IMG/VR virus record: IMGVR_UViG_3300042556_001053
Span: 50,444-114,443 of that record
DNA: 64,000 bases
Source: a virus
Direction: 5' to 3' (one strand)
Part shown: piece after piece, positions 1-64,000 of the stretch
Layout of the letters: the number at the start of each line of letters is the position of its first letter
Numbering within the stretch: position 1 is the stretch's first letter
The notes under the pieces: model-generated
What the model was told of the DNA's origin: nothing
Seen by the model: only the letters and a program-made list of their open reading frames with translations
Databases searched by the model: none
Position numbers and translations under genes: made by a program

Positions 1-2787
1 AAATGTTGGTGAAGCAAGTGAAGCCTTAAGATCAAGAGCTGTTTGGGTTGCTGTTGATACTGGCTTATTAGCATCTGATGTATTATCTACAGATCCCAAT
101 CCTACCATTGACTTAGTGATACCTGAAACAGTACCTGTGAATGTTGGGTTTGCTAGTGGAGCCTTAAGATCCAAAGCTACCTGTGTATCATCAGAGATTG
201 GCTTGTCAGCGTCTGATGTATTATCAACGTTACCCAAGCCTACCATTGACTTTGTTACACCAGCTACTGTACCTGTAAAGGTTGGTGAATCAATTGGTGC
301 ATATGTATCTTCTGCATCTAAAATATCAAGCTTTAGGTTTAGCTCTTCTTGAGTAGCACTTGAAACTGGCTTATTAATATCTGATGTATTATCAACATTT
401 GCAAGTCCAACCATGCTCTTTGTTATACCTGCCACTGTTCCAGTAAATGTAGGAGAAGCAATTGGTGCATAAGTTGTAGCAGCAGTTGATGAGTTAAGCT
501 TAGCATCTAAAGCAGTTTGAGTTAGTGTAGATATTGGCTTGTTAGCATCTGAAGTATTGTCAACCTGTGATAATCCAACCATTCCCTTTGTAATACCAGA
601 AACTGTTCCAGTAAATGTAGGTGAAGCTAGAGGAGCCTTAAGATCAAGAGCATTTTGAGTAGCTGTAGATATTGCCTTATCAGCATCGCTTGTATTTGCA
701 ACGTTTCCAAGTCCTACCATTGCCTTTGTTATACCAGCAACTGTTCCTGTGAAAGTTGGAGAATCAAGTGGTGCCTTAAGATCTAAAGCAGTTTGTGCAG
801 CAGTTGAAATTATCTTATCTAAATCTGATGTATTATCTACAGATCCTAGACCAACCATGGCTTTTGTTACACCAGAGACTGTCCCTGTGAAGGTTGGGTT
901 TGCTAGTGGTGCCTTTAAGTCTAATGCAGCTTGTGTTGCAGTTGATGTTGGCTTGTTAGCATCTGTTGTGTTGTCAACATTGCCTAGTCCAACCATAGCT
1001 TTGGTTATACCAGACACTGTGCCTGTAAAGGTTGGTGCTGATAGTGGGGCATAGGTATTGCTTGCTAATGTTGCTCCAAGCTTTGAATCAAGCTGACTCT
1101 GAACTGGTGCTGTTACACCATTAAGATACTGAAGCTCTGTGTTTGAAACGTCTCCAATTGTTGCAGAAGATGCTGTAAATCCAGCTACCGCTAAATCGTC
1201 TAGTGAGCCTTGTGTAAAGTCTACTGTTGTTGTTGGCTCTGTTGTAACACCCTTGAACAACTTCCACTTAGCATCAGATACGTCTCTTACAAGACCTGAG
1301 TGCTTTGCTGAACCATCGTTGTATCCAACTACAAGACCAAGGTCAACTGTATTTGCTGCATTTTGATGAGCAAGCTGAACCATGTTATCTTCAATTGTTA
1401 TAGATGTTGCTGATGCTGCAAAATTGGTTCCGTTAACTGTAAGGTCTCCCTCTACAGTAACATTTCCAGTTGCTATGAGGTCAGGTACTGTTACTTCTCC
1501 TGTAAATGTAGGTGAAGCCAAAGGAGACTTTAGGTCAAGTGCTGACTGAGTAGCTGTTGAAATTGGCTTATCAGCATCTGAAGTATTTTGTGCATTACCA
1601 AGTCCTACCATTGCCTTCGTTACACCTGAGACTGTGCCTGTAAATGTAGGTGAAGCAATAGGTGCCTTAAGGTCTAAAGCAGCTTGTGTTGCAGTTGAAA
1701 TCATCTTATCAGAATCTGATGTGTTATCTACAGAACCTAGACCAACCATAGACTTGGTTATACCAGAAACTGTTCCTGTAAAGGTTGGGTCTGCTAAAGG
1801 AGCTTTTAGATCAAGCTCTGTTTGTGTAGCATCTGAAATTGGCTTGTTAGCGTCTGATGTATTATCTACGTTTTCTAGCCCTACCATTGACTTAGTAATA
1901 CCTGATACAGTACCTGTGAATGTTGGTGCATCTAGTCTTGCAATAGTTGAGTTAACAGCAAACTGCTCATTATCTATGTCCCACTCTAATCCATCTCCCG
2001 CAAGGAGTGGATAATCTCCTGTTGAGTTTGCAATTTGATCATTAACATAGTCTTGTGTAGCAAGATCTTGTGTATCTGCAATACCGTGTACGTTTGTTGT
2101 TTCATCATTGTGTGTTGATACCGCAGAATCTGCGTAAGATTTTGTTGCTACTGTTGAATCAATATCAAGGGTAATTGTGTTGGCTATATCGTCATAAGCT
2201 TTATCAAGTCCTACTCCAGCTACAATTGCTGTATTTACGGCATCCTGTGCTAGTTCTGTAATTGCAGATGCATCTGCCTTAAGATTAAGAGCTGTCTGTG
2301 TAGCGGTTGAGATAGGCTTGTTAGCGTCTGAAGTATTGTCTACGTTTCCAAGACCAACATCTCCCTTTACTATTCCTGATGGAGAAGTAATAGTTTTGTT
2401 AGTTAAAGTTTGTGTACCAGTTGTTGTAACAAGAATGCTTGTATCTGCAATACCGTGAATATTTGTTGTATCTGATTGGTGGTTTGAAAGGTTTGTGGCA
2501 ATTGTAGTAAAAAATTCGGGATCATCATTAATAGCAGCTGCTAACTCATTAAGGGTATTAAGTGCACCAGGGGCACCGTCAATAAGCGCTGTAATTTCTG
2601 CAAGAGCACCTTCTCCATCTATGAAGTAGTTGAGGTTAACCCAATGATTAACTCCATCACCAATCTTAAACTTATTAGTGTCTAGTTCATATCCAATTTC
2701 TCCAGCATTTAGGACTGGTCCTTGGCCTGAGTTAGTAGAAATCCATTGTGCAGCGGTTCCTTTACGCTGTTGCATTCTTGTTGCCAT
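1..2787 (-). CDS. Tail fibre-like repeat protein with Mtd-type N-terminal domain (3' end beyond window)
   Basis: Not in the ORF track because it runs off the edge. ATG at 2787 reads MATRMQQRKGTAAQW...LNAGEIGYELDTNKFKIGDG, typical of the major tropism determinant N-domain, followed by about 11 copies of GTVSGITKSMVGLGNVDNTSDANKPVSTATQTALDLKAPLASPTFT. Confidence 0.8.
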   Translation of the reverse strand, partial: MATRMQQRKGTAAQWISTNSGQGPVLNAGEIGYELDTNKFKIGDGVNHWVNLNYFIDGEGALAEITALIDGAPGALNTLNELAAAINDDPEFFTTIATNLSNHQSDTTNIHGIADTSILVTTTGTQTLTNKTITSPSGIVKGDVGLGNVDNTSDANKPISTATQTALNLKADASAITELAQDAVNTAIVAGVGLDKAYDDIANTITLDIDSTVATKSYADSAVSTHNDETTNVHGIADTQDLATQDYVNDQIANSTGDYPLLAGDGLEWDIDNEQFAVNSTIARLDAPTFTGTVSGITKSMVGLENVDNTSDANKPISDATQTELDLKAPLADPTFTGTVSGITKSMVGLGSVDNTSDSDKMISTATQAALDLKAPIASPTFTGTVSGVTKAMVGLGNAQNTSDADKPISTATQSALDLKSPLASPTFTGEVTVPDLIATGNVTVEGDLTVNGTNFAASATSITIEDNMVQLAHQNAANTVDLGLVVGYNDGSAKHSGLVRDVSDAKWKLFKGVTTEPTTTVDFTQGSLDDLAVAGFTASSATIGDVSNTELQYLNGVTAPVQSQLDSKLGATLASNTYAPLSAPTFTGTVSGITKAMVGLGNVDNTTDANKPTSTATQAALDLKAPLANPTFTGTVSGVTKAMVGLGSVDNTSDLDKIISTAAQTALDLKAPLDSPTFTGTVAGITKAMVGLGNVANTSDADKAISTATQNALDLKAPLASPTFTGTVSGITKGMVGLSQVDNTSDANKPISTLTQTALDAKLNSSTAATTYAPIASPTFTGTVAGITKSMVGLANVDNTSDINKPVSSATQEELNLKLDILDAEDTYAPIDSPTFTGTVAGVTKSMVGLGNVDNTSDADKPISDDTQVALDLKAPLANPTFTGTVSGITKSMVGLGSVDNTSDANKPVSTATQTALDLKASLASPTF

Positions 2788-2832
2788 TTATTGCTCTCCC
2801 TTGGTGGTATGTAATAGTATTATAACAGATAA

Positions 2833-3291
2833 TTAGTTAAAGTTATCTGTTGCCGTTCCTCCATCCCAGGTGTATTCCCAGGATGTTGTGTTATAGCTTC
2901 CTGCACTTACTAAAACTCCTGGCTCATCATAAGATCCGCCAGAAATAAAAGTACTAACAATTAATCCATTTCCATCAATTGAAGTGTCATGGATGTGATC
3001 TTGAAGAACTTCTGCATCTTCAAGAGTTGCAATTGCTAACCATTGACCGTCATAATAGACATGAACTCTTTGTGTTACATTGTCAAACCACAAATTACCA
3101 TTTAAAGGAGATTGTGGAGGAGTATCTGAAACTGGAATAGATGGTGCTCCAGCTAGGTTATCAACATATTGCTTTGTTACCGCATGGCTTGGGCTTGTTG
3201 GTGTTCCTACAGTTACTGTTCCACCAAAGGATCCACCAAGGCCAACGATTAGCCCATTTTTGACTTTAAAATCTTTGCTATTCGTTGACAC
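2833..3291 (-). CDS. Virion structural/fibre-associated protein
   Basis: KDFKVKNGL N-terminus shared with the neighbouring gene; AVTKQYVD and GNLWFD fibre motifs. Confidence 0.6.
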   Translation of the reverse strand: MSTNSKDFKVKNGLIVGLGGSFGGTVTVGTPTSPSHAVTKQYVDNLAGAPSIPVSDTPPQSPLNGNLWFDNVTQRVHVYYDGQWLAIATLEDAEVLQDHIHDTSIDGNGLIVSTFISGGSYDEPGVLVSAGSYNTTSWEYTWDGGTATDNFN

Positions 3292-3311
3292 TTGGTTTCT
3301 CCTCTGTTAGA

Positions 3312-4991
3312 TTAAGCTACTAGTGTTCCTACAACAGTAACTGTTGAATCATTGTACTCTGTGTCTACTAACAGCTGTACATTGCTTCCTGATACTGTTG
3401 CAGAGATTGCTGATAGTGAACCGTTAGTTCCTACAATGCCGTACTCTGTGACTGAAATATTATCTGAAGAATCAAGTGTTAGAAGAACCTTTGAAATTTC
3501 AGTGTGTGTTGAGTAAGCAACCTTTACAAGGTATTCTGCTGAACGATATTCAGCCTTTGCAAAAGCGTGTGCTATCTGAACTCCTGCTGTTGGTGCTGAT
3601 AGAGTTGCTGCAACCTGCTTAGCAACTGAGTTTAACTCAACTGCTGTAAAGTTTGGAACAACTGCTTCAAGAGCATCTACTGCACGAGTGTTTGTGAAGT
3701 AAAGGTTTGTTGTACCTTCATCAAGATCATCAGTATCAGAATCTGCTACACCGTTTTCTGCGGTGATAGTAAGTCCTTCACCTGTTCCTGTAATTGTAAT
3801 ATTTGTAAGTGAAGCACCAGTCAAAAGTGATGCTGCTGAAGACTTAGCACGAGCATCTGTGAAGTACTGTGCTGAACCTTCTGCAATATCATCTGTGTCA
3901 AGTGCGTCTGCGTGATCAATTGCTGCTTGCTGTGCAAGACCAATTTCTGTGCCTGTCTTATATGCTGACCAAACCTCTGTTGAAGAAGATGATGCATCAT
4001 TGATCAAGTCATCTGCGTAGTCCTTAGCGTCTTGCTCTGCTGTGTCAGCATATGACTGGTAAGCAGTTGTAATTGCTGTCTCACGGCCATCTGTGTAAGA
4101 GTTTGCTGATGTTACTGCATCTGATTCTGCTGCATCTACATACTGCTTAGTTGCTGCTCCAAGGTTTGCTGATGGATCTGCTGAAAGGACAAGAAGTCCA
4201 GTCATTGTATCGCCAGACTTAGCTACCTTTTCACCAATTGATGTTCCAATTGTTGAAGCAAACGAAGCATCATCATTTATTGCTGCTGCAAGTTCGTTAA
4301 GTGTATCAAGAAGTTCTGGAGCACCATTTACAAGGTCTGACACCTTTTGATCAGCATAAGCTTTAGCATCTACCTCTGCTTGATCTGCGTATGCCTCGTA
4401 AGCAGTTGTGATTGCTGTCTCACGAGTATCTGTGTAAGCCTTAGCGTCTACTTCTGCCTGATCAGCGTATGCTTCGTAAGCAGTTGTAATTGCACCTTCA
4501 CGGGTGTCTGTGTATGCCTTGGCATCTACTTCTGCTTGATCTGCATATGCTTCGTAAGCATTTGTGATTGCTGTTTCTCTGCCATCAGTGTAATCATTTG
4601 CTGCTTCTTCAGCTGCTGCTGCTGCACCAATTGTATCCCAAAGACCAGTGTTAGCAGTTACTGCACGTTGATTTGTAAAGTAAAGGTTTGTACCTTCTGC
4701 AAGATCGCCTGTGTCGTGGTTTGAAATGTCTGATACTGTACCAGTTACGTTACCTGTTACGTTACCGCTTAGATTTGCTGTAATTGTTCCTGCAGCAAAG
4801 TTTCCTGAACCGTCACGCTTTACAACTGTGTCCGCTGTATTAGCAGATGTGGCTGTTCCGCCAATAAGACTAACAATGTAGTCTTGGTCTGCTTGCTTCT
4901 TTGTAAGAACATCAAATCCGCCAACGGTAGCTGTTGCACCATCAACGACAAGACCATTCTTTACTTTAAAGTTTTTATTTACTGTTGCCAT
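3312..4991 (-). CDS. Tail fibre-like protein with coiled-coil repeats
   Basis: 26-aa repeats YTDxRETAITTAYEAYADQAEVDAKA; APELLDTLNELAAAI fibre motif; DTDDLxEGxxNLYFTNxRA three times. Confidence 0.7.
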   Translation of the reverse strand: MATVNKNFKVKNGLVVDGATATVGGFDVLTKKQADQDYIVSLIGGTATSANTADTVVKRDGSGNFAAGTITANLSGNVTGNVTGTVSDISNHDTGDLAEGTNLYFTNQRAVTANTGLWDTIGAAAAAEEAANDYTDGRETAITNAYEAYADQAEVDAKAYTDTREGAITTAYEAYADQAEVDAKAYTDTRETAITTAYEAYADQAEVDAKAYADQKVSDLVNGAPELLDTLNELAAAINDDASFASTIGTSIGEKVAKSGDTMTGLLVLSADPSANLGAATKQYVDAAESDAVTSANSYTDGRETAITTAYQSYADTAEQDAKDYADDLINDASSSSTEVWSAYKTGTEIGLAQQAAIDHADALDTDDIAEGSAQYFTDARAKSSAASLLTGASLTNITITGTGEGLTITAENGVADSDTDDLDEGTTNLYFTNTRAVDALEAVVPNFTAVELNSVAKQVAATLSAPTAGVQIAHAFAKAEYRSAEYLVKVAYSTHTEISKVLLTLDSSDNISVTEYGIVGTNGSLSAISATVSGSNVQLLVDTEYNDSTVTVVGTLVA

Positions 4992-5009
4992 TTTTTATCT
5001 CCTTGTTGG

Positions 5010-5456
5010 TTATGCCTTTAAACCCATACGAGCAAATCGTACGGTTATAGGCGTAATACCCACTGCTGGCGTTACAGAAAGATTTACTGTATTCGCCACC
5101 CTAGAGACGCTAATGGTGCCAATATTCCCATCATTGTCTATTGTTCCATATTCGCTGACTGATACATCTGTACCGTCAACCAAAATTGTCATTTCTGTTG
5201 CGTAGAACTTATTATCTCCAGCAGTTGTCTTTTTGATGGAGATTATGTATTTGACCATGCGCCATGCAGTAGCATCAAAATTATCAATTACCGTTGCTGA
5301 TTCAATACCGTTAACAGTATTTTCATTATTACCTGCAGAACCTAAGTCTGTTGATTGAGCAGCCGTAGTATCAATTAGGTTTTCATAATCTGTCTGTGTA
5401 GGACGATCACCTGTTTGAAATGTTGACTTTATTGTGCTTATTGGGAGCTTAGCCAT
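5010..5456 (-). CDS. Virion protein, paralogous to the C-terminal domain of 3312..4991
   Basis: Shared SVSEYGT/SVTEYGI...NGxxxxISxxxxxxxVxLxV pattern. Confidence 0.6.
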   Translation of the reverse strand: MAKLPISTIKSTFQTGDRPTQTDYENLIDTTAAQSTDLGSAGNNENTVNGIESATVIDNFDATAWRMVKYIISIKKTTAGDNKFYATEMTILVDGTDVSVSEYGTIDNDGNIGTISVSRVANTVNLSVTPAVGITPITVRFARMGLKA

Positions 5457-5479
5457 GTCCTAATTATAGCATATTTATA

Positions 5480-5704
5480 TTAAAGTATATAATTACTGTA
5501 GCCAATGATTTGAAGCGGAATTGGAGGAACAGCGCTTGCTCCGCCTGCTTCAATGCGAATTGCTGTTAGTCTAATTCTAAACGGTAGTGTAGAGTTTATA
5601 ACTACATTTTTGCTTGGAGCGCTAATGCTTGTTCTAATTGCAAAATCTTGTTCAATTCTTTTTGTAAATACTGGCCTGTCTTCATAAATCTTAACAGTAG
5701 CCAT
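5480..5704 (-). CDS. Hypothetical protein
   Basis: Translationally coupled (TAATG) to the upstream gene. Confidence 0.6.
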   Translation of the reverse strand: MATVKIYEDRPVFTKRIEQDFAIRTSISAPSKNVVINSTLPFRIRLTAIRIEAGGASAVPPIPLQIIGYSNYIL

Positions 5705-6117
5705 TATGCAGTTACATCCTCAAGGACAATGAGTCTGCCTTGAGCTACCGTCCAAACTATTGCATCTCCTCCAAGTGAAACTTCAATATCAAAAATATCA
5801 TTGGTTTGAAGAGTTGCAGTTTGACTTGCTGACAGAGAAACTGTAAATTCTCCAACAAGATCGTCTGCATCTTGAATTGGTGTTAAAGTTAAAAGCAAAG
5901 TTGCTGTATCTGTTATTTCTCCAGGAACTACTGGGCTTGTAGTAGGACGCTTTATCTGCATAGAAATATTCCAGTCAGGGATAACTAAAGGTACTTTAGC
6001 GTCATCAGTTAAATAAACCTTAAATGCTGCTGTATCGCCCTTGACAAAAGTCCAATTTACGAATGGTGGTCTTTCACCAATATCATATGTAGATGCTTGT
6101 CCTCTGAATGTAGCCAT
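5704..6117 (-). CDS. Baseplate/tail beta-sandwich-type protein
   Basis: Likely leaderless start MATFRGQ after TGGTATAAT; WTFVKGD motif shared with 18373..18774. Confidence 0.55.
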   Translation of the reverse strand: MATFRGQASTYDIGERPPFVNWTFVKGDTAAFKVYLTDDAKVPLVIPDWNISMQIKRPTTSPVVPGEITDTATLLLTLTPIQDADDLVGEFTVSLSASQTATLQTNDIFDIEVSLGGDAIVWTVAQGRLIVLEDVTA

Positions 6118-6259
6118 TTTTATATTATACCACGATGAAAACAACAAATAAAATAATTTAAAAAAATATTACAAAAGGTTGCCTTTTGGGTCAATTTCAT
6201 GTTATACTTAGATAGTGCTACCAACAGGTAGCATCTTTAGTCTCTAGGAGGTTATTATT

Positions 6260-6832
6260 ATGAGAAGAGATAAAAAGATTTGGATTGGAATCCTTGCTGC
6301 ACTTGGGCTTATTGCACCACTAAGTAATGCAGCTAATGCTTTAAGTACTGAAAATAACTTGAGTAAACCAGCCATTGCTGAACCTTCAACCGCCAAGGCG
6401 GTTTTTTTGGTTTCTAAGCCTAAAAGTCTGGTAGCAGTAAAAAAGAACCTAAATGTTCTACATAAGTATCAGGATGCTGTTAGTCTTACAGACCGTCAGT
6501 TAAAGGAGCTTTTGCATGCCGTTGGTTTTCGTGGCCAAGGCCTAGTAAAGGCTTGGGCGGTAGCTAAGAAAGAGTCTAATGGCCGTCCACTAGCTTTTAA
6601 TGGCAATGTTAAGACTGGTGACAACTCTTACGGTATATTTCAAATCAATATGCTTGGAATGCTAAAAGAAGGTCGTCAAGATAAGTTTGGCCTAAACTTT
6701 AATAGTGAGCTCTTAAACCCTGTTATCAATGCACAGGTTGCATATCACATGAGTAATGGTGGAAAGAACTGGTCTGCTTGGAAAGGCATGACTCCAAGAA
6801 CCAAGTCCTGGATGGCTAAGTTCCCTTACTAA
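6260..6832 (+). CDS. Secreted lytic transglycosylase (SLT/lysozyme-like)
   Basis: Signal peptide; AVAKKESNG (catalytic Glu) and SYGIFQIN motifs; AGGAGG RBS; TTGCCT...TGTTATACT promoter. Confidence 0.8.
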   Translation: MRRDKKIWIGILAALGLIAPLSNAANALSTENNLSKPAIAEPSTAKAVFLVSKPKSLVAVKKNLNVLHKYQDAVSLTDRQLKELLHAVGFRGQGLVKAWAVAKKESNGRPLAFNGNVKTGDNSYGIFQINMLGMLKEGRQDKFGLNFNSELLNPVINAQVAYHMSNGGKNWSAWKGMTPRTKSWMAKFPY

Positions 6833-7407
6833 AAAGGCAAATTTTTATTAAGAACTGTTGGGTGCTCATCATTACCTCTCATAAATATTGTTGAGAAGTA
6901 TCTAGGCGAATCATCTAAAACTGGAAGAGATCCATGCATAACTTCTCCTCCATGAAGTAGGGCTGAGCCAGCTTTTGGTTTAATAGTTATTCCTAATTCT
7001 GGGTAGTCAAGCTCTCCACCAAGATAGTTATCATTATAATATATTACAAGGCCATAGCCTAAATAATATCCTTCAGGGGTTGTATCATTATCACGATGTT
7101 GCTTTATTTGATCGCCTTTTTTAAACCTAGAAATCTTTAATTCTTGTTCACAAAAAAAATATGATGGGAATATGTAGTCAACCTTATCAAAAACCAAGCT
7201 TCTACACAAATCTTTATGATCATAAAGGAACAAACTTTTATCGTGCCATAAACTATATTCATCTGAAATTTCATTAAGATCAGTCCAGCCATCTTGTTTT
7301 TTATCAGAAAGTATATTTAAAATTAAAGACAGTTCTTCTTGATTTAAAAAGTTTTCAATTTCATAAACATCCTCTGCAAGTTTGTTAATTTTAAAATTGT
7401 ATTTCAT
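6829..7407 (-). CDS. 2OG-Fe(II) oxygenase, prolyl 4-hydroxylase-like
   Basis: HRD...YYNDNYLGGEL...KPKAG...H...R motifs. Confidence 0.85.
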   Translation of the reverse strand: MKYNFKINKLAEDVYEIENFLNQEELSLILNILSDKKQDGWTDLNEISDEYSLWHDKSLFLYDHKDLCRSLVFDKVDYIFPSYFFCEQELKISRFKKGDQIKQHRDNDTTPEGYYLGYGLVIYYNDNYLGGELDYPELGITIKPKAGSALLHGGEVMHGSLPVLDDSPRYFSTIFMRGNDEHPTVLNKNLPF

Positions 7408-8076
7408 TTAACCAAACTTACTACTACCTATATGGTTCATTTCAATATGATTAATATTAAAATGACTTGGAAGATCTGATACCCACCTAATAGACTCTGC
7501 AAGATCTTCAGCAGTCAAGGCTATTTCACGTCTTTCTGTTTGTGTATCAATAGTTCCTGGGCATATTTCAGTAACCTTAATGCCGTAAGCAGGAAACTCT
7601 AAACGCATAGTATCAACTAGTGCCATCATTCCTCTTTTAGCGTTTATATAGTTACCACCACTACGGTATGGAACCTTTCCACCCAAGGAACTTATAAATA
7701 TAATAGTTGGAGACTTAGACCTTTGCATGCATGGAACAAAAAGCTGTGAAAGGTACATAGGTCCAGAGACATTTATTTCGTAGGCAATTCTAAAATTATC
7801 CATTGTTTCATTTATAAGCATTGTTGGACCTGATCCACCACCAGCATTATTAACTAGAAGGTCAAGTGTGATATCTTTGTATTTTTCAAAAAAAGACTTA
7901 ATCTCTTCAGGATTAGTTATGTCCATCTTGTATGTTTCAACATTGTCAGATACAAGCTCATTGACCTTAGAAAGGTTTCTAGAGACAGCTATAACCTTGT
8001 AGCCACTCTCAGACAGAAGTTTTACTGTAGCATAGCCAACGCCCTTGCTAGCCCCTGTAACTATGGCTGTTTTCAT
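7408..8076 (-). CDS. Short-chain dehydrogenase/reductase
   Basis: TGASKGVG, NNAG, YINAK (YxxxK), CPG motifs. Confidence 0.9.
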   Translation of the reverse strand: MKTAIVTGASKGVGYATVKLLSESGYKVIAVSRNLSKVNELVSDNVETYKMDITNPEEIKSFFEKYKDITLDLLVNNAGGGSGPTMLINETMDNFRIAYEINVSGPMYLSQLFVPCMQRSKSPTIIFISSLGGKVPYRSGGNYINAKRGMMALVDTMRLEFPAYGIKVTEICPGTIDTQTERREIALTAEDLAESIRWVSDLPSHFNINHIEMNHIGSSKFG

Positions 8077-8777
8077 CTGTTGTCCGTAGGCTGTGTACCG
8101 CCAGATAAGTCGTTATACCAGTGCATAGGTATCATATATTTAAAACCACTTTTTACAAGGTGAGCTGTATGATGATAAGGAGGAGAAGATGGGAATATAA
8201 TTACGCTTCCAGCTTCTGGTTTAATTCCTATTGTTATTCTGTCAGAATCCTTGGACAAAGAGTAGTCTTCTGATGGCTTTCCATTAATAATAGGGGCATC
8301 TGGGGACTCTATGGTAAAAGATAATTCGCCACCTTCGTAGTCATCATTTAAATAAAACACTAAAGAGTATCTTAACCTAGTGTCCCCTTCTTGTTGATCA
8401 AAGTGTGCACCCATAAAGGTTCCAGCGCTATATTTTTTAATATCAAAGGCTGGTAGAATCATTGGCTCTTCCATGTCTCCTTTTGATACTGCATAGTCTT
8501 TGCAGACATTATAGAATAAATCAGTTATTGTGTTATATATGTAACTAACAGGGCTAGCATCTTTATCTGCTATTTTTTCAGAATCAGATGGCTGAACAGT
8601 TTTTTGAGATCCATACAAATACATCTCTCCACTGCAGGCTGTCCACTCATTCCATTTAGTCAAGGATGTGCCATAGTCTTTGCTCTCAGTGGCTTCAATC
8701 ATTTCTATAAACTTTTTTGGATCTGCTATTGCATTTTTATAGTAATATATGTTTTCTTCAAGTATTTCTCTTTGCAT
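8073..8777 (-). CDS. 2OG-Fe(II) oxygenase, P4H-like
   Basis: HFD...YLNDDYEGGEL...HHTAH. Confidence 0.85.
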   Translation of the reverse strand: MQREILEENIYYYKNAIADPKKFIEMIEATESKDYGTSLTKWNEWTACSGEMYLYGSQKTVQPSDSEKIADKDASPVSYIYNTITDLFYNVCKDYAVSKGDMEEPMILPAFDIKKYSAGTFMGAHFDQQEGDTRLRYSLVFYLNDDYEGGELSFTIESPDAPIINGKPSEDYSLSKDSDRITIGIKPEAGSVIIFPSSPPYHHTAHLVKSGFKYMIPMHWYNDLSGGTQPTDNR

Positions 8778-9520
8778 TACATTATCCCCTTATTTGATTG
8801 TTGAGGATACATGCTCATGTTGTTGTGTATCCAATGACCTGGAACCATATACTTAAATCCAGACTTTACTGTATGTGCTATATGAAAATATGGTGCTTTT
8901 GCAGGAAAAATTATTACGCTATTTGCTTTTGGCTTTATTCCAAAGTCTATTGATTTGCTTGCCTTGGCTATTTCATAATCTAGGTCTACACCTGGTGCTC
9001 CATGAACCCAGCCTTCGGAGCTATTCCATCCACCATCATAGTCTTTAAGCTGAAATGAAATTTCTCCGCCTTCACAGTCATCATTTAAATACATGACTAA
9101 AGAATATCTTAGTGTTTCATCTCCATCTAGTTGATCAAAGTGTGCTCCCATAGATCTTCCAGTATTATACTTTTTAATATTAAATGTTGGAAACAGATTT
9201 GGCTCATCGTAGTCTCCAAGAGATAAAGCATAATCTTTACATACATTATGAAACGTTTTCATAACAGCATCATAAATATACTTGGTTTTTTCTCCAACCT
9301 CGTCTTTTAATTTATTAATTGAATCTAAATTAAAGGTTTTGGTTTCACCATAGATAAAAGACTTATCGTTAGAAGATGTCCAAGGCTCCCAAACATTTAC
9401 GTTATGTTCACTTGATGCGTCCAATGCGTCCAGCTCTTTTAAAATTTTCTGAAAAGTATCAAAATTTTCTATTGCATCAGTATAATAATAAACCTTTGGA
9501 TCTAAAATTTCTTTATTCAT
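8777..9520 (-). CDS. 2OG-Fe(II) oxygenase, P4H-like (close paralog of 8073..8777)
   Basis: MGAHFDQ...LRYSLVMYLNDDCEGGEI...FHIAH. Confidence 0.85.
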   Translation of the reverse strand: MNKEILDPKVYYYTDAIENFDTFQKILKELDALDASSEHNVNVWEPWTSSNDKSFIYGETKTFNLDSINKLKDEVGEKTKYIYDAVMKTFHNVCKDYALSLGDYDEPNLFPTFNIKKYNTGRSMGAHFDQLDGDETLRYSLVMYLNDDCEGGEISFQLKDYDGGWNSSEGWVHGAPGVDLDYEIAKASKSIDFGIKPKANSVIIFPAKAPYFHIAHTVKSGFKYMVPGHWIHNNMSMYPQQSNKGIM

Positions 9521-9529
9521 TCTGTCTCC

Positions 9530-10189
9530 TTAATATTTATTATTTTCATAGAAGTTTTTTTCTTTTATAAAACCAACTAGAACATATCTAATTGGTCCCT
9601 CACCAACTGGAATTACTCCGTGATGAAAATCGCTAGTTCCTGGGAAAATAAGAAGTGATCCCTTTTTAGGTTTTATTTTTAAATCTAAGTTTTTAAAAAA
9701 CAATTCTCCATCAGCATACTCATCATTAAGATATAAAATGGTTGCATAACGAATTGAGGGATCTGTGTCTTGATCTGTATGAGCCTTTAGTTCAACTCCA
9801 GGCTGCATCCTTTGCAATGTAGCTAGTCCACTTAGCTCTAAATTACTTCCTTCATTAACTACGGCTTTATTTAGTCTTTGATATACAGTGTGATAGATTG
9901 GATATGCCCTTATTACCAGATTCTTGTCTTCCCAGTTTCTGGTGATCTCAAACTTTCCTTCAGCAACAAGATTGTCAACGTCATCTCTACCAAATTTTTC
10001 CATACAGAATCTTTTAAGGTTGGAAGTATATTCTATAAACCAATCCTCGTCTGGTGTATTGTTGATAATCTCTAAATAGTCGTCTATTTCTTCTTGAGAA
10101 ATAAAATCTTCTAATAAAAGTAGATCTTTTGATATTTCTTCAAATTTTATTCCTAGATCAGTTAGCTCTTTTGTAAGATATGCAGACAT
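9530..10189 (-). CDS. 2OG-Fe(II) oxygenase, P4H-like
   Basis: HTD...YLNDEYADGEL...HGV...R. Confidence 0.85.
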   Translation of the reverse strand: MSAYLTKELTDLGIKFEEISKDLLLLEDFISQEEIDDYLEIINNTPDEDWFIEYTSNLKRFCMEKFGRDDVDNLVAEGKFEITRNWEDKNLVIRAYPIYHTVYQRLNKAVVNEGSNLELSGLATLQRMQPGVELKAHTDQDTDPSIRYATILYLNDEYADGELFFKNLDLKIKPKKGSLLIFPGTSDFHHGVIPVGEGPIRYVLVGFIKEKNFYENNKY

Positions 10190-10190
10190 A

Positions 10191-10940
10191 CTAGATTACC
10201 TCCTCTGGCTTATATTTATTTCCATCTTTATCTAGCTTCCACCCTTGCTTAAGTAGCTCTTGCCACTCTGCTCTTTCAATCTCTTGCTTTGCTCTTGTTT
10301 CTTTCATTTCTTCGGCCCATGCATCTCTTACCTCTTGTGGGTAGGCATCTTCTTCACGGTCATCCCAGAAAGATCCTATGGTATATCTTACACCTTTAGT
10401 AATTAACGATACTTCGTGCATATTATTAAATCCACCGTCAAATACGGCAAGCATTCCAACCTTTGGCTGAATTTCTATGTTTTGATCTGGAAATCTTAAA
10501 AGACCACCTTCAAAATCATCGTTTAAGTACAGGAATCCTGCATATCTACTTCTTGTAAATGCTCCAGAATTGCCCTTCTCATCTGTATTATCAGAGTGTA
10601 CTCTTGCATAAGCACCTGGCTCCCACTTTTGAGTATGATATCCAATTTTAGAAATTATTTTTGGGTCTAAGTCATGTACTGATGCAATTGCTTCTGGCAT
10701 CTTACTTTCAATATCTGAAAAAATAGTTGGAGATAGCCCAGCGTCAATTACCTCTTGATCATTGTCTTGTGGTAGCACTGAAGAATATGACTCATAAAAT
10801 GATATAGGCATCCAAGTTAGTCCGCCGTTATTTGCTTGTGCATCAAGTGCATTAATCATCTTTTTGCACTCATCTTCACTAACAAAGTTTTCAAAAATAA
10901 CAATATCCTTTGTAAGTCTTATCTTATTGTTTAGGTTCAT
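10191..10940 (-). CDS. 2OG-Fe(II) oxygenase, P4H-like
   Basis: HSD...YLNDDFEGG...HEV...RY. Confidence 0.85.
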   Translation of the reverse strand: MNLNNKIRLTKDIVIFENFVSEDECKKMINALDAQANNGGLTWMPISFYESYSSVLPQDNDQEVIDAGLSPTIFSDIESKMPEAIASVHDLDPKIISKIGYHTQKWEPGAYARVHSDNTDEKGNSGAFTRSRYAGFLYLNDDFEGGLLRFPDQNIEIQPKVGMLAVFDGGFNNMHEVSLITKGVRYTIGSFWDDREEDAYPQEVRDAWAEEMKETRAKQEIERAEWQELLKQGWKLDKDGNKYKPEEVI

Positions 10941-11818
10941 TTTATTCTCACAGCTCCTTCTATTTCGTTTCTTTGTGGATGATCTTTTCTAAACTGTTCA
11001 TGTATTTCTGGTTGCATGCTTGCCCATACATGCTTACCAAACTCTTTTTCTTTTTCATACCATTCATCAGACCCTTTTTCATACTTTTGCCAATACATTC
11101 TTGACAAAAACTTATTTTTATTGTAAGAAGGCATTACTCCATGTAAGTATGGATCACCATTTTCTGTTAAATAATCGGGATGCCCTGATGGAAAAACAAG
11201 TAGGTCTCCTGCTTGTGGCTTATATTTAACAAGCTTATCTCCCATTGCAAAGTCAACCTCTCCGCCTTCATAGTCGTCATTAAAATAAATAGTGCATGTT
11301 ATTACAAACTTGTATCCTGGAGCATCTGCCATCTCTCTCTGATAGTCTGAATGATATCTCATCCCTACCTTTTCTTCATCAGTGCTTACATGATACTTTC
11401 CAACTGTTCCACCAGCCCACTTCCAGGTTGGAACAGTCTGACCACTTTCATCTACAGACAAGTCATCTAAATCTACTTCTACCCCATACTTTTTAATATA
11501 GTGCTCTGTAGCCAAATAAAAGTTTTCCAACATCTCTATTGCAAAGAGTCGCTGGTCTTCCTGAGACTGTGTTGTTGTTTTGATATCTTTTAAACCGCCG
11601 TACTTATCGTACATAATCAGATTAGGTATTATTGGGCTTAAGTATTCTCCAAAAATAGACCATTGTGTCCAAGGGCTAAAAAGTCTATCTTCTGAGTTAT
11701 CCAAAGAATCATTTAAAACTTTGTAAGATTTTGAAATATCTTTAAACATATTTTTATAAACTACAATATTTGGGTATATTTCTTCAAACACAATACCATT
11801 TTCTTGGGTGTTGTTCAT
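10937..11818 (-). CDS. 2OG-Fe(II) oxygenase, P4H-like
   Basis: HSD...YFNDDYEGGEV...YLHGV. Confidence 0.85.
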   Translation of the reverse strand: MNNTQENGIVFEEIYPNIVVYKNMFKDISKSYKVLNDSLDNSEDRLFSPWTQWSIFGEYLSPIIPNLIMYDKYGGLKDIKTTTQSQEDQRLFAIEMLENFYLATEHYIKKYGVEVDLDDLSVDESGQTVPTWKWAGGTVGKYHVSTDEEKVGMRYHSDYQREMADAPGYKFVITCTIYFNDDYEGGEVDFAMGDKLVKYKPQAGDLLVFPSGHPDYLTENGDPYLHGVMPSYNKNKFLSRMYWQKYEKGSDEWYEKEKEFGKHVWASMQPEIHEQFRKDHPQRNEIEGAVRIK

Positions 11819-12702
11819 CTTAATCTAACCCCATTATCTATTGTAATTCTTTGTAGGTTTTCTTTTTCATATTGACCCTGAATCTTATTCATCTCTGACT
11901 GCCAAGAGTCACCAAAAATTAGACTTTTTTCTTTCCACTCATCAGATGAGTCTTCATATACTGTCCAAAACATCCTTATAAAATATTTTTCATTTTCTTT
12001 ACAAATTTCTGCAGCATGTAGATATACCTCACCATCTTCTGTGGAATATTCTGGATGTCCTGAAGGAAAAACAACAAAATCTCCAGCTTTTGGTTTATAG
12101 TTTATTAGCTTATTGCCAACTGCAAAGTCAATTCCGCCTCCTGAATAATTATCATTTAGGTATATGGTTGTAGTCAAAACAAACTTATATCCTGGGCCCT
12201 TTATAGCTTCTCTAACATAGTCGCTGTGATATCTCATTGCTAATCTTTCAGAGTCTGGCCCAGCAGCGGTAGAACCAACATAATATTTACACAAAGATGG
12301 TCCAGTCCAGTTCCACTTTTGATATTTTTTTCCATCTGATTGAACAGTATCTTTTTCTTCTTTGTGTATTGGGAAGTTGTGTTTTTCAATATAGTGGTTA
12401 TTAGCCAAATGAAATGCTTTAATTAATTCAATCATAAAATATCTTTGATCTTCTTGAACCTTGCTAGTAGGTTCTATGTCAAAGTTAATTTTAAGATCTG
12501 AGACATTTTTATCAAAAGATATTCCAAAGTTTTCTATTTTTTCACCTATAGAGTACCAGTCATTCCACTTGTCCCATATAGCATCTTCATAATTATTTAT
12601 TGAATCTTTTGCAATCTGATACATTCTTTCTGGGTCTTCAAATATGTTATTGTAAACAACAATATTTGGATAAATTTCTTCAAATGTAAGTTCTGTAGTC
12701 AT
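11815..12702 (-). CDS. 2OG-Fe(II) oxygenase, P4H-like (paralog of 10937..11818)
   Basis: Start reassigned to MTTELTFEEIYPN; HSD...YLNDNYSGGG...YLHAA. Confidence 0.85.
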   Translation of the reverse strand: MTTELTFEEIYPNIVVYNNIFEDPERMYQIAKDSINNYEDAIWDKWNDWYSIGEKIENFGISFDKNVSDLKINFDIEPTSKVQEDQRYFMIELIKAFHLANNHYIEKHNFPIHKEEKDTVQSDGKKYQKWNWTGPSLCKYYVGSTAAGPDSERLAMRYHSDYVREAIKGPGYKFVLTTTIYLNDNYSGGGIDFAVGNKLINYKPKAGDFVVFPSGHPEYSTEDGEVYLHAAEICKENEKYFIRMFWTVYEDSSDEWKEKSLIFGDSWQSEMNKIQGQYEKENLQRITIDNGVRLR

Positions 12703-12703
12703 A

Positions 12704-13378
12704 TTACGGCTTTCTGTCTCCAGTATGTTCCGTAATTTCCCAAAAAAATGGACATGTAAATCTAAGCCCACTTTTTATTTCTGTGACCCCATGTATATAG
12801 TTCATATCTCCAGGGAAAAAATATGCTGCTCCTTTTTTAGGTTTAAATTGAACTCCTTGATTTGGAAAGTATAGCTCTCCGCCTTCGTAGTCTTCATTTA
12901 AATAAAACAAACTGGAAAGATCATAGTTTGGAAAATCATTTGGCAGTCCTGCGTCTGGCCCGTCGTGCAGTTCTTTATCAGCGTGTGGTTTTTGGAATTG
13001 TCCTGGAAGCCACTTGACAATTGTTGTTCCTGTAGGAATTACTTTTACTTTATAAAATTCTTCTACTATTGGTTGCAATCTTTGAAATAGGCCAGCAATG
13101 ACTGGAGATATCTTTGGATCGTTTTTGTCTAAACTTGGCTGTGTTGCAACTCTATCTTTCCAATAATCTGAATCGTATACTACTGTACCGTTTTCATTTA
13201 CATGGCTTTCTGTTACATCCCAAATTGTTAAAGATTTTGCAGCCTTTTCTAAAAACTCTATTTCTTCTTGTGTCATAAAGTTTTCTAGCTCAACAATCAT
13301 TTCTTTGCCACTACCAAACCAGCCAGAAGGTGTTATTGATGGCTTTCTAACCACAACAGAAGCTTTTATATTATCCAT
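12704..13378 (-). CDS. 2OG-Fe(II) oxygenase, P4H-like
   Basis: HAD...YLNEDYEGGELYF...HGV...R. Confidence 0.85.
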   Translation of the reverse strand: MDNIKASVVVRKPSITPSGWFGSGKEMIVELENFMTQEEIEFLEKAAKSLTIWDVTESHVNENGTVVYDSDYWKDRVATQPSLDKNDPKISPVIAGLFQRLQPIVEEFYKVKVIPTGTTIVKWLPGQFQKPHADKELHDGPDAGLPNDFPNYDLSSLFYLNEDYEGGELYFPNQGVQFKPKKGAAYFFPGDMNYIHGVTEIKSGLRFTCPFFWEITEHTGDRKP

Positions 13379-13380
13379 AA

Positions 13381-14109
13381 TTAGATTATACCATTTCCTT
13401 TGCTTGCTGTATTGTCCGTAACAGAAAGACGGATAACCTTTGTTTCGTGAGAGCCTTTACTTTCACCCTTTTCATTAATTGCATCTCTATACCAATCGGT
13501 CCATTCACCAGATTGATTAATTTTTTGTGCAGCTTCTCCATATGACTGATGAGCTTTTTCTCTACTACGATCTGGATCTGAATAATCAAATATTTGAATT
13601 GATGTATTGTCCATTGCTGTCAAAGAGATTGGTACTATAGTTGCAAGAGGTGTACCTGCTTTTATAGTAATTTCTTTATTCGCAGATCTTGCTTTAATTG
13701 CTAATGGGAAACCAGTATCTAGCCAAGATGTACTGATTAAAGAAGACATGGTTTCAAAGTCTTCACTAAAATAGTTTACTGGGTTAATAGTGAACATGCT
13801 TACGTTTTGTTCAGATCTAAAGGTGAGCCCTGTATGTATACTTACTGTAGATTGTCCCCTGCCAGTATAAGTAAACCCTTCTCCCTCTATAACTTTAACA
13901 TTTTCTGAACTTGTATCGTTTATTCCATTCCATATAAACTTGATATCCTCTTTAGCTGAAAGATTCCACCCAACCATGTTTGCTTGGGTTACTGGAAAAC
14001 ATCTGTATGCATGCTTTTCTGGAGTAAGATCCATCCAGTCTCTTTTTATTGACATTGGAGAAATTATAATTTTTGAATCTGGAAATCTTTCAACAGAGAT
14101 ATTTAACAT
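13381..14109 (-). CDS. DUF6065-like protein
   Basis: RDWMD...HAYRCFPVTQANMVGW and GTPLATIVP motifs. Confidence 0.65.
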   Translation of the reverse strand: MLNISVERFPDSKIIISPMSIKRDWMDLTPEKHAYRCFPVTQANMVGWNLSAKEDIKFIWNGINDTSSENVKVIEGEGFTYTGRGQSTVSIHTGLTFRSEQNVSMFTINPVNYFSEDFETMSSLISTSWLDTGFPLAIKARSANKEITIKAGTPLATIVPISLTAMDNTSIQIFDYSDPDRSREKAHQSYGEAAQKINQSGEWTDWYRDAINEKGESKGSHETKVIRLSVTDNTASKGNGII

Positions 14110-14786
14110 TACATTTTATCCTGAGTAAACATATCTGGAGTATGGAACTTTTTGTTATAATCCAACATAGTAACAATAGAGTATTTTGTTCCAGATTCTA
14201 CTGGCATAGCTTGATGAGGATACATGTAGTTTGATGGGAAGATATACAGATCTCCAGCCTTTGGCTTAATCTTTAAATCTTGCAATCTAAAGTACAACTC
14301 GCCACCTTCATAGTCATCATTGATGTATGCAACAAGAGAGACTGTACAATTATAAGAATACCCATGGTCATGGTGCTCCATAAAGTGTTGTCCTGGACCA
14401 TACTTTATAAAGTTAAAGGCTTCCCAATATTTAAGATCCATAATGTTGTAATCTTTTCTGTAATCTTCAACTGCCTGGAACTGAGCATCATATACATCTT
14501 GCCAAAGAGATTGTAGCTTTAAAGATGTTTCGCTTTTATCTAGCTCTATATCTGTTTTCTTAAACTTAAAATCAACACAGTCTCTGTAGTCTGGAATAAG
14601 TTGCTGGTACCCAACGTATGCTGGCATCCAGTGGTATCTGTTACCTTCTGGAGATAATTCTCCGTATCCAGCTACTGACCCTAAATTTTCTTCAAGTCTT
14701 TCTATTACATTGAAGTCTTTTTTTATTACATCTCTGTAACATACAATTCCATTACCAAGATTTATTTTTTCTGTCCATGTTTGCAT
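14109..14786 (-). CDS. 2OG-Fe(II) oxygenase, P4H-like
   Basis: HHD...YINDDYEGGELYF...FPSNYMYPH...GTKYS. Confidence 0.85.
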   Translation of the reverse strand: MQTWTEKINLGNGIVCYRDVIKKDFNVIERLEENLGSVAGYGELSPEGNRYHWMPAYVGYQQLIPDYRDCVDFKFKKTDIELDKSETSLKLQSLWQDVYDAQFQAVEDYRKDYNIMDLKYWEAFNFIKYGPGQHFMEHHDHGYSYNCTVSLVAYINDDYEGGELYFRLQDLKIKPKAGDLYIFPSNYMYPHQAMPVESGTKYSIVTMLDYNKKFHTPDMFTQDKM

Positions 14787-14795
14787 AGTTTCCCC

Positions 14796-15572
14796 CTATT
14801 TATATTCTCTTCTTGTCCAAACCTTATTTTTATAAACGCCACCATCTGGTTGTCTATAAAAATTTGCATTACTCATCATTTTAGCATAAATTTCTGTTGA
14901 GCCTATAAAGTTTATTTCATGACTCCAGTCTTCTCTTTTAAAAGGCAGTATCTGTACATATGGTGTTCCTGCTGGAAGCGTTCCTTCCCAACCTTCTGTA
15001 ATAAAAAATGGAAAAGTACCTAGAAGATGAACACTATCATTGTCAACAACTCCAGTGGTATTTATAAATGGCAAATCAAAACGATTCATTGGGGTCATGA
15101 ATAATGCACTGTATCCTTCTGGCAATTCTAGGCCCCAGTCTGGGTACCAGGCAAAATGCTCTCTATAATATCCTTTTGGTTGCTCAAATTGTGGCATTGC
15201 CATTCTTTTGCTGCAAAAATCTTGATGTCGTGTATCTTCTATTTTTACATCTATAGAACCGCTTGCTGTTTTAAAAAAAGTAATATCACAAGGAGTTTTT
15301 AATACATATCCTGTTGTAAATGCATCCATGATTGCTGGACATGCTTTCCATGTAGGAATCTTTCCATAGTCATCTTTTGTTCCTTCTTTAGGAAATGGAC
15401 AAATCTGCGGTGTGGCTTTGTAGTATTCACCAATAGGATCTTTGGCAAACCTATCTGCATCTTTGTACCATTGTGGAATTACTGCTTGTGTTGGTGATGG
15501 AACAGAGGGACTATCCTTTGTAACCCATGGCCTATAAGCTGTAAACTTTGCAATATTTTCTTTTAATGTCAT
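14796..15572 (-). CDS. DUF6065-related protein (possible dUTPase-like beta fold)
   Basis: IPQWYK, KACPAIMD, PEGYS, GVVDND and GTPYVQILPFKRE motifs. Confidence 0.55.
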   Translation of the reverse strand: MTLKENIAKFTAYRPWVTKDSPSVPSPTQAVIPQWYKDADRFAKDPIGEYYKATPQICPFPKEGTKDDYGKIPTWKACPAIMDAFTTGYVLKTPCDITFFKTASGSIDVKIEDTRHQDFCSKRMAMPQFEQPKGYYREHFAWYPDWGLELPEGYSALFMTPMNRFDLPFINTTGVVDNDSVHLLGTFPFFITEGWEGTLPAGTPYVQILPFKREDWSHEINFIGSTEIYAKMMSNANFYRQPDGGVYKNKVWTRREYK

Positions 15573-16285
15573 TACTTATGACCTAGCTCATTTATATCTG
15601 TCATGACTACGACACAATACTTTGTACCGCTCTTCATTGGCAGAGATGCATGCTCATATATGTAGTTTGATGGAAACACTGCAATGTCTCCTACCTTTGG
15701 AGTAAGAGTGTAGCCATCTAATCTTGGAAATTGAATCTCTCCGCCTTCATAATCATCGTTAATATAGATAACTGCAGATACTGTAGCATTATATGCTGGT
15801 CCGTGATCAGCATGAATATTAAAGTGTTTTCCTTCGCCTTCATATTTGACAAAGTTGAATGCTTCATAATAAACAACATTAATTCCCCAGTATCTTGCAT
15901 AATCATCTATACAAAGCTTTAGCTTTTCGTATATCTCCTGATGTAAATCAATGAGCTCACTATTGAAAGGATCTCTTGGTCCCAAATTTTCCTGCTTGTA
16001 TTTAAAGTCAACGCAATCTCTTGCTCGTTTAATTGGTGTAGCAGAGTTTGTAACTGTTGCTTCAGACCATCTAAACTTTTTTGTTCCGTCTAAGTTAGAT
16101 TCAAGTGTGTTTATATATCTTTTTGAATCTTCTAAAGAAAACACATTTCTATATATGTTCAAACCAAGACCTGGGTTCTCTATTACAATATTGTGCTCAG
16201 GTATAGCCCTATCAACCTTGTTTGTTATTGTCTCTGATCTGTCCTTGGTAAACCATGGGTTTTCATTTTCATCATAAATTTCCAT
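15572..16285 (-). CDS. 2OG-Fe(II) oxygenase, P4H-like (paralog of 14109..14786)
   Basis: HAD...YINDDYEGGEI...FPSNYIYEH...GTKY. Confidence 0.85.
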   Translation of the reverse strand: MEIYDENENPWFTKDRSETITNKVDRAIPEHNIVIENPGLGLNIYRNVFSLEDSKRYINTLESNLDGTKKFRWSEATVTNSATPIKRARDCVDFKYKQENLGPRDPFNSELIDLHQEIYEKLKLCIDDYARYWGINVVYYEAFNFVKYEGEGKHFNIHADHGPAYNATVSAVIYINDDYEGGEIQFPRLDGYTLTPKVGDIAVFPSNYIYEHASLPMKSGTKYCVVVMTDINELGHK

Positions 16286-16440
16286 ATATATCCCCTTTTT
16301 ATTTTATTATACACTATCTTTATTTTTTTGTAAAACAATTTAAATATTATTGCAAACCTTTTGCAACATATAAGATCTAGCACTCATAAAAACACAAAAG
16401 GCCAAACAATGTTGGCCAATTGTATTACTGCTTTTTTATT

Positions 16441-17517
16441 TTATACTACACCTGGTAGTGTGAAGTATGGGAAGAACGGTCCAACTCCAAACCCTGGGAA
16501 GAACGGTGGGAAGAATGGGAAGAACGGGAAGAATGGGAAGAACGGTGGGAAGAACGGGAAGAATGGGAAGAACGGGAAGAACGGTGGGAAGAATGGGAAG
16601 AACGGGAAGAATGGGAAGAACGGTGGGAAGAATGGGAAGAACGGGAAGAATGGGAAGAACGGTGGGAAGAACGGGAAGAATGGGAAGAACGGGAAGAAAG
16701 GTGGGAAGAATGGAGGGAAGAATGGGAAGAAAGGAGGGAAGAATGGAGGGAAGAACGGTGGGAAGAATGGGAAGAACGGTGGGAAAAATGGCGGGAAGAA
16801 TGGAGGAAAGAATGGGAAGAACGGAGGAAAGAACGGTGGGAAAAATGGAGGGAAGAAAGGAAAGAATGGAAAGAATGGTGGAAAGAATGGTCCTAATGTA
16901 ACAACAACAGAGTTAGAGTTTGAAGATACTGGAGATGATCCATTTGCATTTGTTGCAATAACTGTATATGTATATGTTCCTGCTGTTGTTTCTGTAATAG
17001 TAAGTGGGGTTCCTGTGCCAGTTGCTGTTTTTCCAGAAGTAGAAGTGACTGTATAGTTTGGAGTAGTTAAAGCTGAGTTTCCAATTTGTGCAGATGTAAG
17101 GTTTGTAAAAGGAATAGTTACAATTCCAGTTGTTCCATTAACTGATGCTGTTCCAATTGTTACCTGAGCTGGCTTAGATGTTGGGACTACAGCATTACTT
17201 GCTGAAGAAGCTGCAGAAACTCCGATTGCATTTGTTGCGGTAACGGTAAAAGTATAATTTGCTGGAGTTCCACTTGTTGACAAACCTGTTATAACTATTG
17301 GAGAAGATGATCCAGTTCCTGTATGTCCACCAGATGAGGTTACTGTATATCCTGTAATAGGCATCTTGCCATTATAAGAAGGGGCTGAAAAAGATACAGA
17401 AACCTGACCGCTATTAAATGTGCGTCCTGATCCTTGGTCTGTAGCTGTGCCAATTACTGGTGCGTTTGGAACTGACTTCTTTGATGAATCTGTTGTACCA
17501 GTATTTTTTGGGCTCAT
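16441..17517 (-). CDS. Protein with two FN3-like domains and a Pro/Phe-only C-terminal repeat tail
   Basis: PNAP...VSFSAPSYNG..ITGYTVT...YTFTVTATNAIG.S.AS FN3 signature twice, then PFF/PPFF repeats; leaderless after TGGTACAAT. Confidence 0.85.
   Translation of the reverse strand: MSPKNTGTTDSSKKSVPNAPVIGTATDQGSGRTFNSGQVSVSFSAPSYNGKMPITGYTVTSSGGHTGTGSSSPIVITGLSTSGTPANYTFTVTATNAIGVSAASSASNAVVPTSKPAQVTIGTASVNGTTGIVTIPFTNLTSAQIGNSALTTPNYTVTSTSGKTATGTGTPLTITETTAGTYTYTVIATNANGSSPVSSNSNSVVVTLGPFFPPFFPFFPFFPPFFPPFFPPFFPFFPPFFPPFFPPFFPFFPPFFPPFFPPFFPFFPPFFPPFFPFFPFFPFFPPFFPFFPFFPFFPPFFPFFPFFPFFPPFFPFFPFFPFFPPFFPFFPFFPFFPPFFPGFGVGPFFPYFTLPGVV
16495..16890 (-). repeat. Coding tandem repeat of 9-nt (PFF) and 12-nt (PPFF) units
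   Basis: 396 nt encoding 56 Pro and 76 Phe and nothing else. Confidence 0.95.
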
Positions 17518-17557
17518 AGCAGTAATTGTACCATAAGATTATACAGTTTTTGATATT

Positions 17558-18277
17558 TTATCTAACAGATATATAAATAGATTTAGCAACCATTGAGGCA
17601 TCATTATCTGTCAATATTTGTGGTAGTCCGCCATAGTTTCTAACCATGTCATTTTCTATAAAAAAGGTGTGCTCTAATGACATGTCATATGAAAACTGAT
17701 ACTTTAGGTTTGCAGCAAAGGTAGTAGGCCAAAAGTCAGACTCTGGTATGTAAGTTCTAAACCAAACTTCAGTGTTGTTGGTAAGGGTAGTCAAAATAAT
17801 ATCATAACGGACTGTTACAATTGAGCCAACCTTTAGTGCTTTAAGGTTTATTTTTTGTGATTGTGAGTTATATAATGAAACGTTATTTTCTGGTAAATAA
17901 AGCTCGTTATTTTTACCCCTACAGTCAAAGCTAAAGCTAACCCAGCCGTCATTTCCTTTTGTAGCACCAAGAGTAATATTTTTTTGATCTTTGTTTGTAT
18001 AAAGAGCCCAACCAGTTCTTTGACCTGATGGAGACAAACTGCTTTCTCCTGCTATTCCATCCCTACCGTTTTTTCCATCTTTACCAGGTTTTCCAGGTTC
18101 TCCCTGTGGTCCTTGTTTGCCTTCTGGTCCAGAATCGCCTTTATCACCCTTTGGGCCCTGTTCTCCTTGTGGTCCAGGAACAGCTATGAAAGAAACTGAT
18201 TGCTCAAGTTGATAAGAGTTGTTTACATTGTCTGAATATTTTTTAGACTTCCCTGGAAAATCCATGCTAGTTGACAT
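17558..18277 (-). CDS. Collagen-like (Gly-X-Y) protein with C-terminal globular domain
   Basis: GPQGEQGPKGDKGDSGPEGKQGPQGEPGKPGKDGKNGRDGIAGES. Confidence 0.85.
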   Translation of the reverse strand: MSTSMDFPGKSKKYSDNVNNSYQLEQSVSFIAVPGPQGEQGPKGDKGDSGPEGKQGPQGEPGKPGKDGKNGRDGIAGESSLSPSGQRTGWALYTNKDQKNITLGATKGNDGWVSFSFDCRGKNNELYLPENNVSLYNSQSQKINLKALKVGSIVTVRYDIILTTLTNNTEVWFRTYIPESDFWPTTFAANLKYQFSYDMSLEHTFFIENDMVRNYGGLPQILTDNDASMVAKSIYISVR

Positions 18278-18286
18278 GAATTGAAT

Positions 18287-18373
18287 CTATTTCTTTACCT
18301 TAAAAACCTTTTTTCCAATTTTAATAACTGGTGGAAGGTTTACTTGAGATACCTCAACTTTAATTACAGGCAT
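18287..18373 (-). CDS. 28-aa basic small protein (not in ORF track)
   Basis: MPVIKVEVSQVNLPPVIKIGKKVFKVKK, TAATG-coupled; mirrors the small gene that follows paralog 5704..6117. Confidence 0.5.
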   Translation of the reverse strand: MPVIKVEVSQVNLPPVIKIGKKVFKVKK

Positions 18374-18774
18374 TATAAACCTCCAGGAGTTATGTCACCT
18401 AGAACACAAATTGTTCCAAGTACTGGAGTCCAAACAGTTGGCTCTATATCATCTTCTCCAGCAGGTATTGTTGCCTGTAGGTCAAATGGAAGTTCAGAAA
18501 CTATTGATGTATATTTTGTTCCCCAGTTTTTTGTTAAATCTGCTGATGCAAAAATTGTTGCTGTATGACCAGAAACTGTAACTGTTAACTCATCAAGAAA
18601 ATCACCAGACACGTCATAGGCCGTTGCTGCAAAGTCCCAATCCTCTATATCCCAGCCAGTGGCTTCATCATCTTCAAGAAATTGAACTGCTAGGCTTGAC
18701 GAATCTCCACGAACAACGGTCCACTGGATGTGAGCTGGAGTTGCTCCTAATTTTTCTATTGCTGGGGTACACAT
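18373..18774 (-). CDS. Baseplate/tail beta-sandwich-type protein, paralog of 5704..6117
   Basis: QWTVVRGD...FDLQ...VWT...GxIxVLxDIT pattern. Confidence 0.55.
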   Translation of the reverse strand: MCTPAIEKLGATPAHIQWTVVRGDSSSLAVQFLEDDEATGWDIEDWDFAATAYDVSGDFLDELTVTVSGHTATIFASADLTKNWGTKYTSIVSELPFDLQATIPAGEDDIEPTVWTPVLGTICVLGDITPGGL

Positions 18775-18792
18775 GTAACTGATTATACCATT

Positions 18793-18849
18793 AAATAAAG
18801 CTAGTACTCAGACGCAGTGGGGTGGGTTAGAATCTGAGTACTAGCAGGC
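18793..18849 (-). ncRNA. Candidate small hairpin RNA with C-rich loop
   Basis: 13-bp perfect IR GCTAGTACTCAGA (18800-18812/18833-18845), upstream TGTTATACT, downstream U-rich tract. Confidence 0.4.
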
Positions 18850-19094
18850 TTAAAGTATAACATTATTTATTTAAGTATATACAATTTGGACATTTCAGAC
18901 ATAAAAATTTTATAAAGCCAGGGTATTTGGAATTGTTACCAAAAAGTTATAATTACTAATATACCAAATGTCCGAATTATGCCTATTCAATAAATTAATT
19001 ATGGTGTATACTTAAAATATATAAAGAAAAGAACTATATCTAAACAAGGTTTTTAAAAGATATATTTTATATAAAGGAAAATAGGAAAATTAGG

Positions 19095-19361
19095 TTAGTT
19101 GTCAGTCTTAGCGATATGCTTAATTAATATTCTGTACATCTCATCAAGCTTTGACTCTTGACGATTTCTAGATTCAATAGAATCCATTCTTTGCTCGTCT
19201 AAAGCAGCCTCTAGTCTATTAACCTGGTCTCTTAAGCTTGATCCAGAATTCGGCTTAAGCTCGCTTAGGTAATGTTTTACAAGCCATCTTACAGCTAAAC
19301 CAAATGATGAGACAATTGTAAGAATTGCTACAATCAACGAAGCCCAATCTTGAATTGTCAT
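19095..19361 (-). CDS. Membrane protein (holin-like, TM plus coiled coil)
   Basis: N-terminal TM helix then ELKPNSGSSLRDQVNRLE, a motif common in actinophage lysis-region genes. Confidence 0.6.
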   Translation of the reverse strand: MTIQDWASLIVAILTIVSSFGLAVRWLVKHYLSELKPNSGSSLRDQVNRLEAALDEQRMDSIESRNRQESKLDEMYRILIKHIAKTDN

Positions 19362-19548
19362 AATAAGATAATTATATCATTATTTAAAATTAAGTTCGGC
19401 GGGTGGATATAAAAAATCAAAGTGCTGCCTTTAAGTTTCGCCAGTAAATGAATTGCATTAAAGTCGTCGCCGAAATAGAGATATCAAACCATCACACAGA
19501 CAACATAGGATTGACACAATCCAAGCATGTCTGATACAATGGAATTCT

Positions 19549-20154
19549 ATGCATGATGAATTAAAAAATACTTTAATAGGTGGTTTGCTAGGAAAGCTGG
19601 CAATCCATCATTCGGTATATCGTTTACCGTGTACAAGTGAATATCTAGAAGAACTTGTATCTGATGTGCTAAACGAAAACGGTATGCCAAATGACTGGAA
19701 GCCTGATAGAAGCCATAGCGTCAGCATAGACATGACATTAGAGTCAGGTGAGAGTATTAGTGTCAAGTCAGGAAGATATGACCCAGAGAAGGCTACATTG
19801 GTTATATCTGGGTCTAGGCTGGGCAAACACGAGACATTAGAGAAGATGGTAGAGTCTGTTGCTTCTACACATGCTGATTACTATGTGTGTTTAGCCAAAG
19901 CAGACCAGGATTGGTCTCATATCCCGTCAAAAAATGAGATCAAGACATATCATTTATTTGTCTTTGAAGCATCAAAATTAGATTATGGTTTTGAGCATTG
20001 GTCAAGAAAAGAATCTAAGCATGGCAAAGGTTATAAGTACGTAATGGATATACCAGGTATGTCAGCTACTATACGTCCTACTATGTCTCATCAGTTGTGG
20101 ACTACGGTATCTTGTGATATCATTGGTATACCAACAAAATTGGAGATACTGTGA
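19549..20154 (+). CDS. Putative PD-(D/E)xK restriction-like endonuclease
   Basis: LEELV...SIDMT...ISVKSG catalytic-like spacing; sigma-A promoter TTGACA-17-TACAAT, leaderless. Confidence 0.45.
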   Translation: MHDELKNTLIGGLLGKLAIHHSVYRLPCTSEYLEELVSDVLNENGMPNDWKPDRSHSVSIDMTLESGESISVKSGRYDPEKATLVISGSRLGKHETLEKMVESVASTHADYYVCLAKADQDWSHIPSKNEIKTYHLFVFEASKLDYGFEHWSRKESKHGKGYKYVMDIPGMSATIRPTMSHQLWTTVSCDIIGIPTKLEIL

Positions 20155-20348
20155 GCGACGATGTTCGTCCTTGGGATCTGTTTAACGGATCTCCTAGGAG
20201 CCCAGAAGAGCTTGCAGCATACCGTCTACAAATTTGTACTGGATGTGAATTCTTTCGTAAAAGAACACAGACATGCAGAAAGTGTGGATGTTTTATGAAA
20301 CTTAAGACGACACTGGAACACGCCAAGTGTCCTATACAGAAATGGTGA
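20151..20348 (+). CDS. Cys-rich zinc-binding small protein (DUF6171-like)
   Basis: RLQICTGC...CRKCGCFMKLK...CPIQKW. Confidence 0.65.
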   Translation: MSDDVRPWDLFNGSPRSPEELAAYRLQICTGCEFFRKRTQTCRKCGCFMKLKTTLEHAKCPIQKW

Positions 20349-20354
20349 TACAAT

Positions 20355-20540
20355 ATGAATGATCAAGAAATAGTTGCGTTTATGGTTGATAGTCTCAATG
20401 CAGACAATCGTGCTATATGTCAAAACAATGGAATGGATCCAGCAGAGATTGAGAAATCAATTGAGCAAAGCCAACAGTCACTCGTCTTCATGATGGGTAA
20501 CTTATACGTCAAGATGAAGGAGAAAAACCTAATTGCTTAA
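20355..20540 (+). CDS. Hypothetical protein
   Basis: ORF preceded by TGATACAAT. Confidence 0.55.
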   Translation: MNDQEIVAFMVDSLNADNRAICQNNGMDPAEIEKSIEQSQQSLVFMMGNLYVKMKEKNLIA

Positions 20541-20869
20541 ATATTATTTTACTCCAACTGCAGAAGCAATTGCTGAAACTAAGCTAGATATTTCTGGCAA
20601 TGAGGATACAATTTATTTTGTTGTTCGTGCAGAATCAAGAGAAGAAGCTCAAGAGTTTGCAATATCTATAATTAATATGAACAACTGGGAGCTAAGTCAC
20701 TCAGAAGAGTAATCTTCCCAAAACTTGTCTCTGCCCATATTGTCTCTATTAGGCATATGGGTAGATTCTTTTTCGGAGCAATTTATGCATACCGTTTCTG
20801 AAAAAATTTTTGTTTGCAAGTTGTCATCTTCAAAATTAATAGATGCTTCAAGATTATCTAGTATACCCA

Positions 20870-21475
20870 TTATTTCACCTTTTCATAGTAGCGCTCATAT
20901 AGCTTGTCTATATTTGCTTGAATAGCGTCAATGTCTTCTTTATAGTTATTTAAAAACATTTGTTCTACTTCTTCTTTTTCTTTTGCACTTTCTCTTGGAA
21001 AATTGCTTAAATAGGGATTTGCCAACTCTGGCTTTTCACCAATCTTTTCTATAATTTGTTCAGCAGTTAATATTTGGTTTACGCTGTATTTGTATGTTCT
21101 GCCAATAACCTTTATCACTGCATTATGGTCTTTAGTAAACTCATGAAATGGTGCTATGAATAGATCTTCGTTATCTAGTAGATATTGTGTATAATCTTTA
21201 TACCTCTGCAACACAACTTCTGTATCAGCATATAGTCCAGTGTTATGTTTATTCAAACCATTTGCAATTGCATAATCCTTATATATTTTTCCAGATACTA
21301 GTGATGGCAGAGCATCTCTTAGTGGCACTACAAATGGATAATCTAAGTTTCTGTTTTCTAGTGCTTCTATTTTATGTGACCATAAAGGTACAGCTTGAAT
21401 ACATAGTGTGTAACCTATTGCCCCAGCTAGAAATGTATTTCCTGATCTCTCTAGTCCGTCTATGTAGATTTTCAT
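20870..21475 (-). CDS. Sulfotransferase-like P-loop protein
   Basis: Start MKIYIDGLERSGNTF resembles the 5'-PSB loop; PLRD...SLVS resembles the 3'-PB motif. Confidence 0.55.
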   Translation of the reverse strand: MKIYIDGLERSGNTFLAGAIGYTLCIQAVPLWSHKIEALENRNLDYPFVVPLRDALPSLVSGKIYKDYAIANGLNKHNTGLYADTEVVLQRYKDYTQYLLDNEDLFIAPFHEFTKDHNAVIKVIGRTYKYSVNQILTAEQIIEKIGEKPELANPYLSNFPRESAKEKEEVEQMFLNNYKEDIDAIQANIDKLYERYYEKVK

Positions 21476-21900
21476 ATTATTAGTATACCGCAAAATCTGA
21501 AAAAGTTTTTGTTTTCTGATAGGCAAAAAGAATCTTGCGCTTTGCAGATACAGTATATTTAGATCAGTATTAGTCTTGAGGCTTAGAGCTGTGTGGCTCA
21601 GTGCATGTGCACCCAGCGCAGCAGAATCGGTCTCTTGGCATGACTACGGTTGTTTCTTCCATGGATTTATTATAGCACAGAATATCGTAAATTCACTTTG
21701 CCAAAAATCTGAATATTTTGTAGCTTTGTATGATACACGTATACAGGAAAAAAATACAAAAAAAATAGTGAGCACACTGTTGTATGCCCACCATCTTAAT
21801 TATTTACACTTACAGGGGTCTATGCGTGTTGTGTTGCCATCAAATAGAATGATGCCTGTGTCTCCACATGTCTCGCATGTGTGTGCGTAGAGTGCTGATG

Positions 21901-22490
21901 TCATTTAGTAGCCTTTCGTACTGTATAGAATTTATACCCTGCAATAATAACTGCGCTAGTCAATAGCATTGCCCATGATAGGGATAGATAGATGAAGTCA
22001 CCTGCATCAAGCATGAAGCCATAGTCATTGAGTTCAATAGTCATTGCTTACTTACCTGCCTCAATCTTTTGAATGTTAGCGGTGAACTTCTTGACCTTGC
22101 CTAGGTCGCTATCGTTTAGTGATGCGATGAGGTGGTCAATAGCCTTGACCTCATGTGCGATGTTGTCAATGCTTAGTAGTTTAGAGCCCTGCCAAATTGA
22201 GTAAGTGATTGTCATTGTCATTGTCTGTTCTTCTTTCTTTAGTTAGTTTGTTATAGTGATAATACTAGTAGGGATAGGGGTAAAAGTCAAGCCTTTAGCG
22301 TGTGGTGTTGGTCACACTACCAGCCAAGCACACGCTTGCGGTAGGCTTCTACCTCAGCAATCTGCTCTGGTGTAGCGTTGCGGTATGCCTGAACGCTCTC
22401 TCTAATCCAAGGGGACTTAGCCATAGCCGCCTCATGCTGTACCGCATAGCGTGCTTGCTGTTCTGCTCTTACTCTGTTTAGTGTATCCAT
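21901..22490 (-). CDS. Three small leftward early-type genes (21901-22044, 22048-22221, 22317-22490)
   Basis: Short ORFs with RBS behind minus-strand promoters; the MDTLNR gene resembles the MDTYNR gene at 22974..23120. Confidence 0.55.
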
Positions 22491-22743
22491 TTGATGAACA
22501 CCTTTCTTTAGTTTGTTATAGTAGAATACTATCACACTACCCTGACAAATGCAAGTCCAAACACGGCGTGTCGCATGTGATGTGTACCACATCGCCTCGG
22601 GCCCCCTGTGGTGTAGGTCACATGTGTTCTACGTCACAATGTCCTAAATGTCCGTTTTGTACCCCCCAATTTGTCAGACCCCCCTGTTATACTTACTAGT
22701 ATAAAGAAAGTTAAAAAGGTTTTAACTAAGAAAGGAAAACAAA

Positions 22744-25586
22744 ATGTTTTCACTAAAATACAAAGTAGAGTATAACTCTAATCCTAACTACCCTCTATCA
22801 AAAGAGTTTGGTAATGTTTCTCTAACAGTACCTAGCGAGGTCTACGCTAATGAATACTTAGACCTAGTATCTCAAAGAGGTACTATCCTAGAAGTTTCTC
22901 TAACAGAGTTAGAAAACTACACACCTAGCAATCGTCAGGTGTACGCTACTACTAGAAGTTGGGAGTAATCGTAATGGATACTTATAACAGAATTCTTAAA
23001 GAGCAACAAGAAAAAAGACTTGCTCAATTAGAAAAAAATAAGGCTAGCATAGAGGCTATGTTCTCTAGCAATAGTCGCCCTCTAAATAATAATCATGAAT
23101 TAAAGAAAGTAGAAAACTAATGAGTCACTATGTAAATGTTAAATCAGTTTGTGGAAACGCAACTGCTGCAATTGACATGTATGATTTAGAACTAAACAAC
23201 GAAATTGTTTGTTGTGACAATTGCAAATCAATTTTGATTTGTCGTAATGCTTGGAACGAATTGTATAAGGAGAATAAATAAATGTTAGTTGTAATGATTG
23301 CAATGTTGGTGTTTGGTTTTCTTTACTACCATAGTAATTTATAAACATGCAACGCACTGCATAAAAAAGCTCGGGGCTTCTGTGGTGTAGATCACATTTA
23401 AGTTACGGCGTGTCGCCTTGACTTTTTGACTTTTATCGTGTAGTATTCTACTTATACAATTAAATAAAGATAAATCAGGCAGTGAGCCTAGCAAATAAGT
23501 GTGATGCAAATCACAATGAGCCTAGCGAATAAATGCCCTAATTTGTCAGTACCCCCTGATAGGATAGTCTTATCAATTAAACGAAAGGAAGTCACTCAAT
23601 GACTTACACTGTAACACTAGAAACCTTTAATGGTTCAGTAAAGAAAATCGCTCTACCTTCACGAGGTGCTGTTGCTCAATTTATTTCACAGTATCCTAAC
23701 ACTCTACCTGTTGGCGTATCTGTCAAGGTCGCTTGCGACTCTCTTGCAATTTCTGGAACACTACGAGGAAAGGCTTCACTATAATGAAAATTGAACACAA
23801 TCTAAAGTTTGTCACAGAGTTTGCAGAGGGCCATCCTGTAACAATGCAGATGAGTGCACTACCTGAAACACTACGCATTCAAATGCTTGAGTCAATGCTA
23901 AAAGAGTTAATCGCTCCAAAGTTAGGACCTATCCTTGATGAAATTAACGCAGGCGGGTCCTATGCAATTCTAAAGGTGGTTCAGTAATGATGACACGCAA
24001 AGACTATGTAGCAACTGCAGAAATTTTAAATAAGTTTGCTGACAGAATTGATTCACATGAATTCAATGATTTAGTTTTTGAATTTGGTGAAATGTTTTTA
24101 GCGGACAATCAAAGATTTGTTGTAGAAAAATTTGAAAGTGCTTGCTATGAAAATACAATGTCACACATTCAACAATCAACAAGATACAATCCTAACTTGT
24201 AAAATAAAAAACCTAAGCAAGTTTTAAAACTGCTTGATCTTTTCAAATAAAAAAGCTCGGGGGTTTTCCACAGGCTGTGGATAAGTTTACGTGGTTGTGA
24301 TTTTTCTCACATTTATTGAGCGTCTCACTATTTAAGACTACTTGCTAGTAATTAGATTTTTGTCAGTAGGTAATGATAGGATTACAGAGTAATAAAGTAA
24401 TTAAACAAAAAGAAAGAGGTTGCCACATGGCTACTAAACTATACACAATAGAAAACCTACTTGTAGGAAAAACTTATCGCTCACGAAACCGCCACTTTGA
24501 GGGTGTAATCACACACGCAGAAAAGCGTGAAGGAATTTGGTATGGAGAAAATACTGAGGCGTATGTCGTACAGATTGACACGCCTTCCTATTTGTCAGAC
24601 CGCTATGCTACTGTTGCAGTAAAGATTGGAGAATAATAATGAACACATGGAATTGCATGGATTGCTATGATGAGGGCGTACTCTTTTGGGGTAGCACTAA
24701 TGGCGAATACGATACAGAATTTTGTGAGTGTAACAAGGGTGTTATGCTTTACAACGAATACACCGCATGGTACGCTAGTAATGAATTAAACGAATACACA
24801 TTGGAGAACGCATAATGAACGAATACCTATACTCTGTCACCGCTACCTATGACTCTGCCTCTGCACCTGTTTGGATTGGTCGTTATAGTGATGCTTTATC
24901 TGCCGTTGAAACTTTCCAGCAATTTGTTGATAGTGGAGATGCTAAAGAATACGCAACAATTAACCTGTCTGAACCTTCAGGCAAGATGCACACAAAAACT
25001 TTCTACACTACAGGATTGGTGGTAACACGATAATGGGAAGCAATTTCGCAACAGACCTATCAGAAAACATTGACATAAGCCTTGAACAGGCTATTGGTTA
25101 TCACTTACAGGGTAATCACTATCCACCAGTACCGCTAAGCATGGTGCCAGTATGCATACAGGCTATTGACTTTGCTCATGAGGATAAGTGGGACGAGACT
25201 ATTGAGATGCCTGATGGTATTTCTTATAAGGGCTTAACTGCTGCACCAGTTTGGGCTATTATTGAGCAACACCACTTGCACGCATGGCTACCAGAAAACG
25301 TTGAAGATTTTAACGAAGACTTAGGATTTGAATTAGGATTGGGGTTAGAATAATGAGTGATACAATAATTGACATGGAACTTGTAAAAGCTGATGCATTG
25401 AAAGTAGATGCATTGCAGATTGGCGATCTAATCAGTTACAATGATGAGATTGTTGAAATAACTTTTATTGAATGCGATTCAACAGGAGATAACTATGACA
25501 TTGAAATCAGAAATGATTTTGGTGAAACAGAAGTTGTTCAGTTTGCATTTGATGAAGAAGTTGATTGGTACGTCTACTTAGACTAA
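22744..25586 (+). CDS. Run of small rightward early-type hypothetical genes (22744, 22974, 23120, 23599, 23784, 23987, 24427, 24815, 25033, 25353)
   Basis: Tightly packed, often TAATG-coupled ORFs with AAGGA/GGAG RBS; 25033..25353 has a conserved-looking HLQGNHYPPVP motif. Confidence 0.65.
24208..24236 (+). ncRNA. 3'-UTR H-type pseudoknot, copy 1
   Basis: AAAAC-C-TAAGCA-A-GTTTT-AAAAC-TGCTTG. Confidence 0.6.
24264..24284. promoter_or_regulatory. Inverted DnaA-box pair with 3-bp spacer
   Basis: TTTTCCACA-GGC-TGTGGATAA. Confidence 0.65.
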
Positions 25587-25808
25587 AAGGGGCCGAGGCC
25601 CTGTGATCTACGCCACAATTACGTAAGTTGATATTTTCTCCCATTTCTGGTAAGATTATTACATGAAGAAAAATGCTGAGGAATTAAGACGATTAATGGA
25701 ATTACGTCGTTCTAATGCAGCCTCCGCTGTTCCAAATAAAAAGAAATACAATAGAAAAAAATGTCAGTCCCAAATGCTAAAATTAAGTAAAGAAAGCGAG
25801 TAGCCACC

Positions 25809-26531
25809 ATGACTAAATTACTCAGAAGCAAAGATAGGAAAGTAGCAAATGCCGTCACCCCTAATGGAAAACAAGCAAGTATCGCCAACACGTTTGGTCT
25901 CCCCGCAGGAAAGGCGTACTCATGCCCTGGAGCGACTAGCGTATGCGAGAGTGTTTGTTATGCTGGCAAATTGGAAAAGGTATTCCCAACAGTAAAGAAA
26001 AACCTATTGCACAATTGGGAATTAGTTAAAGACGCTGATCACGATACTATTGAAGCATTGCTTGAAGAGATGATTAAAGATTTTAAGGCTGATTGTGTAA
26101 AGCGTGAAGCGCCTATGCTATTTCGTATTCACTGGGACGGCGATTTCTTTAATGATACTTATACATTCGCATGGAAGCATGTCATCCTTAATAATCCTGA
26201 TATTCAGTTCTGGGTATACACACGTGTGAAGAGTGCAGCGGTAATGCTTAAGGATATCCCTAACCTTAGTCTTTATTACTCTACAGATAGTGAGAATAAG
26301 TCTATTGGCGTTACCCTGAAAAAAGATCATGGTATAAAGCTTGCATACCTTGCTAAGAATTTCTTAGTAGGACAGGCAGACATGAAAGAGATGATTGGCA
26401 AGGTAGGCGCTAAGTGTCCTGAGAATAAGAAAGCCATTCCCCTAATCTCAACAAATGGAAGCGCTTGCGTTTCTTGCTCATTGTGTGTATACTCTAAGAG
26501 CGACATAGTATTCTCGTCAAGCAAGAAATGA
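25809..26531 (+). CDS. Gene product 88-like (radical-SAM-related) protein
   Basis: FGLPAG..SCPGATSVCESVCYA, FRIHWDGDF, FWVYTR motifs. Confidence 0.75.
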   Translation: MTKLLRSKDRKVANAVTPNGKQASIANTFGLPAGKAYSCPGATSVCESVCYAGKLEKVFPTVKKNLLHNWELVKDADHDTIEALLEEMIKDFKADCVKREAPMLFRIHWDGDFFNDTYTFAWKHVILNNPDIQFWVYTRVKSAAVMLKDIPNLSLYYSTDSENKSIGVTLKKDHGIKLAYLAKNFLVGQADMKEMIGKVGAKCPENKKAIPLISTNGSACVSCSLCVYSKSDIVFSSSKK

Positions 26532-26720
26532 GGAGATAAATGGAAAGTCTAGTTATCCTATCACTAATAGGGTTGTTAGTCTTGCTAATCAACCAATAAT
26601 GTGACATAAATCACACCCGCAAGCGTCTCAAATAGTGAGAAATACAAGAAATGGAGTTGAAAAATGTCAGTAGGAAATGTTATACTTAATACATACAACA
26701 AACTAACAAGGAGAAAAAAC

Positions 26721-26888
26721 ATGACAGTAGCAACAAACACATACAAGGTAGGCGACCTCTACACATCTCAGAAGTCAAAGGTAACAGGAACAATTCTTGA
26801 AATCTCACCTACTGCTAAGGACACAGTTCGTGTGAAGTTAGATGTAAATGGCAACACACGCTGGACAACATGGAAGGCTAATGCGTAA
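26721..26888 (+). CDS. Small SH3/KOW-like protein
   Basis: AGGAG RBS; YKVGD...VTGTILEI...VRVKL. Confidence 0.6.
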   Translation: MTVATNTYKVGDLYTSQKSKVTGTILEISPTAKDTVRVKLDVNGNTRWTTWKANA

Positions 26889-26902
26889 TTAGTTAGTTCT
26901 AT

Positions 26903-26929
26903 GTCCTGAGCATGACTCTAAACTGCTCA
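26903..26929 (+). ncRNA. 3'-UTR H-type pseudoknot, copy 2
   Basis: GTC-C-TGAGCA-T-GAC-TCTAAAC-TGCTCA. Confidence 0.6.
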
Positions 26930-26992
26930 CACTAAAAATGTCAGACCTACCCCCTATACTATAAATAAACCACCAAAGAAAAGAGAAACCAC

Positions 26993-27415
26993 ATGGCAAG
27001 AAGCAAAGCAATCTCAGTAAAGATAGCAACACCAAAAGTAATCAAGGCACTAGAAACTCGTCTAGCAAAGTTACAATCAGACTATGCCTCACAAGAAGCA
27101 AACGAAGCAAAGTTTGAGAAGGCAAGAGAAAAGTGGCAGAAGGAAGTAGCAAAGTTTGCTATGACTCATTTTGCTAAAGCAGAAAACCTACGCACAAACT
27201 ATCGCTCATGGAATAAGACACTTAATGTTGATTTTGATTTAACAGTTAGTGAGTCAGACTTTCCTAAAGAGCCTGAGAAGGACTACGAAGTTCTACACCG
27301 CCACTCATACAATGAGATGAAAGAGGAACTAGAAAACGCAATTCGTATCCTCAAGATGACAGATGAGGAAACAGTTAGCACTAGCACATACAACGCTATT
27401 GCTCGTTATCTCTAA
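26993..27415 (+). CDS. Hypothetical early protein (helical)
   Basis: 140-aa ORF behind the TGTCAG promoter at 26939. Confidence 0.7.
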   Translation: MARSKAISVKIATPKVIKALETRLAKLQSDYASQEANEAKFEKAREKWQKEVAKFAMTHFAKAENLRTNYRSWNKTLNVDFDLTVSESDFPKEPEKDYEVLHRHSYNEMKEELENAIRILKMTDEETVSTSTYNAIARYL

Positions 27416-27503
27416 TTAGATTGAGAGATGGGGGAGGGTATTTGACTCCCCCGTCAAAATCTAGTACAATTAAATTAACCAAACAAACAGAAAGCAGGCC
27501 CCC

Positions 27504-27923
27504 ATGGACCAGGTAACAAAAGTAGATAACCATTTCATGACACGAGAATTTCTTGAGTCACAATTAGTAGCAAACAAAGAGCGTATTGCTCAATTAGAAA
27601 AGCACATCCAAGAAGTAACTCAGCGCTCATATGGTGAGGCTGCAGAACGTAACCGCATGCGTAATGAAATGCATGAGTGGACCTTAGAACAAGTTAACGA
27701 TTCAGTTATCTCAGAAGATACTGCACAAGAGATTGCAGACATTTGTGGCTTTGAGTTAACACAAGAATTTGAATTGGAAGTTTCAGTTCAGTATTCAGTT
27801 ACAGTTAATGCACGTAATGAAGAAGAGGCAATGAACCTAATGTATGACATTGATTTTGATTCAGTGTCACATCCTGACGGCGTAACTTATTTGTCATCAA
27901 CAGTTGACAGAGTGGATATTTAG
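27504..27923 (+). CDS. Hypothetical early protein
   Basis: 139-aa ORF; TTGACT-17-TACAAT promoter. Confidence 0.7.
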   Translation: MDQVTKVDNHFMTREFLESQLVANKERIAQLEKHIQEVTQRSYGEAAERNRMRNEMHEWTLEQVNDSVISEDTAQEIADICGFELTQEFELEVSVQYSVTVNARNEEEAMNLMYDIDFDSVSHPDGVTYLSSTVDRVDI

Positions 27924-27939
27924 TAGGGGGTCTACTAAT

Positions 27940-27967
27940 AAACCTGAGCATGTTTTAAAACTGCTCC
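27940..27967 (+). ncRNA. 3'-UTR H-type pseudoknot, copy 3
   Basis: AAAC-C-TGAGCA-T-GTTT-TAAAAC-TGCTCC. Confidence 0.6.
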
Positions 27968-28132
27968 TTCAATTCCCTTGAAAAAATGCTCGGGCCCTGT
28001 GAGCTAGATCACACTATGATTTACGACACATTAAAAAAATGTCCATTTTCTCCCATTTTTAACTATCCTGATTTGCATTTGTCAGTGGCCTTGTGTATAC
28101 TTAAATTATCAACAACAAAAAGGAGAAAACTC

Positions 28133-29149
28133 ATGGCACATGAACTAGAGACACAAAATGGCGTAGCAAGTTTTGCATCATTTCGTGAACCCGCTTGGCA
28201 TGGATTGGGTACCGTATTTACAGAAGAAAAAAACACAGCAGAGATGTTGCAAGCAGCAAATCTCAATGGGTGGAATGTTCGTCTGGAAGATTTGGAAACC
28301 CCATCACATTTAACAAGCGACAAAAACTATCAGTACGTTTTGCGTACTAATCCTACAGACAACTCACAGACAGACATTCTTGGTGTCGTAGGTGAGCGCT
28401 ACCATGTTATGCAGAATGAAGATTTGTTTTCATTTGGTGATAACATTCTAGATGGTGGTGGACGTTGGGAGACCGCTGGCTCAATCAAGGGTGGACGTGT
28501 TGTATTTGGTGCACTAGCACTAGAGCGTGAAACTGTTCTTGACCCTAACGGTGTCGCAGATAAGGTAAAGACTTATTTACTTATCAACACATCACATGAT
28601 GGCTCAATCGCTATTCAAGCAAGCATTACACCTGTTCGTGTTGTGTGCGCTAACACTCTTAACCTTGCATTGAATACAACTAAGCGCAAGGGTGGCGTAA
28701 AGCAATCTTTCAAGATTCGTCACACACAGACAGCACAAGGTAAGGTCGCTATTGCACGCCAGACATTGGGCATGGCTAACGCTTACATGGATTCATTTGA
28801 CATCATGGCTAAGGCAATGATTGAAAAAGAAATCAATGCTAAGCAATTTAACGACATCATTCTTGCTGCATACCCTCAGCCTGACAAGGACACTAAGGGC
28901 GCACTAAAGAAGTGGGAAAACAAGGTTGATGTTATCAATGACATCTACACAGGCCAGTTTAATGGTATGATTGCTGGTAACGCATGGGGTGCTTTCAATG
29001 CACTAACAGAGCGTTTAGATTGGTACCGTTCTGCTCGTGGTGGTTCTAACGAATCTATCCTTGCATCTGCAAGTGGTTTTGACCCTGCTATCAATGCAGA
29101 AAAAAATCGTTTGCTAAAAGTTGTACAGAATGTTATGCAACTAGCATAA
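28133..29149 (+). CDS. DUF932 / TIGR03299 phage-plasmid-like protein
   Basis: MAHEL...REPAWHGLG, ETAGSIKGG, NTSHDGS, TPVRVVCANTL, IRHT motifs; AGGAG RBS. Confidence 0.85.
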   Translation: MAHELETQNGVASFASFREPAWHGLGTVFTEEKNTAEMLQAANLNGWNVRLEDLETPSHLTSDKNYQYVLRTNPTDNSQTDILGVVGERYHVMQNEDLFSFGDNILDGGGRWETAGSIKGGRVVFGALALERETVLDPNGVADKVKTYLLINTSHDGSIAIQASITPVRVVCANTLNLALNTTKRKGGVKQSFKIRHTQTAQGKVAIARQTLGMANAYMDSFDIMAKAMIEKEINAKQFNDIILAAYPQPDKDTKGALKKWENKVDVINDIYTGQFNGMIAGNAWGAFNALTERLDWYRSARGGSNESILASASGFDPAINAEKNRLLKVVQNVMQLA

Positions 29150-29155
29150 TAAAAA

Positions 29156-29182
29156 ATCCTGAGCATGATGTAAAACTGCTCA
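29156..29182 (+). ncRNA. 3'-UTR H-type pseudoknot, copy 4 (2 nt before tRNA-Asp)
   Basis: ATC-C-TGAGCA-T-GAT-GTAAAAC-TGCTCA. Confidence 0.6.
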
Positions 29183-29184
29183 AT

Positions 29185-29258
29185 GGTCTGTTAGCTCAGT
29201 TGGTTAGAGCGCTACCCTGTCACGGTAGAGGTCGTGGGTTCAAGTCCCATACAGATCG
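29185..29258 (+). tRNA. tRNA-Asp(GUC)
   Basis: Full cloverleaf; CTACC-CTGTCAC-GGTAG anticodon arm; GGTTCAAGTCC T-arm. Confidence 0.95.
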
Positions 29259-29689
29259 CAAGAATTTAGGCCGAGGCAATTTGGACAAAACGGACATTTT
29301 AAGAAGCTATATAATTAATCTCAGAAATTTTAATTAAGAGGACTTGCTTTTTTTCGCAGATTCCTGTAAAATTAATATCATGAACACCATAAACGAATTA
29401 ATAAATGAAATCTATGATGACAACTACTCTCACCTAGAGTTTGAGGAAAACATGGGCGGTATTGATTGTGACTGCCATATCCACACTACACTAAACACTA
29501 TTGCTAGATATGCAGGAATTGAGGTAGGGTAATGTTAGGATATTGTAAAGAAGATCTAGATGAAATGATTAGCGCTGTTCAATCTGCTTTAACTACTGTT
29601 AATCCTGATGATGACCCATGGCTACATGATAACTTATTTAAAGTAACAGAGTTTATGAATGGCTTATGGGCAGAGGGGTACTTTGACTA

Positions 29690-29881
29690 ATGTGGACTAA
29701 GTATAGTTATGTTTGTACTAACTGTGATGCTCTTATTGAGATCACTACCCTGGCAATTCCTGAAGACAATGCCTCTTGCACCTGTATGCGTGGAGCTTGG
29801 GTAACACGTACTGCAGTAGAGGCTGTGACTAACATCACACCACCAAAAGTTGTAAAAATCAACACCAACCCTTATAATTAA
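29690..29881 (+). CDS. Small zinc-ribbon protein
   Basis: CTNC...CTC. Confidence 0.55.
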   Translation: MWTKYSYVCTNCDALIEITTLAIPEDNASCTCMRGAWVTRTAVEAVTNITPPKVVKINTNPYN

Positions 29882-30053
29882 TATATGGACATGAACACAC
29901 TAAGCGAGTATCTAAAGATTCACAAGATAAGTATTGAGCAAGACATGGAGCAAGCCCTACAAGGTGATGACCCTGGAGAGGGATTCCATTGGGAGTCAGA
30001 TGACTACTACCTAGGAGCACTAGACGCATACGACTATGTATTGGAGTTAATTA

Positions 30054-30329
30054 GTGAGTAAGGATTATCCTTTCATACCGCCACACCTAGAGAAGGGCTT
30101 AGAGGATATCTCTATCCCTTTGATTGACCTTATGCATGGGCACCTCAAGGTAGAAATGCTGGACTGTGAAGAACAATTAAATAATCTATCAGAGACTCAG
30201 GATGTGCCTATGTATAACTATGTGCAGGGATACATGGAGGCCTTGACAAACCTATACTGCTTGACGTATAATTTAAGTATAGACCGCCAACAAATAGAAA
30301 GAGACCACCATGCCAAACTGGGTATATAA
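30054..30329 (+). CDS. Hypothetical protein
   Basis: GTG start with GGAG RBS; YVQGYMEAL motif. Confidence 0.55.
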   Translation: MSKDYPFIPPHLEKGLEDISIPLIDLMHGHLKVEMLDCEEQLNNLSETQDVPMYNYVQGYMEALTNLYCLTYNLSIDRQQIERDHHAKLGI

Positions 30330-31005
30330 CGGACTGACCATTGAAGGTAGCCCTGACTCTGTAAAGAAGTTAATGGAGCAGATGAATACACCATTCGTTC
30401 GTGTCCATGACCAATGGAATGTAAAGACACAGCAAATGGAAAAGCAACAGGTTACATATCCAAACCCTGTCTTTGCATTCTGGAATATAATTAAACCAAC
30501 TGACATGGAAGCATACGACGGTCCTCAACCTAAGAATGACAACTTTGAAGAGGCCATGAAGTTTAAGTCAGACCACTGGTACGATTGGAATGTTCGCAAC
30601 TGGGGAACTAAGTGGGATGTAGCCGTCTCATCTCTTGAAACTAATCCTGATACATACATGGAAGAAACAGCCAATGGTGAGAACCATGTTGTCTACTATA
30701 ACTTTGAGACTGCATGGTCTCGTCCTATGAGTGCTTTAACTAAGTTATCTGAACAGTACCCTGATTTATTATTTACTTTGTCATATGAGGAAGAGACTGG
30801 CTGGGGTGGCGAATGTGAACTGCTTCGTGGTAAAGTTATCTCAGAGTCACAGTATGACAACATGTGCCGTAATTGCGACGGTACCTACCTAGATAATGAA
30901 ATCGTAGGTTGTGATGACTGTGGAGACTATCCATGCCCTCTATGTGGCTGGAGCAATGACATGTGTGAAGCACACCAAACTAGATATGAGGACCAACATG
31001 CCTAA
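30310..31005 (+). CDS. YubB/DUF1281 ferredoxin-like domain protein with Cys-rich tail
   Basis: MPNW..N.L, WYDWNVRNWGTKWD, FETAWS, YEEE motifs. Confidence 0.75.
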   Translation: MPNWVYNGLTIEGSPDSVKKLMEQMNTPFVRVHDQWNVKTQQMEKQQVTYPNPVFAFWNIIKPTDMEAYDGPQPKNDNFEEAMKFKSDHWYDWNVRNWGTKWDVAVSSLETNPDTYMEETANGENHVVYYNFETAWSRPMSALTKLSEQYPDLLFTLSYEEETGWGGECELLRGKVISESQYDNMCRNCDGTYLDNEIVGCDDCGDYPCPLCGWSNDMCEAHQTRYEDQHA

Positions 31006-32145
31006 GACTACTTATCTTATTGAACTAGCCGTTGATGAAGAATGGTTTCATGCAATTAGTGAACTGACTGCAGATGTACACGAGGGTGAAATATGCGAAT
31101 GGGTCAGGGTACAGGCAGAGACTGAGACTGATGATCAAGACTGTGAGAACTGCGAAAGCAATCCTAAAGAGCACCCTGAAGGCAAGTGGTGCACATCATG
31201 CAGGGATGAATTTAAAGAGTCTGAGGAGGACGACGAATGAACTGGACACAGCCATCGTTATTTGATACAATTGAAGAACACACTACAGATAAGGAACAAG
31301 AATGCACAAAGAGTCACTACTAGAAGTTGTTAACTTTATTGAAGCCATCATTGATGAACTGGAATGTGAACTTATTCCTCTTGATGAGGTTGCAGACACA
31401 CCAGAAGAACTAACAGCAATGATTGCACTACAAACCAAAATTGATACTCTGTCAGAACTAATCCTTGACATGATGTCATTTGATTGGGAGGAGAAGTAAT
31501 GGGAGCTCGTATAAACTTTGTATTTAAGGATGACCTTGATTCAGCAGTGGTCCTATACAGTCACTGGGGCCAGACAGAATGGCAGCGGGATATAGCAATG
31601 GCGCTAAATCATGCTAAGCCTAGATGGACAGACTCATCATATGCCACACGTATGATGATTAGTTACCTTATTCAAGATAGCGTCCTGGAAGAAACAGGTT
31701 TTGGTATCTACTCTATCACTGGTACCAACTATGATTTAGGGGAGCAGACAGTAGTTATTGATTTAATTAATCATACAGTCACTGATATCCATCCTGTCAA
31801 ATGGGATAACTTTATCCAAGCATATTTACCTGAGCACGCAGCGGTATAAAGCAGACGCTGCAACGGGGGAGTGCGATTTGTGGTGGGTTGCGCTCCCCCC
31901 TTATTTTTGATACAATGAACTGAGGGAGAACCATGAGACGAAAACTAATAACCAAAGAAGAAAAGATAGCAATCCAACTATCCAATGTCTTAGCAGACCT
32001 ACGCCTTGACCTTGACCTAGTGGGACATCATCTTGCCCAATCATCTCCCAACGTAATCTACAATCGTTTAATTACTATTGCAGACTCAGCGGAAGCAACT
32101 AAGCAAGAGCAATACAATCACTACAACAACTACAAACTATTCTAG
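30998..32145 (+). CDS. Four small hypothetical genes (30998-31240, 31302-31499, 31499-31849, 31933-32145)
   Basis: Coupled ORFs; 31499 has an MGAR...LYSHWG motif. Confidence 0.6.
31865..31908 (+). terminator. Intrinsic terminator-like hairpin
   Basis: GGGGGAGTGCG...CGCTCCCCC followed by TTATTTTT. Confidence 0.65.
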
Positions 32146-32189
32146 AAAGGCTGCAGCGGTGGGCTTGACAAAAGCCTGCCGTTGTGCCC

Positions 32190-32995
32190 GAGGTGGTCAA
32201 ACCACTTCTTCAAACCTTATTACGATCAAACCATTTTTTTCCCATTTTCGGACATTACGACAGCTCAAAAAAATTCTCCTAATTTTAGACATTACGAACG
32301 ATCAAAAAATTTTCCAGATTGTAGCATATCAAACCTTTCTTTGTCAAACCATGTTATAATGGTTTTATGCCAAGAGATCATTTTTCTCAAATGAGTAAGA
32401 ACTCATCTCATCGCCATGATCAACCACATGATATAGAAACCTTCAATAAAGACTTTGGTGCTATATGTGGTATGTTGTATAGTGTTATAACTCTTAAGTG
32501 TTTCTTTCCTAAGTCCCCCGCCCAAAGCGTGACTAATAATCCTGTCACTCATTCTGCGGGACGGTATATACAAGAACAACTACCATTCTAAATCCCTATA
32601 GTATATAAGACATTACGATATCAAACCTTTTCTCCTGGTTTTTGATATATTTTTAAATATTATCAAACCTTTCTATTATATTTCTGGACATTTTGGGCAA
32701 TTTTGTATAGGGTTTTATATAAGGTTTGTAAGGTTTGATACTTGACAAATGTGAGGTTTGGGTATATAATCCAGGCAAGATGTAAGGTTTGAAGGTTTGG
32801 TATGTGAGGTTTGAAAGCCGTTGACATTACGGCCCCATCTGTATAAATGCTCAATAACCCACTAGACATATCCAAACCAGATGTAAACCATATATAAAAA
32901 ATATCAGTAAGATTTATATGTGGATAACTTGTGGATAACTATGTGTAAAACCACTAATTTGAGCTATCTAAATTATCGTTTAGCCTGTGGATATC
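32190..32995. repeat. Iteron-like repeat region with DnaA boxes (candidate origin or terminus signal)
   Basis: 7x TCAAACC then 6x GGTTTG; 5x ATTACG; TGTGGATAA at 32919 and 32930; TGTGGATAT at 32986. Confidence 0.65.
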
Positions 32996-33437
32996 TTTTA
33001 AAAAACGGTACAGTCTTTTGGCTATAGGGCATATGGGCATATGCTGATGTCTTATTACATAGGTTATTTACTATAGGGATTCTGGTGTCTTTCTTGACTT
33101 CCCCCGTTTTTTCTGAGACAATTGTATCAAGATACTATTGAAAGGTTTGACAATGAAAGGTTCACTTTGTGCTTATAAGCGTGGAGAGCGTTACTTTACT
33201 AGTTATCACTGGTGTAATGAGTGTCCTCCTGTTTCTGAGTACCGTGCAATGGAGCGACAGCAAAAGCTTGACTGGACAAATGCAAATAAGATGAGAAATG
33301 AAAAGTGGAAGATCAAGAATGAGCGACGTATCAAGCACGATAAGAGTTTAGCGGATAAAGGGTTCTAACCAATAGTGCCCCTGTGGGGCATAGGATGGTT
33401 TGATACCTCTATTTCGCCGCCGAACTTAAAAGATTAA

Positions 33438-34250
33438 TTACTTCTGGTATGCCCAGATTCCTCTAAATTCTCTATCGGCGGAGTTAAAACCGCCCGTCAC
33501 AGCATGGGCGCACTTGAATAGATCTGGTATAACAATATCGCCCTGTTGCCATTTATGAACGATTCTAATATCTTCATTGTCCATAATTATCTTCTCTATT
33601 TTTCGTATTAATGAGTAAAAATAATCTAAAGATTCTTGAGATGGAGATTCATTTTTATAAGAGACCAAAGGAACTATATGAGGTTCTGGTAGTATCATAA
33701 ATCTAATAATTGGCTTATTAGTCAGCCAGTGATTGTCAATGATAGGGTGCTGGTCTGACAAATTTGTGCTTGCACTAAGATATCCAGACTTTACCTGAGA
33801 ATCTTTAATAAAATCTGGTTCAGTTATTATACTATCAAGAAGAAACTGCTGCTCATGCTCTGTTAACATATCAAAGACAAGGCCTGTATCTACAAAGTAT
33901 GTCTTGCCATTGTTGTTATCTGTCTTAAAGTTATACATATTCCACGTTGCTGCAACGATTGGATTTATATAGTAAGTGTGCTCAATATGCCACTCTACTA
34001 TCACATCATCTGGTCCAGATTCAATGTGAGACTTACGTTCATGATTTTCAACATACTCGCTTGTATCATCAGCATGTTTCCATCCCATAAGGCTGCCAAG
34101 CCTAGCTCCAAATTCAAACTGCTCTTCTTGGGTTAGGTTAGCATTTCTAAAACATATTACAGAGTCATTAATAAACTTGTTCTTGTAATACTCTATATTA
34201 TCAAGTACAGATTCAATACCAGGAAACTCTATAGGCTCTACACTTATCAC
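33438..34250 (-). CDS. TauD/TfdA family dioxygenase
   Basis: VICFRN, WHIE, G.TYFVD, HKWQQGDIVIPD...H...R motifs. Confidence 0.8.
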   Translation of the reverse strand: MISVEPIEFPGIESVLDNIEYYKNKFINDSVICFRNANLTQEEQFEFGARLGSLMGWKHADDTSEYVENHERKSHIESGPDDVIVEWHIEHTYYINPIVAATWNMYNFKTDNNNGKTYFVDTGLVFDMLTEHEQQFLLDSIITEPDFIKDSQVKSGYLSASTNLSDQHPIIDNHWLTNKPIIRFMILPEPHIVPLVSYKNESPSQESLDYFYSLIRKIEKIIMDNEDIRIVHKWQQGDIVIPDLFKCAHAVTGGFNSADREFRGIWAYQK

Positions 34251-34525
34251 TCTGATGCCTCATCAACATATTGTGGTGCAATACATGGCTCATTGACTGC
34301 ATGTGCTACATATTTGCCACAAGGACATCTTCCTGTAGCACATTGGCACTTCTTTTCAGGATCTTCTCTTCCGTATGGGTGTGTTGGGAATGGTAGGCTA
34401 TCCCTATTTTCTTCTGTGACTACAACAAATATTGCCTTTTCTTGACATATTGTGCAGGCTTGAGCCTCTCCTTCCTCACATTGCATATTCATGCCACATC
34501 TTAAACATCTATAGTCTATTCTCAT
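34247..34525 (-). CDS. Cys-rich small protein
   Basis: CLRC, CTIC, CQC..GRCPCG. Confidence 0.55.
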   Translation of the reverse strand: MRIDYRCLRCGMNMQCEEGEAQACTICQEKAIFVVVTEENRDSLPFPTHPYGREDPEKKCQCATGRCPCGKYVAHAVNEPCIAPQYVDEASE

Positions 34526-34803
34526 GATTTTAGTATACCATATTTGACATTCCCCGTTTTTTGTGAGACAATAGGTATTGAAAAGGAGAATAACATGAAA
34601 TACATTTATGCTGTTGATTTAGAGAGAATGGAAGAGCTTTATTTTAGTAACACTCAGACTAATTTCTTTGCTGATGATGAAGAAAGAAGTAAGTTTAATG
34701 CTAAGCTTATAGTTGAAGCAGATACTGAAGATGAAGCTTTAAGAATGAGGATGGGTATGACAGATATAAATATGTGGAAACTTATAGATACAGAGCAATA
34801 AAA

Positions 34804-35391
34804 CTATTCTGTTGGCCAATCTTTTATTATTAGATTAGAGTTGACAACACCACGATATGGGTGCTCAGCTGGTGTTGTAATAGAATGAAAATGTCTACCA
34901 TCTACAATAAATGCTGCACCTCTTTTAGGGCTAATCCTTTTGTTTACTGTCACTGAAGGTGTAGCAAAACCAGCCTTATGTCTCTCATTGTATATGACTG
35001 TATCTCCATCAGAATCACTTGGGTAGTATAAAAATATATAGTGTGGCTCGTTGTAGTCTATGTGTGGGTACAAGGTCTTTTGTGTACCTTCTACTGTTGG
35101 TGTCATTATGTTCAGTTTTAATCGTTTAAAGCCATCAAACTCAATACCGTGTTTTTCTGTGAACTTTTTAACAATGTCAAAGAATACTTGTGCTGATGGA
35201 TCATCATTTTGTAGGTTGACAGTAAAATATGAAACATCTCCAACCTTAGTATCAACTACTCCAGTATTGCCTTCTATAGTTGGGGATGCATTCTTACCAA
35301 AGCTAAACTGTATATCTTTGTGCCAGAACTGTTGTTCTGCTGCTTCTATTTCTTCTTCTGTTAGGAAGCTATCGTCATAAATAAAGAACAT
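34804..35391 (-). CDS. 2OG-Fe(II) oxygenase
   Basis: PHID...LYYPSDSDGDT...PKRG...FDG-like IVDGRHFH...R. Confidence 0.8.
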   Translation of the reverse strand: MFFIYDDSFLTEEEIEAAEQQFWHKDIQFSFGKNASPTIEGNTGVVDTKVGDVSYFTVNLQNDDPSAQVFFDIVKKFTEKHGIEFDGFKRLKLNIMTPTVEGTQKTLYPHIDYNEPHYIFLYYPSDSDGDTVIYNERHKAGFATPSVTVNKRISPKRGAAFIVDGRHFHSITTPAEHPYRGVVNSNLIIKDWPTE

Positions 35392-35569
35392 TTTATCCCC
35401 TTTTCTCTCAATTATAGCATAATGAGATGTGGTATGATATATGTATGAACCCTGGAAAATGTTTTTATTGTGATAAGGACGCATCATATTTTGATGTCAT
35501 CATGGATGACGACAACTATCTGATTGCTGATGTATGCATTGATCATCTTAAGATGGGTCTATCTTCGTA

Positions 35570-36238
35570 ATGATACCAGTTCTATCAATACCAGTTTTAA
35601 ATAGGTATGATCTGTTGGATAAAAATCTAGAGCTGATTGATTTTCCTATTAAAGAAATATTAATTATTAATAATGGAAAAGAAGATTATCATCCAAAAAG
35701 AAAAGATTTAAATGTAAGAGTTTTAAATCTACCATCTAATTTGGGCATGGCTGGGTCTTGGAATTTAACAATAAAGCTTTACCCTCATGAAAAGTTTTGG
35801 CTATTCTCTTCAGCAGACACACACTGGATTCCTGGTGCACTAGAAAAATTTTATAAGTTAAGTAGCCCATCCAAAATGATAGCATCAACTGAAGGGTTTA
35901 GTTGTTTTTCTCTTGGAGAAGACATTGTAAGGAAAGCTGGATTGTTTGATGAATATTTTTATCCTTACATGTGGGAAGACAGCGAGTATGCTGAAAGATT
36001 TGAATCTATAAAAAAGAAAAATAATTATAATAATTTAGGCATGGATTTTCATGTAATCAAAGTTAATACACCAGAAGGACCAGCTCAAAGTATTAACAGT
36101 GATCCAAAATTATTTGAGAAGTATACAGAAACAGCCTATAAAAATGAAGAATATTTAAAATTAAAAAGATCTCAAGACTTTCAAATAATGGGTAGTTGGG
36201 ACATAGATAGAAGAAGAGATCAAGAATGGCTACTATAG
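35570..36238 (+). CDS. GT2-like glycosyltransferase
   Basis: IPVLN, IINNG, NLGMAGSWN, GLFDEYFYP..WED motifs. Confidence 0.8.
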   Translation: MIPVLSIPVLNRYDLLDKNLELIDFPIKEILIINNGKEDYHPKRKDLNVRVLNLPSNLGMAGSWNLTIKLYPHEKFWLFSSADTHWIPGALEKFYKLSSPSKMIASTEGFSCFSLGEDIVRKAGLFDEYFYPYMWEDSEYAERFESIKKKNNYNNLGMDFHVIKVNTPEGPAQSINSDPKLFEKYTETAYKNEEYLKLKRSQDFQIMGSWDIDRRRDQEWLL

Positions 36239-36888
36239 GAATTCTTCCAGCATCTGGAAAAGCATTAAGAATAGGTGGCATACCAAAGTTTTCTTTGCCT
36301 ATATCAGATGAAAAGTCTTTATTACAGTGGCATGTAGATCAAATGTTAGAAGTTTGTGATGAGGTCAGGGTATCTACTAAATCAGAATGGATACCAATCA
36401 TTCAAAACATGAACATGAATATTAAACTTATTGCTCTTGAGCCATCAACAATGTCTCATGCAGTAAAGTTTTTAGTTGGAGATTATAACGATACAGTTTT
36501 AGTTGGCATGCCAGATACATATATACACAATACAGATAAAAACATATACAAACAAATGATGAGTGTTGCTGGTGATTTAGTTCTTGGAACATGGGAATGT
36601 GACAATAATCTTAAGGGCAGTGTTGGTCAGGTTTTATTATCTGGAAACAAAGTAATTGCTTCTACTGACAAATCATCTGATTGTGAATACCCACATATGT
36701 GGGGAACAATGATGTTTAGAAAAAACCTGGTAAGATATATAGACCCAGACCTAGAGCATCCAGGAAAGCAAATACAGGAATGGATAGACATGAATCTAGA
36801 TATAAGATCCTCAAGTTCAGGTGGTAAGTATATGGACATAGGAACATTCTCAGGTTTAAAACAACTATATAAAGAAATGGATAAATAA
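36226..36888 (+). CDS. Sugar-phosphate nucleotidyltransferase
   Basis: GILPASGKALRIGGIPK, GMPD, YMDIGT motifs. Confidence 0.8.
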   Translation: MATIGILPASGKALRIGGIPKFSLPISDEKSLLQWHVDQMLEVCDEVRVSTKSEWIPIIQNMNMNIKLIALEPSTMSHAVKFLVGDYNDTVLVGMPDTYIHNTDKNIYKQMMSVAGDLVLGTWECDNNLKGSVGQVLLSGNKVIASTDKSSDCEYPHMWGTMMFRKNLVRYIDPDLEHPGKQIQEWIDMNLDIRSSSSGGKYMDIGTFSGLKQLYKEMDK

Positions 36889-36892
36889 TAAA

Positions 36893-37672
36893 ATGTATAA
36901 TGCCAAACTAAACAATGAGGCTTTTTTTGAAACAGATTTAGATAAACTTTCGGAAATCTGGGAACCAAGAAAAGAATATATAGACAAAGATTTATGGGTT
37001 ATTAGAAACTTTTTGATACCGCCTGAATTAGAATGGCTAAACAATGAAGCAAATGATCCAGATGGCTGGTACACAACTATGAGATCTCCTTATGGTGGAA
37101 ATATAAAAAATAAATTTTTAGGGTATATACCAGATTATGATGAAAATGGAAACATGCTTGTTCCTACAGAGCATTCAAAATGGAGGGAAAGAGATCATAT
37201 TAATTATATAGAAAAAAGAATAGAGTCTGTTGTACCTAAATATTTTGGTGGAGCTGGTGCTCTTCAGTCTTTCTTTGAAGTTTCTGATGAACAAATTTTT
37301 CAAGAAACTGGAAGAACAGATATTGATTATGCAATGGGATGGCATTATGAAAGAGATGATAGTGACTCAGAAAACCAACAAACAACTATTGTAGAAAACT
37401 CAAAAACACAAGGTAAAAGAATTAATAGTCAAGGGAAAATATCAGGATCTTTTAATGTTTACATTAATGATAATTTTGATGGTGGAATCTTAGAGTTTAG
37501 AAATAAAGATTATGTTGTTAAGCCAGAGGTTGGAATGCTGGTGAATATTCCTTTGTATAAAGAGTTTGAGCACAGAGTAACAAAGGTTACAAATGGAAAT
37601 AGACACACGATCTATGGAAGATCTTGGGATATTCAGGATGGAAAATATTTCTCTACTAACGAAGACTGCTAG
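36893..37672 (+). CDS. 2OG-Fe(II) oxygenase, P4H-like
   Basis: WHYE...YINDNFDGG...HRVTKV..GNR. Confidence 0.8.
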   Translation: MYNAKLNNEAFFETDLDKLSEIWEPRKEYIDKDLWVIRNFLIPPELEWLNNEANDPDGWYTTMRSPYGGNIKNKFLGYIPDYDENGNMLVPTEHSKWRERDHINYIEKRIESVVPKYFGGAGALQSFFEVSDEQIFQETGRTDIDYAMGWHYERDDSDSENQQTTIVENSKTQGKRINSQGKISGSFNVYINDNFDGGILEFRNKDYVVKPEVGMLVNIPLYKEFEHRVTKVTNGNRHTIYGRSWDIQDGKYFSTNEDC

Positions 37673-37873
37673 ACTTGACTTTAGCTTTCTTGTGGGTTAT
37701 AATTAATGTATGACTACTAGTTGTATAGAGTGTAATAAGATTGATACAGATGAAGACTTTTATGAGACTCATCAGTACATGTCTAACAATAGGTTATGGT
37801 GTGTAAATGCCAAAAGAGCCTAGAATTATGCAGATGGACTGGAAAGCTTTGGGATATGAGAGGGAGTATAAAG

Positions 37874-38128
37874 ATGGCAAACTCAGATGGATTCCTCAAG
37901 AGTTCAAAGAAAATAAACAGGACAAGGATACTTCCTCTTAGATGGATTGGTAATATCTGTAGTAATATTGCTACTAGGAGTTTGCTTAAAGCTTTTTATT
38001 TAGATGAGCAGGGCAATTATGGATACCGTTTCAAATTCCACAGCAAGGTTTGGGTTACACTTAATAAACCATATGAGCGTTGGGGTACATACTATACAAT
38101 TGATACAAGCAAGTGGAATAAAAAATGA
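37874..38128 (+). CDS. Hypothetical protein
   Basis: GGAG RBS before MANSDG. Confidence 0.5.
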   Translation: MANSDGFLKSSKKINRTRILPLRWIGNICSNIATRSLLKAFYLDEQGNYGYRFKFHSKVWVTLNKPYERWGTYYTIDTSKWNKK

Positions 38129-38775
38129 GACAGCCTATTCACGGTGCATTTGAATCATATCTGCAACCAGATAGTGGTACATGGAACTGGAATGAATCGT
38201 TACAGGCTTGGGAAGAATTAGATAATTATAAGCTACAAGAAGCTTTAACTATTTCTGGATATCCAAGAAGTGGAAACACATTTATTAATCATGCATTTTT
38301 TAAGATGTATGATTTTGCTCACATTAACTTCAATCGTCATACTGTAAAGAGTATTGCAGAAAGAGATCACACTTTTGTTCCCTTTAGACACCCGCTTGAA
38401 GCAATAAGTTCTTGGCACATATATCAGCAGGTACATTTTTTAGATGTAAGGTTTATTGAAAACGATATCAAATTCTACAATAGGTTTCATGAACAAGCAT
38501 TAGCAATGAAAGATAAGATAACTTTTCTTGACTTTGATCTATTTAAAAATAACACAAAATATTTAGAGGATAAGGTTTCTCATATATACAATGTTTCTGC
38601 AATGCCAGTAGAGGCTATTGAGGTAAAAGAATTCATGGCTCATAGAAGACTGACTCTAAATATCCCACGTAATGATGATGAAACTAAGCAAGAGGTAATG
38701 TATTTTGTAGAGAAGCAAGAATTGTACAAAATATCTTTAGATCTTTACAATCAAATCAAGGAATTATCTAATTAG
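38125..38775 (+). CDS. Sulfotransferase-like P-loop protein
   Basis: SGYPRSGNTF and PFRHPLEAISSW motifs. Confidence 0.65.
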   Translation: MRQPIHGAFESYLQPDSGTWNWNESLQAWEELDNYKLQEALTISGYPRSGNTFINHAFFKMYDFAHINFNRHTVKSIAERDHTFVPFRHPLEAISSWHIYQQVHFLDVRFIENDIKFYNRFHEQALAMKDKITFLDFDLFKNNTKYLEDKVSHIYNVSAMPVEAIEVKEFMAHRRLTLNIPRNDDETKQEVMYFVEKQELYKISLDLYNQIKELSN

Positions 38776-39900
38776 CTATAAGCGATTTATCTGCCTATTT
38801 ACAAACTCTAAGAACTTTCCTGTTAGTAAAGTAAAACCTAGCTCTGGTTTAGAATTAACACACTCTGCACTAACCAAATACTTTGCCCACTCCTTAACTG
38901 CAGCCTTATTCTTGCCAGAAGTGTCTGCCAGAAGGTAGGATACAATACCTAGAGGGTATGCTCCAGGTTCTTTGGTTGCATAGTCGTATGTAAGTATGTT
39001 GTTTGAGTCAACTGATGCTTCTCCTAAGAAGGCTGACACATTTGCACTGTCTGGTGCTACGAAATTACCAGATGCATTTCCTATGTTTGCCACCTTAAGA
39101 TTAAAGAACTTAGCAAATGATACCTCTGCATATGTAATAGAATACTTAGTCTTTGATGCAAGTGTTGCTACACCCTGTGACTGATTTGCTCCAACAACTC
39201 TTCCCATGTTATTAATATCATTAATGCTCTTTGGGAATGATGTTGAGAATGAATCAGATACAGCTTTTGTCCAAACCTCTGGAGAGTTTGCCTTCATAAA
39301 TCTAACAAAGTTATTTGTTGTTCCAGAGTTATCAAGTCTAAAGACTACCTTTATCTTTTGGTTTGGTAGTGTGTAAACAATGCTTTTGGTAGCAGTTCTT
39401 AGTATTACTGGATTTCCAGACTTATCCTTAACTAGATTACCAGCCTTATCTTTTCTATATATAACTTCTTTAATCTTTCTATTGTTATCAGCCTTAATAG
39501 CAGGATCATTCCACATTGTTATTTCTCCCGCAAAAATCTTAGCTACTGTAGTTGATGATAAATATAGCTGTCTGTTTCCTGGGATATTGTGCATCACTGC
39601 GATAGGTGCTGCAACAACTGGAATGTGGATTACTGATGGCTTCTTTGTTGATGCTGTGTGTGCAGAGTCTGAGAACCAGAAATCTCCAATGCCCTTATCA
39701 GATGAAGTCTTACCAGCACCAGATCCGTTTGCTGAATATGTAACAATGTTTCCTGTTGACTTGGCATAAGATGATCTGCATTCATCAATAAGGTTTGCTG
39801 GAAAAGATGCTCCATTACCAACAATATTTTCTGCTGCAAAAGCAGGGGTAGAAATAGATAGAGCAGCAACGACTGCTATTAGGATAAGTTTAATTCTCAT
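38776..39900 (-). CDS. pstS: Phosphate ABC transporter substrate-binding protein
   Basis: Signal peptide; GNGASFP, GSGAG, IFAGEITMWNDPAI, R.DNSGTT..F, AYPL motifs. Confidence 0.9.
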   Translation of the reverse strand: MRIKLILIAVVAALSISTPAFAAENIVGNGASFPANLIDECRSSYAKSTGNIVTYSANGSGAGKTSSDKGIGDFWFSDSAHTASTKKPSVIHIPVVAAPIAVMHNIPGNRQLYLSSTTVAKIFAGEITMWNDPAIKADNNRKIKEVIYRKDKAGNLVKDKSGNPVILRTATKSIVYTLPNQKIKVVFRLDNSGTTNNFVRFMKANSPEVWTKAVSDSFSTSFPKSINDINNMGRVVGANQSQGVATLASKTKYSITYAEVSFAKFFNLKVANIGNASGNFVAPDSANVSAFLGEASVDSNNILTYDYATKEPGAYPLGIVSYLLADTSGKNKAAVKEWAKYLVSAECVNSKPELGFTLLTGKFLEFVNRQINRL

Positions 39901-39949
39901 AATAATAGTATATAGTAAATAAACTATATTATGGCAAATAATAGGCTCA

Positions 39950-39982
39950 TTTAACCAAGTGTTCACCTGATGTTCTACTTGA
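39950..39982. promoter_or_regulatory. PHO-box-like 11-nt direct repeats upstream of pstS
   Basis: TTTAACCAAGT GTTCACCTGAT GTTCTACTTGA, resembling the actinobacterial PhoP GTTCACC-N4 unit. Confidence 0.55.
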
Positions 39983-40013
39983 CTTGAACATAGATAAAGT
40001 GTATACTTGGTAT

Positions 40014-40250
40014 ATGAGCAAAGACAAAAGAATACTTAAAGATGGATCAGAAGTTGATTCATTTGATAGGCCAGTTGATTTAATTATACATACCAAGGCC
40101 CCAGAAAAATGGAAATTAGTTGACATGGAAACAGGCGAAGAATACCTTGGCTCTGAAATAGGTACTGACTTTGCAGAAATATTAAGAGAAAAGGTTAAAG
40201 CAAATAAAATAGGCACTTGGGTAAAAACCAAGGGCAAGCAGCTTGACTAA
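40014..40250 (+). CDS. Hypothetical protein
   Basis: IHTKAPEKWKLVDMETGEEY. Confidence 0.6.
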   Translation: MSKDKRILKDGSEVDSFDRPVDLIIHTKAPEKWKLVDMETGEEYLGSEIGTDFAEILREKVKANKIGTWVKTKGKQLD

Positions 40251-40277
40251 ACGACTATCTTAGGGTATACTGAATAT

Positions 40278-40562
40278 ATGAACCAATTTATGGAAAACTA
40301 TGCCTCATGGGTGCTTGCCGTCATAGGGGTCTTAGGTATATTTTTTGTTGGCCGTAAAAATTTTCTTGGCTGGTACATTCTTTTATTCAATGAAACTTTG
40401 TGGATAGTTTATGCTGTTGCTACTAAACAGTATGGGTTTATATTTTCTGCTCTCGCATATGCAGCAGTATATGTTCAATCACATAGACACTGGAAGGCTT
40501 TAGATTCAGAAAAGTTATCTTGGAGGAGTTTTGCCAAGTTGGTCTGGGACCGCAATGATTAA
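40278..40562 (+). CDS. PnuC-like small membrane protein
   Basis: Three TM helices; K..LGW...NE.LWI.Y....QYGF pattern. Confidence 0.55.
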   Translation: MNQFMENYASWVLAVIGVLGIFFVGRKNFLGWYILLFNETLWIVYAVATKQYGFIFSALAYAAVYVQSHRHWKALDSEKLSWRSFAKLVWDRND

Positions 40563-40761
40563 CATGGAGATTCCTGATCCATTCCAAACCTTTGTAGCCA
40601 AGAAGTATGCCAACGCTAAGGGATATGTGCATGACTTCTTTACTGGAGAGTGGTCTTACAAGTGTTTAACTTGTAAAGATGATCTTTATGCTCCATCCCG
40701 CAAAATTATGACAAAGATTCGTTTATACCATACAAGAAATGAGTGCACAGGTGGATACTGA
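40555..40761 (+). CDS. Small zinc-finger-like protein
   Basis: CLTC...H...C. Confidence 0.55.
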   Translation: MINMEIPDPFQTFVAKKYANAKGYVHDFFTGEWSYKCLTCKDDLYAPSRKIMTKIRLYHTRNECTGGY

Positions 40762-40964
40762 AGAAGAGTTTGACTTAGAGTTTACTGTTGAAGAAATGAT
40801 TAATATTTATGGTATTAATAGTCTTGAAGATTTAGATAGGATTAACTAATGTCATTATGTATGCTAGCAATACTTTTAACAGTACCGTCTTTTTTATTGG
40901 GATACTTTATATCGTACCTAGTAATGACTGTTGGAATTAAGCAAGACAAAGAATAGTGGTATTA

Positions 40965-41038
40965 GCTCCAGTAGCTCAGTTGGTTAGAGCCCCAAACTCA
41001 TAATTTGGTCGTCGTAGGTTCAAGTCCTACCTGGTGCA
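40965..41038 (+). tRNA. tRNA with CAU anticodon (Met or lysidine-type Ile2)
   Basis: Cloverleaf with CCAAA-CTCATAA-TTTGG; U3-U70 mismatch; C4-G69 and C5-G68 pairs. Confidence 0.9.
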
Positions 41039-41076
41039 CGAGATCTTTTATAGATCTACTTATATAAGGAGAATAA

Positions 41077-41613
41077 ATGAAAACTGTAGGAGAAAAACTT
41101 GGTAACTTTGCCGTTACTGGAGTTAAGCCTGGGGCATTGTCTTATGATGATTCCTCATTTGAAGTACTAACGCAAGATTCTTTTCCAGGCAAATGGAAGA
41201 TCATTGTGTTTTATCCAAAGGACTTTACATTCGTATGTCCGACAGAAATTGTTGCATACGATGCACTTGTAAATGATTTCAATGATCGTGATGCAGTATT
41301 GATGACTGGATCAGTTGATAATGAATTCTGTAAGGTTGCATGGAGAAATGCACACGATGACCTAAAGAAGACAAACTCATGGGCATTTGCAGATACAGCA
41401 CATCAGTTGGCTGGAGATCTAGGCGTTCATCATTCATCTGGTGTTACATATCGTGCAACATTTATTGTTGATCCAGAGAATACCATTCAGCACATTACGG
41501 TAAATAACCTTGATGTTGGTCGTAATGCAGATGAGGCACTTCGTGTGCTTGATGCACTACAAACAGGAGAGCTTTGTGCATGCAACAGACCTCTTGGAGG
41601 AGAGACTCTATAA
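41077..41613 (+). CDS. ahpC: Peroxiredoxin AhpC
   Basis: FYPKDFTFVCPTEI, GRN.DE.LR, ELCAC (actinobacterial type). Confidence 0.95.
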   Translation: MKTVGEKLGNFAVTGVKPGALSYDDSSFEVLTQDSFPGKWKIIVFYPKDFTFVCPTEIVAYDALVNDFNDRDAVLMTGSVDNEFCKVAWRNAHDDLKKTNSWAFADTAHQLAGDLGVHHSSGVTYRATFIVDPENTIQHITVNNLDVGRNADEALRVLDALQTGELCACNRPLGGETL

Positions 41614-42125
41614 TGTCTTGGGTTGATCAGCTTAAGGACAATCTTCCAGAGTATGCAAAAGACATTAAGTTAAACCTTGATGCAGTAATTAATAGATCAT
41701 CTATTGATTCTGAGCATGCCACATATCTTGCTCTTGCAGCTGCCTTTTCAACTGGAAACGGTAAGCTTGTTGCTTTCATTACAGCAAGTGCAACTGATGA
41801 GGTAGAAAGAAATGCTGCATTGACTGCTGGTGCAATCATGGCACAAAACAATGTTTGGTATCCATATTTAGAAATGGCAGATGATGCTAATCTTACTGGA
41901 TTACCAGCACAACTTCGTATGAATGCAATTGCATCTCATGGTGGTACAACAAAGGGAAAGTTTGAGGCATACTCTCTTGCTTCATCTATTGTTGGTAAGT
42001 GCCACTTCTGTGTTAAAGCACACTATGAAACATTGAAAGAAGAAGGCTATACTATTGAGCAGTTGCGTGATATCGGAAGAATTGCAGCAACAGTTAATGC
42101 ATTAGCAAAGATACTTTCAGCTTAG
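41613..42125 (+). CDS. ahpD: Alkylhydroperoxidase AhpD
   Basis: LPEYAKDIKLNL, MAQNNVWY, CHFCVKAH. Confidence 0.9.
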   Translation: MSWVDQLKDNLPEYAKDIKLNLDAVINRSSIDSEHATYLALAAAFSTGNGKLVAFITASATDEVERNAALTAGAIMAQNNVWYPYLEMADDANLTGLPAQLRMNAIASHGGTTKGKFEAYSLASSIVGKCHFCVKAHYETLKEEGYTIEQLRDIGRIAATVNALAKILSA

Positions 42126-42129
42126 AAAA

Positions 42130-42156
42130 AGTCCTGGGTATGACTAAAACTGCCCA
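42130..42156 (+). ncRNA. 3'-UTR H-type pseudoknot, copy 5
   Basis: AGTC-C-TGGGTA-T-GACT-AAAAC-TGCCCA, with compensatory changes. Confidence 0.6.
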
Positions 42157-42197
42157 ACATAAGATACTAAAGATTTGTATAGAAAAGGAAAAAGTAA

Positions 42198-43247
42198 TTG
42201 AAAGATTCTATTTTTATAGCTATAGCTGCTTGTAATGAAAGATTTATAGAGCAAACAGTTAGAAGCGCATTAACTAATGCAGAGAATCCAGACAATATAT
42301 TTTTTGGAATATTTAACAATATTACTGATCCTAAAAAATCATTATTATCAAATGACTATATTACAAAAAACAAACATATTTTTTATGCAGAAATCATAAC
42401 TCCATGTCCTATGGGTATAGGCTTCGGCAGATTAAATGCTTCATTGTTACAGTTTAAAAAATTTGATTATATGTTTCAGATAGATGCACATACTCTTTTT
42501 CCAAAGAATTGGGACAAAAGCATTATAAGTAGCTTCAACTTAATAAAAAATGAAAATGATATTGATGAAAACAAAATTATTGTATCATCTTCATCACCAA
42601 TTATATGGTATAACTTTAAAGAAGATCCCTATAAAATTATGATTAATAAGACTAATAAATCTTCTAGTGATTTTATTGAAATAGATCCTTATAACTTAGA
42701 AGAGTATTTTTCAAAAGATATAGAGTCTGGAGCAATAAAAGTAAAAATGTTCTATGATGGAAAACAAGGAGATGTTCTTCTTGAAGGAAATTTAGGATTT
42801 CCAATGGTATATGGTGAAAGAAAGATAAAAGAAGGATTACAGTATGAAGAAACAAATGGCGTTCATGCTTCCTTTATGTTTTCAAAAGCTAATCTTAATA
42901 GAGATTTATTACACGACCCAGAGGATACTTTTGATGGAGATCAAACTAACTACAGCATAAGATTATTGAGTAGAGGCTATCGCATATTTTCTACTAAGTA
43001 TCCAGTAATAGCATGCTTAAACAAGCAAGAGGAGCATAAGATCTATGATCCAGAGTATAATCATAGAGCTGCTGAATATTCTAATGAAACTCCTGCAGCA
43101 AACTATCTTTCTTATAAGCATAACGATGACAGAGATTTTTTTAAAGACATTATTTCTGGTAAGTATTTTGGATATTGGGGAGCACCAGATATGGAGTCTC
43201 TTAATCTTGCTAAAAAACAAATTCAATATCCAGAATTTAAAGGTTAG
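42198..43247 (+). CDS. Gnt1/GT60-like (hydroxyproline) GlcNAc-transferase
   Basis: SIFIAIAA..E...QTV..A...A.NP..IFFGI, GIGFGR, QIDAHTLF.KNWD, F.GDQ...SIRL..RGY.IF motifs. Confidence 0.65.
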   Translation: MKDSIFIAIAACNERFIEQTVRSALTNAENPDNIFFGIFNNITDPKKSLLSNDYITKNKHIFYAEIITPCPMGIGFGRLNASLLQFKKFDYMFQIDAHTLFPKNWDKSIISSFNLIKNENDIDENKIIVSSSSPIIWYNFKEDPYKIMINKTNKSSSDFIEIDPYNLEEYFSKDIESGAIKVKMFYDGKQGDVLLEGNLGFPMVYGERKIKEGLQYEETNGVHASFMFSKANLNRDLLHDPEDTFDGDQTNYSIRLLSRGYRIFSTKYPVIACLNKQEEHKIYDPEYNHRAAEYSNETPAANYLSYKHNDDRDFFKDIISGKYFGYWGAPDMESLNLAKKQIQYPEFKG

Positions 43248-43258
43248 AAAAAGTACAA

Positions 43259-43332
43259 GCACCAGTAGCCAAGTTGGTTAAGGCATCAGTCTTATATACT
43301 GAAGATCGTAGGTTCAAGTCCTGCCTGGTGTA
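43259..43332 (+). tRNA. tRNA-Ile(UAU)
   Basis: Cloverleaf with TCAGT-CTTATAT-ACTGA anticodon arm; discriminator A. Confidence 0.9.
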
Positions 43333-43352
43333 CGTGTGATATACTTAATATT

Positions 43353-43448
43353 ATGAAAAATATTATATTAAATTTTCAATATTATATTGAAAAAATATAT
43401 AGATTTGTTTTTAGAAAAAACAAAAAAAGGAAAGAATATATATACTAA
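43353..43448 (+). CDS. 31-aa basic micropeptide
   Basis: MKNIILNFQYYIEKIYRFVFRKNKKRKEYIY; TAATG-coupled; TGATATACT promoter. Confidence 0.5.
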   Translation: MKNIILNFQYYIEKIYRFVFRKNKKRKEYIY

Positions 43449-44380
43449 TGAAAGATATTGAAAACATTATAGATAAAAAAAAATTATTTTCATCAACAAA
43501 ACAAAACGCACCATTTGACAATATAACTCAAAACTTACTAATGTTTCAAGATGTTGTTGCTTGGCCTGATCCAGATGAAAGCATAGATTTTTATAACCTA
43601 GATAATCATGAATATGTTTATAACGGTTGGTCAGACTATTTAGTTAACAGACTTTATATGAGGTCTCCAAAATTTAATAAAAGCAATAGTATACTAACTA
43701 GCGGATGCTCACATAGCTGGGGAGTTGGCATTAAAGATACACTAACATGGTCAAACCTTGTTGCAGAAAACTATAAATTAGGCTATTCAAATGTTGCTCT
43801 TCCTGGGTCATCAGTTATGCTTCAAGTATTAAATATATTTCAATATTGTAATACCTTTGGTAATCCAAAAATTATACTATGTATGTTCCCAAATTTTGAA
43901 AGAATAAGAGTTTTTGTTGAAAATAATATTTTAGAAGGAGATACATTAACAAAATATAATTTTGGTCCTGCAAATGCATTTACAAATAGAATAATAAACA
44001 AGCCAAAGATCACCAAACTACCAGCCAACAAAGACATTCTGGTATCTGAAAATCATGCTTTTTACAATAGTGTGTGCTTTATTATGATGTTAGAAAAATA
44101 TTGTAAGTCAAATAATATAAAACTTGCATGGTCTTCTTGGGAACATGAAAAATATAATGATCCATTTAATAACATTTTTGAAAATTACATAAACAATAGT
44201 GCTGGATTAAATGCACAGAATATATCTAACTGTAAGAGTCACCAAGATTTAAGAGATGCATTCCCTGATATTTATGATGAAGCAGCTGATGTTCCAAAAG
44301 GACACTTTGGTATTCATTGGCACAAGCATGTATCAGAGCTTTTTATTAATGAAATCAATCAGAAAAATCTATTATCTTAA
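43448..44380 (+). CDS. SGNH-like protein
   Basis: GCSHSWGVG..TW, NVALPGSS, C-terminal D...GHFG...H. Confidence 0.6.
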   Translation: MKDIENIIDKKKLFSSTKQNAPFDNITQNLLMFQDVVAWPDPDESIDFYNLDNHEYVYNGWSDYLVNRLYMRSPKFNKSNSILTSGCSHSWGVGIKDTLTWSNLVAENYKLGYSNVALPGSSVMLQVLNIFQYCNTFGNPKIILCMFPNFERIRVFVENNILEGDTLTKYNFGPANAFTNRIINKPKITKLPANKDILVSENHAFYNSVCFIMMLEKYCKSNNIKLAWSSWEHEKYNDPFNNIFENYINNSAGLNAQNISNCKSHQDLRDAFPDIYDEAADVPKGHFGIHWHKHVSELFINEINQKNLLS

Positions 44381-45796
44381 AATGTTTTTAGAATAGTTTG
44401 CTTCCCACTGTCTTATATCTTCTTCATCGTTTAAAAGTGGCTGACCTTTTATGTTAAGGCTAGTGTTTAATAAAATTGGTATGCCAGTCTCTAAATAAAA
44501 CTTATTCAATACCCTGTACAAGCCTCTATGCTGCTCTCTGTTTACAGTTTGAACTCTAGATGTACCGTCAGCGTGTACCACAGAAGGTATCTTATCTGGC
44601 TGAAGACACTTAACGGTATACTGCATGTAAGGGCTTGTAAAGTCCATATCAAACCACTTAGAGGCACACTCCTCAAGAACTACTGGAGCAAAAGGTCTAA
44701 ATAGCTCTCTCTGTTTGATTAAATTAACTTTGTCTTTAATTAGTGGATCTCTTGGGTCAGCAAGAATACTTCTATTGCCTAATGCTCTTGGACCGTATTC
44801 TGCCCTACCTGATGCTACTGCTACGATTCCATCTTTTAATATACCGTCAACAATTTTCTGAACTGGATATTCTCCACCAATGTCATAGCCAAGATAGGGT
44901 GTCTTCCAATTAATGTGTTTTCCGTATAAGGCTGCTGCTGCTCCTAAAGAACTCCCAGCATCTCCTGGATTTGGCATAATCCATACATCTTTAAAGATAT
45001 TCCATAGCAGTGTATTTGCTGAAGAATTAAGGGCACATCCACCCATAAACACTAGATTGTTTTTTCCAGTAATTGAGTATGCCATATGCATAAACTCATT
45101 CAGTCTTTGCTGATAAACCATTTGTACTGCTGCTGCAATATCAAATTTATCTTGTTCTGACTGAATCAAACCCCAATCATTAATTCCTTTATGAAAGTTA
45201 TATTTTTGTTTATAATATGAAGGAAAATAGTCATCAACCTTTTTATAATACTTTGTCCAGTCTCCATATGCAGCCATACCCATCATAATATATTCTTCTT
45301 GATTAGGCATTAGACCAATTAGTTGAGTGAAAGCAGAGTAGAACAGTCCAAAACTAACTGGATAGTTTTGCTTATACTTGAGGCTAATCTTTTCGCCTTC
45401 TCCAACCCAGATAGTTGATGTGTTATATTCTCCAATTGCATCAAGTACTACTATGACAGCATCACTAAACTTACTAGTATAGTATCCAGCAGCAGCATGT
45501 GAGTAGTGATGGCTGAATGATTTTCTTGGTATCCCGTCAATTTTAAGCCTTGGCTTCCAGTCCCCATGACCACCTCTTAAAACCAGTCTAGAGGCCTTTA
45601 GAGCTGGTTTTTCATAGTAGGCTATAGCATCTGGTTCACCATATTGAAAAGCATCATTAATTAAATAATCATTCACATACCAGTCATTTTTTTTCTTGCT
45701 GTATCTTTCTGCATGACCAGCAAAAAGTATCTCTCCATCTTTAATTAAAGACAGGGATGCGTCATGAGATGTTTCATTTATGCCAAGGATTATCAT
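44372..45796 (-). CDS. O-carbamoyltransferase (NodU/CmcH family)
   Basis: HDAS, HHYSHAA, GGCALN, GRAEYGPRALGNRSILADP, RELFRPFAP, LNTSLN motifs. Confidence 0.93.
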   Translation of the reverse strand: MIILGINETSHDASLSLIKDGEILFAGHAERYSKKKNDWYVNDYLINDAFQYGEPDAIAYYEKPALKASRLVLRGGHGDWKPRLKIDGIPRKSFSHHYSHAAAGYYTSKFSDAVIVVLDAIGEYNTSTIWVGEGEKISLKYKQNYPVSFGLFYSAFTQLIGLMPNQEEYIMMGMAAYGDWTKYYKKVDDYFPSYYKQKYNFHKGINDWGLIQSEQDKFDIAAAVQMVYQQRLNEFMHMAYSITGKNNLVFMGGCALNSSANTLLWNIFKDVWIMPNPGDAGSSLGAAAALYGKHINWKTPYLGYDIGGEYPVQKIVDGILKDGIVAVASGRAEYGPRALGNRSILADPRDPLIKDKVNLIKQRELFRPFAPVVLEECASKWFDMDFTSPYMQYTVKCLQPDKIPSVVHADGTSRVQTVNREQHRGLYRVLNKFYLETGIPILLNTSLNIKGQPLLNDEEDIRQWEANYSKNILR

Positions 45797-45882
45797 TAAT
45801 AAATAAAATTTCTTTTTTTTGTTTTTCTTTTTTTAAAGAATATAAGTATTTGGTAGAATTTCCACCTAATATTATTTATCAT
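45796..45882 (-). CDS. 28-aa basic micropeptide
   Basis: MINNIRWKFYQILIFFKKRKTKKRNFIY; TAATG-coupled to the carbamoyltransferase. Confidence 0.5.
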   Translation of the reverse strand: MINNIRWKFYQILIFFKKRKTKKRNFIY

Positions 45883-46777
45883 TGTCTATTTCCATGTATC
45901 TATTAATAAAAAGTTCTGCCATGTGTTGATGGTTGTGAATTCCCCAATGACCTACACCTCTTTTACTGCCATAGTCTGCAGCCCAGTCATACAATTTATG
46001 ATTATTATTAATTTTGTTGACACACTCATCATGTATTGTTTTATATGGAAAATCATCATATGCTGAATATTTAGATGTTTTTAAATAGTTGTTTGAAATA
46101 TTAGGAAGTGATTCTATGTCTACCTTTAAATTATAATCATCATATATACTCCATATAAGCTTTATATGGTTTGATTTGCAATATTGTTCCAACATTGATA
46201 TAAACATAAAATTATAAAATACTACAAATTCATTTGGAATAACATATGTTGGATCGTGTGGAACCTTGGAAAATTTTAATACAGATCGTTCATTAAAGTA
46301 TGCATTTGAGAACCCATTTGTTTTTGGTCTATTTTCTAAATTTGTTCCGCCAGTAGATAAAAACGATTCTGGAATTATAGGGTATTCTAGTCTATTTATT
46401 GGAAACAATGCTACAATTATTTTTGGATTACCTATTTCTTCAAAATACCTGAATGCTTTATAGATTTGACCACCTATGCTATCTCCTAAAAATGCAAGTC
46501 TTGAACATTTTTTATTTATAGATTTACAAAAAATTTCTGACCAGGTAAATTCATTTGGCATTCCAGCACCATAAGTTTGGGAGCATCCTAAAACTAAAAC
46601 TTCATTATCTTTATCAAACTCATCAGACCTATAACCATAACTATTTATTCCATATTCAACTCTTTCTAAAATATCGGAAGGAGAATAAATTATTCTTGGA
46701 CTCTCTTTTTTATGATTAATTCCTAGATGAATCAAGCTTCTGTATAATAAAAGTTCTTCAAAATTATAGCTATCCAT
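45872..46777 (-). CDS. SGNH-like protein
   Basis: NSYGYRSDEF, LGCSQTYG, GHWG...H. Confidence 0.6.
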   Translation of the reverse strand: MDSYNFEELLLYRSLIHLGINHKKESPRIIYSPSDILERVEYGINSYGYRSDEFDKDNEVLVLGCSQTYGAGMPNEFTWSEIFCKSINKKCSRLAFLGDSIGGQIYKAFRYFEEIGNPKIIVALFPINRLEYPIIPESFLSTGGTNLENRPKTNGFSNAYFNERSVLKFSKVPHDPTYVIPNEFVVFYNFMFISMLEQYCKSNHIKLIWSIYDDYNLKVDIESLPNISNNYLKTSKYSAYDDFPYKTIHDECVNKINNNHKLYDWAADYGSKRGVGHWGIHNHQHMAELFINRYMEIDNDK

Positions 46778-46871
46778 TGTTATAATATTCTTTCCCCTAC
46801 TTTAAGAACAACTTATTAATTGTATCATGTATTTGACTTTTAGGTTTATACCATGTATACTTATATTAAAT

Positions 46872-46943
46872 GCCTTTATAGCTCAGCGGAAGAGCGGACG
46901 GTTTCTACCCGTTAGGTCGGAGGTTCAAATCCTTCTAGGGGCA
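46872..46943 (+). tRNA. tRNA-Arg(UCU)
   Basis: Cloverleaf with GACGG-TTTCTAC-CCGTT. Confidence 0.9.
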
Positions 46944-47516
46944 CCTTTTTATGTAGATGTCTGCATACATATTTTGCTGTAATGCAAAACCAATTACTTC
47001 CCAGTCTTTATTTTCATCAAGGAATTCACAAACCACTTCAATAACACCGTAATCAACACCATGATCCTGATCAACTATGTAATCATTAAATCCAATTATT
47101 CCACCTTCAGCAAGCAATTCAAGGGAATTTATAAGGTCAGCCTTGCAGTGCTCATAGTCATGGTTAGCATCTATGTATATGTAGTCAAATTTTTTATCAA
47201 GTGTTGGCATTATTATTTCGCTATACCCTTGGTGATAAGTAATAGTTTTAACATTCTTAAATCTATTTTTTACAAAATTAAAGTGCCCTGATCTATTAAA
47301 TCTATTACAGTCAGGCCAGTCATTGGACCTAAATACGTCTACAAGGTCAATAGAGGCTGGATTAACTTCTTTTATAAGTACTTCTGCATAGTCTCCAGCA
47401 AGTGTACCTATCTCAAGTATCCTTGATCCTTTTGGAATATGCTTTGCAAATTCTTCCTTGCTAGTAAAAAGTCTTGCATTATTAAGCTGTTCTTGTGATA
47501 TAGTTTTAATAGACAT
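46935..47516 (-). CDS. Class I SAM methyltransferase (Methyltransf_24-like)
   Basis: LEIGTLAG, FDYIYIDANH, GG...NDY. Confidence 0.85.
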   Translation of the reverse strand: MSIKTISQEQLNNARLFTSKEEFAKHIPKGSRILEIGTLAGDYAEVLIKEVNPASIDLVDVFRSNDWPDCNRFNRSGHFNFVKNRFKNVKTITYHQGYSEIIMPTLDKKFDYIYIDANHDYEHCKADLINSLELLAEGGIIGFNDYIVDQDHGVDYGVIEVVCEFLDENKDWEVIGFALQQNMYADIYIKRCP

Positions 47517-47556
47517 AAGCCTAGTATATCAGAGTCTCTGGTGTATAATGATATGT

Positions 47557-48132
47557 ATGGGGTATCCAAATTGGTTTAATATAAGTGCCGTGAAATATTT
47601 TGACTTAATCTTGCCACGCAGGTTTGCAGGTAAGCCCTTGATAGACTTTCTACAAATAGGTGCCTATACTGGAGATGCTAGCCAGTGGATGTTAGATAAG
47701 ATACTTACAGATCCAACTTCATGGCTTACTGATGTTGATACCTGGTCTGGCTCTGAAGAAGAAGCACACAAGAAATTTGACTGGAATGAACTTGAACAGT
47801 TTTATGATAGCAGAATGTCTGCTTATACAAATGTATGTAAAGTTAAAGGGTACTCTGAAGAGTTCCTTAATACCGCTGAGAAATCACACTATGATTTTAT
47901 ATACATAGATGGCGATCATACTGCACATGGAGTATATACAGATGCAATACTTGGCTGGGATAAGCTAAAAATTAATGGGATAATGGCATTTGATGACTAC
48001 CTATGGCAACATGATACATACCAGGAACACCTTAGACCTAAGCCAGGAATAGATAGGTTTTTACAAGAGCATAGTGGTAAATATCAGATACTGATTATGG
48101 ATGAGCAAGTTTGGATATTAAAGCATGAGTAA
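47557..48132 (+). CDS. Class I SAM methyltransferase (Methyltransf_24-like)
   Basis: LQIGAYTG, YDFIYIDGDH, AFDDY; leaderless start after TATAAT. Confidence 0.85.
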   Translation: MGYPNWFNISAVKYFDLILPRRFAGKPLIDFLQIGAYTGDASQWMLDKILTDPTSWLTDVDTWSGSEEEAHKKFDWNELEQFYDSRMSAYTNVCKVKGYSEEFLNTAEKSHYDFIYIDGDHTAHGVYTDAILGWDKLKINGIMAFDDYLWQHDTYQEHLRPKPGIDRFLQEHSGKYQILIMDEQVWILKHE

Positions 48133-49600
48133 GCTTAAAGGGTTTGGACCAGCATACGTTATAAATCTTAAAGACCATACTCATAGATTAAAGAACGTAA
48201 AGGAACAGTTCAAAAAATATGGAGTTGCTGACTATACAATTGTTGAGGCTGTAGACGGTAGAAATAGCGATCTGTCTGATCAAATATCTGGAAAGTATCC
48301 AAAACTAAAACCATCAGAAATTGGATGCATGATGTCTCATATAAAGACTATAAAGCATTGGCTTGACACTTCTAATAGTGAGTATGCAATTATTATGGAA
48401 GATGACTTTAGTTTTGATACCGTTGAATATTGGTCATGGGACTGGGAATATGTAATGAACAACTTACCCAAAAGGTGGGATATTATTCAACTAATAATGA
48501 TCAAGCATGAACCAGTAACATTTAGCATGCATAAAAAAGAAAAATATAACGTAAATCAAAGAATGTCATATTCTTGGTCAACTGCATGTTACATAATTAA
48601 TAGAAAGTATGCAGAAGCAGTAGTCAATAGACACATTGAAGATGATAAATATGTTCTTAAAAACTACGGACTTAAAAATCAAGCAGCAGATGTTATATTA
48701 TATAATCTTGGTGAGGCATACTCAATGCCACTGTTTACACATATTGTAGATGCAGAACATTCAATTAACAAAAGCCATGAGGATTTTCATTCAAAATCTA
48801 GCAAAAATATAAATAAATGGTGGGAAAAAAATGGAAAGCTTTATCCTAAAGAAGAGTTTTTTGATATAAACAATGGACTTAATAAGAAGATTGGCAAGCC
48901 TAGTATTTGTTTTAAAATATTTCATAACGAAGAAGACACGCCTCTCATGGAAAAAAGAAATATTCTGACTAAGCGTGCTATCACACAATTAGATAAAGAC
49001 TTTGACAATTTTGATACACCAACAATAATGATGAGAAACATAGAAGACATACAGGAATTTTATAAAAAATCAGATATTAAGGTTGACCCAAAAGGTTGGC
49101 TTGGTGAAGGATGGAAGCCTGGAGAACTTGGAATTTGGGCTAGCAACTATACTGCATGGGCAAACTTTGCTAACTCTAACTATGATCATATAATATTAAT
49201 GGAAGATGATATACAGCTTTCAAAAGATTTTAGTGAAAGACTATACGAATACATAGATGAGCTGCCAGAGGACTGGGATGTATTCACCGTCTATGTTCCA
49301 CCTACTGGCAATATTAGATATAAAAAAGATGGAAAACATTTAGACATTGGAAAGAAGAATGTTTGTAAGGTTTATCAGTCTTGGTCATGCTTATGCTATG
49401 TTGTAAGCAAGTCTGGTGCAAAGAAGCTGCTTGAAATGGTAAAGACTCCAGTATCAAGACCAATTGATCACTATCTATTTTATAATGAAGAACTAAATGT
49501 GTATGCTATTAAATACAACAGAGCAAACATTTGTAACATATATTCAACAACATCAACTGTTCAGCATACAAAAAAGCAAGACATGACTGGCTATCTTTAA
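48125..49600 (+). CDS. Tandem two-domain GT25 glycosyltransferase
   Basis: YVINL..R, AVDG, EIGCMMSH...MEDD, and a second GELGIWASN...MEDD...GAKKLL...PIDH domain. Confidence 0.85.
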   Translation: MSKLKGFGPAYVINLKDHTHRLKNVKEQFKKYGVADYTIVEAVDGRNSDLSDQISGKYPKLKPSEIGCMMSHIKTIKHWLDTSNSEYAIIMEDDFSFDTVEYWSWDWEYVMNNLPKRWDIIQLIMIKHEPVTFSMHKKEKYNVNQRMSYSWSTACYIINRKYAEAVVNRHIEDDKYVLKNYGLKNQAADVILYNLGEAYSMPLFTHIVDAEHSINKSHEDFHSKSSKNINKWWEKNGKLYPKEEFFDINNGLNKKIGKPSICFKIFHNEEDTPLMEKRNILTKRAITQLDKDFDNFDTPTIMMRNIEDIQEFYKKSDIKVDPKGWLGEGWKPGELGIWASNYTAWANFANSNYDHIILMEDDIQLSKDFSERLYEYIDELPEDWDVFTVYVPPTGNIRYKKDGKHLDIGKKNVCKVYQSWSCLCYVVSKSGAKKLLEMVKTPVSRPIDHYLFYNEELNVYAIKYNRANICNIYSTTSTVQHTKKQDMTGYL

Positions 49601-50295
49601 ACAAACTTATTGTAAAAATATTCTATTGCAGAGCCTTTAGGAAGTTCATTTTTGTCAATGCCTTCTCTATTTAAAAATTGATTCCAGATCTGCAGTGTAT
49701 GAGAGTATTTACATTTATCTAAAACCTCATCTAGGTGCTCGCTCATCCAAATCTTTTTCCATTGCCAGAAATGAATTGGATAGAAAACCTTTGGTTGCTG
49801 TGCATATCTTAAAAGACCAAGCTTTTTAGCACACTTTGTTACAAGTAGTGGTCCTATCTCTGACCAAACTATCTTTGTCTTATCGTACTTAACTGAGTTA
49901 TCTATTAGCATGGTAACAAGTTCAGAGTCTTGTGGCATTCTTAATATACCGTTTGCAAGTCGCCCCTCTTCTTCATACCCAAACAGGTAATCTCCAAAAT
50001 CCCATTTGTGTCTAAGGCATATAGAGTCTGTATCAGTCCATGTAAGACCTGTTTTTTGTATCATTGTATATCTAAACATATCTGCAAATGGTCCATATGA
50101 ATTCTGTATTGTAAAAATCTCAGACTCAGGAATTATTTTATTAGCATCTTCCTTTACTACTCCTTGTGGGACCTTCATGTTCATGTCATAAACAAACAGG
50201 GTAAAGGAATGACCATAATATATAAAAGATGCAAGGGCTGTTTGCTCAACTTTGCTTAATGGATTACCTATCCATAATGATCCAAAATCAGCCAT
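49597..50295 (-). CDS. GT32-like DXD glycosyltransferase
   Basis: SLWIG, FADMFRY, WTDTD, IGPLLVT, FYPI motifs. Confidence 0.75.
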   Translation of the reverse strand: MADFGSLWIGNPLSKVEQTALASFIYYGHSFTLFVYDMNMKVPQGVVKEDANKIIPESEIFTIQNSYGPFADMFRYTMIQKTGLTWTDTDSICLRHKWDFGDYLFGYEEEGRLANGILRMPQDSELVTMLIDNSVKYDKTKIVWSEIGPLLVTKCAKKLGLLRYAQQPKVFYPIHFWQWKKIWMSEHLDEVLDKCKYSHTLQIWNQFLNREGIDKNELPKGSAIEYFYNKFV

Positions 50296-50312
50296 GACTA
50301 TATCCTATCATA

Positions 50313-50346
50313 CAAAAAGAAAAGCCAGCCCATTTCTAGGCTGGCC
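50313..50346 (-). terminator. Intrinsic terminator
   Basis: GCCAGCC/GGCTGGC stem plus U-tract on the minus strand after 50361. Confidence 0.7.
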
Positions 50347-50360
50347 CTCTTTATTTGATA

Positions 50361-50648
50361 CTACTTAACCTGATTAGGCTTTCCACCACCAGAAGACTTC
50401 TTAGCAGCCTTCTTTACAGGTGCTTTAGCAGCCTTCAGAGCCTTCTCTACGTCCTTAGCATCTGGTAGTACACCAAACGCCTTGTCGTTAGGGTTAATTG
50501 CTCTAATTGCTACGGGTGCAATCGCTGCAACAAGTGCAGTCCATAGATCCTTTGGATCTGTCACGCCTGCCATATATAGGGCAAGTCCTGATGCAAGAAC
50601 TGATCTTCCGTATGAAGATAGTAGTGCTTTTAGTTGTTCTGTATTCAT
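50361..50648 (-). CDS. Holin-like membrane protein with Lys/Ala-rich tail
   Basis: SYGRS..A, two hydrophobic segments, RAINPND.AFG. Confidence 0.55.
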   Translation of the reverse strand: MNTEQLKALLSSYGRSVLASGLALYMAGVTDPKDLWTALVAAIAPVAIRAINPNDKAFGVLPDAKDVEKALKAAKAPVKKAAKKSSGGGKPNQVK

Positions 50649-50697
50649 ATTTTTCCTCCTAGGATATATGATCATATTCTGATCATAATGAAGCTAC

Positions 50698-51549
50698 CTA
50701 TGTTTTAGATAACCCCAATTCTCTGTATTCTTTTATAAAAGATATAAGATTTTCTCTTTCTTGTGGTTGATGTCCATTCATTAATATTTCAGTAATACCC
50801 TCTGATTCTAATTTTTTTATAAAAATATCAAACTCTTCGTGGGTAAAGTATTCAATGTCAGTGACTTGACCATTCTTTTCACCATCTTTCCAAATTGGTC
50901 TTTTACCGTAATCTTCAGACAAGTCTAACTCTTCATGTGTCTTTCTTATTATTGGCGTTATGGCCAACATTATATTTCTTCCTTTAATATCAAAACTACT
51001 GCCATTGTCTTGTTGTTCGTTTTCAGTAATTAATGTCCAGTACCCATTTTTATAATCTCTATATGGAAGAATTATTTTGTTGTTGTATTCTGATGTTGCA
51101 TTAAATACATATTCATTAGTTGTAGAAACATAAAAGTCTAAAGGCTTTTTCCTTTTGTTTCCAGGCATAGTATTTAACATTTTAACATAATCTATCATGT
51201 AGTTTGATCTATCAATACGACTTGAATCATCTCTTACATCACCTAATATACCACCAAATTCTTCTTCATGTTTTTTTATATATCCAGATATTAAATTTAT
51301 CTGTAATCTATTGGGCGCTATTTGATTAATTGATTTATTAATCATGCACAGATATTGTGGAGATATAGCGTATGGTCTAATTGCAACCAAGTATTTTATC
51401 TTTTCATTTTTTCTAATATCTCTTGCAATATGTGTAAACACATCACCAATTACTGCATCGTATACAAACATGACTCCATCAAAATGGCTTTGTTCTAATC
51501 TGGTTATTTCACCAGGGTTAAAATTACCACCAAAATAATAGAAGTTCAT
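50698..51549 (-). CDS. Luciferase-like monooxygenase family protein
   Basis: IKYLVAIRPYAISPQY...RLQINLISG motif. Confidence 0.7.
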   Translation of the reverse strand: MNFYYFGGNFNPGEITRLEQSHFDGVMFVYDAVIGDVFTHIARDIRKNEKIKYLVAIRPYAISPQYLCMINKSINQIAPNRLQINLISGYIKKHEEEFGGILGDVRDDSSRIDRSNYMIDYVKMLNTMPGNKRKKPLDFYVSTTNEYVFNATSEYNNKIILPYRDYKNGYWTLITENEQQDNGSSFDIKGRNIMLAITPIIRKTHEELDLSEDYGKRPIWKDGEKNGQVTDIEYFTHEEFDIFIKKLESEGITEILMNGHQPQERENLISFIKEYRELGLSKT

Positions 51550-51556
51550 GTATCTA

Positions 51557-51715
51557 TTATCTCATATATCCTGAAAGTATGTAGTAGCCAAGCCATAAAC
51601 CAATGATGCCAGCGACACCAGCAAAAACTGGTGGTGCTGGAACTGGTAGCTTAAATGCAGCAAATACTACACCGCAACCAAAACCTGTAAGTATTGACAG
51701 GAATATGTCTTTCAT
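51557..51715 (-). CDS. XapX/DUF1427 small membrane protein (not in ORF track)
   Basis: G...GVVFAAFKLPVPAPPVFAGVAGIIGLWLG; GAGGAG RBS. Confidence 0.75.
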   Translation of the reverse strand: MKDIFLSILTGFGCGVVFAAFKLPVPAPPVFAGVAGIIGLWLGYYILSGYMR

Positions 51716-52670
51716 TTTTCCTCCTCAGATGGTAAAAGTTTTTTTAGCTCTTTATACTCTTGTGATATTTTTTTCATTGAGTGATAGTGTGGATAAGCAT
51801 CTCCTACTAACCCATACTCATCAAAGTATGCGATCTCTGGCTCAATTTCATTAACAAACTTTTTAAGACCAGACTGAACATCTTCAATATATTCGTATGC
51901 CCAATCACGAGAGTCAGATAAAAACTTGATAAAGTTTTCTTTGTGCACGTCGTTGTCAGACTCTTGTTGCTTAGTGCTATTAAAAACATCTTGCACCTTT
52001 ACTAAAGACATAGCTAGGGTTAACATTCTTTGTCTAAGCAGAATAACCTTTAATGTCAATAAAATTGATGCCGTACTAACAGCAACAAGCAATAGTCCAA
52101 TTATCATTGTAGTTAAATCCATTTATTTTACCGCTTCCCTAGATACTAACACAATTGCACCCTCCATCTCAAGAGCATTCTTAAGCTGAACAACATACTG
52201 TAATGCTTTTATTTTTTCATCATGATTCATAGAAATAAAGTCATACTCATTAAGTTTGATTGTAAGGAAATGATCATTGTCTATTAGTTTTACTGAAAAA
52301 CCTTTAGGAGCAGTAATAGAGTGAAATGCTCTACGCATTGAATCAGTGTACATTTACTTTAATCCTTTTTCTTATCAACAAAATTAAATACTTCTTCAAG
52401 TGTTTCCCAGCCCATGTCTTCATCAACTTCTAACGCTGCAAGAAATATATCCCATGTTTCATAAACATACTGTGTTGCAAGTTCATTTGGCTCAACAAGA
52501 TCGTTGTCAACTAGGAATGCAATTGGAAGTCCAATATCGTTATATTCAATAAAATCCTTAAAGTATTTATCTGACTTATAGTCCATCCATAGTTCACCTA
52601 GTATTGAGCATATTGACTCAAAACTAGTTACTTCTTTTCTATTGTTAGACTTGTCCACATTTGACCCCAT
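51712..52670 (-). CDS. Three hypothetical genes (51712-52122, 52123-52353, 52359-52670)
   Basis: Contiguous operon-like ORFs. Confidence 0.65.
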
Positions 52671-52915
52671 TTTTCTTTAGTTCTATGTCTACTAAACTCT
52701 CTGGATATTTCACCGTTCTCTAAGTATATACCGCCCCAAACACCCCACTCTTTGCCTGACACACCGTTAGCAAAGCATACCCTTTGAACTGGGCATGACT
52801 GACATAAGGAATCTATTTTTGGTCTTAAAGATTCATCTTCTTCGTATTTATCAAAAAATAAATTAGTATCTGAATCAAAACAACGTCCTTCATCTTTCCA
52901 TAAGTGTTGTTTCAT
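52628..52915 (-). CDS. whiB: WhiB family transcription factor
   Basis: C...D..LFF...CQSCPVQRVC...GVWGG. Confidence 0.9.
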   Translation of the reverse strand: MKQHLWKDEGRCFDSDTNLFFDKYEEDESLRPKIDSLCQSCPVQRVCFANGVSGKEWGVWGGIYLENGEISREFSRHRTKEKWGQMWTSLTIEKK

Positions 52916-52917
52916 AT

Positions 52918-53127
52918 TTATACCTTATATCTATTTGGAATATCCCACCCATTGCGATCAGGTACAAAGTTTTTAGCTAAAAACCATTTTCCATTACGAT
53001 AGATTCCATTGATAGCTGTCTTTGCCATATCAGATTGCTTTGTTTCTACAACTGTCCAGCCATCCCAATGTAGATTGTAGTTCTTTGCAACAATCTTTTC
53101 CATTGTGTTTAAATTATTTATAATCAT
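52918..53127 (-). CDS. Hypothetical protein
   Basis: AGGGG RBS; LHWDGWTVV motif. Confidence 0.6.
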   Translation of the reverse strand: MIINNLNTMEKIVAKNYNLHWDGWTVVETKQSDMAKTAINGIYRNGKWFLAKNFVPDRNGWDIPNRYKV

Positions 53128-53137
53128 TTTTACCCCT

Positions 53138-53488
53138 TTAGTATCGGAAAATTCCAACTTCAATGTTATTTTGTTCTGCAGTCGTAACAAGTTTAGATAC
53201 AGGCTGCTTAGGTTTACTAAGAAAAGCAAGATAGTTGACACTCTTGATATTTTCTTCAATGTACCATGTAGGCACCTGTATAAACTTAATCTTTCGTCCA
53301 CGAGACTTCATACCTCTTTCTGAAAGATTACAAAACTCAGAAACAAAAGAGTTAACTGCAGCAGGTCCTGCTGAGTAAACTAAAAATTCTTTGTCCCCAT
53401 CTTGCATTCCAGAAAGAGCGACACCCATAGCACGAAGAAAGACTTGATAATCATCAAAGTCAGTTGTTCCATGCACCGCTACTATCAT
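53138..53488 (-). CDS. SLOG/YspA-like protein
   Basis: MIVAVHGTTDFDDY N-terminal motif. Confidence 0.5.
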   Translation of the reverse strand: MIVAVHGTTDFDDYQVFLRAMGVALSGMQDGDKEFLVYSAGPAAVNSFVSEFCNLSERGMKSRGRKIKFIQVPTWYIEENIKSVNYLAFLSKPKQPVSKLVTTAEQNNIEVGIFRY

Positions 53489-53879
53489 CAGAATTTCCAT
53501 TCTTTAAACTATCCAAAATGAATAGCATCTTATCAATATCCCGATTTGACATATTGTTTGTATCAATTGGCCTTACAGTTTCTGGATTAACCAATCCTTC
53601 AACAGTATCAGCTGTATAAAACATATTGTCATGAACCCAATATGCATGATCTTCTATTATCAAAACCCTAACCGTATTGTTTTTCAAATGCTTTCTTGCT
53701 TGAGAAAGCGGTTTTGGCTTTTCAAAAAGATCATTAGGGATAAAGTTCTTTACTATTTTGTGTATATCACTTTGTGTATATACTACCTTAGAAAAGTACT
53801 TATCCTTCTTTTTTACTGCTACTATAATTATAGAGCATACCACTATCAATGTCAAGCTGATAGCTAATAACTCAATCAT
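53460..53879 (-). CDS. Membrane-anchored hypothetical protein
   Basis: N-terminal TM helix. Confidence 0.6.
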   Translation of the reverse strand: MIELLAISLTLIVVCSIIIVAVKKKDKYFSKVVYTQSDIHKIVKNFIPNDLFEKPKPLSQARKHLKNNTVRVLIIEDHAYWVHDNMFYTADTVEGLVNPETVRPIDTNNMSNRDIDKMLFILDSLKNGNSDDSSGAWNN

Positions 53880-54012
53880 TAGTTTTCCTTTTTAGGATGC
53901 TTAACAGTATAATTATCAATAATAGATTTAATTGTACCGTTTTTATTTAAACGAACAATCTTTCCGTTTTTAATCTGTGTTGGATTAAATGATCCAGATT
54001 TCTTCTTTGGCA

Positions 54013-54993
54013 TTAGATATTACCATTTTCTGTTGGCTTAAATATGTGTGTCAGTGATTGAGACGTTGTGTAGTCTTTACCAAAGTCAGCAAACAATGCT
54101 TTATCTCTTTCACGATTAGCAATTCCTCTTGACCATGAGTAACCTGCGTCTCCACCCCATGCAAGCCACATGATGTATCCATTAGATGGGTTTGCTGAGT
54201 TGCCCCAGTCCTTACCCTTCTTATCTACTTCATGGCGTGAGAAGTATGAGTACATTCTCTTAACAGTGCTAAGAGATATTGTTTCTCCTCTTGCTAACTG
54301 CCCTGCACGAGTCCAACCAACTGCAGTTCCTGCACCAGTTGCTTTGCCATCTTCTTTAAACTTAAGTGCTCTACGAGCTGCAGATCTTGCACCAGCAGGT
54401 GGTGAGTAACCTTCTGCTTTTGATACTGTATCTGTATCGTATTCAACTGTGTCATCATCTTCAAACAAGTCATCTGCTTTTGCTACTGGAACACAGTTAG
54501 GAACCATCCTACCGCCTTCTCCAGGCTTCATTCCACGTTGTACATATCCATCCCAACATGGTGCTTTCTTGTTCATTTCATCTTGACAAACTGGACATTC
54601 TGGGCAATCAACATTTAGCTCTTTGCATGTTTCGCATCCACAACCTTGATATGCTTTACCAATTGATGCCTCTGCTGGGCAACAATGAGATTTGCCAATT
54701 GATGAGTCGTACATAGCCATCTCTACCTCTGAATCCATTGTATGATTTTCCATATCTGCTATAGTTGCATCCTGATACATCATGCCAATACTGTATGCGG
54801 TTGGCTTCCACTTACCATCTTCTTCTTCATAAATTCTAACAGCCATTGCTGGATTTTCTGGTGGCATAGACTGAATTGCATACTCTGTTCCAGGAACTCC
54901 GTATACCCCACCCTCAACCATAATATGTTCTACAACACCATGGACAAGACCCTCAGATGTTGTGCCCATAACAAAGTCGCCTTCTTTTATCAT
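54013..54993 (-). CDS. Multidomain phage head-associated protein
   Basis: PCWDGY...GMK...MVPNCVP motif and GTAVGWTRAGQLA...VKRMYSYFSRH...WLAWGGDAG domain seen in phage head/portal-linked proteins. Confidence 0.5.
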   Translation of the reverse strand: MIKEGDFVMGTTSEGLVHGVVEHIMVEGGVYGVPGTEYAIQSMPPENPAMAVRIYEEEDGKWKPTAYSIGMMYQDATIADMENHTMDSEVEMAMYDSSIGKSHCCPAEASIGKAYQGCGCETCKELNVDCPECPVCQDEMNKKAPCWDGYVQRGMKPGEGGRMVPNCVPVAKADDLFEDDDTVEYDTDTVSKAEGYSPPAGARSAARRALKFKEDGKATGAGTAVGWTRAGQLARGETISLSTVKRMYSYFSRHEVDKKGKDWGNSANPSNGYIMWLAWGGDAGYSWSRGIANRERDKALFADFGKDYTTSQSLTHIFKPTENGNI

Positions 54994-55005
54994 ATAAAGA
55001 TTATA

Positions 55006-55350
55006 TCAGAATTCTTTGGGCTTTACGACTCTTTTTAGCTCTTGAAGAGACCACTTCTCTTGTTTGGAAAGCTTTGCGACCTCTTCTTGGTTATAAGATT
55101 TTTTAGTTAATGATATTAGAGGGTCATCTTGAAGAAAGTCTATGTCAACATATCCTTTTTCCCAAAGCACCATAAGCTCAGCATTAACAAAGTTAAGGTG
55201 GTCATGATACAACTCTGGCATTATTTCTTTGACCTTTGGAGTAAAAGAGTATAACATTTCACCAGTATCAGGGTCTACACCAGCGACCTCTATGCCACCC
55301 TCAAGAATAAGGTTATCTATTATTTTACTAATAGAGTCATCATCAAACAT
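55006..55350 (-). CDS. Hypothetical protein
   Basis: GVDPDTGEMLY...LWEKGY. Confidence 0.6.
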   Translation of the reverse strand: MFDDDSISKIIDNLILEGGIEVAGVDPDTGEMLYSFTPKVKEIMPELYHDHLNFVNAELMVLWEKGYVDIDFLQDDPLISLTKKSYNQEEVAKLSKQEKWSLQELKRVVKPKEF

Positions 55351-55594
55351 CTACAAAGTCCAGGAACTCTTGACGAGTCTTTGCACCATTCATACGTTTT
55401 ACTTCTCTTCCATCTTCTAGAAGTATGTATGTTGGTACAGACTTGATACCAAACTTTTTAAGTAGCTCTATTTCCGTATCTGCATCAACAAAAATAAAAT
55501 CAATTACTCCATCTTTTTTTAGCTCTTCTGCTATTGGTCTGGTACGCTGACAAGGATTACACCACTCAGCAGTAAAGTATAATACGTGACTCAC
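55343..55594 (-). CDS. Thioredoxin
   Basis: WCNPC and SVPT motifs. Confidence 0.9.
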   Translation of the reverse strand: MSHVLYFTAEWCNPCQRTRPIAEELKKDGVIDFIFVDADTEIELLKKFGIKSVPTYILLEDGREVKRMNGAKTRQEFLDFVDV

Positions 55595-55998
55595 TTGCCA
55601 GACTTCTTTCTAGCCTTTGCAAGAGCATCAAAATCTTTTACCTTCGTATCACCTAAGTATCCCCATGCATAACCGTCATTAATCATCATGTCATTAAGAG
55701 ATTCTGTGTCTCCATTAATATATACCCATCCTAAAATGCGACCATACTTTTCAGATGAATCCATTTTCTCAGTCTTAATCACAACAGACTTGGCATCCTT
55801 TAAAGCCTTTTTTAAATACTCCTTGGACTCAAGTCCTAGAGCTTTTTCTTTAAGATCCTTTGTGCGAGACTCAGGGGTATCAATGCCAGCCAGTCTTACA
55901 CGAGATGCAAATAGGATATCAAACCCTAAATCAATAAGAACGTCAATGGTATCTCCATCTACTACATTCTCTACTTTTCTTACATAGTATTCATACAT
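55591..55998 (-). CDS. Staphylococcal-nuclease-like thermonuclease
   Basis: VVDGDT, RLAGIDTPE, KYGRIL motifs. Confidence 0.9.
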   Translation of the reverse strand: MYEYYVRKVENVVDGDTIDVLIDLGFDILFASRVRLAGIDTPESRTKDLKEKALGLESKEYLKKALKDAKSVVIKTEKMDSSEKYGRILGWVYINGDTESLNDMMINDGYAWGYLGDTKVKDFDALAKARKKSGK

Positions 55999-56201
55999 TA
56001 TTTTCTCCCCCATTTAACTTTATTCCAACCACGCTCATGGAAGTAATAAAGGATTGTTTTTGTAAATACCTCAAAACTTGCAATTGCTCCAGCCGTAACT
56101 GGCTCTTTTGTTATTGCCCAAGATATTACAAAAGTATCTGCTGTACCAATTATACGCCATGTAATAGACTTTAATGCTGACCTTTGTTTGGTTACATTCA
56201 T
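55998..56201 (-). CDS. DUF2061 membrane protein
   Basis: RS..KSITWR...YYFHERGW. Confidence 0.8.
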   Translation of the reverse strand: MNVTKQRSALKSITWRIIGTADTFVISWAITKEPVTAGAIASFEVFTKTILYYFHERGWNKVKWGRK

Positions 56202-56249
56202 GATGGCCACTCCATGTTCTTGGGACCCTTGGCTAAAGAACTATAAACT

Positions 56250-57011
56250 TTATATACCCATTTCTTTACGCTTTTGCGTAGCCGATATAGCATGAATGTC
56301 TGCCCCCAAATCTACTTGTTCAATCTTATACCCAACATCACGACCATAAACAATGTTAGTAATGTTAGGTAGTCTTAGGACTAATGCACCATCCATGAAC
56401 TCATCCCTAGCGATATATCCCTTGACCTCATCAAATGTCAGTGGATCCTTTTCGCTTGTGTTGTAGGTATTGCGGACACCCAAAAGCACTTGATCAGTTC
56501 TCTTTCCAGCTTCCTTATAAAGGGCATGGTGTCCTTCGTGCCATGGTTGATAACGACCAAGCATTAAAGTCGTTGGAGCTGACCAATCATGAAGTTTAAA
56601 CTTTTGAATAATATGCGATGCCTTTGCATCAGCGTTTAAATTATGACTGATGAATGCTACATCAAAACTTGTTGGTCTTTCAAACATTTTGTTTGTATCT
56701 TCAAACCTACCCTCAGCAAGTGTATCCATAAATACAAGAATGTCTGGCTTACCAAATGCTGCACGAGTTAAATCTGTAGGGCATACAAAGTCAACAACAA
56801 CTGGAGCAACCCCCTGTTTTGCAATAAGACGAGCCATTTCTCCCATACGACGAGCCTGCTCAAGTCTATCTTCTGCACTAAAACCTAAGTCTGAGTTTAC
56901 TGTTGCTCTAACCTCATCTGCATTAAGATGAATAGCATTTATGCGTTCTTTTAGTGCCTTCGCTAATTCTGTTTTACCAGAACCTGGAAGACCTATGATC
57001 TGAATGATCAT
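56250..57011 (-). CDS. Adenylylsulfate kinase-like domain fused to HxGH nucleotidyltransferase
   Basis: GLPGSGKT, NADEVR...DLGFSAEDR; GRYQPWHEGH. Confidence 0.8.
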   Translation of the reverse strand: MIIQIIGLPGSGKTELAKALKERINAIHLNADEVRATVNSDLGFSAEDRLEQARRMGEMARLIAKQGVAPVVVDFVCPTDLTRAAFGKPDILVFMDTLAEGRFEDTNKMFERPTSFDVAFISHNLNADAKASHIIQKFKLHDWSAPTTLMLGRYQPWHEGHHALYKEAGKRTDQVLLGVRNTYNTSEKDPLTFDEVKGYIARDEFMDGALVLRLPNITNIVYGRDVGYKIEQVDLGADIHAISATQKRKEMGI

Positions 57012-57265
57012 GCGTGTGGTTCCTCTGTTGCTTTGTTTTCAATAAGCTTGTCACGCTCATCAAGTATTGTTATTGCAAAAGACATCATTTTCTTATAACT
57101 ATCTGGATTGTTCATGATGCTATTATAGTGATGTCCACAAAACATTAGTATTCCCTCAATGCCTGTTACTTGAACTAATGCTTCTGCTGCACAAGAATCA
57201 CAACGGTCTGTTGCTTTCAAGATCCATTCTGGCTTAACAGTCTCATCTTTAATCATTGTAGTCAT
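57008..57265 (-). CDS. Zinc-binding small protein
   Basis: DRCDSC...FCGHH, actinobacterial-type. Confidence 0.65.
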   Translation of the reverse strand: MTTMIKDETVKPEWILKATDRCDSCAAEALVQVTGIEGILMFCGHHYNSIMNNPDSYKKMMSFAITILDERDKLIENKATEEPHA

Positions 57266-57274
57266 AGTATACCT

Positions 57275-57457
57275 TTACTTTCTATTATCAGTGGAATAAA
57301 AACCACTACCGTTAAAAACTGCTCCTATATTAGAGTATACACGAACTAAGCTAGCATTGCAAGTTTCACATGTATAACCAGGATCGTTTTCCTTAATAGA
57401 TCTTTCTTTTGTGTACCGTTTTGCACAAGGCATACAGTCATATTCATAAACTGGCAT
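57275..57457 (-). CDS. FmdB family zinc ribbon
   Basis: MPVYEYDC..C...C..C...F.GSGFYSTD. Confidence 0.85.
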   Translation of the reverse strand: MPVYEYDCMPCAKRYTKERSIKENDPGYTCETCNASLVRVYSNIGAVFNGSGFYSTDNRK

Positions 57458-57459
57458 AA

Positions 57460-58071
57460 TTAACAATCATGAATCCATGTAACAATGGCATATTTTTCAC
57501 CAGATGTAACTGGGTGTGCTATATGTCTATAAGCATAATTAGACGGAAACACCAATAATGACCCAGCTTTTGGCTTAATCTTTATTCCAAAGTTAACGAA
57601 CTCAATCTCTCCCCCCTCGTAGTCTTCATTTAAATAAACTATGGGAGACACCACCCTTCTAGATGATGTATCTCCATCGTAATGTGCTTTGTAGTACTGT
57701 GAATCTGTATATTTTAATAAGCTATTGCTCTCTGTGTAAAAAAATGTTTCATTTATATTAAACATTGAACGATAACTATACAAGTATACATTAAGAATTT
57801 TATTAAACTTTTCATTTATATTTTTTAGATCTTTATCTGTCTCTGAGGCTTTTTTCAAAGAAAGTGAATAGTTTGTTCTTACTTTATGTATTCCAAGGTT
57901 AGCATTTTCTTCTTCACTTTTAACTTTTCCTTTTGAAAAATATACTTGAGATTCTTGGTCTGAAGATATATTACTTATAGTAATAAGGTCTTCAGCCAAG
58001 CCATCCCAAACATCTTCATATATAGCAATTACACCAGCAAGCGTATATGTTGGCTTAATTGAGTTTAACAA
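57460..58071 (-). CDS. 2OG-Fe(II) oxygenase, P4H-like
   Basis: HYD...YLNEDYEGGEI...FPSNYAYRH...KY. Confidence 0.85.
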   Translation of the reverse strand: MLNSIKPTYTLAGVIAIYEDVWDGLAEDLITISNISSDQESQVYFSKGKVKSEEENANLGIHKVRTNYSLSLKKASETDKDLKNINEKFNKILNVYLYSYRSMFNINETFFYTESNSLLKYTDSQYYKAHYDGDTSSRRVVSPIVYLNEDYEGGEIEFVNFGIKIKPKAGSLLVFPSNYAYRHIAHPVTSGEKYAIVTWIHDC

Positions 58072-58077
58072 GATTAA

Positions 58078-58278
58078 TCACTTAACCTTGTTACCAAACT
58101 TAGCCCAGACTCTTTCATGTAAGAAATATCCAAGTGCTTCCCAACCAATGTAAAGAAGAGCACCAAGACTTGCATACTCCCACTCACCAGTAAATAAATA
58201 AATTACTCCAGCAACTCCAACAAGGTGAAAAGTTTCCCAACTTGCTGTTTTTAATAGTGTTCTTTTAGTTGATTCCAT
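58078..58278 (-). CDS. DUF2061 membrane protein
   Basis: RTLLKTASW...YFLHERVW. Confidence 0.75.
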   Translation of the reverse strand: MESTKRTLLKTASWETFHLVGVAGVIYLFTGEWEYASLGALLYIGWEALGYFLHERVWAKFGNKVK

Positions 58279-58919
58279 TATAGAGCCACTGAACCCTTTC
58301 CTCCGCCAGAAGACTTCTTTGCTACAGTCTTTGCTGATTTCTTTGCAGCATCTGCAGTTGTAGCTTTAACAGGTGTTGCTGCCAACTTGTTTAGTAGTGG
58401 GGTATTCTCTTCACCAGTATAAACTGGACGGCCCCAACCAACTACAGCATTAACTAGCTTCTTCTTATTGTTCTTTACATATGCACGAGTCTTTTCTACG
58501 CACATACCACCATTACGCTGATCTCCCTTTGCAGTTCCAGATGTATTTCCTTCAATAACTTGTATAGTTCCATCTCCATTGTTCTTAATGCAAAGACCAA
58601 CATGTGAAATACGATTTACACCATCATCTGGGAAATCAAAATAAATCCAGTCTCCTGCTTGTGGGTCATCGTTACGAGCATCTGACCAACGCTCAGCCTT
58701 CTTAAACCAGTCTGCTGCTGCTACTGTTGATGCTGACTTAGGGAATGATTTTACTCCCGCAGTAAACGCACACCAAGAAACGAATGACTGGCACCATGGT
58801 TGGAAGTTAACCTTTATCCATGCACCGTACTTTGTTTCGTTATCTTTTGGGCCTTCAATCGTGCCCACTTCTTTCTTTGCAATATCAATGATTGCTTCTA
58901 GTGATCCTTTAGTTGCCAT
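58278..58919 (-). CDS. CHAP-domain peptidoglycan hydrolase
   Basis: PWCQSFVSW, SHVG, IEGNT. Confidence 0.88.
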   Translation of the reverse strand: MATKGSLEAIIDIAKKEVGTIEGPKDNETKYGAWIKVNFQPWCQSFVSWCAFTAGVKSFPKSASTVAAADWFKKAERWSDARNDDPQAGDWIYFDFPDDGVNRISHVGLCIKNNGDGTIQVIEGNTSGTAKGDQRNGGMCVEKTRAYVKNNKKKLVNAVVGWGRPVYTGEENTPLLNKLAATPVKATTADAAKKSAKTVAKKSSGGGKGSVAL

Positions 58920-58953
58920 TTTACCCTCCTATAGGTATCTATCTATTATAGCA

Positions 58954-59229
58954 TTAGGAGGCTTTGTGTGTCAAACGATAATGAGTTCTTATTCTATGAC
59001 AGTTAGCACAGACTACCTCACACTTTGCTATTTCTTTTTTAATGGCTGCCCAAGAAAATCCATCATGAATCATTCTTGAGATGTTATATTTTTTATCATG
59101 CAGGTGATCAAAATCTAAAACTATATGATTATTAACGCCACAGTCTACACAGCCAGATGACTCTTTTATTTCAGACAGTCTTTTTTTAAACTGTTGCTTG
59201 TTGTAGTGAACCAACTCTTTGTCAGTCAT
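58954..59229 (-). CDS. HNH endonuclease
   Basis: CVDC...LDFDH...CANCHR. Confidence 0.85.
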   Translation of the reverse strand: MTDKELVHYNKQQFKKRLSEIKESSGCVDCGVNNHIVLDFDHLHDKKYNISRMIHDGFSWAAIKKEIAKCEVVCANCHRIRTHYRLTHKAS

Positions 59230-59256
59230 AGACTTTAATTATATCAACAAATATTA

Positions 59257-59342
59257 AGCCCCACACAGGCAATTCACCTGACTTGCGCCACGGTCTCTAT
59301 CCAATGGGTAACTAATCCATCACTAAGGTCCTGTGTGGGGAC
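59257..59342 (-). ncRNA. Candidate structured ncRNA (multi-stem junction)
   Basis: 11-bp closing stem CCCCACACAGG/CCTGTGTGGGG; internal ATGG/CCAT and TGGC-GCAA-GTCA hairpins; upstream TACAAT. Confidence 0.5.
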
Positions 59343-59354
59343 ATTTATATTGTA

Positions 59355-59771
59355 CTACTTGATTTTGATTGTCTTAGGCTTCTTTTCTTCAGGAACAATG
59401 CGTACTACATTAATGTGTAGCATTCCATCCTTTAGCTCTGCAGAAGTCACTTCCATGTATTCTCCAAGAGCAAAAGACCTTACAAACTTTCTACCTGCGA
59501 TACCTTTATGAACTACCTCTACATTTGCAACCTCAACAATCTCACCCTTGATAATTAATGTTCCATTATCTACTGAAACATCAATATCTTCTTTTGAAAA
59601 ACCAGCGACAGCCAGTGAAATCTTGTACGTATCTTCATCTAGTTTGATAAGATCATACGGAGGGTATGACTGTGAGTTTGTTTTGTGTGCTGTATTTAGG
59701 CGACTTAGCTCTCTGTTGAAGCCAATAAAAAAAGGATCATTGAATAGATCCATTGCATGTGTTACTACCAT
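59355..59771 (-). CDS. Small heat-shock protein Hsp20/IbpA
   Basis: YPPYD, LAVAGF, HKGIAGR.F.RSF.L, A.LKDGML. Confidence 0.93.
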   Translation of the reverse strand: MVVTHAMDLFNDPFFIGFNRELSRLNTAHKTNSQSYPPYDLIKLDEDTYKISLAVAGFSKEDIDVSVDNGTLIIKGEIVEVANVEVVHKGIAGRKFVRSFALGEYMEVTSAELKDGMLHINVVRIVPEEKKPKTIKIK

Positions 59772-59823
59772 TTTATTCCCCTTTCAAGCGAATAAGTTAA
59801 TGTACCCCCGTAGGCAGTACAAT
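59772..59823 (-). promoter_or_regulatory. ROSE-like RNA thermometer leader of hsp20
   Basis: UAUUCGCUU pairs with AAGGGGAAUA (SD); upstream UACG-tetraloop hairpin. Confidence 0.5.
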
Positions 59824-59827
59824 TCTA

Positions 59828-60649
59828 TTATAACATATTATGAAATGATTCAGCAAGGTGTAACTGCTGGTGAAGTCCCCAGTGAGGATGGCCAAGCTTA
59901 TCGTCAGCAGCAAAATCAAAAAGATCTGCAGCGTACTCTTGATGACATGTCCTAGTTTTCCCGTCATTAATAAAATCACCTAAAAAGTAACTATCTAAAT
60001 TGATTCTATAAAGAATATCAGAATACGATGTATCATTATAAGAAGTCCACAAAAGTTTAACATTGTTAGTCTTACAATATTGATCTAACATCTTCATAAA
60101 CATCAAATTATAAAAAATTGGTACTTCTTCTGGAATTACCTCATCTCCACTATGTGGTAGCTTTGAAAACTTTTCAATTTTACTATTATTAATAAATATG
60201 TTTTGTATATACGCTCTATCTTGATCAGAAATGTTTGGCTTTTTATCTACACCAAAAATATCTTTTACATATGGCATCTCCATTCTTGACATTGGAAATA
60301 CACCAAGTATATATTCTGGATGATAAAATTCTTTAAAAAATTGAAATGCTTTTATTACTTGTGCTTGCATGCTGTCGCCACCTTTTGCTAAGCTGATATA
60401 TGGCATATTTGTTTTTTCTGAGAGTAAGAATGGCCATGTATACTCTAGAGGTAGCCCAACACCCAAGGTTTGAGAACATCCCAAAACCAAAACCTTTTGA
60501 TCTTTAAATTCTTCAGACCTATAGCCATATGAATTATATTCATAATATATTTGTCTGTTATCATTTAACATTATAGTTTTTCCAGGGTCTCTGGAACTCA
60601 TTTTTTTTAAAGACCTTGAAAAAAGATCTAGAAAATTAACCTCAGTCAT
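59828..60649 (-). CDS. SGNH-like protein (third paralog)
   Basis: YNSYGYRSEEF, LGCSQTLG, HPHWG...H. Confidence 0.6.
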   Translation of the reverse strand: MTEVNFLDLFSRSLKKMSSRDPGKTIMLNDNRQIYYEYNSYGYRSEEFKDQKVLVLGCSQTLGVGLPLEYTWPFLLSEKTNMPYISLAKGGDSMQAQVIKAFQFFKEFYHPEYILGVFPMSRMEMPYVKDIFGVDKKPNISDQDRAYIQNIFINNSKIEKFSKLPHSGDEVIPEEVPIFYNLMFMKMLDQYCKTNNVKLLWTSYNDTSYSDILYRINLDSYFLGDFINDGKTRTCHQEYAADLFDFAADDKLGHPHWGLHQQLHLAESFHNML

Positions 60650-61292
60650 GCCAATATTTCCTTCCATCTGGAACTTTACTATACTTGTCAGGATATCCAA
60701 TACCTGGCCTTCCATCTAATGCAAAATCAGCATACTGACCATTTACATCAACATAGTGCAAAAATGCCTGTGCCTGCCAAGATCCAACAGGTGCATCAAA
60801 TGGTTCACGCCAATGCTCTAGACTAACACCTTTGTAAACTACCATATCTCCAGGGAGCGTAATATTTTCTTTTCCATCTACCCAAATATTCCAACTATAA
60901 TTTTTATCATCTGTATTATAAAAACATCCTAGGTTAACTGTTGCTGATATCTCACAAGCAAACCTGTCTTTGTGTTTTTTGAGGTAATCTCCAGTTTTAT
61001 ATAGTCTGTGGTATGAATATGTTGGTAAAAGAGTAAGTCCTGTGGCCAGCTCAACTGTGTGATGCATTGCTACAAGTAGTGATTCTGTAATAGGGTTTGC
61101 ATAGCCAACCTGTGTAGGAGGACTTATAATGTCATTTTTAATGTTTGGGTTTGAAATTGAATCAAAATATATTGCATTAGCAAGAATATTTGCTTCATTT
61201 TGTGTTAATGCATTAGATACTTTAACATAGCCATTTTTACTAAAGAGATAAGAATTCTCTTTATTTTTATCAACTGGATTAATGTATGACAT
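60642..61292 (-). CDS. 2OG-Fe(II) oxygenase
   Basis: PTYSY.RLY, HKDRFACEIS, HWREP, FLHYV motifs. Confidence 0.8.
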   Translation of the reverse strand: MSYINPVDKNKENSYLFSKNGYVKVSNALTQNEANILANAIYFDSISNPNIKNDIISPPTQVGYANPITESLLVAMHHTVELATGLTLLPTYSYHRLYKTGDYLKKHKDRFACEISATVNLGCFYNTDDKNYSWNIWVDGKENITLPGDMVVYKGVSLEHWREPFDAPVGSWQAQAFLHYVDVNGQYADFALDGRPGIGYPDKYSKVPDGRKYWHD

Positions 61293-61316
61293 CTGATTCT
61301 CCTAACTATTACATTG

Positions 61317-61389
61317 CTGGTCTGGCAAGACTTGAACTTGCGACATGGGCATTAACAGTGCCCCGCTCTGCCAACTGAGCTACAGACCA
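61317..61389 (-). tRNA. tRNA-Asn(GUU)
   Basis: Cloverleaf with GGGCA-CTGTTAA-TGCCC. Confidence 0.95.
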
Positions 61390-61395
61390 AAACCT

Positions 61396-62250
61396 TTATC
61401 TAGCAATAAATACATACCCTAAAACTTTTGGCAAAGAAGATAAAAAATCTCCAAAAGTTTTTGATTGATTTAGAGTTACATACTTTGTTGCTGCTACTAC
61501 GGTAGCTCCAGAAGTTTGAGAAGCTGCAACATTTGATACAACCCCGTTATACATTGTTACAGGAATATCTCCACGTGTAACAAGATCAAGTCCAGGACCA
61601 CGATTTGTACTTGGAACCAGGTTTACTTGAGAACTTTGCAATGAGCCAACACCGATTACGTCAACGACACAAGATGGAAAGCCAACGATTTTGTCTGATC
61701 TATCGTTACCAGTTGCAGCAAAAGTTGGAATATTTTGTGCCTTTAAAGATGCTACAGCATTGATAGTATTAGTATCTGATGTGCAAGCCAATAGGTTGTT
61801 TTTTGATGTACCTGATTGACTAATAGATACAGCATCAATACTATATTTTGATGCATTCTTTGATACCCAGTCAATTGCTAAGGCTAAAGACTGTGGCTGG
61901 TTTCCTGAGTTACCCTGTGCCGTAATGTCTGCAATTCTAACAAATACAATCTTAATGTTTGGATTGATTGCTAAAGCTGCCTGTGTCATGTTATGACCAT
62001 GATACGTAGCATTACCAATGTTTGCAGGCCATACCTTTGAATTTGCTGAACCAACACCCTCCATGAACGCTAGTCCATTTGGGCAAGAACGGTTTACAGT
62101 GAAGCATGCTTCATAAATTACGGATGGAATCTTTGCAGAGTCTACTGCTGTGTCAATGATTGCCAATACCTTTTGATCTTGTGCCTGTGCTGGCTCAACT
62201 GCCATTAGTGCAAGTACTGCTGATAGTGCTACGATTACTAGTTTCTTCAT
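61396..62250 (-). CDS. Secreted subtilisin-like S8 peptidase
   Basis: Signal peptide; AIIDTA, HGHNM, AATGN, QTSGA catalytic motifs. Confidence 0.8.
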   Translation of the reverse strand: MKKLVIVALSAVLALMAVEPAQAQDQKVLAIIDTAVDSAKIPSVIYEACFTVNRSCPNGLAFMEGVGSANSKVWPANIGNATYHGHNMTQAALAINPNIKIVFVRIADITAQGNSGNQPQSLALAIDWVSKNASKYSIDAVSISQSGTSKNNLLACTSDTNTINAVASLKAQNIPTFAATGNDRSDKIVGFPSCVVDVIGVGSLQSSQVNLVPSTNRGPGLDLVTRGDIPVTMYNGVVSNVAASQTSGATVVAATKYVTLNQSKTFGDFLSSLPKVLGYVFIAR

Positions 62251-62272
62251 TTTGTTACCCCTTTTTTGTTTG

Positions 62273-62494
62273 TTATTGTTGTTTGATTTTAAAAACTACT
62301 TGACAAGGGTCTCCGCCCTCTTCCCATTCTTGCATTTCTTCATCTGTCATGTAACTGTCACCTTCGTGTGTGTTACAAAATGGTTCTGTAATCCAGCCAC
62401 GTTTGATTCCATTTTCCATCCAGATTTCAAATTCATCATAGTCAGACTCTAATGCCTGAATATCTTTTAATATTTCTTCAAACTCTTCGTTCAT
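62273..62494 (-). CDS. Acidic hypothetical protein
   Basis: C.THEG...GGDPC motif. Confidence 0.6.
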   Translation of the reverse strand: MNEEFEEILKDIQALESDYDEFEIWMENGIKRGWITEPFCNTHEGDSYMTDEEMQEWEEGGDPCQVVFKIKQQ

Positions 62495-62509
62495 ATTATA
62501 AGTATATCC

Positions 62510-63028
62510 TTATCCTTGAAGGATGTCAACTGGACCAATACAAGATGTACTGTATGCAACCGCTGCATTTAATGCTAGAGTCAGACGACGCTTGGGATCT
62601 TTATGATTTTGGGTAGCATGAAGAGAACCCATAGCGAAGTCTGCCCCAGATCCTATAGCACAGAAATCTCTGTCATAGGAAACCAATGTAAGGCCATCTG
62701 CATCATGTTCATACAGCTTTCCTTTTACTCCAATTAATAGTGATAGCTCACTATCTTTACCGCCAATATCCCACTCACTATAAAATGATTTAAGTGATTT
62801 TAGGAATTTACCATGCATAAACTTATCAGGATTGCCTTCTAGAGCAGGTGGAATAAAGTTATATTGAATAATCTGCCCATCAAATGTTCCTGCAAAACCA
62901 AATATGTAAGGACCTGATTTCCATATTTTTGGTTTGTCAATAGGAACAATGTAGGTACCCTCAGATGCCCCACGTTCTCCAGCAAGGTATACCTTACCGT
63001 CCTTCATTATCCCTGCAATACAAGTCAT
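62510..63028 (-). CDS. HslV/proteasome-beta-like Ntn protease
   Basis: MTCIAG with Thr2 nucleophile; PKI; AIGSG..FAMG. Confidence 0.8.
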   Translation of the reverse strand: MTCIAGIMKDGKVYLAGERGASEGTYIVPIDKPKIWKSGPYIFGFAGTFDGQIIQYNFIPPALEGNPDKFMHGKFLKSLKSFYSEWDIGGKDSELSLLIGVKGKLYEHDADGLTLVSYDRDFCAIGSGADFAMGSLHATQNHKDPKRRLTLALNAAVAYSTSCIGPVDILQG

Positions 63029-63099
63029 GCCTACCCCTAAGTCACTATATTACTAGTATACCAGAGGTAGGCATGAGTGTCAATTAGCCTAAAATATGA

Positions 63100-63595
63100 C
63101 TAATTAGCTTTTTTATCTACAGTTTTAAATGCATCATTTATTTCTGCGATAGTAAGCTTGCCATCGTCCAAAAAAGCTCGTGCCAGTCTTTCAATAACTG
63201 TTGCCACTCCTAATAGACCTGCAAGCATTACTGCCTGAATTGTATCAATTCCTACTACTGCTCCAGCACCAAGTACTGATAGACCAGAAGCAGCAAAGAC
63301 TGCTACGATACGCATCAAAACATTTGTCAAAGCTTTTTGTGGGTGCTCCTTTTTTGGAGCTTCTACTACCTTTTTTCTAGTTGCCATTTTATTTTTCCTT
63401 TCGTAGTGGTATTGTGATTAGCCATACAACTGTGGTTGCAAGCACTGCAATCCCAACAATGTCTCTGGCTGATCCTGTTAATGTTAGCCATGCTATAAAG
63501 AAACCAAGAAGAGTAAAAGCTTGTGCGATTACTTCAACTCCAGCGTCTTTCAGCCATGTGAAGAATCCCTTCACAACTTTTTTGATTATTTTCAT
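63100..63595 (-). CDS. Two small membrane proteins (63100-63387, 63389-63595)
   Basis: Two TM segments each; DDGKLT..EI motif in the first. Confidence 0.6.
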
Positions 63596-63596
63596 A

Positions 63597-64000
63597 TTAT
63601 CTCCTCATCCCAATCATTACGTTTGCAATCTGTGAAACAATGATTACTGGAATAATGACTTCCTGGGCCTTTTCTCTCTGATCATCTGTCATATCGCTAC
63701 CTAATTCAGAGAAATTAGATAGTAATTCTGCTACGTCCACCTCAAGTACTGCTCCAATTGGGTCTGCTAAAAATGCTTCTGTTTGTACTTCTGTTACTGC
63801 ATCTGCTAATGTAAATGGCATTGGTGTATCCCCTGCAGATTCTGCTCTGTCAGTAAACTCAACAAATGCTTCAGCAAGTGCTGGGTTAGACTTCATCTGT
63901 TCAGCAATCTGTGCAACTTCTGACGGCTTAATACCAAGGTCTTCTGCAACTTCTACTTTTGCTTCTTGCGTCAATGCTTTGAGTGTTTGACTTACTGCTG
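63597..64000 (-). CDS. C-terminal part of a large acidic protein with hydrophobic end (5' end beyond window)
   Basis: Open to the window edge; GSDMTDDQREKAQEVIIPVIIVSQ. Confidence 0.6.
   Translation of the reverse strand, partial: AVSQTLKALTQEAKVEVAEDLGIKPSEVAQIAEQMKSNPALAEAFVEFTDRAESAGDTPMPFTLADAVTEVQTEAFLADPIGAVLEVDVAELLSNFSELGSDMTDDQREKAQEVIIPVIIVSQIANVMIGMRR

Follow-up and report, generated by a model that had tools for sequence, protein, structure and literature searches.

The Pro/Phe tail of an FN3 fibre protein and an array of ten prolyl-hydroxylase-like enzymes, encoded one after the other in a freshwater phage of actinobacteria, are inherited together among the roughly 200 related viral contigs that we compared. 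Therefore the tail is, as judged from the sequences, a plausible candidate for what the products of the abundant viral "P4H" genes naturally act on. In the window, that is, the whole stretch of 64,000 nucleotides analysed, the locus had been taken in a sequence-only reading for a candidate new system. It does not stand alone, as the tail and oxygenase cassette is conserved in a large clade of freshwater actinophages, WhiB-encoding and with genomes of about 110 kb, and all the relatives compared fall in this one phage clade. The features of the locus are listed in Table 1.

Table 1. Features of the tail and oxygenase locus, in window coordinates
Feature	Position	Strand	Evidence or remark
SLT-type lysozyme gene, convergent, array boundary	6260..6832	+	PF18896 E 5.8e-17
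Ox10, last gene of the array	6829..7407	-	PF13640 E 1.2e-6
Short-chain dehydrogenase/reductase (SDR)	7408..8076	-	PF00106 E 5.9e-41
Ox9	8073..8777	-	PF13640 E 3.7e-11
Ox8, Ox9 paralog	8777..9520	-	PF13640 E 5.5e-9
Ox7	9530..10189	-	PF13640 E 9.4e-13
Ox6, core member	10191..10940	-	PF13640 E 6.4e-9
Ox5	10937..11818	-	PF13640 E 9e-9
Ox4, Ox5 paralog	11815..12702	-	PF13640
Ox3, most conserved oxygenase of the array	12704..13378	-	PF13640; AF2 model pLDDT 92
DUFa, DUF6065 protein	13381..14109	-	PF19541 E 6.5e-30, 104.8 bits vs cut-off 26.6
Ox2, P4H-like oxygenase	14109..14786	-	PF13640 E 2.5e-15
DUFb, phrog_7084 / DUF6065-like, dUTPase-like fold	14796..15572	-	AF2 model pLDDT 91
Ox1, P4H-like 2OG-Fe(II) oxygenase, Ox2 paralog	15572..16285	-	PF13640 E 3.6e-11, triad intact
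Sigma-70-type promoter-like site before the array, TTTACA-N17-TATAAT	16306..16334	-	11/12 matches
Intrinsic-terminator-like hairpin and T-run, 3' of the FN3-PF gene	16400..16417	-	also in relatives
FN3-FN3 protein with (PFF)21/(PPFF)17 tract, 358 aa, proposed substrate	16441..17517	-	aromatic repeat tails also in hundreds of homologues
DNA for the 132-residue Pro/Phe tract (residues 210-341)	16495..16890	-	tandem repeats, period 9/12/21/78
Collagen-like fibre-like protein, 15 Gly-X-Y triplets	17558..18277	-	PF01391 E 1.4e-8, tail-fibre PHROGs

Regarding the tail protein, a stretch of 132 residues made up of nothing else than Phe (76) and Pro (56), in 21 PFF and 17 PPFF units, is present as had been described. 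It is not strictly the C-terminus, because 17 more residues come after it. The Pfam fn3 model (PF00041) reaches 22.0 bits in the window protein, below the cut-off of 25, and homologues with 45-67% identity pass this cut-off with up to two stretches each. The tails of the relatives include PPYF and PPHF units, and a second (PPFF)n tract was found in a fibre-like protein of 1561 aa; this gene and some second copies of FN3-PF genes do not adjoin an array. In many relatives the repeat is directly followed by a Cys and the protein ends in ...HN, and a putative Hint/intein-like C-terminal domain is suggested there by sub-threshold matches to PF14890 (E 2e-4 and 8e-4, 21 and 20 bits vs a cut-off of 35.8); such an autoprocessing domain is absent from the C-terminus of the window protein.

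An assembly artefact can be dismissed as the origin of the tract, since it recurs at 96% identity in the independent contig L001 and the tracts of the relatives range from 40 to 188 aa. A different objection would be that no functional protein element is translated from the tract at all, and that it represents either a slippage-prone tandem DNA repeat or a collagen-like (GKN)n reading frame on the opposite strand. Six of six reading frames are open through the repeat, a plus-strand ORF of 231 aa is present, the length varies widely even among near relatives and the codon use is atypical (TTC 91% vs 21% genome-wide), all of which would fit such an origin. Against it, the tract is in frame with the FN3 domains in hundreds of homologues, the length of every unit is divisible by three, the neighbouring genes are all on the minus strand and the relatives encode analogous aromatic repeats by quite different DNA. 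Furthermore, the PF frame is the only one in which every nucleotide difference is synonymous (CCA/CCG/CCT, TTC/TTT), the same differences giving N/K changes in the antisense frame. We therefore find an untranslated tract hardly credible.

Downstream of the tail gene the expected 13 packed genes were found on the same strand: ten PF13640 oxygenases (29.5-57.7 bits, cut-off 27), one SDR and two DUF6065-like genes. The whole genome encodes 13 PF13640 oxygenases, three of them lying outside the array, and in an alignment all 13 keep the HxD...H triad, as described before for the array, and a Lys/Arg around 10 residues past the distal His which, by its position, would bind the C5 carboxylate of 2OG. 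Three paralog pairs could be confirmed, namely Ox1/2 (43% identity), Ox4/5 (46%) and Ox8/9 (46%). Ox2 is a core member of every Pro-rich-type array, and the start of Ox4 is likely the ATG at 12702 rather than the listed GTG at 12771. The translation of the SDR shows the TGxxxGxG cofactor motif and the YxxxK catalytic motif, and this gene was found in 15 related arrays.

The membership of these enzymes in the branch of the peptidyl prolyl hydroxylases agrees with the results for Ox3, the one among the ten whose model was used for fold comparison, as its profile and its model both match prolyl hydroxylases best. The profile search of the PDB gave P3H1 (1e-6), B. anthracis P4H (2.5e-5) and PBCV-1 vCPH, and the top Foldseek matches of the AF2 model were vCPH (E 6e-11), 3dkq (an uncharacterised PKHD-type oxygenase), CrP4H, P3H1, BaP4H and PHD2, with no nucleic-acid oxygenase near the top of these fold matches. 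Weak Tet_JBP matches were seen for Ox3 and Ox10.

The gap between the tail gene and the array measures 155 nt in the window and contains both of the predicted elements, the hairpin near 16400 and the promoter near 16310. The hairpin and T-run are retained among the relatives although the stem sequences differ, and the promoter-like site is conserved in L001, L002, L003 and L005. Since terminator and promoter part the tail gene from the array, the term operon, used before, is too strong for the window clade. In several relatives just 2-22 nt separate the first oxygenase gene from the tail gene, which suggests that in these phages both may be co-transcribed. Directly upstream of the FN3 gene lies the collagen-like gene, which adjoins it in some relatives only and is therefore context that does not accompany the array consistently.

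The co-occurrence and synteny of tails and oxygenase arrays, proposed as a check on the locus, turned out to extend far beyond the window with the three independent types of seed used. In almost all of the Pro-rich FN3-seeded loci, the array came next after the FN3-repeat gene. A PF tract was found at most 6.5 kb upstream in 39 of the 39 Ox3-seeded loci, and at least six oxygenases lay downstream in 26 of the 28 loci seeded with PF DNA, the other two being other PF genes from the same kind of genome. Most relatives have the array after the fibres and before the ribonucleotide reductase (RNR) gene, and in the window clade it precedes the SLT gene and the tail-fibre block. The array stands directly behind the FN3-repeat gene in both layouts, so this adjacency outlives the rearrangement.

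The number of oxygenases also follows the composition of the tail. Among 58 distinct genes for which the downstream sequence covers 8 kb or more, the percentage of Pro in the tail and the oxygenase count gave a Spearman rho of 0.81, a correlation that rests on about three phylogenetically independent contrasts (sign test p 0.25). Pro-rich tails were accompanied by 5-11 oxygenases (median 6) and Pro-poor tails (TPFGF, FSFVPF, FGAFG, YNY) by 0-2, and the PF13640 counts over whole records were 13, 8, 10 and 12 for Pro-rich genomes and 4 and 2 for Pro-poor ones. As for the idea that the paralogs divide the proline contexts among them, one weak hint points that way, Ox1 being confined to single-Pro tails: its ortholog occurs in 22 of the 22 arrays whose tail has aromatic-Pro-aromatic single-Pro units and in none of the 10 without such units.

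The tail type follows the oxygenase tree and not the FN3-domain tree. The PPxFFA type is monophyletic on the Ox3 tree (SH-aLRT 100), whereas three changes are needed on the FN3-domain tree, where its monophyly is rejected (AU p 0.0005). This conflict places recombination breakpoints within the gene, on the upstream side of the tail. As neighbours on the DNA, tail and array would tend to be moved together by recombination even without a functional tie, which was counted against the hydroxylation of the tail.

The explanation that we judge best, at about an even chance of being right, is that the array oxygenases hydroxylate prolines in the phage's own aromatic/Pro tracts. The ten array genes would encode active prolyl-hydroxylase-like 2OG/Fe(II) oxygenases, whose likeliest substrates would be the prolines in the aromatic/proline repeats of fibre-associated proteins of the phage. 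The foremost candidate is the FN3-FN3-(PFF/PPFF)38 protein, whose gene lies directly upstream of the array, and the tract of the 1561-aa protein is probably a further target. Hydroxylation might make the extremely hydrophobic Pro/Phe polymer more soluble, might stiffen it toward a polyproline-II-like conformation or might tune its stickiness. Each paralog would take a different proline context, for example Ox1 the single-Pro units, and the SDR may oxidise or epimerise a hydroxyl further. We infer the role of the tail as substrate, the chemistry and the location of the protein in the virion, whereas the intact catalytic residues, the prolyl-hydroxylase-like fold, the constant adjacency, the co-variation with the proline content and motif of the tail and the joint inheritance of the cassette are observed. 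To our knowledge, a proline between two bulky aromatics is not a described P4H context. This context, the terminator and promoter of the window clade, the FN3-PF genes lying away from arrays, the few independent contrasts and the origin of all the relatives from a single phage clade were counted against the hydroxylation of the tail.

Rather unlikely, although it deserves more weight than the other alternatives, is that the oxygenases hydroxylate other proteins, such as host EF-Tu, ribosomal proteins or virion proteins like the collagen-like fibre. The site that follows the last fibre gene would then be a recombination-prone accessory island, and the linkage to the tail would reflect shared position and lineage instead of a pairing of enzyme and substrate. 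Bacterial P4H-type enzymes modify EF-Tu, and PDB 5v7y is among the fold matches of Ox3; three PF13640 genes are located outside the array, 2-4 such genes are left in Pro-poor relatives and cyanophages have several without PF tails; the array has a promoter-like site of its own; and the independent contrasts are few. Nevertheless, this explanation does not account for the array size and the presence of Ox1 tracking the proline content and motif of the tail, for breakpoints that again and again leave tail and array together or for the array still being behind the FN3-repeat gene after translocation, and most array loci lack a collagen-like gene.

The two DUF6065-like proteins had been counted with the tailoring operon, and this part of the proposal is not supported: they probably are nucleotide enzymes whose genes are interspersed among the oxygenase genes, because of their dUTPase-like fold and because DUFb is kept beside RNR in relatives without oxygenases. 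DUFa and DUFb share phrog_7084, the Atlas clusters of DUFa are mostly viral and DUFb has no Pfam match. The model of DUFb scores much higher against the folds of dUTPases and dCTP deaminases than against unrelated ones (against dUTPases, VIA Z 9.1-8.1, rmsd about 3 A over 108-129 residues). In hhalign the dUTPase motifs III (G-V-V-D-N-D) and IV line up at a probability of just 7.7%, motif V was not recognised, and PF00692 did not match the DUF6065-like proteins. These proteins look like diverged members of the dUTPase superfamily that belong with the neighbouring nucleotide-metabolism genes. The presence of dUTPase-fold genes within the array and of RNR beside it is a hint of a nucleotide link and was counted against hydroxylation of the tail.

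Such a link could mean that the DUF6065 proteins bind a pyrimidine nucleotide and that the oxygenases and the SDR oxidise a base, a sugar or a metabolite together with RNR, the fibre gene being a mere neighbour. We consider this improbable. It would agree with the fold of DUFb (Z 8-9) and the two aligned motifs, with the haloarchaeal-virus homologue that adjoins thymidylate synthase and DNA polymerase genes, with the lack of a canonical dUTPase in the five related genomes searched, with RNR coming after the array in most relatives and with the Tet_JBP matches. On the other hand, DUFb remaining beside RNR without oxygenases means that the DUF and oxygenase sets are separable, and the array of the window clade has been relocated away from RNR. 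In addition, Ox3 finds its closest counterparts, both in sequence and in fold, among protein prolyl hydroxylases and not among AlkB, TET or JBP, and a nucleotide pathway does not predict that oxygenase number follows the proline content of the tail.

Returning to tail hydroxylation, it can be compared with several known systems. As a precedent in its favour, the P4H of PBCV-1 acts in vitro on peptides of viral Pro-rich repeats (Eriksson 1999, as cited in PMC9301287). Like the phages studied here, PBCV-1 combines a virus-encoded P4H-type 2OG oxygenase (vCPH, whose fold Ox3 matches best) with Pro-rich repeat proteins. It differs in being a eukaryotic virus, in having one enzyme instead of 10-13 and in its (PAPK)n-type repeats, as opposed to a two-letter Pro/Phe polymer. 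The oxygenases of T4-like cyanophages and other aquatic phages (P4HA "AMG") belong to the same Pfam family, with several copies per genome, but their identity is at most 33% and they are dispersed or near UvsX, whereas here the oxygenase genes form one contiguous array linked to the gene of a candidate substrate. A search of 50,697 phage records gave no FN3-aromatic-repeat homologue, and the occurrence in this collection of cyanomyoviruses with several related oxygenases and no FN3-PF homologue was also counted against the hydroxylation of the tail. We know of no conserved enzyme-substrate gene cassette in PBCV-1.

RiPP clusters resemble the locus in that a candidate substrate gene is co-localised and co-inherited with modifying enzymes, but here the substrate would be a 358-aa protein with folded domains and not a short leader-core peptide, none of the RiPP hallmarks looked for (leader, protease, exporter/transporter) is in the array cluster, and the terminator-like hairpin splits the tail gene from the array in the window. 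Plant extensins and PRPs and mussel foot proteins are hydroxyproline-rich structural or adhesive proteins with aromatic residues. They share with the tail Pro-rich Tyr/Phe repeats, and their material properties depend on prolyl hydroxylation, which here is proposed; they are eukaryotic secretory-pathway proteins without sequence homology to the tail. Finally, phages have cassettes of a tail-fibre tip and a downstream chaperone, such as T4 gp37/gp38, Mu S/U and lambda stf/tfa. Here the swapped part is a low-complexity repeat and not a folded receptor-binding tip, and the downstream genes encode oxygenases and not assembly chaperones, but in both cases the genes that directly follow the fibre gene are swapped jointly with its C-terminal part, and the N-terminal anchor follows the phage lineage.

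The minus strand encodes all the genes concerned (see the table). The FN3-PF protein, made of an FN3 part and a Pro/Phe tract, gave a single Pfam fn3 match, which was sub-threshold (22 bits vs a cut-off of 25). The sequence-only reading had this protein ending in Pro and Phe. Actually, its residues 210-341 form a 132-residue tract with only Pro and Phe, as was claimed (76 Phe and 56 Pro, in 21 PFF and 17 PPFF units), but 17 ordinary residues follow. We find it hardly credible that the repeat is not translated. Its DNA is open in every reading frame, and the PF frame is the only one where all the nucleotide differences are synonymous (CCA/CCG/CCT, TTC/TTT), the antisense (GKN)n frame having acquired N/K changes. 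Phe is encoded by TTC in 91% of the cases within the tract vs 21% in the remaining genome, a bias that fits the recent expansion of a founder unit. Outside the window, the same genome encodes a 1561-aa fibre-like protein with a second (PPFF)n tract, of ~80 aa and divided into three blocks; this protein has an FN3-like end after the tract, is not adjacent to oxygenases and has an ortholog with a PF tract in another contig (L238).

Regarding transcription, it had been cautioned that a hairpin near 16400 and a promoter near 16310 may separate the tail gene from the array. Both are present, the hairpin with a T-run and the promoter-like site as TTTACA-N17-TATAAT. This layout recurs in relatives, with differing hairpin sequences, and in several other relatives the gap between tail gene and array is just 2-22 nt. 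Extended -10 promoter-like sites (TGnTAyAaT), often with a hairpin immediately before, are found 10-60 nt 5' of ~30 genes of all classes over the whole genome. Promoter type was rejected as a timing clue, because these sites stand before structural and non-structural genes alike.

Coordinates of the features discussed, in the window unless a locus (L) or genome (G) record of relatives or the source genome is named; P, proteins of relatives
Feature	Coordinates	Strand	Remark
FN3-PF gene	16441-17517	-	358 aa
Hairpin + T-run	16417-16400	-	after FN3-PF stop codon
Promoter-like site	16334-16306	-	after hairpin, before array
DUFb	14796-15572	-	phrog_7084 protein
DUFa	13381-14109	-	DUF6065 protein
Ox4	11815-12771	-	listed GTG start
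Extended -10 sites	e.g. 17533, 18790, 2827, 5471
WhiB-family gene	52628-52915	-
Peroxiredoxin, CMD and PstS-like genes	41077-42125 and 38776-39966
Glycan-related genes	42198-43247, 48125-49600, 44372-45796
1561-aa fibre-like protein	source genome 18680-23365		outside window
Second (PPFF)n tract	L080:18947-19189		inside the 1561-aa protein
FN3-repeat proteins with ~160-aa Hint-like domain	L012:10001-11326, L028:4523-5827, P0018, P0001, many others		Cys start, His-Asn end
FN3 proteins with YNY/FYN repeat ends	L066/L158:10001-10780, L164:7923-8729		repeat of 63-75 aa
Further DUF6065/phrog_7084 protein	L234:5848-6738
Additional oxygenase clusters	G004 ~14991-19268 and 99110-100314

The array after the promoter-like site is as had been described: 13 packed genes, with ten PF13640 oxygenases (Ox1-Ox10), one SDR and two DUF6065-like genes, namely a DUF6065 protein (DUFa) and a phrog_7084 protein (DUFb), the phrog_7084 family being matched by DUFa as well. 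The HxD...H triads, said to be intact, are kept together with Lys/Arg at the expected 2OG-binding position in 13/13 PF13640 copies of the genome, and the paralog pairs were recovered as Ox1/2, Ox4/5 and Ox8/9 (43-46% identity; ~20% in the remaining pairs). With the GTG start as listed, Ox4 has a 68-nt overlap with Ox3; an alternative ATG at 12702, one base past the Ox3 stop codon, gives 295 aa, in agreement with the 293 aa of its paralog Ox5.

Searched against solved structures, the Ox3 profile matched P3H1, B. anthracis P4H, PiuC and PBCV-1 vCPH, and the fold matches of the Ox3 model (pLDDT 92) were, in rank order, vCPH, a PKHD-type oxygenase, CrP4H, P3H1, BaP4H, PHD2 and human C-P4H-II. From these profile and model matches the array enzymes are predicted to work like protein prolyl hydroxylases. 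A complex prediction of Ox3 with tail residues 203-250 scored 0.01, which counts neither for nor against binding. The reading that we consider the most likely, at about even odds, is that the array hydroxylates prolines in the aromatic/proline tracts that the phage's fibre proteins carry.

Tail and array co-occur in synteny across related loci, on which three differently seeded samples (FN3, Ox3 and PF-coding DNA) agree. A PF tract of 40-188 aa stands upstream in 39/39 Ox3-seeded loci, and at least six oxygenases lie downstream in 26 of the 28 loci seeded only on DNA encoding PFFPPFFPPFFPFF, the two exceptions being the ortholog of the large fibre protein and a first FN3-PF copy that is non-adjacent. 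For 58 distinct FN3-repeat genes that have 8 kb or more of sequence downstream, the tail proline fraction followed the downstream oxygenase count (rho 0.81), a correlation that is not significant once phylogeny is allowed for, the FN3 tree offering three independent contrasts only, all in the same direction, with which a sign test cannot reach significance. Pro-rich tails had a median of 6 downstream oxygenases, with four low values that are second copies, and Pro-poor tails had 0-2; per whole record, there were 13, 8, 10 and 12 PF13640 copies in Pro-rich genomes vs 4 (TPFGF tail) and 2 (YNY tail). An explanation that we consider unlikely, although it deserves weight, is that the oxygenases have other protein targets and their linkage to the tail is positional hitch-hiking. 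Regarding the tail units, an Ox1 ortholog was present in 22/22 arrays with aromatic-Pro-aromatic units and in 0/10 arrays with only Pro-Pro units. In the related complete genome G004, additional oxygenase clusters, each accompanied by a nearby DUF6065-like gene, lie a long way from the FN3-repeat gene.

The usual order in relatives is tail-fibre block, FN3-repeat gene, Ox1 DUFb Ox2 DUFa Ox3 (Ox5) Ox6 Ox7 Ox9 SDR, RNR and portal. In the clade of the window, the array, together with the collagen-like and FN3-PF genes, is found on the opposite side of the SLT gene and fibre block; thus, the array was relocated away from RNR and is still behind an FN3-repeat gene. The PPxFFA tail type is a single clade on the Ox3 tree (SH-aLRT 100). 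The FN3-domain tree requires three changes for it, and there the constrained tree was rejected (delta lnL 85, AU p 0.0005), the PPxFFA group having been defined after the first tree was seen. This suggests that the repeat tail is inherited with the array and that the FN3 domains recombine separately, which is supportive rather than decisive because adjacency alone favours co-transfer.

The two DUF6065-like genes had been placed in the tailoring operon, and this part probably does not hold. The top matches of the DUFb model (pLDDT 91) were only dUTPases and dCTP deaminases (Z 9.1-8.1), unrelated folds reaching at most 3.5, and hhalign placed the invariant G-V-V-D-N-D and P-Y-V-Q-I-L of DUFb on dUTPase motifs III and IV, with low probability. 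Homologues in haloarchaeal tailed viruses adjoin thymidylate synthase and DNA polymerase, no canonical dUTPase was found among five related genomes, and where relatives have FGAFG or PYSFV tails, only DUFb and then RNR occupy the slot, with no oxygenase. DUF6065/phrog_7084 proteins may represent a divergent family of dUTPases or dCTP deaminases. Going by the fold, the neighbours and the oxygenase-free slot, these genes can be separated from the oxygenases and probably have their place in nucleotide metabolism. The dUTPase-like placing also feeds the idea of a nucleotide or small-molecule pathway for the whole array, which we hold to be improbable.

The source record (114,443 bp, the window being its bases 50444-114443) was rated complete by CheckV and encodes terminase, portal, protease, RNR and long tail-fibre proteins. 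Its DnaE-type polymerase has 55% identity to Streptomyces phage polymerases, and it has a WhiB-family gene, as have four related complete genomes; therefore, an actinobacterial host is likely. The sample identifiers and the G+C of ~36% suggest a freshwater one. An AhpC/TSA peroxiredoxin gene lies beside a CMD (AhpD-like) gene, and this peroxiredoxin pair might be connected with the oxidative side-reactions that many oxygenases bring. The window also has a PstS-like phosphate-binding gene. Glycan-related genes comprise a GT60-like GlcNAc transferase (PF11397), a GT25 glycosyltransferase and a NodU/NolO-like carbamoyltransferase. The Pfam match of the GT60-like gene is genuine (E 1.3e-19), but a place in a Pro-Hyp-glycan pathway was rejected: the gene is absent from four related complete genomes with both arrays and PF tails, and therefore is no conserved component. 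The collagen-like neighbour was likewise rejected as a conserved substrate, since most array loci lack it.

A search of 5.8 billion proteins gave 887 matches to the FN3-PF protein, and the best 120 of them mostly have two FN3 domains and then an aromatic low-complexity tract. Gene context was read from IMG/VR loci, where the tracts are of the kinds PFF/PPFF, PPYF/PPHF, PFFPNFC/PAFC, PPxFFA, TPFGF, FSFVPF, FGAFG, PYSFV and proline-free YNY. In many relatives a ~160-aa domain with sub-threshold intein-splicing matches comes right after the repeat; its sequence suggests Hint-like autoprocessing, which would release the FN3-repeat part. The FN3-PF protein of the window has no such domain, and other relatives end in a Cys-rich knot. 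Loci with proline-free Tyr/Asn/Phe ends have an extra fibre-like gene in the slot instead of oxygenases or DUF6065 genes. Neither the region by Megablast nor the FN3-PF protein by tblastn matched anything in 50,697 phage records. Our literature searches turned up no description of the FN3 protein family with low-complexity aromatic tails (PFF, PPYF, PPxFFA, TPFGF, YNY), the tail-array cassette, phage Hint/FN3 fibres, hydroxyproline in phage virions or DUF6065.

P4H-type 2OG oxygenases are among the commonest "auxiliary" genes of aquatic viromes, where their use by phages has been called cryptic (PMC9301287), and cyanophages have copies too (PMC3037559); the use of multi-copy viral 2OG oxygenases and viral P4H is described as unknown (PMC3037559, PMC9301287, 10.1101/2025.08.05.668817). 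Tentatively, we propose a swappable cassette in a freshwater actinophage clade, in which the aromatic/Pro two-letter polymer that ends a fibre protein and 5-11 matched, specialised prolyl hydroxylases plus an SDR could yield heavily hydroxylated virion material, either adhesive or with a cohesion like that of FG repeats. If true, the phages would have a protein-tailoring system that works on a structural biopolymer, and a natural substrate would for the first time have been assigned to the viral 'P4H' genes that abound in aquatic phages. The locus offers a concrete, testable enzyme-substrate hypothesis, with a 132-residue tract and ten candidate enzymes, and relatives with proline-free tails and no enzymes are natural controls. 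The work also reveals that FN3 proteins with such aromatic tails of low complexity form a large family, many members having a Hint-like C-terminal domain, and it gives the dUTPase-like fold assignment for DUF6065. The cassette is akin to the known viral P4H and Pro-rich structural repeats, and it resembles fibre-tip and chaperone cassettes in that tail and array would be exchanged together, the FN3 domains apart.

What the first reader, a model, noticed from the sequence alone, without database searches (positions are those of the whole stretch)
16495..16890. A 132-residue two-letter (P/F) polymer with higher-order periodicity
Seen: 38 FF dipeptides and 56 Pro, arranged as a short lead-in, [(PPFF)3-PFF]x3, PPFF, [PPFF-(PFF)3]x5, PPFFP. 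Pro codons vary (CCA/CCG/CCT) but no other amino acid appears, which indicates protein-level selection. Established in peptide-materials work: Phe-Phe self-assembles, Pro-Phe-Phe is among the most aggregation-prone tripeptides, and Hyp-Phe-Phe forms stiffer assemblies. Inference: a self-assembling or adhesive hydrophobic fibre whose solubility or stiffness is set by hydroxylation and glycosylation.
Basis: partly seen in the sequence, partly recalled or inferred. Interest (0 to 1): 0.8.

Follow-up and report, generated by a model that had tools for sequence, protein, structure and literature searches.

The report
Phage Pro-Phe polymer beside hydroxylase battery
An uncultured lake phage of actinobacteria makes a small fibre-type protein ending in 132 residues of only proline and phenylalanine; this repeat recurs in hundreds of related phage contigs, next to collagen-type hydroxylase-like genes, so it is a testable candidate substrate, but no chemistry or assembly has been shown.

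Summary
Window 16495-16890 (minus strand) encodes 132 residues of only P (56) and F (76), as residues 210-341 of a 358-aa ORF (16441-17517) whose N-terminus folds as two Fn3 domains.

The tract is real and translated. About 170 distinct relatives from independent metagenomes keep a (P1-2[F/Y]F)n block while their codons differ. The grammar is strict: no FFF, almost no PPP, and PFF runs capped at three.

The block is a module. It joins an Fn3 body to variable end modules (BIL/Hint, Cys-rich or short motifs), and it also sits inside giant fibre proteins.

In 75/79 loci, and 39/39 in the reverse test, it lies just upstream of an array of prolyl-hydroxylase-like 2OG oxygenases plus DUF6065. Here the array has ten oxygenases, two DUF6065 genes and an SDR.

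The array has the make-up of the cyanophage Syn9 dioxygenase cluster, whose substrate is unknown.

Best reading: a collagen-analogous rod of a virion fibre protein, and a candidate hydroxylation substrate. Self-assembly, adhesion and hydroxylation are all untested, and glycosylation has no local support.

The host is probably a freshwater actinobacterium.

This scan has already found the same system on other genomes.

The parts
16441..17517 (-). Gene for the 358-aa Fn3-Fn3-(P/F)132 protein (P0001)
   Evidence: ORF and translation. It lies on the same strand as all neighbouring genes. 79 related viral loci were retrieved.
16891..17517 (-). N-terminal body, residues 1-209: two Fn3/Ig-like domains
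   Evidence: Pfam fn3 E 1.9e-4, 22 bits against a cut-off of 25. AF2 pLDDT is above 90 for residues ~15-208, all beta. BFVD matches are 'Fibronectin type III [uncultured Caudovirales phage]' and actinophage minor tail proteins.
16495..16890 (-). The 132-residue P/F tract: 38 units of PFF or PPFF
   Evidence: Codon use is atypical for the genome: TTC is 91% of Phe codons against 21% background, Fisher p 2.5e-36. AF2 pLDDT is 50-62 with no regular secondary structure.
16444..16494 (-). 17-residue end motif GFGVGPFFPYFTLPGVV (the stop codon is at 16441-16443)
   Evidence: The ..P[YF]FT[LI]PGV. ending is shared by 7 of 174 distinct family members. Other members carry Cys-rich, BIL/Hint or other ends in this position.
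16400..16417 (-). Terminator-like hairpin plus T-run, 24 nt after the stop codon
   Evidence: A hairpin plus T-run was detected downstream of the P/F gene in 14 of 58 distinct relatives.
16306..16334 (-). Promoter-like site TTTACA-17-TATAAT (11 of 12 positions) ahead of the first oxygenase gene
   Evidence: It suggests the P/F gene and the enzyme array are adjacent but separate transcription units. This is an inference.
6829..16285 (-). 13-gene enzyme array: ten PF13640 2OG-Fe(II) oxygenases (6829-7407, 8073-8777, 8777-9520, 9530-10189, 10191-10940, 10937-11818, 11815-12771, 12704-13378, 14109-14786, 15572-16285), one SDR (7408-8076) and two DUF6065-type genes (13381-14109, 14796-15572)
   Evidence: Pfam. 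The HxD...H triad is invariant in all ten oxygenases. The oxygenase profile best matches peptidyl-prolyl 4- and 3-hydroxylases. 14796-15572 has no Pfam hit; its assignment rests on the alignment and profile with 13381-14109.
17558..18277 (-). Collagen-like (GXY)n protein gene directly upstream: a rival or additional hydroxylase substrate
   Evidence: Pfam Collagen E 1.4e-8. PHROGs tail-fibre families. Present next to the P/F gene in only 24 of 79 loci, but present once in each of three complete related genomes.
3312..4991 (-). 559-aa tail-fibre-like gene downstream of the array. A 1333-aa fibre-like gene, RNR, portal, protease and capsid genes follow, mostly beyond the window start.
   Evidence: PHROGs.

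Best explanation
The tract is the translated C-terminal rod module of a small minor-tail or fibre-type virion protein. The phage is a ~114-kb siphovirus-like actinophage from fresh water. (P1-2[F/Y]F)n is a conserved, length-variable building block. It connects a folded Fn3 body to a variable end module, which in relatives is a self-cleaving BIL/Hint domain, a Cys-rich knot or a short motif. The block also occurs inside giant fibre proteins of the same phages. I infer that it forms an extended, polyproline-II-like rod about 40 nm long if fully extended, probably of several chains held by Phe-Phe aromatic zippers. On this view it plays the part that collagen-like (GXY)n rods play in other phage fibres, and the end module nucleates or anchors the assembly. 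I further infer that its prolines are a substrate of the adjacent battery of collagen-type prolyl-hydroxylase-like oxygenases, with DUF6065 and the SDR as helpers. Hydroxylation would make an otherwise water-insoluble polymer hydratable and hydrogen-bonded. Shown: the sequence, the coding frame, conservation, modularity, synteny and the enzyme family. Inferred: virion location, rod structure, oligomeric state and hydroxylation.
For: Frame and selection: the tract continues a confident Fn3-Fn3 ORF. Homologues use CCA/CCG/CCT/CCC and TTC/TTT at the same conserved P and F positions. Codon use is shifted against the genome background so that T-runs stay at 5 or fewer and C-runs at 3 or fewer. Family: P/F blocks are present in nearly all 79 related loci, in 60 of 120 protein hits and in 174 distinct proteins. 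Grammar: PFF 943, PPFF 843, PPYF 165, PYF 133; no FFF; PPP in 2 of 125 regions; only 6 of 675 PFF runs exceed three units. Modularity: three internal (PPFF)n blocks lie in a ~1500-aa Fn3-rich fibre ORF of the same genome, and blocks lie between bodies and distal domains in other ORFs. End modules among 174 members: 53 Cys-rich, 42 BIL/Hint, 57 other short, 8 basic, 7 FT[LI]PGV, 7 other domains. The Hint profile matches a solved bacterial intein-like domain (2lwy) at E 5.5e-8. Fibre context: a collagen-like gene lies upstream, 559- and 1333-aa fibre-like genes lie downstream, and the Fn3 body resembles actinophage minor tail proteins. Enzymes: the ten oxygenases have an intact HxD..H triad, and their profile matches B. 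anthracis P4H at 7e-15, P3H1 at 9e-13 and PBCV-1 P4H at 3e-12. Synteny: 75 of 79 P/F-selected loci have the array directly downstream on the same strand. 39 of 39 DUF6065-selected loci have a P/F ORF 2.2-3.7 kb upstream. A divergent sub-lineage with (PPHF/PPFF)n tails shows the same layout, and an unrelated GC-51% virus has an extensin-like Pro-rich ORF just before its DUF6065-oxygenase pair. Every P/F-carrying record at least 30% complete has DUF6065. [quoted passage not shown]
Against: There is no proteomic, expression or structural evidence that the protein is in the virion. AF2 gives the tail only pLDDT 50-62 and no defined structure. Nearly all the co-occurrence lies within one phage lineage, so conserved synteny could simply be inherited. 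In this phage a terminator-like hairpin and a strong promoter-like site separate the P/F gene from the array. A collagen-like gene, the classical P4H substrate, is present in all three complete relatives examined. Syn9-type arrays exist without any Pro-rich neighbour, and DUF6065 occurs in other contexts without a P/F gene (L294, L300, L303). A Gly-free sequence cannot form a true collagen helix.
Confidence: 0.5

Rival explanations
1. The tract is a structural module but not a substrate. It is a fibre rod or spacer, and the neighbouring oxygenase array works on something else: the collagen-like or other fibre proteins, or a small peptide or metabolite as proposed for cyanophage Syn9. On this view the adjacency is inherited gene order.
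For: A terminator-like hairpin and a separate promoter-like site lie between the gene and the array. A collagen-like gene is present in all three complete relatives and next door here. The array has the same make-up as the Syn9 cluster, which lies behind fibre genes with no Pro-rich repeats. DUF6065 occurs without P/F genes elsewhere.
Against: The P/F gene is the array's constant immediate neighbour (75/79 and 39/39). The collagen-like gene is adjacent in only 24 of 79 loci and is 16 kb away in one complete genome. The layout recurs in a divergent (PPHF/PPFF)n sub-lineage, and a different Pro-rich protein holds the same position in an unrelated virus.
Confidence: 0.3
2. The tract is a hydrophobic adhesive or anchor, not a rod. 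The P/F stretch would stick to or insert into a hydrophobic surface (host envelope, membrane or the phage's own capsid or tail), with the Fn3 domains displayed outward.
For: The composition is extremely hydrophobic and aromatic. Peptide work shows Pro-Phe-Phe self-associates strongly. The tract is terminal in this protein.
Against: The same block is internal in other proteins, flanked by folded domains on both sides. Self-removing Hint and Cys-rich end modules fit nucleation of an ordered assembly.
Confidence: 0.15
3. The tract is a disordered spacer kept up by replication slippage, and its exact composition has no specific role.
For: Super-units are 90-100% identical as DNA, and length changes come in whole 39-nt steps between near-identical phages. 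AF2 confidence is low.
Against: The composition and grammar are conserved in relatives whose Fn3 parts are only ~40% identical and that use different codons. The second aromatic position is essentially always F, and the first tolerates mainly Y or H. Ordinary T/A/P-rich linkers coexist with P/F blocks in the same protein (L170).
Confidence: 0.06
4. The protein is a RiPP-like precursor. The P/F core would be cut out and tailored by the oxygenases, DUF6065 and the SDR into small hydrophobic peptides.
For: A multi-enzyme tailoring battery lies next to a repetitive peptide. Iyer et al. proposed peptide or secondary-metabolite chemistry for the related Syn9 cluster.
Against: There are no cleavage sites or spacers between units and no protease or transporter in the array. 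The block occurs inside 1000-1500-aa fibre proteins. The N-terminal part is a pair of folded Fn3 domains of the minor-tail type.
Confidence: 0.04
5. The tract is an assembly artefact or an untranslated low-complexity sequence.
For: All six frames are open across the tract, purely because of its base composition. The copy number differs between near-identical contigs.
Against: Independent assemblies from many samples give the same architecture. Only the P/F frame is two-lettered and continuous with the Fn3 ORF. There is codon-level selection.
Confidence: 0.01

Closest known systems
Collagen-like (GXY)n rods in phage and prophage tail-fibre proteins (e.g. E. coli O157 prophage collagens, PMC3368898; the collagen-like minor tail families in PHROGs)
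   Same: Both are period-3, proline-rich, length-variable repeats. Both are placed between folded domains of fibre proteins and next to a terminal module that could nucleate assembly. A true collagen-like gene lies next door here.
   Different: The tract has no glycine at all, so the defining Gly-every-third-residue rule fails. Units of 3 and 4 residues are mixed. The side chains are bulky aromatics, so any multi-chain packing must differ from the collagen helix.
Tandem dioxygenase cluster of Synechococcus phage Syn9 (gp41-gp54), described by Iyer, Abhiman, de Souza and Aravind 2010 (PMC2938197)
   Same: Both have about ten tandem, mutually divergent 2OG-Fe(II) dioxygenases plus a dUTPase-fold protein with a conserved Cys. 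Syn9 gp43 matches my DUF6065 profile at E 7.4e-15, and my DUF6065 model weakly hits the dUTPase fold. Both arrays lie directly behind tail-fibre genes. The closest deposited homologues of the oxygenases are in cyanophages.
   Different: No tryptophan halogenase and no JmjC/MINA-type hit was seen here; an SDR is present instead. Syn9's neighbouring genes have no Pro-rich repeat. The Syn9 substrate is unknown; secondary-metabolite chemistry was proposed.
Viral and bacterial peptidyl-prolyl 4-hydroxylases with Pro-rich repeat substrates: chlorovirus PBCV-1 P4H (PDB 5c5t), B. anthracis P4H (3itq), and plant/algal P4H with extensin-type HRGPs (2jig)
   Same: The array's profile matches these enzymes (3itq 7e-15, 5c5t 3e-12, 2jig 1e-5). 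From general knowledge, they act on polyproline-II-type Pro-rich repeats.
   Different: Known substrates are X-Pro-Gly, (PAPK)n or Ser-Pro(n), never Pro-Phe-Phe. Those systems use one enzyme, not ten paralogues. No activity has been shown here.
[quoted passage not shown]
   Same: The sequence unit is the same. The peptides form helical-like fibres with an aromatic zipper, and hydroxylating the Pro changes packing and hydrogen bonding.
   Different: Those are free tripeptides with charged termini in crystals. Here the units form a covalent polymer mixed with PPFF units and attached to folded domains. The resemblance is a lead, not a test.
Bacterial intein-like (BIL/Hint) domains (PDB 2lwy). From general knowledge, also the self-cleaving C-terminal intramolecular chaperone domains of phage tailspikes and fibres.
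   Same: 42 of 174 family members end in a Hint domain placed directly after the P/F block. Most members inspected have an N-terminal Cys and a C-terminal HN. This would release or activate the C-terminus of the repeat.
   Different: The window's own protein has no Hint domain. Cleavage has not been shown. The tailspike chaperone domains have a different fold.

Membership tests
Fibronectin type III domain (PF00041) | Sequence match to the family model over its curated cut-off | tested here: inconclusive
   P0001 scores 22 bits against a cut-off of 25, E 1.9e-4. Close relatives score 30-54 bits.
Fibronectin type III domain (PF00041) | Seven-strand beta-sandwich fold | tested here: met
   The AF2 model has two all-beta domains with pLDDT above 90. 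Its top BFVD matches are Fn3 proteins and actinophage minor tail proteins.
Collagen triple-helix repeat (PF01391) | Gly at every third residue, (GXY)n | tested here: not met
   The tract contains only P and F, and Pfam gives no Collagen hit for P0001.
Prolyl-4-hydroxylase-type 2OG-Fe(II) oxygenases (PF13640), for the neighbouring enzymes | HxD...H iron-binding triad on a double-stranded beta-helix | tested here: met
   All ten pass the Pfam cut-off. H138, D140 and H191 are invariant in the alignment. The best PDB matches are P4H and P3H enzymes.
Prolyl-4-hydroxylase-type 2OG-Fe(II) oxygenases (PF13640), for the neighbouring enzymes | Hydroxylation of peptidyl proline, here in the P/F tract | not testable with these tools
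   This needs co-expression and mass spectrometry.
Syn9-type tandem dioxygenase cluster (Iyer et al. 2010) | Tandem array of several mutually divergent 2OG dioxygenases | tested here: met
   Ten paralogues share 21-44% identity.
Syn9-type tandem dioxygenase cluster (Iyer et al. 2010) | Accompanying dUTPase-fold protein with a conserved Cys | tested here: met
   The A4 alignment has an invariant Cys. Foldseek gives weak dUTPase hits on a low-confidence model, pLDDT 60. Syn9 gp43 matches the A4 profile at E 7.4e-15, although Pfam DUF6065 itself does not hit gp43.
Syn9-type tandem dioxygenase cluster (Iyer et al. 2010) | Tryptophan halogenases and a JmjC/MINA-type member in the cluster | tested here: not met
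   The 13 genes are ten PF13640 oxygenases, an SDR and two DUF6065-type genes. Pfam gives no halogenase or JmjC hit.
Bacterial intein-like / Hint domain | Hint fold with an N-terminal Cys/Ser nucleophile and a C-terminal His-Asn | tested here: not met
   Not met for the window protein, which ends 17 residues after the tract. Met in relatives: profile against 2lwy at E 5.5e-8, and 7 of 10 aligned members have Cys1 and HN. 42 of 174 members match the Hint profile.
Extensin / HRGP-type Pro-rich repeats | Ser-Pro(3-5) or similar hydrophilic Pro-rich motifs | tested here: not met
   There is no Ser in the tract, and PPP is almost never seen. An extensin-like ORF does hold the equivalent position in the unrelated locus L305.
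RiPP precursor peptide | Leader plus core with cleavage sites, and a dedicated protease or transporter | tested here: not met
   There are no spacers or cleavage motifs between units and no protease or transporter among the 13 array genes. The block also lies inside large fibre proteins.

The most novel reading that the evidence does not exclude
(P1-2[F/Y]F)n is a previously undescribed class of natural fibrous-protein rod: a glycine-free, polyproline-type, multi-chain shaft held by Phe-Phe aromatic zippers. Its assembly and solubility would be set by multi-site hydroxylation from a dedicated battery of about ten P4H-like oxygenases plus DUF6065 and an SDR. It would be the first identified substrate class for the tandem 2OG-oxygenase arrays of phages, and a natural counterpart of the synthetic Pro-Phe-Phe / Hyp-Phe-Phe materials.
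Probability: 0.3. Interest if true: 0.9.

Novelty: new variant of a known kind. Interest (0 to 1): 0.72.

Why it matters
Tandem arrays of 2OG-Fe(II) oxygenases are common in aquatic phages, and their substrate has been unknown since they were described in cyanophage Syn9 in 2010. In this phage lineage one constant neighbour is a protein whose only unusual feature is a long Pro/Phe polymer. That turns the open question into a bench experiment: co-express the protein with the enzymes and look for +16 Da.

The tract is also, as far as the held literature and my own knowledge go, the first natural polymer of the Pro-Phe-Phe unit that materials chemists study as an ultra-stiff, collagen-mimicking self-assembler. 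If it forms an ordered rod, it would add a new design to the short list of fibrous-protein architectures.

The phages concerned appear to be abundant in lakes and probably infect low-GC freshwater actinobacteria, so these fibres may matter for host recognition in a major freshwater virus-host system.

Tried and rejected
- Megablast of the 8-kb region, tblastn of P0001 and tblastn of DUF6065 against deposited phages gave no match.
- An ESM Atlas search with the tail gave no usable hit.
- PHROGs and NCBIfam have no family for P0001.
- The DUF6065 profile against PDB sequences gave only chance-level hits. hhalign of DUF6065 against the oxygenases showed no relation. The AF2 model of DUF6065 is poor (pLDDT 60), so the dUTPase-fold hits are weak taken alone.
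- AF2 of the whole protein gave no confident structure for the tail. No multimer prediction is available, and both fold jobs are used.
- The search for related loci with the DUF6065 alignment failed because it had no conserved stretch.
- The search for homologous proteins with DUF6065 listed only relatives of 70% identity or more.
- Pfam does not recognise Syn9 gp43 as DUF6065. Only my own profile does.
- A terminator after the P/F gene was detected in only 14 of 58 relatives, so 'separate transcription unit' does not generalise.
- Open frames on the other strand, (GKN)n and (GRM..)n, were rejected. They are open only because of base composition, they are heterogeneous, and they run against the gene order.
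- L056 looked like a P/F gene without the array, but the same contig carries the array 10 kb away together with a second P/F gene.
- Literature searches for PPFF, Pro-Phe repeats in phages, and oxygenases or Fn3 in freshwater-actinophage papers found no prior description.
Full report
**Observation.** Window 16441-17517 on the minus strand is a 358-aa ORF.
- Residues 210-341 (window 16495-16890) contain only proline (56) and phenylalanine (76), with 38 FF pairs.
- Tandem Repeats Finder sees periods of 9, 21 and 78 nt over the same span.
- The finding is confirmed as written.

**Coding frame and selection.**
- All six frames are open across the tract, but only because the sense strand never places A or G after T. 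The other frames give mixed low-complexity strings of 3 to 8 residue types, whereas the P/F frame has two.
- The P/F frame continues a pair of Fn3 domains that AlphaFold2 models with pLDDT above 90. It runs in the direction of every neighbouring gene.
The five Abbb super-units are 90-100% identical as DNA, so they are recent 39-nt duplications that copied their synonymous sites.
- The solid evidence comes from relatives. Groups of 9-17 homologues share the same first 14 tract residues yet use CCA, CCG, CCT or CCC and TTC or TTT at each position.
- Codon choice is also shifted against the genome. TTC is 91% of Phe codons in the tract against 21% elsewhere (Fisher p 2.5e-36), and CCG is 30% of Pro codons against 3%. 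CCC is absent from the tract and nearly absent from the repeat blocks across the family. No T-run exceeds 5 bases and no C-run exceeds 3. This looks like selection on a translated, slippage-prone sequence.

**A family, not a one-off.**
Nearly all carry a P/F block of 14 to 145 residues.
- Among 120 protein hits, 60 have the block. The rest share only Fn3 domains.
- A scan for the DNA motif alone found at least 118 more viral stretches.
- Across 185,579 species genomes, true arrays occurred on only about six short contigs. These sit in freshwater MAGs of inconsistent taxonomy (Luteolibacter, Beijerinckiaceae, Acidimicrobiaceae, Chitinophagaceae and a Bacteroidetes bin), several named after Lake Mendota samples. 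They are most simply explained as mis-binned phage.

**Grammar.** Over 125 distinct members:
- The units are PFF (943), PPFF (843), PPYF (165) and PYF (133).
- The second aromatic residue is essentially always F. FFF never occurs, and PPP occurs in 2 regions.
- Runs of PFF stop at three in all but 6 of 675 runs.
- A divergent sub-lineage uses PPHF alongside PPFF.
- Block length ranges from 10 to 145 residues, with a median of 60.
- Near-identical phages differ by exactly one 13-residue super-unit: 145, 132 and 119 in L004, the window and L005, and 74 and 61 in L010 and L009. The higher-order periodicity is therefore partly recent DNA duplication. The cap on PFF runs holds in distant relatives with other codons, which points to a structural rule.
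- The exact copy number here should be treated as uncertain until long reads span it.

**Architecture.**
- The common plan is about 200 residues of Fn3-Fn3 (140 of 174 members start the block at residues 190-230), then the P/F block, then a variable end.
- The end modules are: Cys-rich 53, BIL/Hint 42, other short 57, basic helix-like 8, the window's ..P[YF]FT[LI]PGV. motif 7, and other domains 7.
- The Hint assignment is below threshold in Pfam. A profile of ten such ends matches a solved bacterial intein-like domain (2lwy) at E 5.5e-8 and then inteins. Seven of the ten aligned members have the N-terminal Cys and the C-terminal His-Asn.
- The block is not only a tail. A ~1500-aa Fn3-rich ORF in the same genome (G000:C1:18680-23380, before the window) has three internal (PPFF)n blocks of 15, 19 and 38 residues ahead of a last Fn3-like domain.
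- Other contigs show blocks between bodies and distal Ig-like, beta-rich, Hint or Cys-rich modules. In one case (L170) ordinary T/A/P-rich linkers occur alongside in the same protein.

**Phage and context.**
- The record is a 114,443-bp IMG/VR virus at 37.5% GC, estimated complete.
- It encodes WhiB over the family cut-off; among the control genomes the family hits only Corynebacterium.
- Its capsid protein is 43-45% identical to those of 120-133-kb Streptomyces phages such as Coruscant and BillNye.
- It is therefore an actinophage, probably of a low-GC freshwater host.
- On the minus strand the gene order is: a 133-aa gene, the collagen-like gene, the P/F gene, the enzyme array, a 559-aa and a 1333-aa tail-fibre-like gene, RNR, portal, protease and capsid.
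- The Fn3 body resembles actinophage minor tail proteins and J-type tip-attachment proteins.

**The enzyme array.**
- Directly downstream lie ten PF13640 oxygenases, one SDR and two DUF6065-type genes.
- The ten oxygenases share only 21-44% identity, yet all keep the HxD...H triad.
- Their joint profile best matches peptidyl-prolyl hydroxylases: B. anthracis P4H 7e-15, human P3H1 9e-13, PBCV-1 P4H 3e-12, then collagen P4H and lysyl hydroxylases.
- Using my own HMMs, 75 of 79 P/F-selected loci have the array directly downstream on the same strand, in the order ox, DUF, ox, DUF, ox, ox and so on. Three of the four exceptions are contig ends. The fourth (L056) has the array 10 kb away beside a second P/F gene.
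- Because that sample was chosen through the P/F gene, I ran the reverse test. Among loci chosen by DUF6065 with at least 5 kb upstream, 39 of 39 have a P/F ORF 2.2-3.7 kb upstream.
- Records where the block sits in another protein also carry DUF6065 whenever they are at least 30% complete.
- Stepping further out, a sub-lineage whose DUF6065 is only distantly related shows the same layout with (PPHF/PPFF)n tails. In an unrelated GC-51% virus, an extensin-like PPPxPPP / PPSPF ORF sits just before a DUF6065-oxygenase pair.

**Limits of the linkage.**
- Almost all of it lies within one phage lineage, so shared descent could explain much of it.
- In this phage a terminator-like hairpin (16417-16400) and a strong promoter-like site (16334-16306) separate the gene from the array. 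A hairpin was detectable in only 14 of 58 relatives.
- A collagen-like gene, the textbook P4H substrate, is present once in each of three complete relatives, although 16 kb from the array in one of them.
- DUF6065 also occurs with sulfotransferase-like genes, or alone with oxygenases, without any P/F gene.

**Relation to known systems.**
- Notes from this scan on other genomes pointed to Iyer et al. 2010, and I checked that paper. [quoted passage not shown]
- Independently, my DUF6065 alignment has an invariant Cys, and its low-confidence model hits dUTPases.
- Syn9 gp43 matches my DUF6065 profile at E 7.4e-15, including that Cys, although Pfam's own model misses it.
- The closest deposited homologues of the oxygenases are in cyanophages. 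The Syn9 array also lies directly behind tail-fibre genes, and these have no Pro-rich repeats.
- The array here is therefore a member-like variant of that cluster type, without halogenases or a JmjC member and with an SDR.
- The P/F protein is what this lineage adds: a concrete candidate substrate.

**Mechanism.**
- Shown: a translated, conserved, modular, length-variable P/F block in fibre-type proteins, tightly linked to P4H-like enzymes.
- Inferred: it is an extended polyproline-II-like rod. At 3.1 Å per residue (general knowledge), 132 residues would span about 41 nm and the family median about 19 nm. [quoted passage not shown]
- The variable Cys-rich or self-cleaving end modules would nucleate or anchor the assembly, as trimerisation domains do for collagens and as C-terminal chaperone domains do for phage fibres (general knowledge).
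- Hydroxylating the three proline contexts (F-P-F, F-P-P and P-P-F) would supply hydrogen bonding and solubility.
- AlphaFold2 neither supports nor contradicts this. The tail is modelled without regular secondary structure at pLDDT 50-62.
- Rivals and their weights are listed separately. The main one is that the block is structural but the array acts on other targets.

**Novelty.**
- No paper in the held library describes a natural (PFF)n or (PPFF)n protein or these genes in freshwater actinophages. No Pfam, PHROGs or NCBIfam family covers the block.
- This scan has already met the same system on several other genomes, with similar readings. That is not independent evidence.
The array has no glycosyltransferase, and the only GT2 hit over the family cut-off is about 18 kb away on the other strand.

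Noticed in passing
G000:C1:18680-23380, minus strand (about 27 kb before the window start; held as L219:81-4781): A ~1500-aa Fn3-rich tail-fibre-like ORF has three internal (PPFF)n blocks of 15, 19 and 38 residues, separated by SAS and GAT and followed by a last Fn3-like domain. So the P/F repeat also serves as an inter-domain module in the same phage.
   Followed up: partly
L305:8052-8741 (+), with DUF6065 at 8983-9711 and an oxygenase at 9715-10413: In an unrelated GC-51% viral contig (99.9 kb), an extensin-like low-complexity ORF (PPSPF, TPPQP, (SSTSGS)n and PPPxPPP repeats) lies directly upstream of a DUF6065-oxygenase pair. This may be a second kind of Pro-rich substrate for the same enzyme pair.
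   Followed up: no
L295:6539-7510 (also L297 and L299): A divergent sub-lineage has Fn3-Fn3 proteins with (PPHF/PPFF)n tails ending in a Cys-rich motif, again just upstream of an oxygenase/DUF6065 array.
   Followed up: partly
L300:4714-9666 and L303:5844-9690: Here DUF6065 follows several paralogous genes with a sulfotransferase-like 'TYPRSGSH' N-terminal motif, and there is no P/F gene. This recalls the hydroxylation-then-sulfation idea of Iyer et al. 2010.
   Followed up: no
L306:16055-16843 (Synechococcus phage Syn9 gp43): Syn9 gp43 matches the DUF6065-family profile built here at E 7.4e-15, while Pfam DUF6065 does not detect it. The Pfam family probably under-covers the cyanophage branch.
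   Followed up: yes
window 17518-17560 (minus strand, just upstream of the ATG at 17517): Two extended -10-like motifs (TGTATAAT and TGGTACAAT) lie within about 35 nt of the start codon, and there is no Shine-Dalgarno sequence. This suggests the P/F gene has its own promoter and a very short or absent leader, as is common in actinobacteria.
   Followed up: no
window 52727-52900 (minus strand; G000:C1:103170-103343): A WhiB-family gene (E 2.4e-12, over the cut-off) supports an actinobacterial host.
   Followed up: partly
window 35570-36238 (+): A GT2-family glycosyltransferase hit (E 7.5e-8) lies about 18 kb from the P/F gene on the other strand. It is the only candidate over the family cut-off for any glycosylation of virion proteins.
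   Followed up: no
window 6260-6832 (+): A lysozyme-like (SLT_3) gene lies on the opposite strand, wedged between the oxygenase array and the downstream fibre-like genes.
   Followed up: no
L218:6048-8081 (G000:C1:47047-49080): A ribonucleotide reductase gene sits between a 1333-aa fibre-like gene and the portal gene, inside what is otherwise a virion module.
   Followed up: no
L084, L088, L097, L098, L100 (genome contigs): Short contigs carrying the P/F gene and the oxygenases are binned into MAGs named Luteolibacter, Bacteroidetes, Beijerinckiaceae, Acidimicrobiaceae and Chitinophagaceae. This is probably phage contamination of those bins.
   Followed up: partly

Follow-up and report, generated by a model that had tools for sequence, protein, structure and literature searches.

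Nine elements of the form TGTCAG-N10-TAnnnT in the genome of an uncultured lake phage are, on the sequence evidence, genuine promoters of a single class without a −35 box. We infer that these promoters are probably read by the transcription activator PafBC of the phage's acI actinobacterial host. In the fuller form of this interpretation, toward which the balance tips only slightly, a lytic phage family has swapped the −35 boxes of its early gene cassette for the −26 element of host PafBC, such that the host sensor of single-stranded DNA would launch the phage program without a phage transcription factor. We found no published description of PafBC-type promoters in a phage.

The elements lie within positions 22526 to 28101, counting both strands, of a 64,000-nt window, which is the whole stretch of DNA analyzed and forms part of a 114,443-bp genome. 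A preliminary description of this DNA had listed the nine elements and had stated that each is oriented toward a gene, and a pattern scan recovered all of them at the same coordinates and on the same strands, 24 to 50 nt upstream of a start codon with a Shine–Dalgarno sequence. The leftward half of a divergent pair, TGTCAG-GGTAGTGTGA-TAGTAT (22526–22547, minus strand), is followed after 35 nt by the ATG of a gene starting at 22490 and serves small leftward genes at 22317–22490, 22048–22221, and 21901–22044 (minus strand). The eight plus-strand promoters begin with TGTCAG-ACCCCCCTGT-TATACT (22672–22693; ATG 22744, 50 nt on), TGTCAG-TACCCCCTGA-TAGGAT (23544–23565; ATG 23599, 33 nt on), and TGTCAG-TAGGTAATGA-TAGGAT (24361–24382; ATG 24427, 44 nt on). 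Two sites are embedded in the 3′ end of the open reading frame before them, yet also closely precede the next start codon: TGTCAG-ACCGCTATGC-TACTGT (24593–24614; ATG 24639, 24 nt on) and TGTCAG-TCCCAAATGC-TAAAAT (25762–25783; ATG 25809 of a GP88-family gene, 25 nt on). These are followed by TGTCAG-TAGGAAATGT-TATACT (26665–26686; ATG 26721, 34 nt on), which is present as an identical 22-mer in complete relatives, TGTCAG-ACCTACCCCC-TATACT (26939–26960; ATG 26993, 32 nt on), and TGTCAG-TGGCCTTGTG-TATACT (28080–28101; ATG 28133 of a DUF932 gene, 31 nt on). The hexamer is TGTCAG in 9 of 9 sites. All sites from 22526 through 26686 also carry the TGn of an extended −10 element (7 of 9), a feature that the preliminary description had missed; the site at 26939 lacks TGn, and the hexamer is still present in the two sites without it.

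The pattern is strongly enriched in this region. It occurs 13 times in the window, where 0.93 ± 1.04 matches (about 1) are expected by chance, and a scan of the whole genome found the same 13 and none outside the window. When spacer lengths of 4 to 21 nt were tried, enrichment was confined to 10 nt, with 13 matches in the genome versus no more than 5 for any other length. A weight matrix built from related phages assigns the eight plus-strand sites 22 to 35 bits (34.7 for 22672 and 34.6 for 25762), with the runner-up on that strand of the window at 5. The four additional matches (24044, 30505, 33760, and 36670, all minus strand) are intragenic, three of them antisense, and we treat them as chance or unproven.

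The plus-strand promoters serve a rightward block of ~27 mostly tiny genes (22744–32591) that includes the GP88 gene (25809–26531, plus strand), the DUF932 gene (28133–29149, plus strand), a tRNA-Asp (29185–29259), and a strong terminator (31865–31899). Pfam searches with 30 proteins of the block and its surroundings identified GP88, DUF932, a DUF1281_C domain, and TauD, revealed no DNA-binding domain, and left ~25 small block proteins without a recognizable family. The genes downstream of the phage promoters are not repair genes. Expression of the block is probably early, as inferred by analogy from its synteny with the early region that Streptomyces phages carry in their terminal repeats. 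A temperate lifestyle, wherein the promoters would answer to damage-induced prophage induction, was rejected as an explanation, as no tyrosine integrase was found in the phage (serine recombinases were outside the search).

The same architecture is conserved in 80 related lake-phage contigs, where the gene strand has 590 sites and the opposite strand 35, and there are 591 matches with the 10-nt spacer versus at most 75 for any other spacer. The hexamer is nearly invariant among them (583 TGTCAG and 8 TGTCGG on the gene strand). A logo of 460 unique gene-strand sites reveals that the hexamer, the TGn (~70% of the relatives' sites), and the −10 element are kept while flanks and spacer vary. The logo contains no conserved bases 7 to 12 nt upstream of the hexamer, where a −35 box would be sought, and the only upstream feature is an A/T preference directly before it. 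Each of five complete relatives has 10 to 13 sites in one 8- to 9-kb block (0–2 for a control pattern), and the site ~32 nt before the DUF932 gene is retained in nearly all 80 relatives. RNA libraries from wastewater, estuary, and freshwater, some of which may be DNA, contain small amounts of related sequence; in the four of them that were examined, contigs of relatives cover the region, and the assembled contigs carry no read starts. No near-identical phage was found in the GenBank phage collection.

The preliminary description had equated the elements with the RecA-NDp motif of PafBC, and this identification is supported by the hexamer, by the 10-nt spacer, and by placement, with the phage TGTCAG falling at −28 to −23, the position of the PafBC −26 element. 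PafBC is a WYL-domain heterodimer that, after binding single-stranded DNA, enters between region 4 of sigma-A and the DNA and reads a conserved GTC through contacts at −23 to −28, a mechanism termed sigma adaptation (PMC8635444). Its trigger is single-stranded DNA (PMC11804915), and PafBC-dependent (RecA-NDp) promoters occur in Mycobacterium and other Actinobacteria (PMC8635444, PMC6789036, PMC11804915). Phage sites bear only a loose resemblance to the mycobacterial GTG that follows the hexamer: TGG occurs at 28080 alone (1 of 9 with TG), and the other eight have T or A and then C or G.

An actinobacterial host had been implied for this phage, and that much is upheld. The lineage is almost certainly acI (Nanopelagicaceae) and not Mycobacterium or Corynebacterium, an assignment that rests on gene similarity without an isolate. 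The phage PstS (38776–39966, minus strand) is 50 to 57% identical to proteins of Ca. Planktophila/Nanopelagicales, with the next best matches at ~30%; a WhiB-like gene (52628–52915, minus strand) is a hallmark of an actinobacterial host; and GP88, DUF932, and DnaE are shared with actinophages.

This lineage encodes both subunits of the activator. The acI genome G001 carries tandem WYL proteins of 329 and 318 amino acids, of which one matches PafB of structures 7P5X/9FND (E 5e-40) and retains R46 and R50, the residues that read the DNA, and the other matches PafC. The same element fronts host DNA-damage genes. In G001, recA is preceded by TGTCAGTGGCCCCTGATACCTT and then by a LexA box, and the first 11 bases of the phage site at 28080 are the same as in this recA promoter (TGTCAGTGGCC). 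When G001 was scored with a matrix made solely from phage sites, the highest-ranked intergenic matches included those of recA, adnAB-like, uvrD, rmuC, carD, and a LysM/SOS gene. Counted over the host genome, the pattern is no more frequent than a control (9 versus 13), and the host regulon is visible by motif position only. Also, the strict pattern matches exactly upstream of recA in just 6 of 27 acI genomes, and many of the others have GCGTGTC(G/T/C) at a variable distance from the LexA box. Thus, recA alone is a poor probe, and promoters linked to SOS boxes were used instead. In G001, each of the three palindromic SOS boxes directly adjoins a PafBC-type promoter, and 58 such composite promoters were found in 44 of 61 genomes of the family, versus 0 for the control; the search left two hexamer positions free, and these are AG or GG in most cases. 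Following the hexamer, acI host sites are variable (GGG, TGG, AGG, and CCC), and by inspection the host promoters seldom have an extended −10. Some acI lineages use TGTCTG or TGTCGT. Co-variation between phage and host hexamers gives no signal either way because the phage hexamer is almost invariant.

Two routes had been envisaged by which the phage could exploit this motif, namely use of the host PafBC or production of a PafBC mimic. The former is the better supported, as no homologue of the activator was found in the phage. Searches for the WYL domain (PF13280) gave no match at E ≤ 1, queries with acI PafB and PafC gave a best tblastn E of 0.59 and nothing by phmmer, six-frame searches for AsiA and MotCF returned nothing at E ≤ 1, and no sigma70_r4 was found. 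An unrecognized phage-encoded reader, or an unrelated analogue of AsiA/MotA, cannot be excluded since most small phage proteins are without a recognizable family.

A phage factor could read TGTCAG and reprogram host sigma-A in the manner of T4 MotA/AsiA, with the likeness to the PafBC box due to convergence or mimicry. A box at approximately −26 to −30 in place of the −35 is the mode of T4 middle promoters, a comparison drawn in PMC8635444, and the hexamer is much less variable in phages than in hosts. Candidates would be a small block protein of unknown family or the WhiB-like protein, which is the only recognizable sigma-A-binding factor in the phage and belongs to a family that binds region 4. 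However, Streptomyces relatives without the motif have WhiB just the same, and convergence would have to reach the host hexamer, the exact 10-nt spacing, and the G/C-rich downstream flank. Such a factor would also have to be made elsewhere first, since the first leftward and rightward promoters of the block belong to the same class. On this evidence, together with the failed homology searches, we regard a phage factor as unlikely.

The frequency of TGn also permits a proposal that these are self-sufficient extended −10 promoters (TGnTAnnnT) and that TGTCAG is either an operator, overlapping the spacer, for a repressor or a timing factor, or a decoy that soaks up host PafBC and thereby blunts a damage or defense response. 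Other promoters of the phage are extended −10 or canonical TTGACA types, and at least 10 strong PafBC sites in each genome copy could by inference titrate a low-copy regulator once replication has raised their number. We consider this proposal quite doubtful. An asymmetric 6-bp element held in a single orientation exactly 10 nt from the −10 speaks for RNA polymerase as its contact and not for a dimeric repressor, the two sites without TGn retain the hexamer, and decoys would need neither a fixed −10 spacing nor a place before genes. Chance, or functionless copies of one duplicated segment, is effectively refuted already and can be given almost no weight. The four intragenic matches do look like chance, but 0 of 100 shuffles reach the observed count, only one spacer length is enriched, and relatives have 590 sites on one strand against 35 on the other; the copies vary in spacer and flanks and therefore are not repeated DNA.

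Host PafBC remains the best-supported reader because the host lineage has both PafBC and its regulon motif, the phage lacks a homologue, and the Streptomyces relatives use ordinary promoters. Every part of the preliminary interpretation that can be checked computationally holds, and dependence on PafBC is inferred. In the proposed mechanism, single-stranded DNA in the cell, which we infer might arise as the incoming phage genome is processed or replicated or when sunlight damages the host, would cause PafBC to start or boost transcription of ~30 small phage genes, and the extended −10 would probably provide some PafBC-independent basal activity. Several observations weigh against PafBC as the reader. 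The extended −10 in 7 of 9 sites, a feature seldom seen in the host promoters, could permit activity without any activator; the genes that open an infection would be oddly served by an activator that requires single-stranded DNA; the closest cultured relatives lack the motif; and the phage hexamer is fixed as TGTCAG and followed by bases that resemble the mycobacterial GTG only loosely. There are no bench data, and none of the sites comes with a transcription start, information on when it is expressed, or evidence of genetic dependence. For Mycobacterium smegmatis, PafBC itself, strains deleted for pafBC, and in vitro systems are available, and cultures of Ca. Planktophila now exist (PMC10202952, PMC12817590).

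If the proposal is true, a host alarm becomes an ignition or boost signal in a widespread and abundant family of lake phages, and phage gene expression in surface waters would be linked to UV damage. WYL regulators such as PafBC are seen as host alarms for repair and anti-phage defense upon the appearance of single-stranded DNA. This would be the first hijacking of sigma adaptation and the first class of phage promoters dependent on a host WYL-domain activator. The phage elements share with known PafBC promoters the TGTCRG with its GTC at −28 to −23, exactly 10 nt to TAnnnT, and the absence of a −35 box, and the same element precedes recA, adnAB-like, uvrD, and rmuC in the inferred, PafBC-encoding host lineage. 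They differ in being phage-borne, clustered as 9 to 13 copies in one gene block, fixed as TGTCAG, mostly supplemented with TGn, and without repair genes downstream or, unlike the composite promoters of the host, an attached LexA operator; moreover, their PafBC dependence is inferred.

Phages wired to the SOS response through LexA, such as coliphage 186 (Tum), CTXphi (rstA), and Bacillus phage GIL01, likewise couple their expression to host DNA damage via sites for a host factor on phage DNA. Those phages are temperate and rely on relief of LexA repression, usually at one or two promoters, whereas the lake phage would use a host activator at many promoters, and neither a tyrosine integrase nor LexA boxes attached to its promoters were found. 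The closest cultured relatives of the lake phage are the Streptomyces Stanwilliamsviridae (Paradiddles, Wakanda, and BillNye), which have GP88 and DUF932 orthologues (49% and 52% identity) in the same order among tiny genes with their own promoters. In these three Streptomyces relatives, the only cultured actinophages compared, the orthologous genes instead have a TTGACA-like −35 and (TG)TAGACT in terminal-repeat cassettes of the early region, and TGTCRG-N10-TAnnnT occurs at chance-level counts only. The middle promoters of T4, which pair a MotA box at −30 with a sigma-70 −10 element, offer a parallel in which the −35 gives way to a box located between −35 and −10 and the housekeeping sigma factor is redirected, and the lake phage promoters would be the second natural case of this after T4 MotA/AsiA, here made with host parts only. 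T4 supplies its own activator and co-activator, whereas the lake phage has no recognized homologue of either, and its box is the box of a host regulon.

The preliminary description had placed nine TGTCAG-N10-TAnnnT elements at window positions 22526-28101, eight on the plus strand and one (22547) on the minus strand, and all nine are present in the sequence. Their enrichment relative to the rest of the genome is also borne out, as the 13 matches to this pattern all fall inside the window and none occurs elsewhere in the genome, compared with 0.93 expected for the window and 0 of 100 shuffles that reach 13. When spacers of 4 to 21 nt were compared, enrichment was observed at 10 only. Each of the nine sites is followed, at a distance of 24 to 50 nt, by a start codon that has a Shine-Dalgarno sequence, and a TGn extended -10 is present in seven of them. 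The remaining four matches all reside within genes and are probably due to chance. A weight matrix assigns 22 to 35 bits to the eight plus-strand sites and no more than 5 bits to every other plus-strand position. Because promoters elsewhere in the phage are either canonical (TTGACA-N17/18-TAnnnT) or of the plain extended -10 type, the TGTCAG sites represent a distinct, spatially clustered class. The phage genome contains no LexA box.

Five of the promoters are separated from the upstream stop codon by a conserved module of approximately 60 to 90 nt, whose distance to the promoter is variable (window 22590-22660, 23362-23420, 24245-24320, 25586-25650, and 27985-28060). The module core consists of AAAAAGCTCGGGGCC-CTGTGGTGTAGATCACA followed by TTACG and at times by TTTTCTCCCATTT, and it has no match in Rfam. 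A canonical TTGACA-18-TGATACAAT promoter at window 19511-19549 extends to 8 nt upstream of the ATG of a gene whose 201-aa product has no known family, which implies a leaderless or near-leaderless transcript. Leaderless transcripts are common in actinobacteria.

To gather related loci, IMG/VR was scanned with the DUF932 protein, which yielded 401 related stretches. In the best 80 loci, which are on lake-phage contigs, 590 sites reside on the gene strand versus 35 on the opposite strand, and a spacer of 10 yields 591 matches, compared with no more than 75 for any other spacer. The logo of the relatives' sites reads A-W-W-TGTCAG-(T/A)-S-S-...-TGn-TAnAAT with variable flanks, an almost invariant TGTCAG hexamer, and no conserved -35 box. 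Five complete relatives (105-111 kb) carry 10 to 13 sites each, versus 0 to 2 matches to a control pattern, and these sites share the same orientation within a single 8-9 kb block that has a divergent site at its edge. This pattern of conservation indicates selection on a functional element, rather than repeated DNA.

The virus record (114,443 bp, 37.5% G+C, rated 100% complete), of which the window is the final 64 kb, belongs to a siphovirus and encodes a 1,780-aa tape measure as well as a portal, a protease, and a terminase. A search of the phage for a tyrosine integrase was negative, and five tRNA genes are scattered over the window. The nearest matches to its DnaE-type polymerase are Streptomyces phages of the family Stanwilliamsviridae (55% identity), which, like the lake relatives, also carry the WhiB-like gene found here on the minus strand at window 52727-52900 (PF02467, E 2e-12). 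The GP88 and DUF932 genes are typical of actinophages. Auxiliary genes typical of aquatic phages (window 33438-34250, minus; 36893-37672, plus; 38776-39966, minus; and 42198-49600) encode a TauD-family dioxygenase, a 2OG-Fe(II) oxygenase, PstS, a carbamoyltransferase, and three glycosyltransferases. The PstS protein shares 50-57% identity with its counterparts in Ca. Planktophila and Nanopelagicales genomes, and its remaining matches are near 30%. From this similarity, the WhiB gene, and the actinophage gene set, we infer that the host is very likely a member of acI (Nanopelagicaceae). The isolated acI phages are 39-kb phages unrelated to this one. Ahead of the window, a stretch of approximately 3.3 kb between two tail genes (genome 23366-26718) holds only short plus-strand ORFs of 49 to 154 aa, separated by gaps of 100 to 300 nt that resemble coding sequence and not intergenic DNA. 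One possibility is that this stretch is a large gene that is broken or is read in an unusual way.

As a stand-in for the inferred host, we examined the complete acI chromosome G001 (1.32 Mb, 48% G+C), which carries two WYL-domain genes in tandem. One of the encoded proteins matches mycobacterial PafB (7P5X, RNA polymerase complex) with an E value of 5e-40 and the other matches PafC, such that the presumed occurrence of pafBC in the host lineage is upheld. Both R46 and R50, named as the DNA-reading residues of PafB (PMC8635444), are kept in the G001 protein. Upstream of G001 recA is TGTCAGTGGCCCCTGATACCTT followed by a LexA box, and this promoter shares its first 11 bases with the phage promoter at 28080, which precedes the DUF932 gene. 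All three palindromic LexA boxes of G001 are positioned directly behind a PafBC-type promoter. A search of 61 Nanopelagicaceae genomes, in which any base was allowed at the last two positions of the hexamer, recovered 58 such composites of promoter and LexA box in 44 genomes and none with a control pattern, and most composites carry TGTCAG or TGTCGG. When G001 was scored with a matrix built from the phage sites only, the top intergenic matches included several at repair-related genes, namely those for an AdnAB-like helicase-nuclease, RmuC, UvrD/PcrA, RecA, a LysM protein (whose gene has a LexA box), and CarD. Given these PafBC, recA, LexA-composite, and matrix results, the phage element is, at the level of sequence, indistinguishable from the host DNA-damage promoter element. 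Its geometry places TGTCAG at a predicted -28 to -23, which coincides with the PafB-DNA contact region (PMC8635444).

The LexA regulon of these streamlined genomes (G001 and 60 others) appears tiny, with three palindromic boxes in G001. Each such box is fused right behind a PafBC-type promoter, and therefore expression of the damage genes seems to require activation as well as release from repression. In many Nanopelagicaceae recA genes, the LexA box is preceded not by the strict TGTCRG-N10-TAnnnT arrangement but by GGCGTGTC(G), and the distance between the two varies. The sequence GGCGTGTCGC from acI recA upstream regions has two copies in phage intergenic DNA (window 22563-22572 and 23407-23416), and might represent a variant form of the PafBC site or the site of another factor. 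Three strong PafBC-type boxes lie inside 2 kb at G001:C1:705161-709361, preceding genes for a zinc-finger protein of 494 aa whose Pfam matches all fall below threshold (a weak CapR-homology match), a 122-aa protein without family, and a membrane protein of the PQ-loop type. The region may be a PafBC-controlled island and not a repair locus.

The proposal that the phage sites are PafBC promoters is thus supported to the limit of sequence analysis, and the simplest explanation, which we favor with moderate confidence, is that host PafBC reads them. The suggestion that the phage might instead encode a PafBC mimic found no support, as neither a WYL domain nor a PafB or PafC homologue was found in the phage. 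Searches for homologues of sigma-70 region 4, AsiA, and the MotA C-terminal domain in the phage were likewise negative. A phage-encoded reader of an unknown family remains possible, given that most small proteins of the gene block around these sites lack any match. The family of the WhiB-like protein does bind sigma-A region 4, but the Streptomyces relatives, which do not have the motif, carry WhiB as well. An extended -10 is common in the phage sites and, by inspection of the composites in the 61 genomes, rare in host PafBC-type promoters. Its presence in most copies suggests that these promoters may have basal activity without an activator, which would ease the problem of how infection starts. 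The same feature means that TGTCAG could still serve as an operator or as a PafBC decoy. Reading of the phage sites by host PafBC is of clear interest and is directly testable.

The Streptomyces phage Paradiddles carries orthologous GP88 (49% identity) and DUF932 (52%) genes in the same order as the lake phage, and these sit in its terminal-repeat early region. Synteny with this region is the sole basis on which the block genes are presumed to be early. Unlike the lake-phage sites, the promoters of the Paradiddles small genes each comprise a TTGACA-like -35 and a (TG)TAGACT -10. Matches to TGTCRG-N10-TAnnnT number 3 in the Paradiddles genome, 1 in Wakanda, and 0 in BillNye, which is chance level. 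Because the orthologues are syntenic but the Streptomyces phages lack the motif, we infer that the promoter class was exchanged in the lake lineage while the cassette layout is common to both. The literature searched includes papers on PafBC, RecA-NDp, and WYL phage-defence regulators, none of which describes promoters of the PafBC type in a phage genome. PMC12848934 cites a 2025 paper that concerns PafBC and resistance to mycobacteriophages. On the favored reading, the phage sites would combine two things that are each known: PafBC-type promoters, and the coupling of phages to the damage regulators of their hosts.
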